The position numbers were made by a program, and so were the translations under genes. A DNA stretch of 63,806 bases, the filler included, from Pelomyxa schiedti (taxonomy: Eukaryota; Protista; Evosea), in assembly GCA_020536535.1 (NCBI GenBank). It is 15 parts of 15 records of this genome, joined end to end, with 100 filler letters (N's around TTAATTAATTAA, not from the genome) between each part and the next. Parts side by side here need not be neighbours in the genome. Positions count along the whole stretch, not along the records: positions 23,833 to 35,399 come from JAHLWZ010000164.1; 14 more parts are not named here. One strand, 5' to 3'. The notes under the pieces were generated by a model. It saw only the letters and a list, made by a program, of their open reading frames with translations, did no database searches and had not been told where the DNA came from. This document shows positions 1 to 63,806 of the stretch, piece after piece (position 1 is the stretch's first letter; each line of letters starts with the position of its first letter).

Positions 1-9
1 ACTAACCAG

Positions 10-718
10 GACCGCAGCGTTGTTGTCAGTCTAAAACACTGGGAAGATGTATTTTACAGTAACGAGTTCTACAGCCGAGTTGGTGGTGTCACCGGACTCG
101 AAATGAATGATTTGGAAATTGCTGTACTTTGCCTGCTTAAGTTCAACCTCTTTGTATCCCCGCAGTCCTATGACCTGTACAAAGATTCCCTTGCAGCTCC
201 GTTAAGAGGTAATTTTCCACAAACCCAAATAAATCTTGCACCTGACCACATTCCCAGGTTCCACCCATTTCAAAACTTCGCGTACCAAAATAATACAGCC
301 GGAATCCTCTCCCTTGCCTCCACCAAGCAATGATGAAATCCCCCCGCCGCCAATCGACACTGCTCCCGCATCTCCCATCACCACACCCAACAACAGTAAT
401 AGCATTAACATCACCAACCAGTTCCAGTTCACTGTCTTCACACACACCACCGGAACCAGCCCCAACACCAATTCATCAACCAGCAATGCCAACTCCGCAT
501 CAGCAACGCCCACACAAACGGAACTCAGTATATCTTCACTAACATGCTGCGTTGGTGCCGCACTTCAATCGGCCACTAGGCTATCACCCTCCCCCAGCAA
601 AGTTGCACCAACAAAACCGCAGCTCAGCTACCACAAAGGCCCACAGTGGCTATCTCCCTACAGCAGCAAATCCAAGAGAAACAAGTCACCACCGTCACCA
701 AATAGCAACGACTCATGA
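10..718 (+). CDS. PHO80/PCL-like (cyclin U/P) cyclin, 3' exons with S/T/P-rich tail; 5' part outside window
   Basis: Frame 1 reads SVVVSLKHWEDVFYSNEFYSRVGGVTGLEMNDLEIAVLCLLKFNLFVSPQSYDLY, matching the PHO80-like cyclin pattern (K..DD..Y.N..YA.VGG....EMN.LE..FL..L.F.L.V). A GT-AG intron at ~208-257 joins it to ORF 236..718. Confidence 0.72.
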
Positions 719-902
719 TTCACTACTACCTAGTGTGCATGCATTACATTCTATTGTTGTACACCTACAAATAGATTACTCTAGTGTTTTGTTTTAAAGA
801 AATAAATCCAAAAAAAAAAAAGAAAACAAGTCAAATAGACAAAAAAATGAAAGTTTCGTTCTCTGTTCTTCTGTAAGGGTGATCTGTGTGGTAACGGGGC
901 AG

Positions 903-1982
903 TTATCTCAGCCTAAATATATGCACATTGTCAGATGTAGTAGCCTCTGGCTCAAAGCCATTCTGGCGGATGAGAGCCATTGTTGCCTTTTTGCCCATGT
1001 GTTCATTGTATACAGCAAGAACGCCGCTTCGTTCCCCTTCCCTTTTTGCGGGCTTCAGCAAGTCGTGGATGTGGAGGAGTTGGGTGGAAGGGTGGGCCAA
1101 TGCGTGCAGAACGTCGAATAGTAGAACTACATCTACGGTCCCTTTTTTTAAGTGAAGCTGGTGCTCAATAACATCATTGGAAAGAACCTGCAGGGGATCT
1201 TACAACAATGAATGCATGTTAAACAGAGTTACCGTTACTACGTTGGGTAGCCGCCGTTTCTCCACATCGGCGATTGCTAGAGGATGAACGTCAATAGCAA
1301 TCACTCTTCCTGAAGAACCGACCAGATTGGCTGCAGCCTGAGTATAAGACCCACTACCTGAAAGATAGAATGAGATTCTATCGTTCCGTTTAGGCTTCAT
1401 TCCCGTAATAAGAAAGAAAATACCACAGCCAAAGTCGATCACAATAGCGTGATGAACGGGTGCATATCTACCCATCCATGATAATTTCTTTTGAGGTGGT
1501 TCGAGTTTGTCCCGAATCCAAAATCCTAGAGCCCTAGGAGATGTTAGCAAGGGAGTTGGAATACATATAGAATATTCACATATATTGAATAGTGAGTTGA
1601 AAGGTAACATTAAACGGTAACGTATCCCTGAAACGGGCCCGTCAACATCAGGCCGCCGGTGCAACCATTTCCATATGGTTAGTAGAAAGGTGATTTCTCC
1701 AACGAGAGCTATAAACAATTGGATCAAACAGAATCAAAAAGCGGAAGTACCCAATAAGACACTGTTGGCTATTGATATCAATTATATAGCAATACCAGGC
1801 AACGTAAGTTGTGGAGAAACGTGAACAAAGGAGGACATACTGATGTAAAAGAGCGTCAGAAGGACAATTACATCTAAAGAGAATACCAGGTAAGGGTTGC
1901 TTTCACAACAAAAGAGGGGGATTAAAAAAATACATATGATGGAATCTCCAACACGCGACAGCATCCACATCACCGCTGCCAT
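903..1982 (-). CDS. Class I SAM-dependent methyltransferase, multi-exon, with hydrophobic N-terminal exons
   Basis: After removing a GT-AG intron (~1360-1423): VIDFGCGSGSYTQAAANLVGSSGRVIAIDVHPLAIADVEKRR (motif I GxGxG, post-I acidic residue). A downstream exon reads TVDVVLLFDVLHAL...LLKP...GVLAV. 5' boundary uncertain. Confidence 0.75.
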
Positions 1983-2455
1983 TTCAACTCACAATGCGAA
2001 GATCTACGCAACACCTGGCCTGCCTAGATCTACACCCCAACTCCCAACGTTGATTGCCTCTTGCTGTCCGAAACAACGCGTGTCAAACTTAACACACTCT
2101 GATCGGAACCTTTTTTTTTTTTTTAATTGCCCTTCGTTTCCTTCAATCAAATCACCCCCAAATGAATGAGCGAAAGACCTCAACAATTCCGAAGGATTTG
2201 ACCCTTGTTGGCACTAATCCCCTGCAACACAATAGCCTGGCCAAGAAAACACGACTGATCCCATGTGAACGTCAACTAAAAAAAAAGAAATGGTGGAGGA
2301 TATCGATGATGTTTCTTCGGGACCGCATTTTGTGAAGGTTGGCCCAACAACGACTGTTTGAGTGAGTGAGTAGTTTCTTCGTATTTAGTTGTCCTTTTTT
2401 CACCGCGTTATCACCAGGAATACACGCCAGCAAACTCAGAATACACTCCGCCACC

Positions 2456-4003
2456 ATGGGACCTCTTCACCGACTCCTTTGCAACTTACACTCCTCCTAC
2501 AGCCACCGCCGAGACAACCTGTGGCCCCGCGCGCGGCTCAATCGTGCCAGAATGGTTCGGGCGCCAGTGCGACGACAGATTCGACGCGCTTCCAAAGTGG
2601 CACAGCACGAGCGCGACGTCGCTTGTGGCGCACAGCTACGCGCGCTCGGATATGGAGGAGGGACACGGGCTGGTGCGGTGGGACGTGGCGTGGGACGAGT
2701 GGAGGCAGCTTGGTGAGCCAGAGTTCGTGACCAAGGGCGTCGCCGACGCTGTGGAGAAGATCAACGCCGACGGCGCGGTCGTTGGGAGCGACTACATCGT
2801 CGAGGACGACGTTCTCAGGTTTGGCAGCGGTGTGGGTGCCGTTGGGCACAGCGCCGACTTATCGCTGATGGCACTTATGGGGGAGTGGGGGGGAGGCGTG
2901 TCGAGGCGGGGATTTGCACTGGGATGCTATTTGTTGGCAAGCAGGCAGCCGGGGTCAGGGCTCCCACCGGCACCCTCTCGTTGTCTGGTCGGGCCGTTCT
3001 TGGAGAGGTTGAATCCAATCTCACCCAAAACAAAATGATCACTCACCCCTTTTTTTTATTGACAGTGGTTTTGCTCTTTCATACAAAGTGGAGAAACTTT
3101 GCAAGAGGGAGCGGAACGTTTTCTACACAAGATTGATGCTTGTTTTACTCCTTCTGAATTTGATTTTTTCGGTTCCCTCCTTTCCCCGATCCTTCTTCCT
3201 TCTTCTAAAGTCCAAATAGATTCCCTCCACGGTGTATTGGTACTTTGCTCCTTTGTCCCTCCTGTCATGTGCCATTGGGTGTTATCTGTCTTGTTTTTGT
3301 TGGAGATACCCGTTCCTGATTCACCCGACTCTTGCCAGTGAGTTGCCTCAATTTTTTTTCATTCCGTTTGTGTTTTCTGACACTATTCAGGAAGTATCAT
3401 TGCCTTCGCAGTGCTGGGATGCTTGGGAGAGGTGCTGTCATTCATGGGAATATCACCATGCTACATGTCTTCCAGAGCGTGCACCAATGTCAAGGCCGAC
3501 GCGGTGTGGAGGTGGTATTACACCTTCGTGGTGTTTGAGTTGATATACTCTGGCTGCAGCACCGCCGGATTGTATCTTATCTTCAAGAAACTCCGTGAAA
3601 TGCTGCACGGAACCCTCGCGATTCAAATCCCAGAGGTTTGTTTCCCCCAAATAATAAGTGGCACACAATTTTCTTATTCAACTCACAGATAACGCATTCC
3701 AAATCGCACAGCAGCACAACCAAAGGGCTGTTTGCGGGCGGTTGGGTTGCACTGTGCTGCAGCGGGTCCATCCTGCTGCTCACGGGCTTCCCGACGCAGG
3801 ACCGCAAGTGGTCCGAGGTTGTGTTCCTCGTTGTGATTGTTGTTGCCCTGGCGTGCGTCTCTTTCCTTGCGCTTGTTGTCACAACACGCAGGAGGTACGT
3901 TGTGTCGGCGGGTGTTCCCGGGATCGTGACGGCAGCCACATTCATCATGGCACCCATTTACATGTTCCCCATCATCAAGTGCTTCAACTCATTCAAAACA
4001 TGA
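2456..4003 (+). CDS. Hypothetical multi-exon membrane protein
   Basis: Series of + strand ORFs (2544-2880, ~3200-3340, ~3390-3625, ~3690-4003); the later ones carry several hydrophobic TM-like segments. No family recognised and boundaries approximate. Confidence 0.35.
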
Positions 4004-4025
4004 ATCTGCTTTTTTTTCCCGTTTT

Positions 4026-6812
4026 TCAAAGAACGTTCTTTTGCTGAATTGGGGTGCGGCAGACAAGGCACTTCCTCATTCCAACTGCAGCACACTGTGT
4101 GTGGAATGGTGAAAGAGAAAAGAGCAACAAGATCATGAAATACCTGAGAGCACAGGACAATGTGACCACAGGGCTGGAATTGAACATTCGGCGGATTCTC
4201 GTCACATTCCATGCACAGTTTGTTCACAAGGGTGGTGGGAGTCAGTGCTGCAGTCGCACCTGCTGAAGAAGACGAGGTGGTGGAGGTGCATCCAGGAAGT
4301 GTGCTTGTGGTTACTGATGGCATCGAAGGGGTGGAGACAACGGCAGCCATGGAGGCAGCTTTGGATACCATGAGGTCAACAACAGCCTGTTGAGCCTGAG
4401 GGAGCAACTCAGAGAGCATCGACCACACACAAGGCAACGCAATGAACTGCTCGTCACCTTCCAGCCCTCGCATCAACATCCACTTGGTTTTGTGTTCCTG
4501 TGTCATCTTGGTGCACACTCCCTTGATCTCCTCGATTTCCTTGTGGAGGTTGAGGCCCAGTGTTATCTGATCAGAGAGTTCCTTTGACAGCATCGTTTTC
4601 TGGTCTGCAAGCTTTGTGCACTCTTCAAACCGGCACCCTTGAAGCTCACCAAGTGTGTCTGAGAGTGAGCCCAACCACTGGAAAGGTTGTGGCAAGCCGC
4701 TTGCTGCATCCAAGTGGAAATCTACAGAAATTTTATCCAAAACCGAAGGTTCACTCAGTGTCACCATCAAGAGTTCTTTCCCTTTTTGGATGAGGTTAAT
4801 CTTTCTTTCAGAAAGATTGGGGGTTGATTCGTTTATTTACCTTTTGTTGTTAGGGGAATGACAAGGTTCTCTCCTGTTGTTGCTGCTGCTGGATGCTTGC
4901 TTGCCAAAACCTTCTTTGTCAACTCAGAGATGCTCCTGGAGCACTGTTGAATCTCTGCCTCGCTGTTCTGAACTGTCAGTGTCTGCCCAAGTACCCTCTT
5001 GCTTGTTTCACATGTTTCATCAAGTTGCTTTTCGAGCAAGTCCTTCAGCTCATTGAGGTCTTGCAGATGTGATCTGAGTGCCTCATTGCATTGTGTGGCT
5101 TCTTGAAGGTGCTTGGTGATTTTGGCCAGTGACTCTCGAAGCAACATAAGCTCTGGGGCTGATTTTTTGAGCAATGCTTGGAACTGTGTGGTCAGCTTCA
5201 TGGCTTGGTTCAGTTCAAGGTCTGCTTTTCCTTCCCCACCATCTTGTGTTCCCACATTGGTTGGGATCAAAACTGAGGAACCTTTGCCTTCCAGTTGCTC
5301 TTGTTGTTGTTGTTGAATTTTTTGGTGCAACTGGTTGACCTCTTCAACGTGCTGTTGGTGGTTTCTTTTTGTGACTTGCTTTTGTTATGTAAAAGAAAAA
5401 AAAAAACGTTTAACTGAAGTTGAGGAAAAACAAAAGCGCACCTCCCACTCCATATTGGACCTTGCAATTTCCTCTTTTAATCTTTCTTGGAGTGTTAGTT
5501 TCAATGTAAAGATTTCGGTTCCAACCTTCCAACTTCCTCCTGGAGAAAGATTACAGAGAAAAGATAGGAGAAATAACTAACCTCCCACACATTCTTGGCT
5601 GACTTCATTTCCTCTTTGAATTGTGCCTCCAGTTCACTTTTTTCATTGGTGTGCTCCGTCTTCAGATTCTTGAGAATTCCCAAAGAGTACCCCATCAGTT
5701 CGAAAAAAAAAAAGAAAGAGGGATGTCATGAAGCTCACCTCAATCTGCTGGTGGTGCCTGAACCACAGCACTGATGAGCCCATCTGATACTGCACAACGG
5801 CGGCGGCAGGAGTCCCCCCACTGCCATCACATTTCTGTTGAAATTTGTTGTTGTTGAGAATGCCCTTCAGTGGAAGAAGGCTGTTCCCCTCAGAAGATGC
5901 TGAGAGTGTGGCAATTCCTTCACCGCAGCATGTCCAACCACCATCATTGCCTCTTCCACTTTGTTGAGGTTGTGGCGTGAAGGTGCCTTCAAACATGTCA
6001 CCGTTTGGCCACCTCCTCGTTCCCTTCTTCTGCTCACCCATCTCCCACAATCCCGTGAACGATGACCCATCCCTTGACCACGTCTTTGTCCCTTCACCGT
6101 CCTCCTTGCCACACACCCACTGGCCCTCGTACCTGTCACCGTTTGCCCACAGCCTCACACCCCGACCATGGAACTTGTCATCCTTCCACTCCCCGACGTA
6201 GCTCCCTCCACCACCACCATGGTTTTTGTCACCAAACAACATCCTCCCTGTTCCGCTCCTCTTGCCGTGGTCAAACGTGCCGTGGTAGATGTCACCTGAT
6301 CCATCAGGTGACACCCACGTGCCACTCCCGTGCCACTTGTCTCTGTCCCACTCCCCCTCATACACAGTTGTTGTTGTGGCCCCACGTTCACCGTCCAATT
6401 GCCTCCTCCTGTGCGCACCCCACCCCTGCATCTCATGCCCCTTTGTTGTTTCATTCCACGCCCACTCGCCATCGTAGACGTCGGTCTTGGTGTGCCACGT
6501 TCCCCTCTTCCATTTGGCGTCCCTCCACAGGCCCTCGTACCACGACCCACCGGGCCGATGGTTGACGCCCCAGCCGTCCCTCTTGTCGTTGTGGTACTCA
6601 CCATCGTGCGTCTCCCCGTCGGGCCACGTGTACACGCCTCGGCCGTGCCTGTTGTTGTCCCTCCACTCGCCGTCGTAGGTCTGGCCGTTCGGCCAATTGC
6701 AGGCGCCCCTGCCGTCGCGTTTGTTGTTGACGAGGCGCCCTGTGTACGTGGCATTTTTGGCCACATTGTGAGCGACAACCATGGTGGTGGTTCCAAGTGC
6801 CGCAGTCGCCAT
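4026..6812 (-). CDS. MORN-repeat / coiled-coil / C3HC4 RING protein (copy 1)
   Basis: MORN repeats (YTGRLVNNKRDGRG; YDGEWRDNNRHGRGVYTWPDG), coiled-coil exons 4833-5330, then CMECDENPPNVQFQPCGHIVLCSQ|CAAVGMRKCLVCR across a GT-AG intron. ATG at 6812, stop at 4026. Confidence 0.85.
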
Positions 6813-6963
6813 CTTTTTCTTGTTTTTAGTCGATTCGTTTTTCACGGAAGAAAGTATGGGGGAACTGACATCACTTTCGCTACTACAAGTACTTGTTTTT
6901 CTAAACGGGGACCATGAATATCAACCCTGCCCGATTGCTTTCTTAAACATCAACGCAAAGGAA

Positions 6964-9587
6964 ATGGCAGGTACACAAGCACGAGCAACCGTCGTGACGG
7001 TCGTGGACTACACGTCGTCGGGTGACGGGACCACGTACACAGGCAGGCTCGTCGGCGGCAAGCGCGACGGCAGGGGCGCGTGCACGTGGCCCAGCGGCAC
7101 GCGCTACGACGGCGAGTGGAGCTGCGACAAGATGAGCGGCCGCGGGGCCCACACGCTGCACAGCGGCGACGCCTTCGAGGGCGAGTTCCGCAACGGCCGC
7201 CTCGACGGCTGGGGCACGCACCGCTCCGCCACGGGCTGGTACGAGGGGCTGTACCGCGAGGACAGGTGGAAGAGGGGCACGTGGCACCACCGCAACGGCG
7301 TCGACGTGCTCGACGGCGACTGGAACGGCGGCGGCATGCAAGGCCTGGGCGTGCAGAGGAGGATAATCAACAGCAACAACAACACCAACAACTGCAACAA
7401 CCACAACATCAACAATAGTAATGACAATGCCAATGGGGTGGTGAGGATGGAGACTGTGTATGAGGGGGAGTGGGACAGGGACAAGTGGCATGGGAGGGGG
7501 ACGTGGAGGTCGCCTGTCACTGGTGATATTTACCATGGCATGTTTGACCATGGCAAGAGGAGTGGGAGCGGGAGGATGCTGTTTGGTGATGACAACGGCA
7601 GCCAAGGTGGTGGTGGGGGAGGGAGCTACGTCGGGGAGTGGAGGGGTGACATGTTCCACGGTCGGGGCGTGAGGCTGTGGGCAAACGGCGACAGGTACGA
7701 GGGCCAGTGGGAGTGGGGCAATGAGAACGGTGAAGGGACAAAGACGTGGTCAAGGGATGGGTCATCGTTCACGGGGTTGTGGGAGATGGGTGTGCCAAAG
7801 AAGGGAGCGAGGAGGTGGCCAAATGGTGACATGTTTGAAGGCACCTTCACATGTGCACAACCACAAGGCAACGGTTGGGAGATGCAAGGGGAGGGTGTCA
7901 TGACACTCACTTCTTCTGAGGGGCACAAAAAGGTGGCAAATCTGAGGGGCATCCTCATCAACAACACATTCCAAGGGCAAACAAATGCCAATTCTGGCTC
8001 TCCCACTCTGGTGCAGAAGCATCTGATGGGATCACCATTTGAGAACACAAACAAGCAGATTGAAGTGTGTAACCAGTTTTTCTAAACTAAAAGATGGCAA
8101 CTACTACACCCAGGCACTGAAGAAAGAGTACACAAAAGAACTGAAGGCAACCAAGAACCGGCTGGAGGTACGCACAACTTCACCTCCCTTCCCTCAAATT
8201 CACCATTTCCTTCTTGAAAACAGCAAATAAATGAAAGGAACAACAAGCAACACATTGAAGAAATCAACCAATTGCATCAAAAAGTGAAATTGTTGGAGAA
8301 AGTCCTTGAAAAACAAAAGGAGCAACAAGCCTCAGAACCAGGGCACGAGCTTTTCCCTCCCTCTTCATCAGAAATGAAACTTGAAGGCAGAGGAGCCACA
8401 GTCCTGCCTGAGATGAACAAGGCCTTCATTCTGGCCATACAGTTTCAATCACAAATCAAGAAAGCAGCTCCAGAGCTTCTTGGGCTTGAGAAGTCAGTTG
8501 AAAAACTTATTCAGAGCCTTCAGGGAGCCACACAACACAACGAGAAACTGGCATCGCACCTGAGGGACCTCGTTGCCCTGAAGGACACCTTGGGGAAGCA
8601 AATTGATGAAACTGACTTTGCATGCAAGAAGGTTCTTGGGGAAACACTGACAATCCACAGCAGTGAGGCAGAGATTCAGCAGTGCTCCAGGACAATCTCA
8701 GAGTTGACAAAGAAAGTGATGGGAATCAAACCACAAAGTGAAGGAAAAGAAGAAATAGTTGTGCCATCACACAAAGGTCATAATCACCTCCCCACAAGTT
8801 CTTCACTTAAAACAAAACAACAAGGTATCAGTGAAGAGTTGCTTACTCCTTCAATCTTGCCGACTCGTGCAGAAGAAGCCGATCATTTTCTTGGTTGCAC
8901 AACCACAACAGAACCATTCCAGTTGTTGGGCACCCTCTCAGAAACACTCACCCAACTCCAAGCGTTCCAATTCGAAGGGAGCACCGAGCTTACTTGCAAA
9001 TGCACCACACTCTCAAAGGAGCTGTCTCAGCAGGTCACACTTGGAAACAACCTCCATGACCAAGTCGTAGAGCTTCAAGGAGTGTGCTCTGAGCTGATGA
9101 AGGAACACAGAACCAAGTGGATTCTGATGCGAGGGCTGGAGGGTGATGAGCGGTCCATTTCATTCCCTGGTGTTTGGTCTCAGCTCTGTGCATTACTGCC
9201 ACAGGCCCAACAGTCCACCATGGACTTGATGGTGGCCAAGGCCACTTCCCTTGCATCCCTTGTGTCATCTTCTTCCACATTTGGGTCCATGACACAACCA
9301 CCACAACAACAACAGTCAGCAGCAACCACACTCCCAGGATGCACATCTTCAACTTCACCTGGAATAACAAGTAGTTCAACCACCAACAACAGCATGTGCA
9401 TTGAATGTGACGAGAGGCCACCCAATATTCAATTCCTCCCCTGTGGTCACACTGTCTTGTGCTCCCAGGTACGGCTGCATCTTCCCACACCAAATAACAC
9501 TTACAAAAACCAAAACAGTGTGCATCAGTTGTCAGGAAGTGCCCTCAATGTAGAACCCCAATCACCAAAAAGCAAAGTGAACTCTGA
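6964..9587 (+). CDS. MORN-repeat / coiled-coil / C3HC4 RING protein (copy 2)
   Basis: MORN repeats 7030-7860, coiled-coil 8094-9120, RING CIECDERPPNIQFLPCGHTVLCSQ|CASVVRKCPQCR with intron 9469-9518 (GT..AG). Stop TGA at 9585-9587. Confidence 0.9.
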
Positions 9588-9650
9588 AACCAAAGGTTAT
9601 ACTACAACGCTTGGGGTATAAGGCCAGTTTGGAACACAATTCCAGTGACA

Positions 9651-9728
9651 CTTTTTCGGGAAGTCATCACTTTCTGTGGTTGTGGTTTCGAATCGCAATG
9701 GTGTGAAAGTGATGACTTCCCGAAAAAG
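9651..9728. repeat. Perfect 24-bp inverted repeat with 30-nt loop
   Basis: CTTTTTCGGGAAGTCATCACTTTC (9651-9674) and its exact reverse complement (9705-9728). Confidence 0.92.
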
Positions 9729-9839
9729 GGAATCGCGGTGTCGGCTGTTAGCTTCTGTGGGATCGAGAATAAGTCCCACAGAGGAAGAAAACGAGTGAGA
9801 GTGAAGAGAATAAAGGGTTCTCTTGTTTGTTCTCGTCGT

Positions 9840-10060
9840 TGTTACAGGGATAAAAAGGGAGTGTGTAAAATCTCGCAGAGCGGTTGTGTGATTGGGTTAG
9901 TCAGTTTCTCCAATCCCGCTAAAGTGCGCCAGACTTCAGAGCCTCGCGAGCAAGGCCGAGTTTGTGTACTTTGTGGAAGTACACACCGCTCACGGGAACC
10001 CACAAGTCCAAACTAACAGACACCAGCCAACCGACCCACCTCATAAACCCCCTCTGTATC
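9840..10060 (+). mobile_element. Truncated LTR-like relic related to the Gypsy LTR at 12033
   Basis: Begins TGTTACA. Shares, in the same order, AATCTCGC, GTGATTGGG, TCACGGGAAC and CTAACAG-CACCAGCCAACCGACCCACCT-ATAAACCCCCTCTGTATC with LTR 12033-12288. Similarity stops at 10060. Confidence 0.6.
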
Positions 10061-11507
10061 AGGCCACATATCTCTTTGAGTCCGGGTGCATAATTTTACC
10101 GTTAAAAAAGAGAAATTTAATTTTTTTGGAATTTTTTTGGCTGTGTTCATGGGGGTTGTCAAGTAACCCCCGAGGGCCCCTGTTGGGGCACCCAAGTCCT
10201 TGCCGTTGTCGCAAAAAATCGAAATTGCCTTATCGGGCAAATTATGCACCCGGACTCAAAGAGATATATCTCGTTGGGCGCTACCGGACAATTTCACACT
10301 TAACTCCGAGTTATGGGTCGCGAACGTTTGTAACCAAAAAATGTTATGGGTGCTGTTTGTGTAATTTGTGGACACTTAATTTTGAGGTTCGCGTCGTGTT
10401 TGCCTTGTTTGGGGACACTTTATTTTGAGGTTTGTGTTGTGTTTGTGTGTGGATGTCGGAGCTGAACTCTGAGAGCCTAGTCTTCTCTTCTCTTTGTGGC
10501 ATTCTTGGGTACAGTTACGGTAACATGTCAAAAAGTGAGGGACTGGAGATAAAAAGAATGTAATCAGTACCGGGGATCAGTCACAGGTGTCTCTGTGGAT
10601 TGTGTTGTGGTTTCTGTGTGTTCCTGAGCTCTGGTCGCTGGCTCAGTTTTGATCACGGCAGTGCATGCTGGCTTAAAACTGGGAGGTACTCATGTTCCTG
10701 TGCATTCTCTTCATTGGCTTCAGTTGTTTCTAACAACATAAGCAAAAGGTAAAAAGAAGTTGAGGACATTTACCTAACGAAGAAGTGCTTTGAAAGCTCT
10801 GCAGAATTGCCATCTTCACCTTGTCCAGCTGTGTGTAGTCCCTGAACTCCTCAGGCTATGTTTCCGGCTCTGGACGTAACCTCCTTAGGATAGGTAAGAG
10901 ACCAAAACACAGGAGGGGGAACAAACTAGCCTAGTTGGCCAAGGAGCAACAACTAACTCATTGTCAGGCCCAGGATTGTAGCGGGCACATCGAAGATTAT
11001 TATCTTTGCTTTTTGCAGCCAGTTGATTTCCACACTGTTGGCTAGCGTGGTACATGAGTAACACACACACACACAAAAAAAAAAAAGAGTGATACCTGAG
11101 GCAGCTAAGCCTCCAGCCCGTATCATTAGAGGGGCAGTGATGTCGGTACAAAAAAACATTGGCTGGCACTCCGGAGTATAATAAAAAAAACAGAGTTGGA
11201 AAAGCAATTTGCAGCTTCCTGAGTCAATCAATACTGGGAGATTTGCTTCATAGCAGGTTCATAGGTAGTGAGCAAGTGGGAATGCCAAACGCCTGTCAGA
11301 AGGTTAAATCAGATTTAACAAACAGGGATTGCAAACCGATGATTTCCCAACAAAAAAAGTACAGGCAATCAAGTAATTTCCTCAGGACTGCAGGTGTAAA
11401 CTTCCAGATGTTTAATAGGTGCGTGGAATCTAGTTGATGACCACCTGTGGCCAATGCAGTTCGAATGTCAGCTAAGCTAAGCCAAGAAATTCAATAGGAA
11501 AAGAAAT

Positions 11508-11816
11508 TTAACCACCATTCTCCTCAGGCAGTTGCTCACATTCCCTCTCCGAGTGGGGCTTCGCCTCTCTTTTTCCTTGTTGTCTTGCCAACAAAGTTGC
11601 CGATGATGTTGCGGACGAAGTTTCCGTGGTTGCTGACGGCAGTTTTCGGGCGCAGATGCCAACGATGTTGCCGGCGGAGTTGTCAACGCACTCGTCAGAC
11701 CAGTTGTTGAGGAGGTCGGCCTCAATGGGGAAGTCTTGGGTTTCTTTAGGCTCGGTGATTTCACCTCTTGTGGCACAACACCGGCCCATGGGCGCAGCGT
11801 GTCTCTGTTGGCTCAT
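11508..11816 (-). CDS. Probable first exon of a hypothetical protein (further exons likely down to ~10550)
   Basis: ATG-initiated 102-aa ORF ending at a GT donor-like site. No recognised domain. Confidence 0.3.
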   Translation of the reverse strand: MSQQRHAAPMGRCCATRGEITEPKETQDFPIEADLLNNWSDECVDNSAGNIVGICARKLPSATTETSSATSSATLLARQQGKREAKPHSERECEQLPEENGG

Positions 11817-11860
11817 TTGATGGTTTTTTGATGAGTCTCTACTTCGCTTTTGTGGTGAAG

Positions 11861-12016
11861 TGTAACCTTAGGTGCATAGATTTTTGATGTAACACAAGGT
11901 GCATTGCTATTTTAATGTAACCCGAGGTGCATTGATGTTTGATGTAACCCAAGGTGCATTGCTATTTTAATGTCACCCGAGGTGCAAAGAGTAATTCCAA
12001 TGTAACCTAAGGTGCA
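11861..12016 (+). repeat. Six-copy tandem array of 16-bp core TGTAACCYRAGGTGCA with 11-14-nt linkers
   Basis: Cores start at 11861, 11888, 11916, 11943, 11971 and 12001. Linkers of units 2 and 4 are identical (TTGCTATTTTAA). Confidence 0.9.
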
Positions 12017-12032
12017 GTGATGAGCCTATGGG

Positions 12033-12288
12033 TGTGAGGAGTGATGGCCGATGGATTCAGGGAATCTCGCCGCGGTGATTGGGCGCCAAGTTGGCCAACT
12101 AATTATGGTCATTCACGGGAACGAGTGCGTTCAAGCTAACAGGCACCAGCCAACCGACCCACCTTATAAACCCCCTCTGTATCGTGTAAATAGTTAAGAC
12201 AAAGTTGTTATATAAGCAAACACAAACATATGAGAACAGCAACACTATTCAGTCCACAACGTCCCTCTCCTAGACCACCACTCTTACA
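12033..12288 (+). repeat. 5' LTR (256 bp, TGTGAG...CTTACA)
   Basis: Shared sequence with 18234 starts exactly at TGTGAGG. Ends CTTACA, 3 nt before the PBS. TATA-like TTATAAA inside. Confidence 0.9.
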
Positions 12289-12291
12289 AAC

Positions 12292-12304
12292 TGGTGGAGG
12301 TGCC
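12292..12304 (+). promoter_or_regulatory. Primer binding site complementary to a tRNA-Ala-type 3' end
   Basis: TGGTGGAGGTGCC is the reverse complement of GGCACCTCCACCA, the 3' end found in eukaryotic tRNA-Ala. Repeated at 18597-18609. Confidence 0.8.
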
Positions 12305-13496
12305 ATAGATCACCCAGTTGCTACACCACTGAGCTCAAGGCACCAATCTCGACAAGCTGAAGAGGATAATGGTCTGGCAGAGGTGGAAGGTGAAAACGCA
12401 GTGCTTGAAGAGGGAGAAGTAACAGAGGGTGGAGAAGAGGAAGTTAACAAGACTGTCAATGTTCAGCAGCTACGCAAGGAAATGAGAGAGGAAAGGAATG
12501 CGGAGTTGGGAGGCGTGAAGAACATGCTGACAGCCATTTCCCTAAAGCTGGGGATACCAGAATCACCCGATTCTTGGGTGGAGAATCTGTCGCAAAGGAG
12601 ATATCCGGTTCAAGCTGGCGAGCAAGGACTCTAGAGACAAAATCAAGCTTCCAGAGCTCGGACCTAATGAATTTAATGTCAGGCAATGGGTCGAACATGC
12701 AAAGATGTTTCTTACCCAGGTCTCAGAGCCGCAGGCTCTCTTGGCAATCTGCCATGCTGTCCGCGGCGAAGCAGTGAACATAGTGGCAAGAGCAGACCCG
12801 CAAACTGTGGAGAATGTACTGCAGAGCCTGGTGAACACTTTTGATGCGCGGCGGGGCATTGGTTTTACAGCCGGATTCACAGTGAACCCAAAGGAGGACT
12901 GGAATTCAATGCTTTGCAGGTTTGAGCGGCTGTACAAGGAGATGGACCCCCACGCTACTGACTACACCTTGATCCAGAATTTTCAGAAGCTCCTTCCCCA
13001 AGAGTGGATCCTCCGGATTGTTGAAATGCATGGCGTCGAAGGGGATATCTCGTTCCATACCTACACAGGTTGGGTGAAAAATTTATACATGTGCGAGCCA
13101 CATAAATTCCCTGCCACCCCAACACAAACTCATTATACACCCCCACTACAATCAAGTGCGGATCACATACAAGGCCAGCAATGGGGGATTCCTTCTCCAC
13201 CACCAGCGAGTTCAAATGTAAATTACTTTGGGGGGCGGCAGTCAACCATGGGTGACACACGAGAGTCAGTGAGTACAAGGGTGCAAGGGAATACCTTTCA
13301 GAGGAGAGCTCCTGGTCATCCAGGGAACTGGCGCGGAAGGCGTGTGAGGTTTGCGGACCAAGTATCAGGGCAAGTGATTTTGAGGAAGAAGCCATGCCAC
13401 TACCCTAACGTAATTTGCTACAAGTGCAAGGGTAAGGGGCACGTACAAAGAGACTGCCCTAATGTAGCAGCAGCTGAGCCCGGACGAAAAAACTAG
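12305..13496 (+). pseudogene. gag: gag with CCHC zinc knuckle, split by a 41-nt deletion at 12595/12596
   Basis: ORFs 12230-12634 and 12705-13496 (CYKCKGKGHVQRDC). The second copy at 18683-18958 reads through the same region in one frame. Confidence 0.85.
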
Positions 13497-13534
13497 GCCA
13501 ACCCCAGGATGCAGAAAGAGACTGCACCCAGGGG
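13487..13534 (+). promoter_or_regulatory. -1 programmed ribosomal frameshift signal (gag-pol)
   Basis: A AAA AAC heptamer (13487-13493) just before the gag TAG, 8-nt spacer, then stem-loop 13502-13534 (CCCCAGGATGCAG / CTGCACCCAGGGG). The -1 frame is open from the heptamer into pol. Confidence 0.8.
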
Positions 13535-16500
13535 CAGGATATCTCTACAGAACCCAGCCTACAGAAAGTAAGGAAAGGCATATTGAAGTTGGGGAATACC
13601 ACTAGTACAGTTCCGGGTGTGACAGAAGAGGAGCTGATGTTGGGAAAAGAACTGTGTGGAGGATGGAAGGATCAACGATGTAGGGCGATAAACCACCTGA
13701 AGCCGTACCGGCATAAGCCGCTCAGGCATGGTAGGGTGGCCCGCCTGAAGTTGACGTACCAACGATGTAGGATGAAGAACCACCTGAAGCCGTACCGGCA
13801 TAAGCCGCTCAGGCATGGTAGGGTGGCCCATCTGAAGTTGGGTGTTGTGCAACGATGTAGGGCGATAAACCACCTGAAGCCGTACCGGCATAAGCCGCTC
13901 AGGCATGGTAGGGTGGCCCGCCTGAAGTTGCTGGATGATGTCCAAAATCCTGCTGACGAGCAGGTGGCACTAAGTCTGAAGTGCCTTGATGGGGTGGTCG
14001 CTCCCCCTGTCTTGGCCGGTAGGACGCCGTGTGCCTTTGGAATAAATCATCCTGGGGAGAAAGATAGTCCCATCCTTCACATGGTAGGAGAGAGTGCGTT
14101 CACACCTATGTATGTAGAAGTAAGGGTAAAGGATATCAAGAGAGACGCATGTGTAGATACTGGCTCAGGTAGGTCATTGATCAGTAGGAGCTTGCTTGTA
14201 GAACTTGGTGATTTCAACGAGATTGCAACACGGGATAGTCTAGTAGCCGGGAAGACAGCCCTGGAAATCAAGAGTCAGGTGATGTTGCCACTGAAAATAG
14301 CGGGAAGGCACCTGGAATTCACCTTTGCTGTTGTGGAAAATCTTGATAATATTTTTATTCTTGGCAATGATTTTAGGGCTCACTTTCATGTAAGTATCCC
14401 AAGTACGAATTGTATAGATTTCCCTTGGAAGCGGGGTGTGCAATGCAGAACAGAGAAGAGACAAGGGAAGATATTGTTGGTGGCAAGAGAGGAGATTGTT
14501 TACCCAGCACGCTGTATCGTAATAGAGAGACTCCCAGTGAATGACGTGGAAGAACAAAGCTGCTACAGGATCGAACCTGTTGATGATCACGTTCTACTGG
14601 CAAGGGGCATAGGATCGGTGGCAGACCAAGGAACACTTCTGGTGAAGGTTGTGAATCCCAAGACTAAGGAAGTACGCATTCCCAAAGGCACTGTGCTAGC
14701 GGCAGTGAGCAAGATGGAAGAAAACGAACTGAGTGTATTCAACGTACAGGGGGAGTCAGCGTGGCCAGCAGAACATCATGGAAAAGAGTCTGCTTTTGAT
14801 CGACATGACTGGGATAAGGCATTGTCACACCTACCAAGGGTGGACAGGGAGATTGTCAAAAGAATCTTGATGAAGCATAAGAATTTGTTCGTGGAGAAAT
14901 TGGAGGCTGGGGCACACACCTCAATACCACGAGTGGCAGCCCATGCCATAGAAACTGGCTCTGCCAGGCCTGTCTCAGCATGGACCAGAAGGCTCAGCGA
15001 GGCTGAGCATACCTACATCAAGGGTGAGGTGCAGAAGTATTTGCAGTTGGGCATCATCAGACCGAGTTTCAGTGCCTGGTCCAGCCCTGTTGTATTGGCA
15101 CCAAAGAAAGATGGAACATTGAGATTTTGCGTCAACTATAGGAAACTTAATAATGTCACAAAGAGGGATGTGTACCCGTTGCCCAGCATAGAGGAGTGTC
15201 TGTCAATCCTGGGAAAGCAGAAGTATTTCACCTTGCTCGACCTTGTCAGTGGATATTGGCAGGTACCAATCACGGAGGAGGATAAAGAAAAGACTGCTTT
15301 CATCACCCGGAATGGCCTCTTTGAGTGGAATGTACTGCCATTTGGGCTGGCCAATGCACCCTCAACCTTTCAAAGGATGATGGATGTGGTTTTGACGGGA
15401 TTACTGTGGGAGGAATGTTTGGTCTATATAGATGATGTCTTGGTATTTGGTGATACACTTGACCAACATAATCAACGGCTTGCAAGGGTATTAGCCAGGC
15501 TGGAGGAAGCTGGTCTAAAAGTCAGGCTGTCAAAATGTCAGATTGCACAGGGCATGTTATTGTACCTGGGACATGTGATTTCAGCAGCCGGGATTCATAC
15601 AAACCCAGGACTAGTGGCTGCAGTGAGAAACTTCCCAGTCCCAACAACGCCAACAGAGGTGCAGAGCTTCATTGGGTTAGTGGGGTTCAGCCGTAGATTT
15701 ATCCCGAACTTCGCTAGTATTGCACGGCCCCTCATTGACCTATTTAAAGGGGATAAGGCAATGGTAGAGTTTGAGTGGGGAGAACCTCAGCAGGCCGCCT
15801 TTGACATGCTCAAAGCAGCGCTAGTTAACGCACCAATCTTGGGGTACCCTGATCGAAGCGAACCGTTCTACATTGAGTCCGATGCCAGTGGGATAGGAGT
15901 GGGAGCGGTCCTGTTTCAGGAAGTCAACAAAGTACGGGTCACAGTGGCTTACTGGAGCCGGGTGCTGACAACCAGAGAGCGGAACTTCGACACCCGAGAG
16001 CGGGAATGTCTTGCAGCTGTGGAGGCCATGAAACATTGGCGCAGCTACCTCCATGGAGCACAGATTGTGCTCTTCACGGATCACGCCAGTCTGAGGTACT
16101 TACTGGAGGCAAAAAATCTGTCTGGGCGCCTGGCTAGGTGGGCCCTGACGCTGATTCAGTACAACCCAGAAATTAAGCATAGACCAGGGACCTCCCTAGT
16201 AGTGCCACACACACTCTCACACTTCCCACTTGAACAGCAGCCCGTCCTCACTGTAACAAAAGAGAGTGCTCTAAAAGCAATGAGAAAAGCACAGAAGTTG
16301 GATAGTACCTGCAAGAATATTCAGCAACTTCTGCAAGGAGGAGATGTGCAAACCACAGATAAAGCGTGGGTCAAGGAATTGTGGCAGAACAAAGATAATT
16401 TCTTGCAGCTGGATGATGGCCTGCTATACAAGTGGGTGTTTGTAAATAAGAGATCCCCACCAACCTTATGTCCAGTCCTACCAGAGAGCCTGAAGATGGA

Positions 16501-18195
16501 TACATTCCACAAGTACCACGATAGTCCACTTGCTGGTGGCCACCTCTCCTTTGCGCGAACCTATCAGAAGCTCTGCAGTAGATACTGGTGGCGGGGGATG
16601 GCCAAAGAGACATTAGAGTACTGCAAAACATGTGAGGAGTGCCAGCGGTATAAAGGGGCACCTCACCTGGCAAGAGGTACAGCCAAGAGTCTTCCAGCAC
16701 CAACAGGACCAAATGATGTTGTTGGGATTGACTACATTGGCAAATTAGTACGAACTAGACAAGGAAATCAATACATACTAGTGATTATAGACCACTTCAC
16801 ACACTGGCCTGCTGCCTTTGCAGTCCCATGTGCAGATGCTGCAACAACTGCAAGGATACTCATAGACCACTGGATTTGTGTGCGTGGGAGACCTAGGGTT
16901 CTTGTGTCAGATCAAGGGACTCATTTCTTAAATGACCTGGTGGAGGAAGTGAATGCCTTATTCCAAGTGGAGCAACGAAATTCCTCAGCCTACCACCCAC
17001 AGACAAATGGTCAGGTGGAACGGTTTAACAAAACACTCATGCAAATGCTTCGAATTTATGCAGACACTCACAAGAGGGAGTGGGATACATACCTTCAACC
17101 AATATTGCTGGCATACAGAACGAGTGTAAATCCAGTGACAGGAGAGACTCCTTTCTTCCTAGAGTTTGGGCGTGAGGCAGTGCTACCTGGAGATAGTAAT
17201 TACCAGTGGCGAGAAGAGGAGGCATCCCTGGATGAGGGGAAGAGACAGTGGATTCACAAACTCAGGGAGGCAAGGAATTTTGCCCAGATTTCAATCCAAA
17301 AAGCCAAGCTTAGGCAAGAGAATGAGATGCAAAGGAGGAGGGTACCTTTTGAATTTGAGATCAACACTAAGAAGAGCAGGAAGCAAGGAAGTTTGCTCCA
17401 CGCTGGGAAGGCCCTTTCAGAATCACAGAAAGATTCACGGAGAATCTGTACCAGCTGGAAAACGAGAGAGGGTTCCCACTCTTACAGCTAGTCCATGTTA
17501 ATAGGTTAAAGAAGTATGAGGAAAGGGGAAAGCAACCAGTGGACACACCACGTGTGCAGGACAATTTCAACCTTGACCTGGAACCTGAAGAAGTGTTTGA
17601 GGATCAGGAACACAGGCACAAAAGGTGGAAGGAGAAAGTGCTCAGGAGGAAAATGAACAAAGGGAGAACCACCATACATAAACAGATTGAAGGATACTCC
17701 AATGACCCACTAGCGGTTCGAAACAAAGGTGAGGACCCCACCGACATTGAGTGGCAGCCAGATGTTGGTGGTGATAGTGATGACTCCAGGGTGGACTCAG
17801 ACATAGACCAGAGCACCGACGTAGATGCCAACACGGACACCAATGCTGCAAAAAGCGACTCCGACACTCCGCGGCACAACGCCGACGCGGAAGCCGACGC
17901 CGATGTCGATGTCGATGTCGATGTCGATCCCGACGCCAACGCCAAAGGGGACACCAATGTTGCTAGAGCCGAACCCGACACTTCGCCACGCGGCGCGGAT
18001 GCCGATGCCGAGGCCGATGCGGACGAAGGCGTAACAACCGCACCGCCGACTCTACCACATACAAGAATTTCAACTTTGAACACGAAAGCAACCGCGGCAA
18101 CCGTAGCCACGCGACCAAAACGGAAAGTCCAGTTGCCAAGCAAGTACAAGGACTACTACCTACCAGGACACAACAAACACCGTCGAGTGTCATAG
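13487..18195 (+). CDS. pol: pol polyprotein (PR-RT-RNase H-integrase); integrase C-terminus frameshifted near 17355-17390
   Basis: VDTGSGRSLIS (protease), LRFCVNYRKLN and YIDDVLVFG (RT), ESDASGIGVGAVL (RNase H), H-x6-H..C-x2-C and IDYIG..SDQG..VERFN (integrase). KFAPRWEGPFRI (GPY/F motif) continues in another frame to the stop at 18195. Confidence 0.93.
13673..13930 (+). repeat. Three in-frame 87-90-bp tandem repeats in the pol N-terminus
   Basis: Units start at 13673, 13760 and 13850, encoding QRCR(AI/MK)NHLKPYRHKPLRHGRVA(R/H)LKL. Confidence 0.93.
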
Positions 18196-18218
18196 GGCGT
18201 GTGGGGACACACGCGTAC

Positions 18219-18230
18219 AAACAGGGGGGA
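18219..18230 (+). promoter_or_regulatory. Polypurine tract
   Basis: AAACAGGGGGGA, 3 nt upstream of the TGT starting the second LTR. Confidence 0.8.
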
Positions 18231-18454
18231 TGATGTGAGGAGTGATGGCCGATGGATTCAGGGAATCTCGCCGCGGTGATTGGGCGCCAAGTTGGCCAAC
18301 TAATTATGGTCATTCACGGGAACGAGTGCGTTCAAGCTAACAGGCACCAGCCAANNNNNNNNNNNNNNNNNNNNNNNNNNNNNNNNNNNNNNNNNNNNNN
18401 NNNNNNNNNNNNNNNNNNNNNNNNNNNNNNNNNNNNNNNNNNNNNNNNNNNNNN

Positions 18455-18958
18455 CCAACCGACCCACCTTATAAACCCCCTCTGTATCGTGTAAATAGTT
18501 AAGACAAAGTTGTTATATAAGCAAACACAAACATATGAGAACAGCAACACTATTCAGTCCACAACGTCCCTCTCCCAGACCACCACTCTTACAAACTGGT
18601 GGAGGTGCCATAGATCACCCAGTTGCTACACCACTGAGCTCAAGTTAACAAGACTGTCAATGTTCAGCAGCTACGCAAGGAAATGAGAGAGGAAAGGAAT
18701 GCGGAGTTGGGAGACGTGAAGAACATGCCGACAGCCATTTCCCTAAAGCTGGGGATACCAGAATCACCCGATTCTTGGGTGGAGAATCTGTCGCGAGTAA
18801 GTGAAAGAAATGTGCGAATTACATTCCCAAATTGCAGAGGAGATATCCGGTTCAAGCTGGCGAGCAAGGACTCTAGAGACAAAATCAAGCTTCCAGAGCT
18901 CGGACCTAATGAATTTAATGTCAGGCAATGGGTCGAACATGCAAAGATGTTTCTTACC
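18455..18958 (+). mobile_element. Second copy of the same Gypsy family: LTR 3' half, PBS and 5' gag
   Basis: The LTR end at 18593 is followed by the PBS (18597) and gag. It lacks the equivalent of 12340-12443 but has an extra 41 nt (18797-18837). Confidence 0.85.
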
Positions 18959-19058
18959 NNNNNNNNNNNNNNNNNNNNNNNNNNNNNNNNNNNNNNNNNN
19001 NNTTAATTAATTAANNNNNNNNNNNNNNNNNNNNNNNNNNNNNNNNNNNNNNNNNNNN
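18959..19058. other. Artificial scaffold linker 44N-TTAATTAATTAA-44N (first of 14)
   Basis: Identical structure starts at 18959, 23733, 35400, 36554, 38614, 45044, 46816, 50335, 51795, 53264, 54912, 58609, 60930 and 62294. The 12-mer puts stops in all six frames. Confidence 0.97.
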
Positions 19059-19556
19059 AGCCCTGGTCCCCCGCTCGCCACCGCCGTCGCGGTCGCGGTC
19101 GTAGTCGTCAGAGTACAGCCGCATGCGCCTGGTCTCCTCCACCAGCCTCCTCTCCCCTGCGCCCTTCTCCTTCTCCTTCTCCCCTGGCCCCCTTCCCTGC
19201 CCCTCCTCCTTCTCATTCTGAGCCGAAGATCCCGCGCCCGCGTCGCCCGTGCCCATTGCAATATCAGGCTCTGGCTCCGCTTCCTTGGTTGTGGCCCCTT
19301 GGTCGCCTTTCCCCTCGGTAGCTTTGGGTCCATCGGGCTTGGAGTCGGTGTTGCTGGGGGGCCGAGGGAGGGCGAGGGGGCAGCGGCGGGGGTCGTGGGG
19401 GGCGATGTGGCGCCACCACGAGTCGACGAGGTACTGGGAGATCTGAGTGGTCTTGCCGCACCCGGTCTCGCCCACGACCACGACGGCCTGGTTGTCCCGC
19501 ACCGCGTCGAGGATCGCCTCGCGGTACGCGGCTATCGGCAGCCGACCGGACGACAT
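19059..19556 (-). CDS. DEAH-box RNA helicase, N-terminal fragment (cut by scaffold end)
   Basis: [43 protein letters not shown] is the canonical DEAH pre-motif I plus motif I. Confidence 0.8.
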
Positions 19557-19929
19557 CGTCGTAGTCGCCGCGCTCGTGTCACACGCAGTACCTACTGTGC
19601 TGCTGGTCATCACACCTCGTATTGTTCGTCGAATTTCTGTTATTCCACGCCGCATGTAGCGAAGGGATAACTCAATCTGTGTGCGATTCTGAAATGTTCC
19701 CCTTGTGAAATTTGTACTAGTACTTGTGACACCCCTGCAACAAACACAACAGCAGCAGAAACAACAAATACAGAGGAGACAAATGAAAACGAACCCACAC
19801 TGCCTGTTGGGTTGTTTGTTGTGCCAAGGGGCAACTTATCAAGGCTGATGGGAGGTAAGCGTGGCAATGGGAAGGCGGATTTTTTTTTTACTGTACTAGT
19901 GCAGCTGTATATGATTCATGTAAATATTG

Positions 19930-21000
19930 TTTCCAGAAAAGTCCGGATTCTGTATCTAAGGGCCAAGCAAGAATATGACACAGAGACGGACCGCTGGTAC
20001 TTCCATTCCTTCGAGGCAGCAGCTCAAAAACGGTGAGGAATACATAATTGCAAGAAGTATCTGCAATCAGCTCAGAAATCGGTTTCCCACTTCTAACTTC
20101 TGTATTCCTCATCACAAACAGTTGTAATGCACCGGGATCATGAGAGCCATTCTCTGAGGCAAGAACCCGCAATAAAATCATACAATCCCGGAATTGTTAC
20201 CTTCGCATACCCGTATGAAATTGCTCAGTACAATCACCACAGTAAATCAAGACTGCTTACGTGTGTGCCAAACGCTCTGCCGGGTGAGTATCTTATATAC
20301 TGATATGTTTCATTTGCACCATTTAGCTCACTACGAACTCAGAGTTATTCTACAAGCCAATTGCCGATAACTTGCTGGAGCCCCGTGAGATTAAATTCCT
20401 TGTTGCCGGGTACATGGCATGTTGGCTGTATCCTCTGCGGTGCCGCTTCAAGGACATTGTTGAGCAGAAATTAGTGCCTGGAGACGTTAGAAGTCACCCG
20501 GGATATGTTTGTATGCAGTATCAGTCAATGTGACTGCAACCTAATCAAATTCAACAGCTGGGAATTTGGAATCGGTGCAGCGGCAGACCCAGCAGTACGC
20601 GGAACATCTGCAACGCGCCAGGATTGTGGGATTCGGGTCACACCTTGGGTATCAGCTCAGCAAATCTGTTGAAGTCACTCTAGCCGGGGGTCTGATTGTT
20701 GGTGAAGTTCCATGGCAGGACGAAGCTTTCTGGAGGCAGATAGTAGTGGAGGTAGTCCATGACCATGAGGTTATAACCACCTTACCCAAAGGACAGGTTT
20801 ACGGCTCTATGTCCGTGGAAGAAATTGTGCGGACAATCAACTGGTGGCTGGAACATGACGATGAGAAGGATAGCGAGGGTCGCCAGGGCACAGGAACTAG
20901 TTGGTGCAAGATACACCAGGCAATGGTGGACCTCATACTGGAACAGCACAACATGTACCGGGATGGTGTCGTGGGTTGCACTGCCCGTATCAGTTTGTAA
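19930..21000 (+). CDS. Putative glycosyltransferase (YkvP/CgeB, Glyco_trans_1_2-like), multi-exon
   Basis: Exons read EIKFLVAGYMACWLYPLRCRF...HPGY and YAEHLQRARIVGFGSHLGYQLSKSVEVTLAGGLIVGE...IVRTINWWLEHDDE, resembling the C-terminal GT-B domain pattern Y...L.RARI....KY.E...AG. 5' end approximate. Confidence 0.5.
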
Positions 21001-21154
21001 ACAGGCACTGATTTTAGAACCTTTCTTCTCAATAGCAGTTCAGGGTTGAATTTTTGTGTTTTGTTGTTGGCATCATCACTCCACGATCAAATTGAAAAAT
21101 TGTTTGTTTGATTTTGATTGGACGACGGAACAGAAAAATAAAATAAACAGAGGG

Positions 21155-23041
21155 ATGGCAGCTACTACGTCGATAGGGGACATTGGGGGAGGATCTAGTA
21201 CTGTCAGTAGTAGCAGTGTTGCGGACAGTGGTGGGATAGGGACGTCACCGTTGTTGTTCTTCAATCAGCCTCTCGTACTAGACAACGTGCGCACCCGCAG
21301 TCACTTGCTTTTATTGTTTTAATTATTTCTTTGTGACCTTGGGAAACAGGGAACTGGCACAATCAAAGCGGATTTAGCTGGTGTCGAACACAAGCCAAAA
21401 CTTATCTTTTCTAACTGGTGAGGAGCCCTTTAAAAACTTTTTGTAGTCTTTCTTACCACATTTGCGTTGATACAGCGTTGGACGCCCTAAGCATGTAAGA
21501 GCAATGGCGGGAGCACTTGAAGGGGATCACTTTGTAGGGGAACGTGTAACCACAGACCTNNNNNNNNNNNNNNNNNNNNNNNNNNNNNNNNNNNNNNNNN
21601 NNNNNNNNNNNNNNNNNNNNNNNNNNNNNNNNNNNNNNNNNNNNNNNNNNNNNNNNNNNTTTTGTAGTCTTTCTTACCACATTTGCGTTGATACAGCGTT
21701 GGACGCCCTAAGCATGTAAGAGCAATGGCGGGAGCACTTGAAGGGGATCACTTTGTAGGGGAACGTGTAACCACAGACCTTAGGGGATTGCTCGCACTCT
21801 CCCACCCAATGACACATGGAATGGTTACAAACTGGACTGGTTAATATACATTTAACTTACTGCCAAAACTTACATTACATTACCTAGACATGGAAAAGGT
21901 CTGGAATTACACTTTTAACCGTTTGAAGATTCAATCTGACGAAGTACAGTTATCTTCCTTAATACTTTTATACCCTTACCATTTGTAGCACCCTGTTTTA
22001 CTCACGGAACCTCCTCTAACTCCACGCAACATGAGACAAAAATCAACGGAAATATTCTTTGAAACATTCAATTCCCCCGCATTTTTCACTGCTGTACAGT
22101 CAATTTTATCCATGCATGCACTCAAACCTTTCTAAAATACTGCTGACAGCTTTCAAAAGGTATTCTAGTGGTCATACCACTGGGCTCGTTTGTGACTGCG
22201 GAGACGGTGTAACACATGTTGGTGTGAATCTTCTTCTCTCACTCTCTAACACTAAAACACTCCTAGTACCGGTCGTTGAAGGTTTTGCAATTCCACACGG
22301 GATAATGCGGACTGACCTTGCAGGCAGGTAATATCTATTAAATATGACTGTCAAGTCAATATAACTAAAGCAATGCAGGGATGTAACGGAGCATCTACAT
22401 CTACTTCTACGGAAATCAGGATGTGTCTTTACAACTTCAGCAGAAATGGAGATTGTTCGTGAGATAAAAGAAAGTGCATGTTACGTCAGCGTAAAAACGC
22501 CCTCGGCCGACGATAAGCACAAGGAGGAGATAAAATACACCTTACCGGACCAGAGAGTTATTACTGTATGCAAATTGTCTCTACTGTTCCATTCACGTTG
22601 ATAGTTCAGCTTACAGACGAGCGATACCGGGCCCCCGAGCTTCTGTTCTCACCCGAGCAGATTGGGGACGAATCCCTTGGGATGGGCGATCTTGTATACA
22701 GTAGTGTTACTCGCGCTGACACCGACCTGCGTGGGCAGCTTTGGGCCAACGTGCTACTTTGCGGAGGTACAACTTTACTAGCAGGATTCGCACAGCGGCT
22801 CTTGGCCGAGATGAAAAAAAAGGCACCGCCAAACACCTACATCAAGATTTTCGCCTCCGCGGAAAGGCAATTCTCAGCCTGGTCCGGAGGTTCCCTTCTC
22901 GTCTCACTTGCTTCCTTCAAGGTACCTACCTTCTTTCACGTTACCTCACCATACTAACTAATAACCCAGAAAATGTGGGTTACCCGGAAAGAATACGACG
23001 AAGGTGGCCACGCGGTAGTCAACAGGAAGCTTCTCTTTTAA
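21155..23041 (+). CDS. ARP1: Actin-related protein 1 (centractin, dynactin subunit), multi-exon
   Basis: QPLVLDN|[25 protein letters not shown] (Arp1-specific), [61 protein letters not shown]. Contains an assembly gap with a duplicated flank. Confidence 0.88.
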
Positions 23042-23194
23042 ACCCACGAGCGCCCCACCTCACTCTCTTGAATCTGATCTGATCTGCACCTTCCTTTTGA
23101 AAACCGCGAAATCATGCACAAACACGAAGGGGTAAACGAATTCATCGATAAAAACAACAAAAAACCAAACAAAAAAAAACCTAAACAGCAACCG

Positions 23195-23674
23195 ATGATG
23201 GGGCGTGCGATTGTCGCATTTGTATTTGCTGCGTTGGTGACAGTGGCTCTAGGCCAGAGCAGTGCTAGCACGTCCGAGAGTGAAAGTACGAGCACAAGCG
23301 TGAGTACCAGCCAAAGCAAAAGCACAAGTACAAGCGAAAGTGAAAGCGTGAGCCTAAGTGTTAGTCTCAGCCTCAGTTACAGCGAGAGCGAGAGCGATAG
23401 TGATAGTCTCAGCACCAGCACTGGAAGCGTCGTGAGCACAAGCATAGAAAGCGAGAGCTTCAGCAGTGGATCGTACAACTCCACGTCTGGAAGCAGCAGC
23501 GATGAGCGGGAGTGGTGGTGGTGGCTCATTCTGGCCGGAATCATCCTCGTTGGGCTCATACTCATAGTCGTGGTGATAGTGCTCATTATCCTGTGCATGA
23601 AGAAGACCATCATGTGGTGCATCGTCCGCCACAAGTACAACAAGGTCAAGGACGGAGTAAAGTCCAAAGTATAA
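23195..23674 (+). CDS. Single-pass type I membrane protein with Ser/Thr/Glu-rich (mucin-like) ectodomain
   Basis: Signal peptide MMGRAIVAFVFAALVTVALG, ~85-aa S/T/E stretch, TM WWWWLILAGIILVGLILIVVVIVLIILCM, short basic tail. Confidence 0.75.
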   Translation: MMGRAIVAFVFAALVTVALGQSSASTSESESTSTSVSTSQSKSTSTSESESVSLSVSLSLSYSESESDSDSLSTSTGSVVSTSIESESFSSGSYNSTSGSSSDEREWWWWLILAGIILVGLILIVVVIVLIILCMKKTIMWCIVRHKYNKVKDGVKSKV

Positions 23675-23832
23675 CAGCACCTTGTGTCTCTAAAACAAAT
23701 CACTTTCTCCTCCCTTGCGATTACCAACCAACNNNNNNNNNNNNNNNNNNNNNNNNNNNNNNNNNNNNNNNNNNNNTTAATTAATTAANNNNNNNNNNNN
23801 NNNNNNNNNNNNNNNNNNNNNNNNNNNNNNNN

Positions 23833-24680
23833 ATCCACTTAATGTCAATGACTGATGATCCTTCCACACTCGTTTTGAGCACGGGAAGAAGTGATGGTAA
23901 ATCTAATATGATGAGGATAGAATAAATCAGAAGAGGCATTGGGGGCTGGCTTTGTTGGTTTTTGTTACCTTGGTGATATCTGTTATGTCCATTGAATGCC
24001 ACTTGAACAATTGACGATATTAATACCTTCAAAGAGCCTGCCGGGTTGTCGTTGGAGAACCTGATAAGCTTGTCGGCATTCATCTGATATCATCAGTTCA
24101 AAGGAGGAAAAGCGAGAACACACAAGAAGTGCCCGAACAAAAGGAGGCCAAGCATTCCTGTCGGGTGCAGCTTTGTCCGAACTGAACCGGAGGAGAATAA
24201 GAGGTGCCGAACCAAGCCGCGCTGCCTTGTGTTTCAGGTCCTCGAAATTGTACTCTACCGTTCGAGATGGTACTCCTTCACCGTCGGGAACTATGGCCAC
24301 CACAACAGACCCCTCTGACTTCGCGCACCCATCCTTCATCATCACACTCCCCTCAGAGTGAAGCACCACACAACCAACATCATTATCGCAACAGCAGGCA
24401 CTGATATCATTGTCACTTGTTTGAGAACTACTACACCCGGTCGTTGCATGATCCACATTGGCCTGCTGCTGCTGTTGTTGTTGTTGTTGTTGCGGTGCTG
24501 CCGTCAGCGATAATGATGTCGGTTGGAAGCGAAAGCAAGAAAGGTATTGTGGGTCCGTTACTGTGACGGTCGTAGTCGAGGCCTGCGCGGCGATTCGTTC
24601 GCGAACCAGCACTTCGAACAGCTTCGACGCCGGCGGGGCATCGCTGTTGGCGTGGACCACGAAACAATTCACTGTCCTCA
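23833..24680 (-). CDS. Hypothetical protein (Q-rich insert), cut by scaffold end
   Basis: Long ORF with GC-rich 5' end. No recognised family. Confidence 0.4.
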
Positions 24681-24900
24681 TCAACGTTGATGCGCGGTTG
24701 GCAAGTTGACAACACAAGCGATCTGTTCTGTTGTTGTTTCTTTTTCTATCGCCAATGAGGAAAAAAACCTGTTCGTGTTGTGGCACTATGAGAGTCGACT
24801 TGCATCAGGGGCCCAGCTTCTCACAGAGATTTGTCCGGGCTTGAGAAAAACAGTCCCTGAACCTGATTCTAGGAACCATCCCTACCATCACCCGTGCGTG

Positions 24901-27900
24901 ATGGCGGGGCATCCGCTGGTGGCAGAGGTTACTGCCAGACTTGCAAACCCCGAGAACAGACTGCTGATAATAGTCGTCGACTGTTCGAATGCCACGTCCG
25001 AGGAGGACCTGGCGAACCTGAGGGACCTGGTGCTGCCCGCCATGCTCGGCCGCACTGCCGGCGTGAAGGCCACCATCATCAAGTTCAGCACGGAGGCCGA
25101 AACCGTGTGCCAAATAACAGACAGACCCGACAGTTTGCTCCAGAGCCTTAGCCTCCTCAGGCGCGCCAATCGCGGCCCCGCGGACTTTGGGGCTGCACTA
25201 TCGGCAGCTCGTGGTGTCATCACCAGGTTTGCGTTCAGCACCTCGATCCCGCTTTTATTTCTGGTTGCCAACGGGCCACATGTGGGAGGCGACATAGAAC
25301 TTCATAGCCTCCTTTCCCTGGTAATGTATCCTTTGGTTCCTATGTTGGAGCAACAGTTGATTATTTTTTTTTTTTTTTAGAGACCTCCAATCGACTTCAT
25401 TGGTTTTTCATACCAACATGAGACGGCATTGCAGTCCTTTCTTCTCTCGGGGCCAGTGTACTCTTTAGCTGATGTACATGGGGTTGTTGATGCACTTAAT
25501 AGTATGACCCCGAAGTGCGTGGAATCCCGAGTTACTATCTCGTTTGAACAAGGCTCGAATGCCACTTTACAGCGATCCACAGACCCCCTCTCTTTGCTTA
25601 TGACTGTTGAACTGTCTTCAGTATTGGATGAAATCCATAAGGTATACATAAAATGTCAGGCAATCTTTCCTCACTCCTCCCAAAAAGGGAACAGTGATAT
25701 CTTTTCTAAGTGGAGCTGATTCTTTTTATCTCCCCTGTGATATTACTCTCCATTGTTCTGCATCACACTGGTCTCCATTTAAGACACCTATACAATTTTA
25801 TCCATGTGCCAATGCAAGAAAAAAAATGATACCAATACCTGAGGCAATCCTGTACGAGTGTGCTATTAAAGATCCAAATGGACGACAGATCCAAAAGTGC
25901 ACAGGGTGTGTACAGATCCTCCTAGGTGGGTAAGCAGGCCAAAGAATGTTAATAGTAAGCATTTACTATTAAATAATGAGAGAATCAATCAAATTGCGAC
26001 TTTCTGATCTAACTCGATTTCTCTCTCTTGCTATTTTCAGCTTGGTTTGGCGGTGATTTCATTCCGCCTCAGGGTGTAGATCATATGAATATCCTTCTAT
26101 GGGGAATGCCGCACTCAGGCAAGACAGCTTTTCTGAATGGATTAGTGAGCACGTTTCACAGCGGCCCGGAAGTAATCCATCCATTATGTTCCTATCCAAT
26201 CCCAGGACCAATTACTGAAAACCTTACTTACTACCACCTGGGAAGCCTGCTTCCTGAGAAGTCTATAACGTCAGATCTGACCTCTCAGCTCCCAATTTAT
26301 ATTGTGGATCCTTGGGGATTTGAACCTGGTCGTGAAAATATTGCACACTTCCTTGACGGCACTGTAGGGAATGAAACTTTGAAGAAAGACTATGACAATG
26401 AACCCCAAATACTAGCCAATCCAAAAAACCGGAAGGACTGGGAAATCTCAGCAATCATTTTCTTCATTCCGATTACAGTGGTGGAAGAAGACCTGCGACA
26501 AATCTCGTATCTTATAGGATATGCCATAGAAGAAGGGTTCAAGCCAACAGTTGTTTGCAACTTCTTTAACGACCTGAGTTCAACAGTTGATGAGATGAAG
26601 TTGAGGTACGAGAACATTGTAACCAAGTCACACCTGACATCGAAGGATGTATTCCTTTTCGAAAACTATGTGAATGAATCCATGAAGACAATGTCAAAAG
26701 ATCTTCAGTACTGGGAAGTCTTTCACCATGCCTTCACTGCAGCTACCGGCAAGCCTCTAAAAGGGGACCCTAAAATTGACTATTTACTGGGGTCTACAAG
26801 CATAAGAGCTGTCATCACCCCAGTGTCCAACAGTTCGGTAGTACTGCTGATTGACTTGAATGCAACTCTATATTTGGAGGCTAGAGACCGATTAATAGCT
26901 GCTATTTTTGGTGCTGTAAAGGGGGCACTCTTCACCGTGATATTAGTCGGTCACGATCGTGCTTATGTTCTTTTTGATGGAATTTTCGATCTCGACGAAG
27001 CCAAGCAGCGGCTTTCTAGTACCTTTCTTTGCACTCGTTTTTTTTTCCTCAGCTAATTCTAAACAAGATTTCCCGTTGGACCAAAGCGCCGCTAATCTAT
27101 CTCTTGGTGCTACGGAACTGCTAAAAGTTATTTCCACAAAATCCTCTGCAGTGTCTTGCATTGTCATAACCAAATCAACAACTGCCACAAACTCTGTTGA
27201 AACTTTACATTCTATGCAAGTCAGTGTTGGTCCAAAGAACCTTGTTCTTATTATCACTGAACCAAGTGATGACAGTGAGCAGCAGTCTCTGCTAGGGTCC
27301 TCTGAAAGAACAATTTACTTGAAACACAACAACCAGTGCACTAACGTGGAATACACCCTTAAGAATGTCTTGGAAGCGGCTGTAGAGTGTCCTTTTGTTG
27401 TTGAAGCAATATTCCAACCAAATGGAACCACACCCAGCCATCAGCAGAACTTGTTTTTTCCTCTCAAATTTCAAGTTACAATATACCACAAACCTGGTTG
27501 GGCAAACATTCAATCAGTAAGTCCCCTTAGGGTGATGGTTCAAAATTAATTAATGTCAAATTAGCGAAGCATATTCAAAATTGAGGGCAATGACTTCTAT
27601 GTGGGGCAATCCTGCCCAGTTCCTCATCCCATTTCACAAGAGCATCCATTTAGGAAGACACTCCTTTTAGATGTACCACCACAATCAAGAGGTGTAATCT
27701 CACCACTTCCTGGACAAATCACATTCACAATAACACATGGCAATACTTGCTTTGAGGGAGCATTCATTTTACCAATAGGTAATTATTTCATTGTTCACTA
27801 TTATTGAGCTTGACACTTATTCTTATTGATTTCCGGGTGGAGAAACTGCTTGGCATAGGCTCGAATGCTGCTGTGTTCAAAGTGAAATTTCAAACCACAA

Positions 27901-29041
27901 CAACATCCAACAATAGCATCACCAGTTCCACAACCACCTCAACTTCTTCATCAACATCATTAACTTCGCATGTGAATGTTTCAGATTCCACAGTAGCAAA
28001 AACAAGAGACATGGTGATGAAGATCATTTTCAACTGGGAGAACACACCCCAGGAGACGTTGTCCCGGAGCAAATACATGGCTGAGTGTCTTGTCCTCTCA
28101 TCATTCCCAAATCACCCAAACGTGATTCACCCTCTTGGTGCTTTGGTCATCCCTTGGTATTTCTCCTCTTGCAATAAAAGCACCTTTTTCCAACTCAGTC
28201 ACATAGCCTGCCAGCCGAGTTCGTGGAGAAAATTCCAAGTGACAAGATATATTTCCGGGAGCAACTCTGTAACAACAAGTCATTGGCCATCCTCATGCCC
28301 TATTGTGGGATCACCTTGTCATCGTTCTTCTCATCCAACTCCAGCAACAATATGACAGCTGAAGCTGCACGGGATCTCTTTGTTCAAGGGCTCCATGCCA
28401 TCTACCACATTGAGTTGCATTTTGTTGTTCACAGGTTCTTTCCCACTCAACACCCAACTTCTCTTTCAGTGACAGACAAAACAAACAATAAACACAGGGA
28501 CATCAAGGGAGACAACATTCTCATTGACCCAGAGACTGGTAAGCTGACACTGATCGACTTTGGTGAGGCTCAGCACTGCCCAAACATGGAGGCACTCATG
28601 TCTGCCATGTCACAGGCATGGGGCAACCCAGGCACGATGCCACCAGAGCTGAGCATTTTCCTCAGGAGGATCACGACGGAAACCAGTGGTGTGTTCTCAT
28701 ACTCAAAGTGTGACTCCTTTGCGCTCGCCCTCACTTTCTGGAATACTCTTCTGCCACAGACCAACAGGTTCATTGGGAGCACAATGAACCACGACATGAG
28801 CACGTTCAACACCCAGTCACTCCTCAGTCACTTCCCTGTCCCTTTGTTTTCTCTGATAGGTTCACCATCACAACAACACTTGAGGGCTGAATCACCTCAA
28901 CCACAAACACAACCACCCCGTGGTGCAACGTCACGGCACCAACGCAACAATGTGCTTGAGTCAGTGATGATTGGAATGATGAACCCTGACAAAGCAGCCA
29001 GGCTCAGTGCTGCTGAGGCCCTCCAGTCGCTCACTTTGTAG
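24901..29041 (+). CDS. Gene A1: vWA - IFI44-like P-loop NTPase - vWA-like - beta-rich linker - Ser/Thr kinase
   Basis: vWA: LLIIVVDCS...IIKFSTEA...DFGAALSAA...LFLVANG. P-loop: NILLWGMPHSGKT, VDPWG, FENY..E...KDLQYW (IFI44-like). Second vWA-like: VVLLIDLNAT...CIVITKS. Kinase: LGIGSNAAV, MVMK, HRDIKGDN, DFG, TMPPE. Joining the kinase needs one uncertain splice at 27779. Confidence 0.75.
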
Positions 29042-29286
29042 CTCCTCAAATCACACACCGAGTTCACCTCATTTCAAAACACAAATACCAAATCCAATAC
29101 AAACGCAAAAATGTAGCCATTGTTTCCAAGATGAATAAATATCTTGTGCCTCCTTATTTATTTTGTTAGCCCGATTTTTTTTTTTTTGCATTGCTCCTTT
29201 TGGGGCGAAAGTGACAAGAGACAGACTTTCAGCCTGCACATATCCACAGTATGTTTTCAACAACAGTGAAGGAGGGTGGTCAGAAA

Positions 29287-31096
29287 TCAGGGCTCTCTCT
29301 CTGCCACATAAACAACAGTTTTCCCCTCGATGACATCCACCACACTCCTGAGGGGTACCTTGTTCCTAACTGAAGGGGCAACCTTGGTCCTGTTCCTGAC
29401 GAGAATATCAGCGTCAAGCTGTGTTGAGAGCCACTCGACAGACTTGGCCAGGAAATTATCTGGCATGTTGAGATCGCACAGGAATATTGGTGGAGTTGAA
29501 GACTTGGGGATTGCCTTGTAAACCCCCAGGACGCACGGGCCTGCAAGCAGCAGGCTTCTTTCCAGTTTGGAGCTCTTTTGAACTCTGATTGAGGGCGTGC
29601 CTCCTGGCTGCAGTATTTGCCTCAGTGTGAGCTCAGCCTCCTTCGCAGTGGGCACTGGCACCCCAGCGGCATCCACAAAGACCCAAGGTGAGAGGTACGT
29701 GAACTCTCCCGTTTCGTCAACGTAGTCCCGCACGGCGGAAAGTTTCTTGTTGCTGCGAGGTTGTGGGACTGGGAATGAGGAAAGGAGTGATTCGAACCTG
29801 TTTATTCTAGACAGATTGGAGGAACCGTTTGTATGCAAAACATGGATCTGGTCGAGTACTTCTCCCAGGCTGCAAGAGGGTGAGGTTGCCAGAGACTGTG
29901 GAGTGAGGAAGGGAGGAGGGTTAGGTGGATTCCAACAGTCTATTCCCCACACATTGGACGTTTCAGAGGCCATAGTCCCCTCAAGATAACACTCCCGAGG
30001 ATGTGCCAGAAGATATGAAATGGCATTCCTGAAAACAGGTAAAAAACGGTGACAAAGCAAAAGGGAGAAGAAGGAAAAAACCATTACCTATAGGCAAGCC
30101 TCAAGATACCCCAGTACTGAAGATCCTTCTCCATGTTGCGTGTTGTTTCTTCAACATAATTTTCAAACTTAATCACAGACTTCTCAGGCAAATACGTGGT
30201 GGCACATATTTTTTTAAAGAGGTACTCCATCTCGAGCTCGTCTGACACACGGTTGATGAAGTTGCACACGACGATTGGATGCCTTCCAGACCTGATTATG
30301 GAAATCACGTGTGTGCCCAGAACTTCAAGCATCTGGGGGTTGAATCCAGTACCAATTGGGATAATTATGATGACTGAGTGAATGATGCGCGATTTGCCTG
30401 GCTTGACAATCATGTCGAAGGACTCGTCCATAAATGTTCCCGGTTCAACTTTCCCATTCAGGAAGTCCACAACACTCAACGTTGTGTAGTTGCTCTCTGA
30501 GATGCCCCATGGATCCCAGAAGTGCAAGTTGAGCCTCTTCATCATCTCGTCGGTTGGGGCGTTTCCTGGCAGAAGATCTGCAAGTGAGTGCTCAGGAGAT
30601 CTGCAGGTGACGTGGTCTGGCGCGGAAAAGGCCTGCAATTGGGTAAGCACATCTTGCCCAGAGCTAAAGGAGGTCGCCACTCCATTGCAAAAAGTACTCT
30701 TTCCACTGCCATACCATCCCCACACCTATTTTTTTTTTGGGTGCACAGACCAACACATCATTGATACCAGAATGTTGATCCTTGTCTTTGTTGGATTTCC
30801 CAACCTTGTCCTTTCTGGAAGCCACTCGGCTCCAAACCACGCTGTGTGGGGATGGGTTAAAAAAAAGATAAAAAAGTGTAGGTGAAGGTGGGGGCACCAA
30901 GGAGAAGGGTAACACAGCCCATGTACTTGGCTCCATCCATGAAGCACTCATACAGGACCTTGTCAGGCACAAGCTCTTTGTGGATAAGAGCCCTCTGTCC
31001 TGGCCGAAGGGTGACTGTCGTCACAAAGGGATGTTCCTTGTCTGCATCTGCAGTTGTCTTGACAAATTCCTCCAAGTAGAATCCGGGAAGGAAGTG
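29287..31096 (-). CDS. Gene B1: IFI44-like P-loop NTPase with unknown C-terminal domain (5' part lost in gap)
   Basis: WGWYGSGKS, FWDPWG, RIIHSVIIIIP, FENYVEETTRNMEKDLQYW, then ORF 29287-30040. Confidence 0.75.
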
Positions 31097-31196
31097 NNNN
31101 NNNNNNNNNNNNNNNNNNNNNNNNNNNNNNNNNNNNNNNNNNNNNNNNNNNNNNNNNNNNNNNNNNNNNNNNNNNNNNNNNNNNNNNNNNNNNNNN

Positions 31197-33237
31197 GATC
31201 TCGACGAAGCCAAGCAGCGGCTTTCTAGTACCTTTCTTTGCACTCGTTTTTTTTTCCTCAGCTAATTCTAAACAAGATTTCCCGTTGGACCAAAGCGCCG
31301 CTAATCTATCTCTTGGTTCTACGGAATTGCTAAAAGTTATTTCCACAAAATCCTCTGCAGTGTCTTGCATCGTCATAACCAAATCAACAACTGCCACAAA
31401 CTCTGTTGAAGCTTTACATTCTGTGCAAGTCAGTGTTGGTCCAAAGAACCTTGTTCTTATTATCACTGAACCAAGTGATGACAGTGAGCAGCAGTCTCTG
31501 CTAGGGTCCTCTGAAAGAACAATTTACTTGAAACACAACGACCAGTGCACTAACGTGGAATACACCCTAAAGAATGTCTTGGAAGTGGCTGTAGAGTGTC
31601 CTTTTGTTGTTGAAGCAATATTCCAACCAAATGGAACCACACCCAGCCATCAACAGAACTTGTTTTTTCCTCTCAAATTTCAAGTTACAATATACCACAA
31701 ACCTGGTTGGGCAAACATTCAATCAGTAATTCCCCTTGGGATAATGGTTCAAAATCAATTAATGTCAACTTAGCGAAGCATATTCAAAATTGAGGGCAAT
31801 GACCTCTATGTGGGGCAATCCTGTACAATTCCTCATCCCATTTCACAAGAGCATCCATTTAGGAAGACACTCCTTTTAGATGTACCACCAAAATCAAGAG
31901 GTGTAATCTCACCACTTCCTGGACAAATCACATTCACAATAACACATGGCAAGACTTGCTTTGAGGGAGCCTTCATTTTGCCAATAGGTAATTATTTCAT
32001 TGTTCACTATTATTGAGCTTGACACTTATTCTTATTGATTTCCGGGTGGAGAAACTGCTTGGCATAGGCTCGAATGCTGCTGTGTTCAAAGTGAAATTTC
32101 AAACCACAACATCCAACAATAGCATAACCAGTTCCACAACCACCTCAACTTCTTCATCAACATCATTAACTTCGCATGTGAATGCTTCAGATTCCACAGT
32201 AGCAAAAACAAGAGACATGGTGATGAAGATCATTTTCAACTGGGAGAACACACCCCAGGAGATGTTGTCCCGGAGCAAATACATGGCTGAGTGTCTTGTC
32301 CTCTCATCATTCCCAAATCACCACAACGTGATTCACCCTCTTGGTGCATTGGTCATCCCTTGGTATTTCTCCTCTTGTAATAAAAGCACGTTTTCCAACT
32401 CAGCCACATAGCCTGCCAGCCGAGTTCGTGGAGAAAATTCCAAGTGACAAGATATATCTCCGGGAGCAACTCTGTAACAACAAGTCATTGGCCATCCTCA
32501 TGCCCCATTGTGGGATCACCTTGTCATCGTTCTTCTCATCAAACTCCAGCAACGAAAAGACAGCTGAAGCTGCACGGGATCTCTTTGTTCAAGGGCTCCA
32601 TGCCATCTACCACATTGAGTTGCATTTTGTTGTTCACAGGTTCCTTCCCGCCAACTTCTCTTTCTGCGAAGTGACAGACAAAACAAAAAAAAATAAACAC
32701 AGGGACATCAAGGGAGACAACATTCTCATTGACCCAGAGACTGGCAAGCTGACACTGATCGACTTTGGTGAGGCTCAGTGCTGCCCAAACATGGAGGCAC
32801 TCGTATCTACCACGTCACAGGCATGGGGCAACCCAGGCACGATGCCTCCGGAGCTGAGCATTTTCCTCAGGAGGAAGACGACGGAAACCAGTGTGTTCTC
32901 ATACTCAAAGTGTGACTCCTTTGCACTCGCCCTCACTTTCTGGAATGCTCTTCTGCCACAGACCAACATGTTCATTGGGAGCACAATGAACCACGACATG
33001 AGCGCGTTCAACACCCAGTCACTCCTCCGTTACTTCCCTGTCCCTTTGTTTTCTCGGATAGGTTCACCATCACAACAACACTTGAGGGTTGAATCACCTC
33101 AACCACAACCCCCACCAGTGGCAACGTCACAGCACCAACGTGACAATGTGCTGGAGTCAGTGATGATAGGAATGATGAACCCTGACAGAGCAGCCAGGCT
33201 CAGTGCAGCCGAAGCCATCCAGTCACTCACTTTATAG
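31197..33237 (+). CDS. Gene A2: diverged copy of A1 3' half (vWA-like plus kinase)
   Basis: Near-identical to 26987-29041 with scattered substitutions and indels. Kinase catalytic motifs intact; stop at 33237. Confidence 0.8.
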
Positions 33238-33441
33238 ATCGTCAATTCATATTTTTCTGAATCGCACGTGCTCCCTGTCTGGGGTGATCAGTGGTTCTTT
33301 TCTGGTGGTGTTGCAGCGGTTCGTGACGATGCTCATGATGAATGGAGCGAAGTTGTAGCTTTGCCGGTGTTGTGTGCATGTGAATGCCAAGCGTTTTTCA
33401 ATTTGCAGGTAATTTAATCATTGTAAAAATGTTGGTGTGAA

Positions 33442-35180
33442 TTAAATCAGGACTGCTCTGTGTATCCTGGCTGTGGAGGAAGGGAGGAGGGAGTTAGGTG
33501 GATTCCAACAGTCTATTCCCCACACATTGGACGTCACAGAGGCCTCTGTCCCCTCGAGAAAACACTCCTGAGGATGTGCAAGAAGATATGAAATGGCATT
33601 CCTGAAAAAAGTGCAAATACCAGTGACAAAGCAAAAGGGAGAAGAGGGGAAAAGCAATTACCTGTAGGCAAGCCTCAATATGCTCCAGTACTGGATATCC
33701 TTCTCCATGTTGCGTGTTGTTTCTTCAGCATAATTCTCAAACTTAATCACAGACTTCTCAGGCAAATACATGGTGGCACATATTTTCTTGAAGAGGTACT
33801 CCATCTCGAACTCGTTTGACACACGGTTGATGAAGTTACACACAACGATTGGATGCCTTCCAGACCTGATTATGGACATCACTTGTGTGCCCATAACTTC
33901 AAGCGCCTGGGGGTTGACTGGAGTACAAATTGGGATAATGATGATGACTGAGTGAATGATGCGTGACTTGCCTGGCTTGGCAATCAGTTCAAAGGACTCG
34001 TCCATGAATGTTCCCGGTTCAACCTTCCCATTCAGGAAGTCCACAACACTCAACGTTGTGTAGTGGCTCTCTGAGATGCCCCATGGATCCCAGAAGTGCA
34101 AGTTGAGCCTCTTCATCATCTCGTCAGTTGGGGCGTTTCCTGGCAGAAGATCTGCAAGTGAGTGCTCAGTGCATCTGCAGGTGATGTGCTCTGGTGCTGC
34201 AAAGGCCTGCAATTTGGTAAGCACATCTTGCCCAGAGCTAAAGGAGGTCGCCAGTCCATTACAAAAAGAACTCTTTCCAGAGCCACACCATCCCCACACC
34301 TTTTTTTTTTTTTTGGGTTGGATTGGTATCTGCACATAATTGATACCAGAATGTTGATCCTTGTCTTTGTTGGATTTGCCAACCTTGTCCTTTCTGGAAG
34401 CCACTCTGCTCCAAACCACGCTGTGTGTGGCGAGTCAAAAAAAGAAAAAAAAAGGGGGCAGGTGAGAGTAGGGCGCACCAAGGAGAAGGGTAACATAGCC
34501 CATGTACTTGGCTCCATCCACGAAGTACTCATACAGGACCTTGTCAGGCACAAGCCCTTTGTGGATAAGGGCCCTCTGTCCTGGCCGAAGGGTTACTATC
34601 GTCACAAAGGGGTGTTCCTTGTCTGCATCTGCAGTTGTTTTGACAACTTCCTCCAAGTAGAAGCCAGGCAGGAAGTGCAGGACAGTGCCCTGCAAGCAAC
34701 GTTTCTCAATTAACTTTTATGGGGAAATCAGGCTTACCCCTGGAACGACACCAGAAACAGAAGTGGGTTCCATGGAGACATGCAGGGACACAGGGTTGGT
34801 GATCATCTGTAAAGTTGTTCCAAATTGGCTGCAAGAAATGCGGATTGGTGGTTCTGGAAGCTTATCTAGAGGCTTGAGGCTGCCCAGAAGAGTGAAGAAG
34901 TTGCTGCAACTGGAAGGTAAGAATGTCTTTGCTCCAGGAAGAAGAGCAGCAAAATTTTGCTCTGACAGATGGCTGCCAAATCCAACAGCAATCATTACTG
35001 GTGTGGGAAGCAACACCATGAGTTCACCATATGGCTTGGTGATTGGGGATGAAAATTGCCCACTGGTGAAAAGAAGAACAACAAGCTTCGATGTCTCTGA
35101 CATAGTACCAAGAGCAACAAATAAAGCAGACCTGAGTGCACTGGCCAGGTTTGCGCTCCCACCATTGAATCGCATTCCAG
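33442..35180 (-). CDS. Gene B2: vWA-like - IFI44-like P-loop NTPase, C-terminus truncated relative to B1
   Basis: GGSANLASALRSAL...KLVVLLFTSG...MIAVGFG (vWA C-half), WGWCGSGKS, FWDPWG, KDIQYW. Diverges from B1 after WNPPN. Confidence 0.72.
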
Positions 35181-35928
35181 GGTGATACTGGGTAGGCAAG
35201 CGGGGATTGTCTGGGAACTGTGTGCTTCTGTGGGGATGTGTAGTTCGTTGTGTGACGAGAAAGCAGAGAACAAGCACAAGATCAAGAAAGGATTCTATTA
35301 TTTGTTCTGTTTGTTGTTTGTTTTGATTTATGAGGTTTGGGTCGTGATTCTAAGGTCGGAGTGTGTCGGGCTTATAAGGACTCGAAAAGGACTTGAAATN
35401 NNNNNNNNNNNNNNNNNNNNNNNNNNNNNNNNNNNNNNNNNNNTTAATTAATTAANNNNNNNNNNNNNNNNNNNNNNNNNNNNNNNNNNNNNNNNNNNNC
35501 ATTTGTGCCTTAGAACGAAAAGAAATACACGTGACAGATGAGGCCACTGGTGCGGACGTCATCACCCTCTGGCTGTGTGGTTCTCTTGACACTGTCTGGT
35601 CCCACTTCTCTTTCTCTCTCCTGTCATCCCTATGAAGCCAAAGAGAATTTGCGATAATTATTTGTTGGTTTTTCCACAGACGTGGGGTAGGTCAAAAGCC
35701 ATACCCGCTTCAGAGGGGTTTCAAAGAGTGGCAGCCATTTGGCACTCAGGCTTAGATCCACAATATTTGGAGGCAGGGCGAATAACAGACGGAAGGATGG
35801 CAAAGTGGGTTTGGGTTGGTCATTGACGTCATGGTGGTGATGACGCATGTCGTCGTAAGAATGTATAACCCACACTCACAGAGAGCGTTTTCAACGAACT
35901 GAGTGCAGAACCTTTTTTGATCCAGAAA

Positions 35929-36553
35929 ATGGCATCATCCCGCGAAGACGCAGCGGCCCCACCACACACACAACGACAACACAAGAGGGAGCCGCCACCA
36001 CTGCACCAAAGGAGACCGTCCACCCTGTTCCAACCCAACAGCGACCGACACCAACACCACCAGCACCAACAACACCAACAACATCGACGGCAGTTTGGTA
36101 GGTTGGTGACCGTCGCCCCAATGTCCGTGCGAACCGCCCGCCACACGACCACCACAACAAAAACAACGCGGGCACGACTCCGCGGCACGACCTCGACCAT
36201 AACAACAGAGACCACAACAACAACAACAGCAAAGTCGACCGCCACAACGAGGAAAGCCACCGCGAGGGACCAGGTCGCCGCCCTGTGCGCGGGGCTGCAC
36301 CCCCGCTGCGGCGCCGCGTGCCCGCTGACGGGGGTAGTGGCAGCAGCAGCACCAGCAGCAGCAGCCGTTGGTGCCACGCTGGTTGTGAGGCTGGTGTGGG
36401 AGTGGATTGGTACCGCCAACTCGAGGTTCTATTGTGTCATCTGGGATAGCGACCAAGCTGCGTCACCATCACCCTACGTTCCCCGGCTGATGGTCACGTT
36501 TGGCGTGTCGACGGCGCTGATGACTCTGACACACGACGTGAGGTGGTGGGCAA
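35929..36553 (+). CDS. Member of an expanded family with ARxQ..HPRCG...LVWEW motif, N-terminal part
   Basis: Q/H/T-rich N-terminus, then ARDQVAALCAGLHPRCGAACPL...VVRLVWEWI. Cut by scaffold end. Confidence 0.6.
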
Positions 36554-36769
36554 NNNNNNNNNNNNNNNNNNNNNNNNNNNNNNNNNNNNNNNNNNNNTTA
36601 ATTAATTAANNNNNNNNNNNNNNNNNNNNNNNNNNNNNNNNNNNNNNNNNNNNAAACACCTCAACACAAACACACCCAAATGTATCCATCCATTCCAAGA
36701 TGAATAAAATACTTTGTGCCTCTTTGTTCTCTTTTGGTGCAGTTTCCTTCCTTCCCACCCCACTGAAGG

Positions 36770-37343
36770 AAACAGAATTGAGAGAAGAAAGGCAGGTGAT
36801 ATCATAGACAAGCAGAGTGACTACAGATCTGCCACCCAACTGAGAGGCATTGAGGAAAGGGAAAACAAAAAAAAAAAGGAGAAACACCACTGACTGGTAT
36901 TGACCTCTTCCACTTGTGTCTGTTTTGTTTTTAAAAAGGAATAACTGTGGAATGGCATACCCCAAATGTGCAGTGTGACACTGCTGCCCCTGACAGGTGC
37001 GTTTGCACTCAACAAGCCCACACCAATCGTGGACTCTTGGAATTCGAAGAAGTTCTTCCCAATGAATCTTTGGGAAGTCCTTGCCAACGAGCCTTTGTGC
37101 AATGCATGTTTTTCCAGTTCCACTGGCACCAATCACACACACGTTGATTCCATGCTGTGCTGCGATCCCATCACAATCAACAGACTGGTGGCAGCGATCT
37201 GGATCTGGATCTGGTGGTGGTGATGCGACGGGCTCACAAACAACAACCACGGTCACGTCGGGGATGGTGGAACTTGCACCAAGGATGACCGTTGCGGAGG
37301 CCGCTTCGTCGGCAAACTCCAACGATCGCAACGTCGCGTTCAC
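36770..37343 (-). pseudogene. Divergent Rab5-like small GTPase with internal frameshift
   Basis: VCVIGASGTGKTCIAQRLVG in one frame and FFEFQESTIG...VTLHIW|DTSG...|LVYDIT in another. The frames switch at a short internal duplication (~37065-37095). Confidence 0.6.
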
Positions 37344-37459
37344 CGGGACTGTTCAGATCAGAATGATGCTCAGTTCTGAAAGTATTATTCCCTGTTAGTT
37401 GAGCATTATTGCAATTAATTAATACGGCCGATTAATTGGTGATGATCATGATTATTTTT

Positions 37460-38235
37460 TGGTTGTAGAACCACCCATCATCAAGACCGGCGTTGTTCCG
37501 CGTCTCATTCAGTTTTTATCTCTGGTGTGTATGTACGTTTGTAAAATGCATGTACTTACTATTCAGTCAGATGATCCGAATTTTCAATGTGAAGCGCTTA
37601 CACACACAGGCAGCACGGGCACTGGGAAACATCTGTGGGGACGGTATTGCACGGAGGGATTACGTGATGCAATTGGGTTTTTTCCGGGCATTGCTCAAAG
37701 CACCAGATTACCCAATCAAATGACATTCCTGAGGAATGCAGTATGCACCATACCCTCCACCAAATGACTTCCTTTTACTTTCTTCCGCTCCAGACATGGG
37801 CTCTTTCCAATGGTTGCTGAGACCAACACCTGATGTTTCCTATTTCCAACCAAGTGCTCCTTCTTTGTTCACTTTCTTTTTTTAAGGAGGCTCATAGGTC
37901 CTGGTGAATCAGTTTCTTTTATGCCCACACTTGTAGCCCTCCTCCAATGCAACGATGTGGATGTGATTACAGATGTTATCTGGTAAAAGACAACACCCTA
38001 AAAAAAATAATTCCCTTCTTGCAATGTGACCAAATGGATTCTGCCAGGGCCTTGTCTTATCTGACTGATTCTCTGCCCCGTGTCAAGTTGATCATATCCA
38101 CTGGGGACAATTATACCCACACTTGTCCAGCTTCTTTCTGTATGCAATTATCAACTCATCCTTATCACCTTGAACTTAAGTAATCACAACCTACAAATTC
38201 CTGCTCTGCGAGCATTGGGAGATGTTGCCACCCAA
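37460..38235 (+). pseudogene. Importin-alpha (ARM repeat) pseudogene
   Basis: TGVVPRLIQFL, ARALGNICGDGIARRDYV, TFLRNAV|WALSN and ALSYLTD are importin-alpha hallmarks, but spread over shifting frames with stops. Confidence 0.7.
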
Positions 38236-38713
38236 AGGTTTGCATCACTCCAACATGAACTCGCAGTAAATCACCCTCACATCCACCACCACTACCCACC
38301 AACATCGCTGTTTTTTAAATTTAATTACAAGAATGAACGTAAAGACTGACGACAACGACAAAACGAGGGTGGTGCGGTGTGGCAGAGTTGCGGTTATGGG
38401 ACAACGTGGTGTGGGAAAGACATCCCTCCTTGAAATGTACTTTCTCCCTATTTGTATTTCGTTTTCGTTTTTTCCCTCTTGAAACACAACATCAGGGACA
38501 GCTTTAATAAATATTAGGTTCGTCCATCGAACCTGGCACCCAGAGGCATACAGTGCAGACGAAGTTTATGTGTGTACATGCCATTTTCCAACTGAACGAA
38601 CAAACACAACAAANNNNNNNNNNNNNNNNNNNNNNNNNNNNNNNNNNNNNNNNNNNNTTAATTAATTAANNNNNNNNNNNNNNNNNNNNNNNNNNNNNNN
38701 NNNNNNNNNNNNN

Positions 38714-39093
38714 TCGAAGCTCGTGAACTGGCGCCACACACTCTCGTCCCTGGCCATCAGATCCGCCCTCACGGCGCACCGCTCCGAGGCCAGCGCGGTC
38801 GGCGGTGGCGGTGGCGGAGGTGTTGGTGCCATTGGTGCCATTGCCGGCGCCACAGCTGTTGGTGATGATGAGGTTTTTGCTGTGCTGCTCTTAGTGGATG
38901 ATGTTATTGTCGTTGATGGACGTGGTGGTGGTGGTGGGGGTCGTGTGAGGTCGAGGGTGAGGAAAGGCAGAGGAGTTGAAGTCGTTATCCGCGTTGGCAT
39001 TGTGGCTGTTGTGTTGTAACGTTGTTGTTGTAGTCTTTGCCTTTGGTTCTTTTTTCCCTTCTTTTTTCTGTTGTCGTTGTTACGGTCCGCCAT
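38714..39093 (-). CDS. 5' part of a hypothetical K/Q/P/T-rich protein (MADRNNDNRKKK...); second copy at 40330-40886
   Basis: Near-identical sequence at 38714-39120 and 40529-40925, differing by short indels. Confidence 0.45.
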
Positions 39094-39259
39094 TGTGCGT
39101 ATTACAATAATAATTGTAATTGTTTTTGATGATCATTTTACGAGAATCAACAACCTGCAATGGGCTGTTGCAGTACCAATAATGTTAGAATACACTACAC
39201 AGTAAAGCCTCTCACTCATCTGTGACAATGACAACGCATCATCCTTGGTGTTTGGACTG

Positions 39260-39500
39260 GAGCAATTGTTCTCAGTGAATTGCTGGACAATGAAGAGGAT
39301 AATGAAGGCTTGCCCATTTGATTCTGTGTGAGGTTGCCCCTGTCGACTCCCAACAAATGGGGGTGAACATGTACTTATCTTTACATCGTGGTAACCACTT
39401 GGATCCCTTCCGCTGTTCCTGCTTAACGGCATTTTCTAGGGATTTTTTGGCTGGGGAGATGTTGGGGCACCCAATTGAGATGTCAAGTATGTGAGGAGGA
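39260..39500 (-). mobile_element. Restriction-like endonuclease (RLE) fragment of a non-LTR retrotransposon
   Basis: HILDISIGCP...EQRKGSKW...MFTPICWESTG matches the R2-type RLE pattern D.....P...E..K..KY...F.P..VES.G. Confidence 0.6.
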
Positions 39501-39983
39501 GCACCACACTTTCGTTCTGTACCATGGGTCATCATCGAAACCCCAACAGTGATGAATTCCTTCGCATCACGCAACGATGAACGCTCTTGACATGCCAACG
39601 TTGAAACAAGAGCCTCACCGGTGCCTCCTCACACGTCACCCACTCCCACACCAGCCTCACAGCCAATCGTTGGCTCTGCACCCTTTTGTTTGTTTGGTGA
39701 TTCGAAGAAGAGGTTGTTGGGTTCTGGAACTGATGATGAAACCAACCTCAACAAATCACTGGAGTGGTGGACTGTTCTGTTGGATGACTCTCACGGTTTT
39801 GTTCTGTGCGCATGGTTGTTTCCTGGAGTGGAAGATCTGGTTGATTGCATCAAATTGTGATTTTTGCCGAAAGACGATGAGGAGGCACTCAGTCCTGCGA
39901 GGAATTTATTCTGTTTACGGCCCGTGAGAACCCTTCACGAACAGTCAACAGTCACACTGAAGAAACTGAAAAAAAAATTTCCG

Positions 39984-40229
39984 ATGGGACACACCAAACA
40001 GCAGCCGACACGCGACGGGACTGATCCGCTGGGGTGGTGGTGCTTTGCACTGTGGTGTTGCTGCGTGGGCGCCATTGTGGGTGCTGTTTCTGGTTGTAGA
40101 GGTGGTGATGGTGTGATGGCGGCCGATGACTCGTCGGCACTGCAACTGGAGGCTGATTGCCTGTGCGAGTTCAAGAACATGGGTGTGATGTCGTGGAACA
40201 CAAGTGACCCCTGCACATTTTCGACTCCG
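39984..40229 (+). CDS. Partial duplicate of the LRR surface-protein 5' end
   Basis: Near-identical to 42641-42886; ends at an N gap. Confidence 0.65.
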
Positions 40230-41145
40230 NNNNNNNNNNNNNNNNNNNNNNNNNNNNNNNNNNNNNNNNNNNNNNNNNNNNNNNNNNNNNNNNNNNNNNN
40301 NNNNNNNNNNNNNNNNNNNNNNNNNNNNNGAAATTGTGGGGTGTGGGGTGCTGTGGGAGATGGTGAGGGCCGTGGGTGTTTGGCTGAGGCCATGGCCTGC
40401 GTTGTTGGGTGTGTTCGACCAGGCCGGCTGGAGGGTTTTCGACTGTGATGACGACATCGACGCCTTCCACTGCGTGACCGTCGGCTGGGGCGCCGCGGCG
40501 GTGGCTGGGCCCAGGTGCTCCAGGATCTGCTCGAAGCTCGTGAACTGGCGCCACACACTCTCGTCCCTGGCCATCAGATCCGCCCTCACGGCGCACCGCT
40601 CCGAGGCCAGCGCGGTCGGCGGTGGCGGTGGCGGAGGTGTTGGTGCCATTGCCGGCGCCACAGCTGTTGGTGATGATGAGGTTTTTGCTGTGCTGCTCTT
40701 AGTTGATGATGTTATTGTCGTTGATGGACGTGGTGGTGGTGGTGGGGGTCGTGTGAGGTCGAGGGTGAGGAAAGGCAGAGGAGTTATTCGCGTTGGCATT
40801 GTGGCTGTTGTGTTACGTTGTTGTAGTCTTTGCCTTTGGTTCTTTTTTCCCTTCTTTTTTCTGTTGTCGTTGTTACGGTCCGCCATTGTGCGTATTACTT
40901 GTAATTGTTTTTGATGATCATTTTACGAGAATCCTCAGGATCGGCAGTTTGCTGTTGTTGTTGTTGAACAGGCACCTCATGTATCCCTGGTGCCATCAAA
41001 CACACTCTGCTTTTTATTGTGTCAACAACCTGCAGTGCACCGAATGGGCTGTTGCAGTCCCAATCATGTTAGAATACACTCACAGTAAAGCCATTCAGAG
41101 CCTCGCGAGCAAGGCCGAGTTCGTGTACTTTGTGGAAGTACACAG

Positions 41146-41530
41146 TGAACATGTACTTATCTTTACATCGTGGTAACCACTTGGATCTCTTCCGCTGTTC
41201 CTGCGTAGCGGCATTGTCTATGGATTTGTTGGCTGGGGAGATGTTGGGGCACACAATTGAGATGTCAAGTATGTGAGGAGGAGGGCCGTCCTCTAGGAGC
41301 AGGTCGATTCTTCTGTCTGTCTCATTGGACACCTCTTTTTGTACTGTGGTTCTCAGTGTTTCTTCAGCACGAAAGTTTTCACAACCAAAGTTTGTTGGAG
41401 CCAAAGTTTTCAACCGGTAGTTGGGGGTGATCTTGGTCCATCTTGATGCCATGTGTGCTTTGTTGCTTTGTACAATGGATTTCTCCACGACGGAGGCATT
41501 GATCATCCAGTTGCTGGGTCTCCTCAACAC
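41146..41530 (-). mobile_element. RLE endonuclease fragment of a non-LTR retrotransposon (longer copy)
   Basis: VQKEVSNETDRRIDLLLEDGPPPHILDISIVCP...EQRKRSKW...MFT, a PD-(D/E)xK-type RLE signature. Confidence 0.68.
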
Positions 41531-42049
41531 TATTTTATCTGGTCAATGAAGAGGGCTGAGTATTTAACACAGGGGGTAGGTGGCTTGTTTCATGCCAGAG
41601 CTTTGGATGCATATTTTGTGTAGCACTTCAAAGTCAGGGAGGCCTCGCCGCGACGGGGCTGGTGAGGCACGAGGTGAGGCACGGCGTGGCGATGGACGGC
41701 GGCACGCCCGCGGGGCAGCTCGTGCACGTGAACGGGAGGTGGCTGGTCAGCGACGTGGGCACCGGGTGGGCAGGCAGAAGGGACCTGGTGGTGTGGAAGC
41801 TCGGCGAGTTGTCAACCTGGTCCCACTGTGGTCTTCTTCAGACATATCACTCTCCATCAGTCTGCCCACTGAACAAGGAGTGCCAAGTCAGATCCCACAG
41901 GTTTTTTTCCTGTTGTTGATTGAATTCATCCCATGCATAATCCCCCGTTGCCATTAAGGCTACCAGGGACAAAAAGTGTACTTGTTCGTTGTTATTATTA
42001 AATGTTTATACACACCCTCCAGACACGTAGTTATTTTTTTTTAAAAACC

Positions 42050-42340
42050 ATAACTGACCAACCAGGTGTGATTCACAGAGGACAAAGTCACCTTGGCATC
42101 CCACAGTGACTCCCAGTTGGCGTACTCAACCACCCCACCACTTCGATTGGTTGTTGATAGCAAGCACCACACTATCGTTCTGAACCCTCCATGGGTCATC
42201 ATCGAAACCCCAAAAGTGATGAATTCCTTAGCATCACGCAACGATGAACGCTCTTGACATGCCACGTTGACACAAAAGAGCCTCACGGGGGCCTCCTCAC
42301 ACGTCACCCACTCCCACACCAGCCTCACAGCCAATCGTGG
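42050..42340 (-). pseudogene. Fragment of the HPRCG/LVWEW family (another fragment at ~39520-39680)
   Basis: RLAVRLVWEWVTCEEAPVRLFCV...ITFGVSMMTH parallels VRLVWEWI...VTFGVSTALMTLTH of gene 35929. Confidence 0.55.
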
Positions 42341-42640
42341 TTTGTTTGGTGATTCGAAGAACTGGTTGTTGGGTTCTGGAACTGATGATGATGAAACCAA
42401 CCTCAACAAATCACTGGAGCGGTGGACTGTTCTGTTGGATGAATCTCATGGTTTTGTTCTATGCGCATGGTTGTTTACTGGAGTGGAAGATCTGGTTGAT
42501 GACATCAAATTGTGATTTTTGCCGAAAGACGATGAGGAGGCACTCGCACCCCTGCGCGTAATTTTTTCTGTTTACGGCACGTGAGAACCCTTCACGAACA
42601 GTCAACAGTCACACTGAAGAAACTGAAGAAAAAAATTCCG

Positions 42641-44898
42641 ATGGGACACACCAAACAGCAGCCGACACGCGACGGGACGGATCCGCTGGGGTGGTGGTGC
42701 TTCGCACTGTGGTGTTGCTGCGTGGGCGCCATTGTGGGTGCTGTTTCTGGTTGTAGAGGTGGTGTTGGTGTGATGGCGGCCGATGACTCGTCGGCACTGC
42801 AACTGGAGGCTGATTGCCTGTGCGAGTTCAAGAACATGGGTGTGATGTCGTGGAACACAAGTGACCCCTGCACATTTTCGACTCCGTGTGAGGTGGCACT
42901 CTCGGGAGTTTATTGTTGGGCCGACGGCCACCTGCGAGATTTGTTCGCGATTACCTTTTTTTGACATCGAATTGATTCCACACAAAAAAGGAACCTCAAT
43001 GCAGAACTCGAAATGCAGGGATCTTTTCCATCGTGCATATCAGCTTTTGGGAAGATAGCTAGCTTGTATGTTTGTTGCTGCCGTTAGTGGAAAAGAAACT
43101 CACTCTCATCTCTGTATTCAGGCTTATTCAACTCTCTGAAATTTCTGGAACACTGCCCCCTGCATTCTATAATCTCACAACTCTGACGACCCTGTACTAT
43201 ACTCCTTTTTCTTTTTTTTTTTGTTTCTAAGCTTTTTCTCCAGTGCCTTGAGCTACAACTTAATGGAAGGGACAATTGCCCCACAACTGTCACAATTTGT
43301 GAACTTGGAAAGCCTGTACCTCCTAAAACACTCGATTTCCTTACACATAACTCTGTAGTTCTCTCCTGGGTGTTCTCTTCCAAGGTCCCATTCTTGATTA
43401 CCTTGTGGATATTTCTACACTTCGCCTAATGTGCGTACATTGGCCCGCCAGAAATGCGGCTCACAATAGACACTAGTGTTTTGAGCCAAAACCGATTTAC
43501 TGGAACCATACCATCAGATATTTCAAGAATGGAGAATCTCGGACATTTGTTTGCATCTCATTCTATTGGGAATTTCTCTTAATTTTCATTCCATCAATCT
43601 TAAGAGAAATCGAGTCGAATTATTTTACTGGTGACATTCCGACTTCTTTTTGTTCACTGCAGGCACTGCGAATACTGTATTTTTTTTCTTCTCACACCTT
43701 CATCAAGTTAAGAGTTGTTTTTAGGCTTTTAGAAGACACCCCTGTGACAGGACAAATCCCCGCGTGCTTGGCAACCTTACCACACTTGAGTGTACTGTGA
43801 GCATATTTTATTTCCGTATCTATATGACACTTAACTCTGCCCCAAAGAAATCTTGAAGGCACATATGTGTATGGTGATACAAGCGCCTTTGCTAATATTT
43901 CCACCTGGTAGCCTTTTCTTCAATCTGCTTTTCATGTTCCCAACACCAAACAAAACACAGTGGCTTTAGCGATTCTTGTGTGGATTGCAGTGCAGCCCCT
44001 CCCAATTGTCTGTGTGAAGATGTTTTTCCAAAACCCCCAGCAGTATGTTCTTGTGTGAGCGCCGGATCATGTTACATAGACACTGTATGCTATGGGCCCG
44101 GCATTCCCCCGCCTTCTCTCGATTGCACAAGAGGATGCCTCCCCAGTTCTGATGCATTACTTTGGTCTGACATATGTGATAGTGTGGTGCCAGGTCTCTA
44201 AACTCCTCATTCAGTCTCCCCCAAATAATAACTAAGAGCCAACTGACAGATGAACAACCGAAAGTTACTTTTGGGCTTCAACTTTCCTATCCCGGTGAGT
44301 AGTTATTTTTTCCCTAATAAATACAACATTGTGCACATTCTCACACAAACAAATTCATATTTCATACCGGCATTACTGTCCAGAGTGCAAAAAAACTCTG
44401 CCGTCTACATTTGGAGCTCAGTTTTCCCAGGATATTGCAATTTCTTTAGCAGTTAGCTCAGACAGTGTTTATGTGAACTCAATCACACTTTGGTTGGATT
44501 CTTCATGCAACGACGTTGTGGTGGACAAGGACATAACTGTGATACTGACTGAAGTGCAAGTGAATTACACTGTTCTCTGCCAGGGGGATTACTCCACAGA
44601 GGAAATCATACTCTCAATGGAGAACCTGGTTGCAGATGAAAACAGTGTTCTTTACCAAGGAAATGTATGCTTATACATGCACTCTATTGGAAGTAATCAT
44701 GCATACCCACAATTAATATAGGTCACACAAAATGTGGATTCTGATTCTTTGGTGATTGTGGATGTTGTGGAACCCTTGTCTTCCTCAGAATCAAGCAGCA
44801 CTACCACTACTACAAGCTCCACAGCCCATTCATCAACACCAAACTTCATGTGTTCACTCCTGTTGTCTCTTTTGTTTTTGTATTGTTTCATTTGGTAA
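42641..44898 (+). CDS. Leucine-rich-repeat surface protein with Cys-rich region and probable GPI signal, multi-exon
   Basis: Hydrophobic N-terminus; LRR N-cap (SWNTSDPC...GVYC.ADGH); extracytoplasmic-type LRRs (LSYNLMEGTIAPQLSQFVNLESL, LSQNRFTGTIPSDISRMENL, ESNYFTGDIPTSF); Cys-rich block 43980-44200; ends S/T-rich plus FMCSLLLSLLFLYCFIW-stop. Confidence 0.78.
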
Positions 44899-47800
44899 AA
44901 TCAACACACAAAGTCTTTCAACCTCCAATGATAGTGTGGGTTCTCCTCTGAGGACTTCCCCTACAACTGAACTCACCAAACCGCTTCGCTTCAGTTTTTT
45001 TCGGCATTGATGTGCCTTGGTGCGAGCAGCTTATACACTTAAANNNNNNNNNNNNNNNNNNNNNNNNNNNNNNNNNNNNNNNNNNNNTTAATTAATTAAN
45101 NNNNNNNNNNNNNNNNNNNNNNNNNNNNNNNNNNNNNNNNNNNGTTTATTAAGTTAAGGTGTGGGTTAAGGAGGAAGAGGGAAATGCAGTACCGGCCTAT
45201 GTTGTCCTATGGCTCAGCCAAGTCCTCTTCCTGCGTCAACCGAGAGGAGCTGGAACCTGTTTCCAAGTCAAGACGATAAAAAGGAAGCGAGGGAGTTTAC
45301 CTGGCACCTTCCTCCAGACTCCATCAGGGCTAAAGCAGGGGCAAGGAGTGCAACCAAGACAGCCACCTGTGCTAAAGACAGACTGCAAAAAAGAGAAGAA
45401 ATTGGAGTAAGGGGATACCGAAAGGTCAGCAGGCACTGTTCCAGGCGGCTGTGTTACTAGAGGGGAGATGAGTGGGAGGCAAGGTTTGAAAAAGGTATCA
45501 CGGCTGCCCACCGGTAAGAAGTGAATCCCTCCCAATCTGCTATCCCCCATCCCTGTTCCGGTCAGTCGGCATCGTCGCTGTGCCCCATCCCCCCATCCAA
45601 TCACCACCACGACGTGTTGTCGCCCGCCACGCTCCCACTGCGGACGCCGACGGCCCCCAACAGCGCCCACCCCGCCCCCCCCGACCGCCATCGTTTGGTT
45701 TGGTTGCCATAGACGTGTTGTCGCCCGCCACGCTCCCACTGCGGACGCCGACGGCCCCCAACGGCAAGAGGCAACCGCCACTTTGTTGTCCAGTCCAGTG
45801 CGGAACATTCTTGTTTTGGTCGGCGACTAAAAGCGGAAAGTCTGGTCCTGGTGGGCGACATGACCGCGAGGTTCGGGAGAAGGTGAAGAAGAACAGAAGC
45901 ATCAGCCTGAGTAAAATACCTTCTCTTTGCAGAAGTGCTTTGAATCTTATTGACCATATCTGGTTCATAAAGGGCGAAAATTTTTCCTCAGGAAAAGCCT
46001 CTTTGTTTTAAAAAACTTCCACCCACGGCAAAATGATCGTTTTCGGCTGTATTGTATTGTGTTTGGACTTTGCCCAGGGTGAAAACAACAAGTGCCTCAA
46101 ACAACATTGTTGTCTCAGGATGCACAGTGTATTTGAGGTTGATGGGTGTTTTGCCCCACTCAGATACATTACATTGTAAGGTGGACATACCGCAGACGAA
46201 ATGGTATCTCGGCTGTGGGGTGGGGCTGGTGGTGCGGCGAGACGCGTCGGGGCAGTGGATGACCGATGGGTCTCCATCCACAAGGTGGTATGGTGGCGTG
46301 TGGGAGGGGGGTACAGAGTGGTGTGGTGCGTGGTGCGTGGGGTGCAGGGTGCAGGGCGGCTTAAAAACATAAAAAAACATCGTACGGGTACGAAGCTGTC
46401 GAAGTCCAACACCTGCAACACCGAAGGGGTGAAGGCGACACTGATCGCTGTTGGGTTGTGGAGGGGCAACATGGTTTTGGGTGTTGGGCTGTTGGGGAAT
46501 TTTGGCAGTGGACTGAGGGTCCGCTTGTCAACAACAAATGTTGACACCAGTGGCTAAAGGTTGTGTCTATGTACATTTTTGTTCCTCAACTCAGTGTGTA
46601 GAAAGGCGCTTATAACAAAATAGCCCGTAAGCATCCTCATCACCACCACTGTCAGTTTGTGGCATTACTCAGGTATGCATCCCTATTTTGTTTCCGTTTT
46701 CCGTCAGGGAAGAAAGTACTGACATACCCTTCCTCAGATTCGTACTTCATTCTCATGTGTGGACAGGGGTGTCAAGCCAAATGTTGAACTTGCGTGTAGT
46801 ACACTGTGTAACGGANNNNNNNNNNNNNNNNNNNNNNNNNNNNNNNNNNNNNNNNNNNNTTAATTAATTAANNNNNNNNNNNNNNNNNNNNNNNNNNNNN
46901 NNNNNNNNNNNNNNNTATCAGGGGTAAACTCGATGTGGAAAACGAATTCATGCAGAAATAACTCGAGTTATCAGGGGAAAACTCGATTTATTGGGTCTCC
47001 ACCGAAGTCGTACCCCAAAAACTAGACTTTGTTCCATTAGATCCTTTGTGATCACAAAAATTTTCTTTCGTTCGCAGACGTGCATCAGTTCTAATAATCT
47101 GAAATCTCTTGCGACTTTGAGGAATGCAGAGATACCGGCATAGTGACGAGAGAATCCGGCATGGTGGAATAGTGATTACAAGAGTGATAATGTGGAATCG
47201 TGTTCTCAACTGGCATTTTCGAGGAGATTACTGGCATTGAAGCGTACATTTCCGGCACTGGCAGCATGCATCCTGCAACATGATTAGTACGGAAATGATG
47301 GGAATCATGCATACAATATCCGGCAAGTGTTCTTATAAACGCGGGAATGCTAGATATGCAGAATTGAAGCTTCGGAAATCATCCAAAGCTACACAGTATT
47401 AGTACAACTCTATTTATTCATTTCGTTTGCATTTATTGTTTATTGGCTTGTATTTGCGTTATATTAAACAGTTAATGCTACTTGGATAGCAAATTTCACT
47501 TCATGATACAGAAATTTTCGAAATAGTCATGGTGAACATTCTTTGAAGTGAGGAATATGTACCTAATGTTTTGGTTGCACTCTGTCTGTGCACACTGATC
47601 ATCTACAAAGATTACTTCGTAACCTCACCACTGTGTCGACCTTAGGGAAGGGTGCCCTCAGGAACACAGTAGTGAGGTGTGCCTTCATGGAAGCTCCCTC
47701 ACATCTCGTGATGTCATTGCTATCATGGCCAGGACTTATATGTTAGACCTCATGGTTAGTTGGCCTACAGGACGTGGTAATGGGAAAAAACGTGCGCACT

Positions 47801-48195
47801 TTGTTCCCCTGTAGGATTACCCAGGGTGATCCAACATGGAAATCGCTGCACAGCAGCATTGGAATTGCTGAAATAAATGGACATTTTCGCAGCAGGCCTG
47901 GGAGAGCCAAATTAGTTATTTGTTTTGGAGTGTAGGAAGGAACCTTTTGCTGCATTTCAGCCCTGCAAGGCAATTTTGGCAGCAATTCAGTCAAGTCCAC
48001 ATCGACATTCCAGACTCACCATCCACTTTGTCATTGCAATGACAACAACTCCATTCAACACCGAACATGGATACGACGCACAGCAAACGGAACACCGTAG
48101 TAGCACCACTTTTCGCTTTTTCTGAAGAACTGATCTCTGATCTCAAGAAGGAGGAGAGTGTCTGCTGAATGGAATTTGTTTTTTGTGGCAGTGGT

Positions 48196-50334
48196 TCAAG
48201 GTATCTCTGTTTTAGTTTTGATTGGTGCACGGCAGTGAGGGCACTTCCTCACAGTTGCTGCACACTGCACAGGTTTTTTTGTTTTGTGTGTGTGTGTGTT
48301 GTCAGAACCCACCAAAGAATCAAAGAAAGAAAGCACCATACCTGAGTGCACAGCACCACGTGACCACAAGGCTGGAACTGCACGTTTGGTGGCCTCTCAT
48401 CACACTCAATGCACATCATCACCACGTTACCTCCTGTTGGGCTGCTGCTATTGACACCGCTAATAATCCCTGTTTGTGGTTGTTGCTGGGGGGCATGTTG
48501 AGTGTAACGACCTGCTGTTGGAACGACAGAGGCAGTGCACCCTGGCTGTGTCGGCATTGTTGTTGTTGTTGTTGTTGTTGTTGAATTCATGCTGCCTGCA
48601 GTGCTCTTGGAAACCATCACATCCATGACCGACTGAAGTGAACGAGGGAGCAAGTCAGAGAGCTGAGACCACACATCAGGGTGTGACATGAACTGCTCGT
48701 CACCCTCGAGTCCACGCATGAGCATGTACTTGCGATTGTGTGCCTCGTTGAGCCCCTGGCACGTTGAAAGGAGATCCTCGATTTCCTTGTGGAGCCTCTG
48801 ACCAAGTGCTGCCTGGGAGGTGCACTCCTTGTGTAACACTGTGTGTTGGTCAATGACCGCGTGGCACTTGTCAAAGTCGTTGTATCCCCCCCCTTGAGTC
48901 GACAACACTGTGTCAGTTGTGATCTCTCTCAACAGCAAACTGAAAGGGACACAGGTGGAGGAAGACGAGGGCGGTGGAGGTTCCAGAGAGTTCAGCAACC
49001 ATGGTTTGAGAGACATCAAGTTGTTGATGTCTGTATGGGTGTATAAGTTGAAGACTGGGATACATAAACACATGGCTGGGATTTACCTTTGGTTGGAACT
49101 TCTCGTGTTCCTCGTTCTTTTTCTTCATTTCTCCCTGATGATGGCAGTGTATTGATTCCCAGAAGCTTCTTCATCAATGACGAGAGGTTCCTGGAGCACT
49201 GCTGTATCTCTGACTCGCTGCTCTCCACTGTCAGTGTTTGCCCAAGAACTTGTTTGCACCTTGTGTCTGACTGTTCAAGTACTTTTTCAAGTTCCTTCCT
49301 CAGAGTTGACAGGTCCTTCAAGTGAACCTCAAGTGATAGGTTCCTTTCTGTGGCACTTTCAAGGAACTGCTTCAGCATTGAAACTGAATGCTCAAGTGAG
49401 ACCAACAGAGGTGCTGCTTTTTTCAACTGTGATCGTAACTTGGTTGCCACCTTGAATGCCGTGGACAACTCACAAAGTGCCTCTGACCGCATTTGTTGTT
49501 GCTNNNNNNNNNNNNNNNNNNNNNNNNNNNNNNNNNNNNNNNNNNNNNNNNNNNNNNNNNNNNNNNNNNNNNNNNNNNNNNNNNNNNNNNNNNNNNNNNN
49601 NNNACTGAATGCTCAAGTGAGACCAACAGAGGTGCTGCTTTTTTCAACTGTGATCGTAACTTGGTTGCCACCTTGAATGCCGTGGACAACTCACAAAGTG
49701 CCTCTGACCGCATTTGTTGTTGCTGGTTTGTTTCATTCACAGCAAGCACTCCATCACCTTCCTCTTCATTTTGCTTGAGTGAAACAAGAGGTTAACTATA
49801 AATGTTATCTTAAAGAACATGCCTTTATCTTATTTTCTGCAAGGTTCAGCAGGTTCTGCAGTTGTGTTCTTTCAGTGTTCCATTGATTTCTTTCCATTTC
49901 CCTCTCTCTGTTGTGTTCCTCCTTCAGTTTCTGGGTTTTTTCTTTTAGTTGCTGTTTATTGTGTGGGAGGAACAAAAAATACTTTGATACGTTGGCTATC
50001 AACCAACTGTGGCAGTGACGATCCCAACACATGCAAAGCAACTCCATCAGCTCCATGGAATGTGTTTCCTTTCAGATTCCCCTTCCACTGGTTGCTTTCA
50101 CCCCCATCGCTGGAGGACAGTGACGATGAGAGTGACATGACACCCTCACCACGGAATTTCCTTGTTTCTCCACCTTGTTTTTGTTCTGCAACATCTTCTT
50201 CTGTGAATGTGCCAGTGAACGTGTCACCGTTTGGCCACTCCATTGTTCCCTTCACGGGGACACCCCTTTCCCACACACCAGTGAATGATGACCCATCCCT
50301 GGCCCACCTCTTCGTCCCGTTACCGTGCTCCATG
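48196..50334 (-). CDS. MORN-repeat / coiled-coil / C3HC4 RING protein (copy 3, 5' truncated)
   Basis: GNGTKRWARDGSSFTGVWERG (last MORN units), same coiled-coil blocks (LMRGLEGDEQF), CIECDERPPNVQFQPCGHVVLCTQ|CAATVRKCPHCR. Confidence 0.85.
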
Positions 50335-50434
50335 NNNNNNNNNNNNNNNNNNNNNNNNNNNNNNNNNNNNNNNNNNNNTTAATTAATTAANNNNNNNNNN
50401 NNNNNNNNNNNNNNNNNNNNNNNNNNNNNNNNNN

Positions 50435-50988
50435 CACCATCCCCAGGAGGCCTTTTCCCCTCGGCTCCCTCCCCCTCTCCCTCTCCCTCTCCTCCTGCTC
50501 CCTCGCCCTCTCCCTCCCGATTCTGGGCCTTCTCCCCGCCGCCGGGCGCGGCCCCTTCTCGCTCCCCCTCTGCCGCTGCCGCGCGCTGCCTGCGCTGCCT
50601 CGTGGCGGCGGCTCGGCGCGGGGCCGCAGTCAGCTTGGATACCAGCCACCTCCAGTCCACCGTCGTGGCCCGGCCGCGCTCGGCGGGCGACATCCCGCGC
50701 CACGCGGACTCGGCGGCCTGGTACCTGTCGTCGGGCACCCCGAACCGCGACGCCGACACCTGTTGCTGCTGCTGCTGCTGCGGTGCCGCGGTTGTGTGGC
50801 TCCCACTCTCGTTCTCAGCTACGGCCGCATTGTGGGAGGCTGGCGTAGGTGTGCAGCAAAATGCCGTGTTTGATGGGTACGTTGGTGTTGGTGCCGGCGC
50901 CCCATCCTGGGGTGGTGTAGTCTGGGCACACATTGATTTCGGGTTGATGGATGAACGTGACAAACCAATCATTGATTGCGCCCGCTGA
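50435..50988 (-). CDS. Hypothetical low-complexity protein, cut by scaffold end
   Basis: Open GC-rich ORF. No recognised domain. Confidence 0.35.
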
Positions 50989-51137
50989 TTCGAACAAAAA
51001 AACAAAAAAGATGAGCGACGATACGGCACTGACCGCTGGAGGATCGGATGATGGTATTGAAGCCTAAGGCGATCTGTTACTCCTTGCACACTGCGCCACT
51101 AACCCGCACCAAAAAGAAAAACAACAGACCGTAACTG

Positions 51138-51778
51138 AGCCCGAGCCAGTTCGCACTTTGATGGTATGAACCATGTGTACTTTTTTATTTTTTTGATCTA
51201 ACACACAATGAACACAAAAGTTGGGGCTGGATGGAGCCGGAAAAACGTCTCTTCTTTACAGGCATCTTCGCGGTGCAGTGGCGACCACAATCCCCACAAT
51301 GGGATTCAATGCTGAGGGTCTCGAGATCAAAAACCGCAAGTTTATGATTTGGGATGTTGGTGGAAATGAGAGGGTCAGAGTTCTATGGCGCCACGTATGT
51401 GTCAACCCACAACAATTTAATTTACAACAACTCACACTACATTTATCACAACTGACTCCTCTCATTCCCACAACAACAATTCAGTATTTTGCCAACACTG
51501 AAGTGATCCTCTGGGTTGTTGATGCACATGACCGCGGGAAAATCGCTGCCTCCTGTGCTGAACTTCAAAAAGCCCTCAGTGATAGTGAGCTCCGCAACGC
51601 ACTCGTGTTGATACTTGCAAACAAAAATGACTTGCCAGACAGCATGAGCAAGAGCGAACTTGCAGACATGCTGGAGATGAGCAACGTGAGGAACAAGTGG
51701 ATGATTCAGCCCACCTCTGCAATCACAGGAATGGGTTTTTCTGAGGGTCTGGACTGGGTTTGCTCCAATTTGCCCTGA
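51138..51778 (+). CDS. Arf/Arl-family small GTPase, divergent
   Basis: VRTLM|LGLDGAGKT, TTIPTMGFN, IWDVGGN, LWRH|YF, LILANKNDL, PTSAITG. Introns 51164-51220 and ~51396-51484. Start not resolved. Confidence 0.88.
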
Positions 51779-52066
51779 AACACACACAACACAANNNNNN
51801 NNNNNNNNNNNNNNNNNNNNNNNNNNNNNNNNNNNNNNTTAATTAATTAANNNNNNNNNNNNNNNNNNNNNNNNNNNNNNNNNNNNNNNNNNNNAAGTAC
51901 CTGAAACCAATGTCAGGCACCAGGCTTTGCAGATGGATGCTGGGACCAGCGGCAAATCCCAGGAAGCCCACCTGGAAACGCAAGACACTTGGAGCCATGG
52001 GTTCGAACACTGTTGCACACATAATATGCAATTTTACCTAGAAATGATTGGAAGTTTACCTTGGGT

Positions 52067-53263
52067 TTAAGTTATTGATGTTTGTTTTGAGTTGGAAGAA
52101 CAAGAAAGTTCAGGAGGCAAGAAGAAAGAGAAGGGTGTTGTGAGGCAATCCAAAGTCATACCAGGGAAATTGATTGTGAGGACACTGTGTCCTGATGTTG
52201 AATCAATTACATCAAACCGGCTGGTGATCAGGCAGAAAAGGAATCCATACTCTGCTGTCAGTTCGAATGTGTTGCTGTCATTGGCATGTGCCTGGAGGGA
52301 TTTGATCCTTGGAGGAAGCTGCAGTGGCTGTGCCACATTGTCACAGTGGAAGAGATTGAATGATCTTTCCCGCTTCTTGGAACAGAATGACACACAGAAC
52401 ACTGAATCAGACACACGAGACAGACTTTCCAGCGTTTCACTGTAGGCCTGGAGACGCCTGGAGGTACCTGTTGATTCCTCAACATGGAAGACTCCATGGT
52501 CTGCACCACACCATGTCCACTGCATAGTATTAAAGATGAAGGTGCGTGAACCATAACCAGGAGAACAACGATCCCAGTTCCTCATCACAAAAAGTCCAAG
52601 CAGCTTGTGGCCAGTTGGGAGTTCAAACCTCGTTGTGCTCAACACAACCAGGCGCCTTCTGTTGTATGTCTGCTCAATGTCAACAGCCAAAATCGTGGCT
52701 CTGTTCTGAACATTGTGAACCACAATTACTTCGCTTTCCACTGAGTGATCAGGGTAAATGCAGGCAGAACTTCCAAACGGCATGGCCACAACAACAGCTC
52801 CTCTGAATGCTTCCATTCCACCAGGCAAGCTACCACTTGACTTTACTACATACAGCAGGGTGGCAGTTCCCTTCCCTTTGCTGTACCTGATCATTGCTGC
52901 CCAATGTGAGTTGATTACAACCCTCTCACTTTGTTGAAACAGCTGTGTGATGCAGTAAGTGAATGGATTCCTGATTGCGAGTGAACCGCCATCCATCTGG
53001 ACGACGTGGATGCCGTCGGCCAGGGCCCCACTTATTATTGTGGGAGGCGCTAGATCTGGACCACAGGCGAGGCTCAGGAGCAGCGGCGAGACGGCAAACC
53101 ACAGCGTCGTGGACTTGGTGGTGGCGCCGTTGGAGGAGCCAGAAACCTGGAGGACGAATTGCCTGATTGTGGGACGGACCCAGTCGGACCACAGCACCCC
53201 GACAAGCGCGGTGGCGGGGCCGCGTCCCATAACTCGCTGCAGCGCGCTGCCGGCCCCACACCT
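52067..53263 (-). CDS. HPRCG-motif family protein with beta-rich C-terminal region
   Basis: RCGAGSAL...VGVLWSDWV followed by ~350 aa of intronless ORF. 5' end cut by linker. Confidence 0.55.
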   Translation of the reverse strand, partial: RCGAGSALQRVMGRGPATALVGVLWSDWVRPTIRQFVLQVSGSSNGATTKSTTLWFAVSPLLLSLACGPDLAPPTIISGALADGIHVVQMDGGSLAIRNPFTYCITQLFQQSERVVINSHWAAMIRYSKGKGTATLLYVVKSSGSLPGGMEAFRGAVVVAMPFGSSACIYPDHSVESEVIVVHNVQNRATILAVDIEQTYNRRRLVVLSTTRFELPTGHKLLGLFVMRNWDRCSPGYGSRTFIFNTMQWTWCGADHGVFHVEESTGTSRRLQAYSETLESLSRVSDSVFCVSFCSKKRERSFNLFHCDNVAQPLQLPPRIKSLQAHANDSNTFELTAEYGFLFCLITSRFDVIDSTSGHSVLTINFPGMTLDCLTTPFSFFLPPELSCSSNSKQTSIT

Positions 53264-53363
53264 NNNNNNNNNNNNNNNNNNNNNNNNNNNNNNNNNNNNN
53301 NNNNNNNTTAATTAATTAANNNNNNNNNNNNNNNNNNNNNNNNNNNNNNNNNNNNNNNNNNNN

Positions 53364-53735
53364 CACGAAATTGTCACTGCCGCCGCCGCCCAGGCACTCC
53401 TCGATCGACCCCTGGGAACTGCGATCGTCGAACAGGTGGAACTTCCACATGCCCAGGCACCGGCACGACACGACGCCGAGGGTCGCACTCAGGCCCAGGA
53501 ACACGTGGACTGAGGTGGTTGTTGAGTTCCGCTCGGGGATCTTGACCGAGGCTCCGATCCACCTGGAGCAACCGACGACCCAGTCGCGGCCGAACTGCTC
53601 GCGCAGCGCGCGATTGTGGGACAGCAGCCTCGCTGGGCTCCCTCTCCCGCACCTGTCCAGCCATGAGCACGCAAAACCACCAACAAACTGCGATCGCGCC
53701 TCGATCACTGGCCGAGTCGTCGCTGTTAGTTTCAT
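53364..53735 (-). CDS. HPRCG-motif family protein, N-terminal fragment
   Basis: ARSQFVGGFACSWLDRCGRGSPARLL...FGRDWV. Confidence 0.5.
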
Positions 53736-54791
53736 TTCGTATTTTCATTTTGTCCGGTCGACTATGTCTACGACTGTCTGGGACTTGGCCTTGTTAACAA
53801 GGCTCCGCATACTTTGCAGTCTCTGTGAAAAACTGTGACTGAGGACGAGCCCAAATCTGGATTGTTCCTATCTGCCACAACAGATCGTCGCAGTGCCGCC
53901 GTTGCCTGTCGCGCGTAGTCTGGGAGCGCGTCGTCGAGCCCATGGTCGCTAAGCTGTCGTATTATAATAACGGCGGTATTGCCACTCTCAATCCAAAACA
54001 TTGTTTTAATGATATGATGTGTTATAATACTTGTTAATTGTTCACATCAATACACAAGTGGGCTTGCACTCTCCCTTTTTAAGGAAGAAAATAAGACAAG
54101 GAAAATTGCTTTTATTGTACGTAATCTCCTATTATAGCCCCAAGCGGTGGAAATTAGCAATGACATGTGGCAGTGGAACTGGGGGAGCAAGGTAAGCATG
54201 ATTGAATTTCCTCACATTCACGATAACACTGTCAGTAGCATGGCAGTTCCATGTCACACGAACAATATAAGTGTATGGCACTGGTACTCCAGTCACAGTA
54301 ATAGTGAAATGTTTGAGATAATTATGGGGCTGCCCTTTGAGGAGTAAGTATTCGTTGATAAAACGAAATCAAACCATGTCTTTGTACTTCTGGAAGTGTG
54401 AACAGTGACCTTACAACTGTGCAAAGATCATGACGACATGCCCAAATAGCTGCATCATTTGTGTGAACGTTTCCTGGCCTGTGATTTGTGTTCTGCACAT
54501 GTCGGTTGCCAGGGGCGTATGGTCCTCCTGTCAGCACAAAGCATACAAGTGAGGCTGCAAATGGTGAAAAAGTTCGCCATCTCTGGTCCAGCTTGTTAGC
54601 TGGTGCTAGATGCCCATTCCGGCCACGAAGGTTGTTCAATGTTGCTAAAAAAAAAAAATAAATAAAACATTTCTTCAACACTCAAATGTACCTGCCCACG
54701 CATTAGCAAAGTGAGCTGGGGTCAAAGCACCCAGTATGTGTACAATGTTTGGAGATGACTCAGTATCAAAGGTCACATTGGCCATTCAAGT

Positions 54792-54911
54792 GTTTTGTTT
54801 TGTTTTGTTTTGTTTTGTTTTGTTTTGTTTTGTTTTGTTTTGTTTTGTTTTGTTTTGTTTTGTTTTGTTTTGTTTTGTTTTGTTTTGTTTTGTTTTGTTT
54901 TGTTTTGTTTT
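54792..54911 (+). repeat. (GTTTT)n microsatellite, at least 24 units
   Basis: Perfect pentanucleotide run up to the scaffold end. Confidence 0.95.
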
Positions 54912-55079
54912 NNNNNNNNNNNNNNNNNNNNNNNNNNNNNNNNNNNNNNNNNNNNTTAATTAATTAANNNNNNNNNNNNNNNNNNNNNNNNNNNNNNNNN
55001 NNNNNNNNNNNAACCACATCACTCACTGCGCGGTGTGACCACACAACAGCAAGAACCACATCGATTTTTTTTTGGATAA

Positions 55080-55530
55080 AAATCGATTTTTTGATGGGTC
55101 TTGTTCTCGGTCTGGTGTTGGTTCCCACTGTTTGCAGTGGTGTCATTGTACGCCCCATAACAATGGGTACATATTCCCGTTGTCGGTGTGTTGTTCGGTT
55201 GCTGTGGGAGGGAGAACCAGCCTCTTCCCAAATTCGGCTCAGTTCACCTTCACAGAAAACAAATCTACTCTTGATTGGCTTCGTTCTCCCTCTGGTGTTC
55301 GTTCCCATTGTTGCCAGTAGTACGGCTCTGTACCCCATGACAAGAGGTACATAGTCCCGGTGTTTTTGCGGTGTTTGGTTGATATTGTATGGAGAACCAG
55401 CCTTAGAAATGTTCCTGCAATTCACTGATCTGCCTGTTGATCTCTCCATTCTGGTTCCAACTGTTGCTTATTGTGCGGTTCTGTACCCATAACAAGGGGG
55501 ACATAGCACCGTTGTTGTTGCGGTGTTTGG
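55080..55530. repeat. Three diverged ~150-180-bp tandem units
   Basis: GTTCCCA..TGT...CCATAACAA..GGTACATA.TCCCG...GGAGAACCAGCC recurs at ~55121, 55301 and 55454. Confidence 0.65.
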
Positions 55531-55974
55531 TTGTTCAGACAGATTCAGGGAATCTCTGCTTGATGACTGAGTGCCAAGTTGGACTTGTCTGAGATAACCA
55601 ATCACACACGAATCCTTGTTTAGTATGTAGTCCACAACCCCTAAACCACACAACAGGTATTACACAACCTTGAGCTCAACCTTCAGGGACTCAGCAGTAC
55701 ACACACGGATCTGAGGTGAGGGAATTTCTGGAATAGGAAGTGTCAACTCAGGACACTCTACAGGCAGTACTAATCAGGCTTGGAGGTTGTTTCCCTGCTT
55801 CTCAACGTGGCCTCAAAACTTGGCACCTTGACATTCAAATTGCTCTCTGGGGGACTTCCTTTCTGTTCCTTAGAACGAAAAACTTGTTACAGTGGGAAGT
55901 GGCGGTTCCCACTGAAACTCACAGTGGCCACCCTGGGCAGTTAGAATCCACCAAACACAGCCTGGTTTCCTTGT

Positions 55975-57038
55975 GGCGCACCTTGAACCACAGGGTTTTG
56001 ACTGGAACACAAAGTGCGCCACTTGGGTTCCTAGTGGCGCACTTCCGGACACTGTATTTACAGCAGGATTTTCCATTCCGCGGCGCACTTTGTGTTGGAG
56101 TGGAAAAAAATTCACTCAAACTGTGTGCCTATTGCAGGGAACTGAAGGTTCTCTTGTGTGTCACCTCACAGCAACCCAAGCTTACACTGTACACACTGTG
56201 CTCAGTGAAATCAGAAATCAAGAGTATTGACAACACCCTATTTCCTCCAGAAACACCCCAACAGCAGGAAACCAGTGGGACAGGTTACCCCCTTGTACCT
56301 TACAAGGCACTACGCACACATCATTGCCAACAGTTGAGAAAGACACACAATTGAGGGTGATGGGTGGTCTGTGTTGTGTCATGCCTGCAATTTCTGCTCC
56401 CTGCTGGGAGACCGCCATGGCATAGATAGGGATGGATGGGATCTGGAATCAGTGGCATCACCCTCACCCACCACCCCCAACAAATTGTCTCCCCCCCCCC
56501 GCTCCCCCTCACCAAACACCCAACACAGAACCGAAATTGACACGGAGAGTGCGCGACAATCAGCAGAACACTCACAAGTTCACGTTTCCCGGCATCGGCA
56601 TTGAGAAAACACAAAGTGCGCCACTCGGCGCACTTTGAGACTGACGATTGACGGGACACAAAGTGCGCCAAGTGGCACCATGGCGCACTTTGTGTCACGG
56701 TGTTGGTCCAGTCAAAAAACACAAAGTGCGCCGGTCGGTCGGCGCACTTTGTGTTCGTGGTGGTAGAGTGTTGTGGTTCACCTGGAAAACGTGTTGTTCG
56801 GTTGTTTGAGCCAGTGTACAACACAAAAAACGTTGGGGGCACACGATTCCCACCATTTATTCATGATTTTTAGTAAATCCAAAAAATCACCGTCAAAGTG
56901 ACATGACACAAAGTGCGCCGCGGCGCACTTTGTGTCACGTGGTTTTTCAGAGTCGGTTCGCCAAAGTGCCCATTTGGCGCACTTTGTGTTCAATGTCCGC
57001 TCAGGCGCACTTTGAGACAATGAAACACAAAGTGCGCC
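55975..57038. repeat. Array of about 16 copies of (AC)ACAAAGTGCGCC, mostly as inverted pairs forming palindromes or hairpins
   Basis: Hairpins at 56012-56044, 56612-56637, 56655-56696, 56718-56755, 56904-56937 (34-bp perfect palindrome) and 56962-56986; single copies at 56082, 57004 and 57025. Confidence 0.93.
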
Positions 57039-57081
57039 AGCGTGAACCAGTTATGATGATCTCGAGGAGGAGGAGGGAGTT

Positions 57082-58608
57082 GTGATAAAGGAAGTGGCGG
57101 CCGTGTTGCTTGGGTTGTGTTGTGGTGGCCACGTCGAGGCGGCCCGGAAGTTGTTTGGTGGCCCACGCGAATCCCACGGCGATCCCACGCTGCCATCATT
57201 GTGGGATGGGCGCGTGGTGGCCGCCTGGGCCAGTGTAACCGATGCGCGTGCCAGCGGTAATAATAATGTGGGAGGGAGGGCCCTGAGTGACAAGGTGAGG
57301 GAGTATGTGAGGGCTGAGTGTGGCTCATACCCAGTGTTCACTGTTGTGTCCAGGGCAGGCCGCGTTGATTCCATCAGGTGGTTGGCTTCCACGCTCGAAA
57401 TTGCGAGGGAGGACGCGCCGTGGATTCTCCCAAAGTTCCCACTGTCAGTGGCCTTGCGCTATGGGAACATGGATGTCGCGGCGTGTCTCTTTGAAGAGGT
57501 TGGTTTTTCCAACCTGCCCTCAAGCACTCTTGAAATGGAGCTTTTTTGTTGTGCTGACGGCAAATCACCCTCCAAGGTAAAGTGGTGTGCTGACAAGTTC
57601 TCAGTGACTCTGCGTGAAGAAAACGTGATATATCAGCTCTTAACAAACAAGCACAGCACGGTTGAAGATTGCCTGTGGATGGAAGACTATACTCGTCACA
57701 AAAGAGGCGTGGCTCCAATCATCTTTAAAGCAATCAAGAATGTTGATATTGCCAAGTGGGTGTTGTCAATCAGCCGAGAGGACAGCCCAGATACCGTCGA
57801 CGAGCTCTTGCAAAGCGTCGGAGACGTGTCACTTGCAGAGTGGCTTGTCACAGAAAAGCACTTCGAACCAACTACACACACGTTTGAGTTGGCATGTTGC
57901 ACACCAACGAAGAAAGGATCCTCCCTTGCAAGGTGGCTTTCAAAGAGAGTGACACTCTCACAGTCTGACATCCTCACCTCCTTTACCAAGGCACTAAGTC
58001 AGGGAAACGTGGAGGTTGCGGAATGGATGGAGGAAACATTCCACGTGATGGATGTTGCCAACTCCAACCCTGAAAGTGCTGGTTCCACTATTACTTGGAT
58101 GTGCCGAGAGTATCCCTTTTTGGAGGACCGTGACTCAGGGTTGAGGTGGTTCCTTCAGCATCTCCCGCATCCAAATGGCATTTCTGCAGACTCAATTCAC
58201 ACTGCAGTATCGTGGGCCCTGGATTACGGCCGCAGAAGTTTGGTTGTGCTGCTTTTAGAGCGTTTCCCTCAGTTCTATCCACAGATGAACCTTCATACTT
58301 TTCAGAGGATCATTGGGGGCCTGAGCGACCTTGACGTGGGATCTACAAGGCACTTTATGACCGAGCAACTCTCAACAGATTCTGTGGCACGGTGGTTGAC
58401 CTCGGGTGGCTTCTACCCACCAGAATCAAGCAAAGATGTGAAGTGGATTATCAAGCAGTTCCACCTGGAGTCCAGCCACATCAGAGCCAACAACAAGCTC
58501 CTTTTCAAGCTGCTCTCCAGAAATAAGAACAGGTGCGCAGAGTGGCTCATTGACTCGTTCGGCATTCCCTTCTCTGATGTGTGTAAATTCGGCTGTTCCT
58601 TCCAACTT
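57082..58608 (+). CDS. Degenerate ankyrin-like / alpha-helical repeat protein, cut by scaffold end
   Basis: Recurrent LCCGGHVEAARKL, SRAGRVDSIRWLA, ALRYGNMDVAACL, ALSQGNVEVAEWM units in an intronless 500+ aa ORF. Confidence 0.55.
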
Positions 58609-59721
58609 NNNNNNNNNNNNNNNNNNNNNNNNNNNNNNNNNNNNNNNNNNNNTTAATTAATTAANNNNNNNNNNNNNNNNNNNNNNNNNNNNNNNNNNNN
58701 NNNNNNNNACCCCCCTTTGGTTTATTTATGCCCTGCTCCTTTGTGTTTCTGTATCTTGTGCACTTTGTTTCTTCGTCTTTAAAACGTTGAAGATTTGATG
58801 AGAGTTCATCACTTTTTTTTCTTGAGTAGTTTTGAATACAACACAAAAAAAAAACGCAACAAGTGCTTCCTTTTACTGGGGTTGTTCTCCAGTATTACTA
58901 TTAGTATTATTAACTTTGATGGTGGCGGTTGTGCCGCGTTTTACCCATGGAGAGACTTGTATTCCGGCCGATGAACTCGATGCCTGGTTTGATGAAGAAA
59001 GATAGTATTGAGACGGCAATGCTGATTCTTACATTCTGATTTCTTTGTTTTTCTTTTATCCCACAGACCAGCATGGAGTGCAGTACGGTCCAATTCCAAC
59101 TGGCTCCCTCACACTGTCAAAAAAACATAGTGAAATGACGATATGCCACTACAGCCGACATCACCATTGGCAAGATTCATTGTTGATCGTTTTGTTCAGA
59201 TGAGGAACATGTGTGTGTCTCCAGATCCATCACCTTCCCCAATCTCTTTGTCTTTTCGCATGCATTCCTCCCTTGTTTTTTTTTTTTTTTTTTTTTGATG
59301 GTAATCCAACTTACAGTTGCCACTATAACAAAAATTCAACCACAAGCAACATATGTCGACAGACTCAGAGGCACATAGATCTGTGTCAGAAGAGGAGTTG
59401 AGTGAGAGTGATGAGGAAGAACAAAGGCATGACGCACCACACACCCCCCGCACCACCATTGTCACCAACAGCCGAGACCCCACCACAGGTGGGACAACCA
59501 GGGGAATAACAAACACAATGCAGTGGGGGTTTAAATACACCTATTCCCCACAACTCTTGCTGCACACAAGATTCACCATCACCAGAAAATCGCAACTGGC
59601 CGACTTCTCTGAGCTCCCCCCAACTGCAAGTCATAAGGTCCACTTCCCCTCCATCTGTTTTGCAGGCTTGCACTTCATGGTAGGCAATATCACTTAACAG
59701 CCAATTTCTAGCGCTTTTGCC

Positions 59722-59973
59722 AGGCCACCCATGTGGAAGTTAACACCTATACCCCCACCCACATCACAGGACATTAAGTTTCCAGTGACAGTGAAGGGAT
59801 TCCACAAGCCGATTGCATTAGATGCCGTTATGTGGCCATAGACATTGCCAGATTAAGCTTTCAATAACGGCATCTAATGCAATCGGCTTGTGGAATCCCT
59901 TCACTGTCACTGGAAACTTAATGTCCTGTGATGTGGGTGGGGGTATAGGTGTTAACTTCCACATGGGTGGCCT
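59722..59973. repeat. Perfect 110-bp inverted repeat with 32-nt spacer (foldback)
   Basis: 59722-59831 is the exact reverse complement of 59864-59973. Confidence 0.93.
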
Positions 59974-60051
59974 CGCGAGCAAGGCCGAGTTTGTGTACTT
60001 TGAGTTTTGACTGTGATGAAATTTGAAATCTAAAATCTGCAACCAAGTAAA

Positions 60052-60929
60052 ATGCGTAGAGACGAGCAGCCGTCGGAACGCCTCCGTAAGATCCGCAGGG
60101 TACGACAAAACACGACAACACTCGTACTTGTCTAACGACGCCATCGTCGCCTATTCTTTTGTTCACTCACTGAACTTTGTTTTTATTTTGCTCCTCATAA
60201 TGGCCCCATATTTTTTATGTAGCTGGACCAGACGGCGTTTCAGTCGTACTTGGCAGCAGAGAGGGCAAAATCCAAGATGAACCCGCTGCAGTTGGTCGAG
60301 AAGTTGCTCAAGGAAGCAGAAGCCAAGGAGAAAGCAAAGGCCAAGGCCAAGGCCGGCGAGGCCGGCAGCGACGACAGCGGCAGTGGCAGCGGCAGCGGAG
60401 AGGAAGAAGATGGCGACAAAATGGAGAGCGCGGAGGGCCTGGGCGAGCTCAGCGTGGCTTTGAATACGAATGACAAGCCGCTGTACTACTGGGCTGGGTG
60501 GAGGGCCCCGCTGTCAAAGGGGAAGAACGGCGGCGGAGGCGACTGGGTAGTTGGCTTGCTGGAAGTGGGATTCGCTCAGTGCAGGTTGTTGACAAGGTCT
60601 TCGAAGTCGGTTGGCACTGCAGCTTTGACGAGGGAGGAGAAGACTGTCCCAAGCAAGGAAAATTATGACATAAAGGTGTGATATCTCTTTGATACCGGTT
60701 TTTTTATGTTGCTAACGGACCATCAGCTGCAACGTGTGCGCATCAAGAGCAAAGTTGCTGTGTTTTTGCCTGGCAGTGTTGTTGCCATTGGAAATAAGCG
60801 AGTTAAAGTTGGACCGCAAGTACCTCACTCTGACTATCAAAATGGAAGTGTATTCCTGGCCAAGGCCCCTATAGAGGTTGCAACAGAACCTTCTGGAAAA
60901 GAGCCTGAGGTTGAAGTACCGCCTGAATC
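60052..60929 (+). CDS. Hypothetical multi-exon protein, cut by scaffold end
   Basis: ATG at 60052, apparent GT-AG introns, GC-rich exon 60222-60675 with K/A and acidic low-complexity stretches. Confidence 0.4.
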
Positions 60930-61599
60930 NNNNNNNNNNNNNNNNNNNNNNNNNNNNNNNNNNNNNNNNNNNNTTAATTAATTAANNNNNNNNNNNNNNN
61001 NNNNNNNNNNNNNNNNNNNNNNNNNNNNNGGCCCATAGTGGTAGTAATTCCAGGTATGCCAATATACTTGTGCCTCACAGGTACCATTATACCTTTCTTG
61101 AACACTAGAAGTCTTAGTATTGTTTGGTTGTTAGGACCATGTAAGGGAGTTAGAGTCACAAGCCTCAGCACTTCATCTTGGAGATGCCAGGCTCAGGTGT
61201 TGAACTCAATTGGAGGCACTGACAAAGAAAAGCACTGCATAAAAATGTGAAAATGCCAGCAATATAGCTGCAATACATCAAGACAAGAAGACACACAGCT
61301 GTGCATAAGTTCACCAAGCAAGGAAAATTCCAAGCATTCTGTTCATTTTCAAATCCAACCTAGTGGTTAAGCTTTAGTTTTGTGAGTTGGTGACAAGAAT
61401 GTATGTAAGTGCGGTTGTTTTTGTTTTGTTTGTTGAGTTCAGTTGAACAAGTGTGCAAAGAAGGAGAGAGGAGAGCAAACCTCACTGACTGTGGCTAACC
61501 CACTAAGCTCAAAGTAAGTTGGGGAAAAAACCCAATGGCAACTGACAATGACAATAACAATAAAAAAAGGCCTGGGTGTGTGGAAAGGGAGTGTGAGGT

Positions 61600-62293
61600 A
61601 AATATTTTCTTTATGAGCGCTATTACAAACCAAAATGGATGCTTTGGATGCTTCATTTTTTCCGGCGGTACCCTGTTGAGGAAGAAGCGGCACTCTTTTG
61701 GCATGTGGCTCCTGACACATACCGTATCCACCTATGGGAACTAATCAGTTTCGCTTATGATAACTTCAATGAAGTATTTCCTTCCATTTTTGTTAATATT
61801 TTTGAGTTTTAGATTAATCTAGATTCACTTTGAGGATCGTTTTGAGCAGCAGCCAATTGGGGGTCTCTTTCCTAACTGTCTCTGGGCTGTGGATGGTACA
61901 GCCATTGCCATATCGCGGCCCAAGAACTATGCTATGCAGCGAATGTTGTATTCCGGCAAGAAGAAGAGGCATGTTATTAATTTTCAGATTATATATATTA
62001 CGAATATTCAGATTATAATTAATTAAGAATGATATATATATAGTTCGTAAGTAAAGCAAGTTCCTTTTGAAGTCTAACTTTGTTTTAGGTATCAGTGATG
62101 GACTTATTGTTCAGTGCCCCAAATTTGGCTTTCCAGGATGCTGTGGGGATATTACAGCATGAAAGCTACACTGGACATCATCGCTACTGCAACCAGGTTC
62201 TACAAATCATCTTGCTATCACTTACATTCACTAGGGGAGATTGGGATAGCCGATAAAGGCTATCAAGGGGCCAAAGAACTTATCACTCCCTTT
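61600..62293 (+). mobile_element. PIF/Harbinger-type (DDE_Tnp_4-like) transposase relic
   Basis: NCLWAVDGTAIAISRP...YSGKKKRHVINFQ and ADKGYQGAKELITPF, with frameshifts and stops between them. Confidence 0.78.
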
Positions 62294-62393
62294 NNNNNNN
62301 NNNNNNNNNNNNNNNNNNNNNNNNNNNNNNNNNNNNNTTAATTAATTAANNNNNNNNNNNNNNNNNNNNNNNNNNNNNNNNNNNNNNNNNNNN

Positions 62394-63806
62394 CCGAGAA
62401 GGACCCAACCAATGAGCACAGCAACCACACAGAACTGGAGGCCGAGGAAGGGGAGAAGATGGTCATACTGGGCAAAGTATGTCTGTTTGAGGAAGGGAAA
62501 GTCAGAGCAACCCTCCCCAGGATTAAAGGAAGGATCGCAGGCAAGAAGGTGGCACTCACACTGGATACAGAGGCAACATTATCCATCCTGGACGAGACGA
62601 CATTCAGGTGATTACAGACCACAAGGGATGACATCACCAGATCACCACGGTGTGGCAGAGTTGCAGGAATCGGGGGACAAGCAGCAGCCACGGGCCGCCC
62701 CACAGTACCCTTGCACGCGTGTGGGCAGCGATTGCAACACAAGTTTGTTACCATGCAAGGATGCCCTGTTCAAGTGCTGGTTGGGATGGATTTACTGGGA
62801 GCTAAACATCGCCGAGGGACGCATACAGTGTGGTGGAGACTGGATGAAGAATTTTGCAGGTCCGGCAGGTTGTGGAATCAAGTCTGCCTTGATGGCTACA
62901 GCGGACTGCTACGTAAGGCCAGGTGACGAAGGTGCAGTGGCAATCGAATCAAACAACCCAGACGACGCTGGAAGGACGCTAAGTGTACGATCGGCAGTGC
63001 TCCCCAGGGGAATGGTCCACGTCAAGGAAGGGACTACAACACTGGACCAGCAGCGGGTGGGAAGGTTGACTGTATCAAATAGCGGAACAACAGACGTGGT
63101 GATAAAGAGAGAATGGCTGGTGGCCCTAGCCAAAACCGGGATATTCACAACACCAGACGACACCTCAGCAACACCTATACTACAGAGGATTGGAAAGCGA
63201 GCTGCAGTGGCGATCAGCCGCGAGGTGGATGACGCAGCGTGCGCACTACTGACCGCGGAAATGGGAGACAATGATTGGGAGACAGCAGCAACAGCGTGGT
63301 AAAACGTAACAGATGGGCAGAGGAAGGCGTTCTCTGCACTCCAGGCGGCGTTCAGCGACGTCTTCACCAATGACCGAGCAAAGCTAGGGAGGACAAACCT
63401 CGAACAGCACCGCATACCAACAAGGGCATGTCGACCAGTGTGTCGGCCAAGGAAATCACCGAGATGCTCCGCATCAACGTCATCAAGGAGGGAAAGAGCG
63501 AATGGGTTGCACCCTTATCATTATCACCCAAGAAGGATGGGTCAATAAGACTATGCACGAACTTCAGAGGGTTGAACAAGGAGACCATCAAGGACAATTA
63601 CCCTCTGCCAAGTGTTTTCGATGTCCTCAAGGCCCTTAGTGGGCACAACTGGTTCTCAACCCTAGACCTCATGAGTGGGTTCCTCTCTGGCAAGTACCTG
63701 TGGCAGAGGAGGATGTGCATAAAACTGGGTTTACATGCCACAAAGGCCAATTTCTATTCAACGTGATGCAGTTTGGGATGATCAATGCCTCCCAAACATT
63801 CCAAAG
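62394..63806 (+). mobile_element. Decayed Ty3/Gypsy pol of a second family (protease, linker, RT start)
   Basis: LTLDTEATLSIL, VLVGMDLLG, EWVAPLSLSPKKDGSIRLCTNFRGLN...YPLP...FSTLDLMSGF, then WQVPVAEEDVHKTGF in another frame. In-frame stops present. Confidence 0.85.

Follow-up and report, generated by a model that had tools for sequence, protein, structure and literature searches.

A candidate vWA, IFI44-like GTPase, vWA and kinase fusion gene in Pelomyxa schiedti

GTPase-kinase and vWA-kinase systems

The ROCO/LRRK proteins, which are numerous in Dictyostelium, are organized as a Roc GTPase, a COR region and a kinase, and the bacterial TerY-P triad consists of a vWA protein (TerY), a PP2C phosphatase and a Ser/Thr kinase coded by separate genes of an operon. 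IFI44 and IFI44L, two genes in wide use as interferon signatures, are poorly understood in both biochemistry and origin; their published motifs are GxxxxGKS, a DxxG with a hydrophobic residue directly after it, and a G4 that is incomplete. A protein combining a GTPase with a vWA domain, cpRAS-vWA, is scattered among eukaryotes including Amoebozoa and Heterolobosea (Elias and Novotny 2008, PMC2430557), with a circularly permuted Ras domain (G3-G4-G5-G1-G2) placed N-terminal to the vWA (PMC2430557).

Gene A of Pelomyxa schiedti, an anaerobic amoeba, lies in the window, the whole stretch of 63,806 nucleotides that was analyzed, and its features are listed in Table 1. Its vWA / IFI44-like GTPase / vWA / kinase layout is real and undescribed. 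Like ROCO/LRRK proteins, gene A would place N-terminal interaction modules, a G domain, a spacer and a C-terminal kinase in one polypeptide, and the same Pelomyxa kinase family is also fused to Ras/Roc domains; however, its G domain is IFI44/septin-like with no Roc/Ras Pfam match, a second vWA and beta-sandwich unit (vWA'-M') stands in place of COR, and the clade of the kinase is specific to Pelomyxa. With TerY-P it shares the pairing of a cytosolic vWA with a Ser/Thr kinase, but it is one eukaryotic gene with an added GTPase. The TerY-P analogy drawn in the initial annotation thus holds as a theme and no further: PP2C is absent among the five genes annotated by NCBI on the contig, the metal-binding (MIDAS) motif is degenerate, and a pattern scan returned no bacterial relative. 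Unlike cpRAS-vWA, gene A has the canonical motif order, and its IFI44-like G domain is C-terminal to the vWA.

Gene model and N-terminal module

The span of gene A, as initially annotated, equals that of an NCBI gene call for a single 1,167-aa hypothetical protein, and our nine-exon model predicts a product of ~1,170 to 1,224 aa, with two junctions setting the length. All of the domains and motifs named in advance are found at their claimed positions by Pfam, family profile or translation. RNA contigs confirm introns 25642-25687, 27517-27564 and 28435-28497 in gene A itself, and intron 28157-28206 only in the near-identical copy, gene C. Mismatch-free RNA contigs cover exons 2-3, 4, 5-6 and 8-9 (the kinase), and the G-domain stretch 26703-26831 is likewise covered by an RNA contig. 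The proposed fusion is upheld in part, namely in its domains, motifs, span and three introns but not in full-length transcript support: no one RNA contig covers the entire gene, and none bridges the G domain and the kinase, which counts against the one-protein reading. An Rfam scan of the contig gave no match.

Table 1. Coordinates of gene A, its predicted domains and motifs, and neighboring genes, counted along the window
Feature	Position	Strand	Basis or remark
Gene A	24901..29041	+	JAHLWZ010000164.1, Pelomyxa schiedti; reading frame open to one terminal stop
Exons 1-3	24901-25320, 25381-25641, 25688-25925	+	nine-exon model of this analysis
Exons 4-6	26041-27018, 27053 (or 27068)-27516, 27565-27792 (or -27778)	+	nine-exon model
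Exon 7	27843 (alternatives 27859 or 27985)-28156	+	nine-exon model
Exons 8-9	28207-28434, 28498-29041	+	nine-exon model
vWA domain 1, aa ~17-165	24949..25453	+	Pfam VWA_2 and VWA
M domain, beta-sandwich after vWA, aa ~185-306	25513..26060	+	AlphaFold paralog model, family profile
IFI44-like G domain, aa ~313-545	26058..26754	+	family alignment A1, model, shape search
G1, GMPHSGKT	26103-26126	+	translation
Switch-I Thr in GPITEN	26205-26222	+	family alignment
G3, VDPWGF	26304-26321	+	translation
AIIFFIP	26451-26471	+	translation
Atypical G4, VVCNFFND, without NKxD	26550-26573	+	translation
ENYVNE...KDLQYW block	26661-26714 (26661-26678; 26697-26714)	+	translation
Divergent vWA'-M' module, aa ~555-863	26784..27792	+	relatives' vWA-M profile
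M'-to-kinase junction	27779..27984	+	frame analysis, RNA contigs
Protein kinase domain	27843..29038	+	Pfam Pkinase, 55 bits (cut-off 31.7)
G-loop, if included	27843-27884	+	frame 0
VMK, beta3 Lys	28008-28028	+	translation
alphaC Glu (YMAEC)	28074-28088	+	translation
HRDIKGDN, intron-split	28430-28516	+	translation
DFG (DFGEA)	28556-28570	+	translation
PPE, APE-like motif	28631-28648	+	translation
Gene B, vWA-M-GTPase paralog, uncharacterized C-terminal region	29287..31096	-	convergent with gene A; NCBI 395 aa
Gene C (Pelo_1884), vWA'-M'-kinase	31197..33237	+	94.8% identical to gene A from 26988 onward
Gene D (Pelo_1885), vWA-M-GTPase paralog	33447..35175	-	about 90% identical to gene B, 1.2 kb

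The N-terminal vWA stands as annotated, with exon 1 scoring 31 bits against Pfam VWA_2 (cut-off 27) and 23.8 bits against VWA (cut-off 23.8). Its MIDAS is degenerate, as had been noted, being altered at three of the five positions of the full DxSxS, Thr and Asp set: VVDCSNA is at 24973-24993 (DCSNA itself at 24979-24993), the Thr is lost in RGPADF (25171-25188), and the Asp is lost in LVANG (25261-25275), whereas dictyostelid, Pharyngomonas and metagenome relatives in the family alignment retain DxSxS / GSTN / TDG. The AlphaFold model of a paralog (P0004:1-290, pLDDT 87) has a vWA, strands at 174-278 and then a helix; the model superimposes on vWF A domains with rmsd 2.3-2.4, and ANTXR2 and ArnB are PDB matches spanning both vWA and M. 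A vWA-M profile built from relatives only matches the gene A protein at aa 17-313 with 106 bits, and M closes with the conserved helix LLAWFGGDF, a linker that the exon 3/4 splice restores exactly over the 25926-26040 intron. Although exon 3 is rich in Cys, we dismissed a zinc finger there because relatives do not conserve these residues.

An IFI44-like G domain

The P-loop motifs that had been claimed (G1, G3, the atypical G4 and the C-terminal block) are all in place, and T, D, G and P are invariant in the family alignment (A1), with DPWGL in most relatives versus DPWGF in gene A. The AlphaFold model of the domain has a core pLDDT of about 90. The G-domain exon has no match in Pfam, PDB phmmer or a word-indexed protein search, and a profile word search returns just further metagenomic relatives. 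Embedding searches point to IFI44-like clusters (0.92-0.93 for the gene A domain), with three family members in agreement, and in an Atlas shape search with the gene A model the top ten sets are all IFI44/IFI44L-type or unnamed animal G-domain clusters (232 of ~242 residues aligned, rmsd 3.1, TM 0.6 normalized on the 325-residue query). An Acytostelium relative, in the Atlas's own model, aligns with IFI44/IFI44L at TM 0.79-0.83 over 234-242 residues. The likeness extends over a G-domain fold of ~240 residues that includes the C-terminal helical extension of the IFI44 family, and the published motif pattern recurs in GMPHSGKT, in DPWGF (hydrophobic, not Gln) and in a G4 without NKxD. In structure and embedding searches, the domain is nearest to IFI44/IFI44L.

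The IFI44 likeness proposed in the initial annotation is accordingly supported by embedding, shape and motifs, whereas two observations limit it: the TLDc domain is absent, and the best sequence match among solved structures is a septin. IFI44 proteins have an N-terminal TLDc (the Atlas IFI44 clusters carry PF07534 TLD), but Pfam gives vWA and not TLD in gene A and its relatives; gene A has a vWA and beta-sandwich N-terminus and, in addition, the C-terminal vWA'-M'-kinase. HMMER searches returned no IFI44 sequence, two of them being limited by word matching or length. To our knowledge, amoebozoans have no interferon system.

It is unlikely that the G domain branched off on its own within the septin / Toc34 / AIG1-GIMAP / IRG assemblage and resembles IFI44 through a shared ancestral fold. 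Consistent with such a branch, a profile search of the PDB, which holds no IFI44 structure, places septin-9 and septin-3 first (E 5e-7), followed by IRG and Toc34; the IHAVIF.IP block of the family resembles septin RVHCCLYFI; fold alignments against solved chains are flat at Z about 13 across many TRAFAC GTPases, with Toc33 and Cdc septins the longest; precomputed Pfam assignments on relatives are Septin or MMR_HSR1; and the gene A domain itself lacks both a Pfam match and TLDc. However, the septin profile match covers only G1 to the post-G3 block, alignment A1 has no AKAD/NKxD, and neither the septin unique element nor the polybasic region is seen; the C-terminal helices of gene A also differ from those of septins, Toc34, AIG1/GIMAP and IRG proteins. 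Moreover, the Atlas includes septins and GIMAPs, and these were never among the top sets for the two family members queried, whereas IFI44 is favored by near-full-length coverage with TM up to 0.8 for the Acytostelium member, by the agreement of three members in embedding searches, and by motifs that fit published IFI44 features. A dominance of EF-Tu in a PDB Foldseek search with the G-domain model was set aside because the query took in the following domain.

The second vWA module and the kinase junction

The start of vWA' lies in the G-domain exon, so the two are physically fused. The second vWA-like region of gene A has no Pfam match, but the annotated assignment is sustained by the relatives-only vWA-M profile, which has its second match at aa 652-859 (35.9 bits, E 2.8e-13); LLIDLNAT is at 26844-26867 in vWA', and in P0004 the corresponding region is recognized by Pfam VWA.

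The kinase was annotated as having all catalytic residues, and VMK, the Glu, HRDIKGDN, DFG and PPE are indeed present alongside the above-threshold Pkinase score, giving the beta3 Lys, alphaC Glu, HRD..N, DFG and APE-like motif of a Hanks-type kinase. The closest solved kinases over the catalytic-loop region are PINK1 (~100 residues) and PIM1/GSK3 (~50), and a PDB phmmer search limited to kinase exon 9 had no match. The family has 57 Pelomyxa paralogs, and members in the Pelomyxa genome are also fused to Sel1, ankyrin, MORN, SH3 or Ras/Roc domains; because of the last of these, GTPase-kinase pairing recurs in Pelomyxa. By sequence comparison, the tail kinase is drawn from this greatly expanded family, and gene A illustrates how a lineage-specific kinase expansion recruits new regulatory modules.

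Reading in frame from M' into the kinase requires one specific splice, which counts against a fusion protein. M' ends in frame 1 with a stop at 27805-27807, and frame 0 carries the glycine-rich loop (DFRVEKLLGIGSNAAVFKV) as well as a Ser/Thr-rich insert. Gene A offers three canonical in-frame GT-AG introns (27793-27842, 27779-27858 and 27779-27984): the first drops DFRVE, which precedes the glycine-rich loop, the second takes away part of the loop, and the third excises it altogether. A brute-force search found no canonical intron that keeps the conserved DFRVE. Intron 27793-27842, used in our first exon 6/7 splice model, is now doubtful because it removes DFRVE and its donor is missing in paralog L001. 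The conserved LGIGSNAAVFKV is encoded at 27849-27884, and its inclusion depends on the splice chosen, such that the presence of the loop in the protein hinges on continuity across 27779-27984. The NCBI models omit the glycine-rich loop, yet an RNA contig of copy C retains 27853-27984; the current annotation solves the splice and frame problem by deleting the kinase ATP-binding loop, which concerns users of these gene models.

A separately transcribed kinase is conceivable, given that the frame is not kept across the junction unless that specific splice occurs. There would then be two products, with vWA-M-GTPase-vWA'-M' stopping at 27805-27813, the kinase either expressed separately, whether from an internal start, a non-AUG start or an upstream exon not yet seen, or persisting as a decaying remnant, and the annotated fusion being a convenience of prediction. 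We regard this as improbable, although in genes A, C and L001 alike the frame of M' differs from that of the kinase N-terminus and the stop is conserved, no canonical intron keeps both DFRVE and the loop in frame, and the sole RNA contig across 27779-27850 is unspliced. The glycine-rich-loop stretch also appears to be translated, because it is 91% identical between paralogs compared with about 80% in introns. Against two products, frame 0 has no ATG upstream of the glycine-rich loop or before the beta3 lysine from which a stand-alone kinase could start, the three canonical in-frame introns are available, three loci keep the adjacency and orientation with 81-95% DNA identity, the corresponding exon is always internal in ordinary paralogs, and no RNA contig has a template-switch 5' end near 27800.

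Distribution, proposed function and neighboring copies

The G domain has 30 relatives among 1.84 billion representatives, and the named ones are from Amoebozoa and one heterolobosean, so the family is rare and chiefly amoebozoan. Outside Pelomyxa, amoebozoan and environmental members are organized as vWA-M-GTPase-zinc ribbon, and among the relatives found the vWA'-M'-kinase tail is in Pelomyxa only. In these sequences, vWA-M-GTPase is a conserved cassette on which Pelomyxa swapped the zinc-ribbon tail for a duplicated vWA-M and a kinase. A pattern scan of prokaryotic and viral collections with a tight alignment found no relatives; resting on a pattern, this negative is a weak one.

With somewhat better than even confidence, we favor gene A as coding for a cytosolic multidomain signaling protein, [vWA + beta-sandwich]-IFI44-like G domain-[degenerate vWA + beta-sandwich]-kinase, in which a GTPase switch would gate the kinase. 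The vWA-M modules would serve as protein-binding platforms, with the gene A copy probably metal independent; the septin-related G domain, which lacks NKxD but keeps its P-loop, switch-I Thr and DxxG intact, would be a switch that depends on nucleotide and probably dimerizes; and this switch would gate or localize the kinase at the C-terminus, much as GTPase-kinase proteins of the ROCO/LRRK type do. The degenerate MIDAS and atypical G4 count against this explanation. The Pelomyxa kinase fusion could serve as a natural experiment on what the GTPase switch controls.

An innate-immunity sensor, as proposed in the initial annotation, is considerably less probable. The vWA would then recognize a ligand from a virus, bacterium or symbiont, the IFI44-like GTPase would set a threshold, and the kinase would signal defense. 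IFI44/IFI44L are published antiviral interferon-induced genes, Pelomyxa carries the family in multiple, clustered copies with a variable C-terminal effector position, and Pelomyxa hosts prokaryotic endosymbionts, as noted in PMC10579272. However, the few changes between copies A and C give a dN/dS of about 0.5, indicating moderate constraint only, with no sign of diversifying selection; the same kinase is joined to many interaction domains of a generic kind; IFI44 is published as acting against viruses independently of its GTP-binding region; and neither prokaryotic nor viral relatives of the system came up in the pattern scans.

Equally speculative is that the IFI44-type GTPase predates animals as an old eukaryotic switch, its pre-animal form being the amoebozoan/heterolobosean vWA-beta-sandwich-GTPase-zinc-ribbon protein, which in Pelomyxa would be kinase wired and cluster amplified for cell-autonomous surveillance or symbiont control in a ROCO/LRRK-like manner. 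A related G domain in amoebae, always after a vWA-beta-sandwich, would give IFI44 a pre-animal history and testable partners.

Genes B, C and D lie beside gene A on the contig. The 5' end of gene B is cut by an N gap, and gene C begins at the gap, so only its 3' part (vWA'-M'-kinase) is in the sequence. We do not regard a tandem A-B duplication as secure because the halves are joined by a 100-N gap and the assembly was scaffolded with RNA read pairs. Gene B is 68-79% identical to P0002 by tblastn. The same architecture is found at a second locus, P0004 (1,698 aa), with a vWA, a G domain, a second vWA that passes Pfam, and a Pkinase domain. Gene C is transcribed and spliced, as RNA contig X3 fits it at 23 of 23 diagnostic sites.

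Modular organization of the gene A protein

Gene A, the subject gene, most likely codes for a protein organized as [vWA-M]-GTPase-[vWA'-M']-kinase, where M is a beta-sandwich following the vWA domain and the primes denote a second, divergent copy of the module. The domain order follows from a profile built solely from relatives' vWA-M modules, which matches the protein twice, and from P0004, a 1,698-aa paralog of the same architecture at a second locus, whose second vWA exceeds the Pfam threshold. Exon 1 encodes the first vWA (Pfam VWA_2, 31 bits; VWA, 23.8 bits; both at or above cut-offs), and exon 4 continues from the G domain into the second. In an AlphaFold model of P0004 residues 1-290 (pLDDT 87), the vWA is followed by eight predicted strands, forming M, and a helix. 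Both parts together are matched by the solved structures of ANTXR2, which pairs a vWA with an Ig-like domain, and of ArnB, an archaeal Sec23/24-like protein, with scores dominated by the vWA. The initial annotation had proposed a vWA-NTPase-vWA-kinase order in one gene, which the domains and motifs (Pfam and the vWA-M profile) largely confirm, the exception being a frame clash between M' and the kinase. It was also right that the first MIDAS is degenerate: it reads DCSNA, with its Thr changed to Ala and its Asp to Asn, relative to the DxSxS, GSTN and TDG motifs intact in dictyostelid, Pharyngomonas and metagenomic relatives in the family alignment.

The gene was rebuilt from three-frame translation and GT-AG sites, giving nine exons with introns of 34 to 115 nt. 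The RNA contigs come from the single-cell libraries of the assembly study (PMC8887013); those free of mismatches to gene A account for exons 2-3 and 5-6, a portion of exon 4 and, in the kinase, exons 8-9. The predicted exon 3/4 splice would restore the conserved family linker LLAWFGGDF exactly. Intron 4 has two alternatives, the longer of which, together with a 206-nt junction intron, would reproduce the NCBI length. One RNA contig, with the Smart-seq template-switch oligo ahead of it, starts at 24911, which is 10 nt past the start codon (ATG, 24901), and carries five mismatches to gene A. Either internal template switching or a paralog may be its source, the latter perhaps being the 5' half of gene C that is missing here.

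Features of gene A and its contig (window coordinate = JAHLWZ010000164.1 coordinate + 23832)
Feature	Position	Strand	Remarks
Contig piece	23833-35399		11,567 bases; JAHLWZ010000164.1, Pelomyxa schiedti GCA_020536535.1
Annotated 227-aa gene	23845-24681	-	Upstream of gene A; overlapping ORF lacks a Pfam match
Gene A	24901-29041	+	Exactly the NCBI call, 1167 aa
vWA-M profile match 1	aa 17-313		106 bits
vWA-M profile match 2	aa 652-859		35.9 bits, E 2.8e-13
Introns confirmed by RNA contigs	25642-25687, 27517-27564, 28435-28497
Intron confirmed only in the transcript of near-identical copy C	28157-28206
Intron 4 alternatives	27019-27052 or 27019-27067		34 or 49 nt
In-frame junction intron 1	27793-27842		50 nt; donor is AT in L001
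In-frame junction intron 2	27779-27858		80 nt; L001 without acceptor
In-frame junction intron 3	27779-27984		206 nt; NCBI choice for gene C and P0004; glycine-rich loop lost
Ser/Thr-rich low-complexity insert (TTTTSNNSITSSTTTSTSSSTSLTS)	27885-27990		Between glycine-rich loop and beta3 strand
Gene B, vWA-M-GTPase	29287-31096	-	Convergent with gene A
Scaffold gap	31097-31196		100 N; separates A-B and C-D halves
Gene C			Beyond the gap; 94.8% identical to gene A from position 26988 on
Gene D, vWA-M-GTPase	33447-35175	-	~90% identical to gene B

An IFI44-like G domain

All of the motifs initially reported for the P-loop domain are present in exon 4: GMPHSGKT, the DPWG of VDPWGF, an atypical G4 (VVCNFFND at the G4 position, without NKxD) and ENYVNE...KDLQYW, together with an invariant switch-I Thr and AIIFFIP. 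The domain has no match in Pfam, a PDB sequence search or a word search, and an HMMER search run exhaustively over 1.84 billion representatives returned only 30 relatives (best, 36% identity). Those named are from Pelomyxa schiedti, the dictyostelids Acytostelium subglobosum, Dictyostelium purpureum and Synstelium polycarpum, as well as Nematostelium gracile, Pellita catalonica and the heterolobosean Pharyngomonas kirbyi; the remainder are short metagenome contigs.

Against solved structures, a 25-member profile best matches septin-9 and septin-3 (E 5e-7) over the stretch between G1 and the block that follows G3, with IRG and Toc34 ranking next, and the AlphaFold model (core pLDDT ~90) resembles a generic TRAFAC GTPase (Z ~13), its longest alignments being to Toc33 and yeast septins. 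An ESM Atlas shape search places only IFI44/IFI44L-type and unnamed animal G-domain clusters among its 10 leading family sets (232 residues aligned, rmsd 3.1). The Acytostelium relative, as modelled in the Atlas itself, aligns with IFI44/IFI44L clusters at TM 0.79-0.83 over 234-242 residues, and embedding searches with three family members agree. The published IFI44/IFI44L pattern of GxxxxGKS, a DxxG with a hydrophobic Leu after it and, in IFI44, an incomplete G4 (bioRxiv 10.1101/2020.02.24.963900) also recurs in gene A. We therefore accept the domain as IFI44-like within a septin-like assemblage, the proposed IFI44 likeness being supported in fold, embedding and motif pattern, although IFI44's TLDc domain is absent and septins give the best solved-structure profile match.

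A lineage-specific kinase and its junction with M'

The kinase (Pfam, 55 bits) has VMK, the alphaC Glu, HRDIKGDN, DFG and PPE, and is one of a P. schiedti family with 57 or more members (P0040-P0096; 40-79% identity) that are variously fused to Sel1, ankyrin, MORN, SH3 and Ras/Roc domains; the names of several are misleading, for example 'calmodulin-dependent protein kinase' or '3-carboxymuconate cyclase'. DNA contig depth climbs from 30 to 100-1000 over the kinase. With so many partners and this raised depth, the kinase is a promiscuous lineage-specific module and its fusion to the cassette a Pelomyxa innovation. Outside Pelomyxa, the vWA-M-GTPase cassette is followed by zinc ribbons; Pelomyxa tails are either uncharacterised (P0002, gene B) or vWA'-M'-kinase (genes A and C, P0004).

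The M'-to-kinase junction is the weak link of the fusion model. M' ends in frame 1 with ...ILPIGNYFIVHYY and a stop at 27805-27807, whereas frame 0 carries the N-terminus of the kinase, LTLILIDFRVEKLLGIGSNAAVFKV, and the LISATxxDFxVEKLLGTGSNAAxFKV exon, common to >40 kinase paralogs, is internal in ordinary ones. Judging from a pN/pS of 0.15-0.22 and 91% identity to the paralog at locus L001 (versus ~80% in confirmed introns), positions 27810-27899 look translated. No GT-AG or GC-AG intron was found that joins the two frames and keeps DFRVE. The gene C RNA contig (23/23 diagnostic sites) retains 27853-27984 with both downstream introns spliced out, which speaks against the 206-nt intron being the predominant form; the single RNA contig across 27779-27850 is unspliced throughout. 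No ATG is in frame to start a separate loop-containing kinase. A single fusion including the kinase is most likely; two separate products are less likely.

The out-of-frame junction is conserved in three paralogs (27779-27860; L001 ~5355-5430), and current NCBI models settle the clash by removing the ATP-binding loop. With a non-canonical intron of 29 nt (27779-27807 or 27780-27808), the reading would be perfectly in frame, ...ILPIG|LTLILIDFRVEKLLG. The Ser/Thr-rich insert differs in length among paralogs by multiples of three and has a pN/pS of ~1.3.

Candidate function and genomic setting

The most economical model, drawn from ROCO/LRRK proteins and from septin-like GTPases that dimerise, is that the vWA-M modules would bind partners, the G domain would serve as a nucleotide-dependent switch and the kinase would be the output. 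An immune role is speculative, its basis being the IFI44 resemblance, multicopy clustering and a variable tail. As initially suggested, the architecture has no description in the literature searched, where co-occurrences of IFI44 with Amoebozoa or Dictyostelium are incidental; cpRAS-vWA, the nearest described GTPase plus vWA protein, has another fold and another order of domains. It is an undescribed variant assembled from known parts.

NCBI calls five genes on the contig, of which model Pelo_1884 spans the scaffold gap. The assembly derives from single-cell amplified DNA, annotated with Augustus, PASA and EVM (PMC8887013), and because it was scaffolded by RNA read pairs, the A-B/C-D adjacency may be artificial: two paralogous loci may have been joined so as to look like a tandemly duplicated gene pair. 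Copies A and C give a dN/dS of ~0.5, with few underlying changes. The shorter paralogs B and D are each convergent with a kinase-bearing copy, and vWA-GTPase genes are likewise in tandem on a second contig, L004 (10001-16259); neighbouring paralogs might pair via their G domains. Beside the L004 cluster, chromo-domain and RT/RNase H genes (18073-22105) indicate a retrotransposon.
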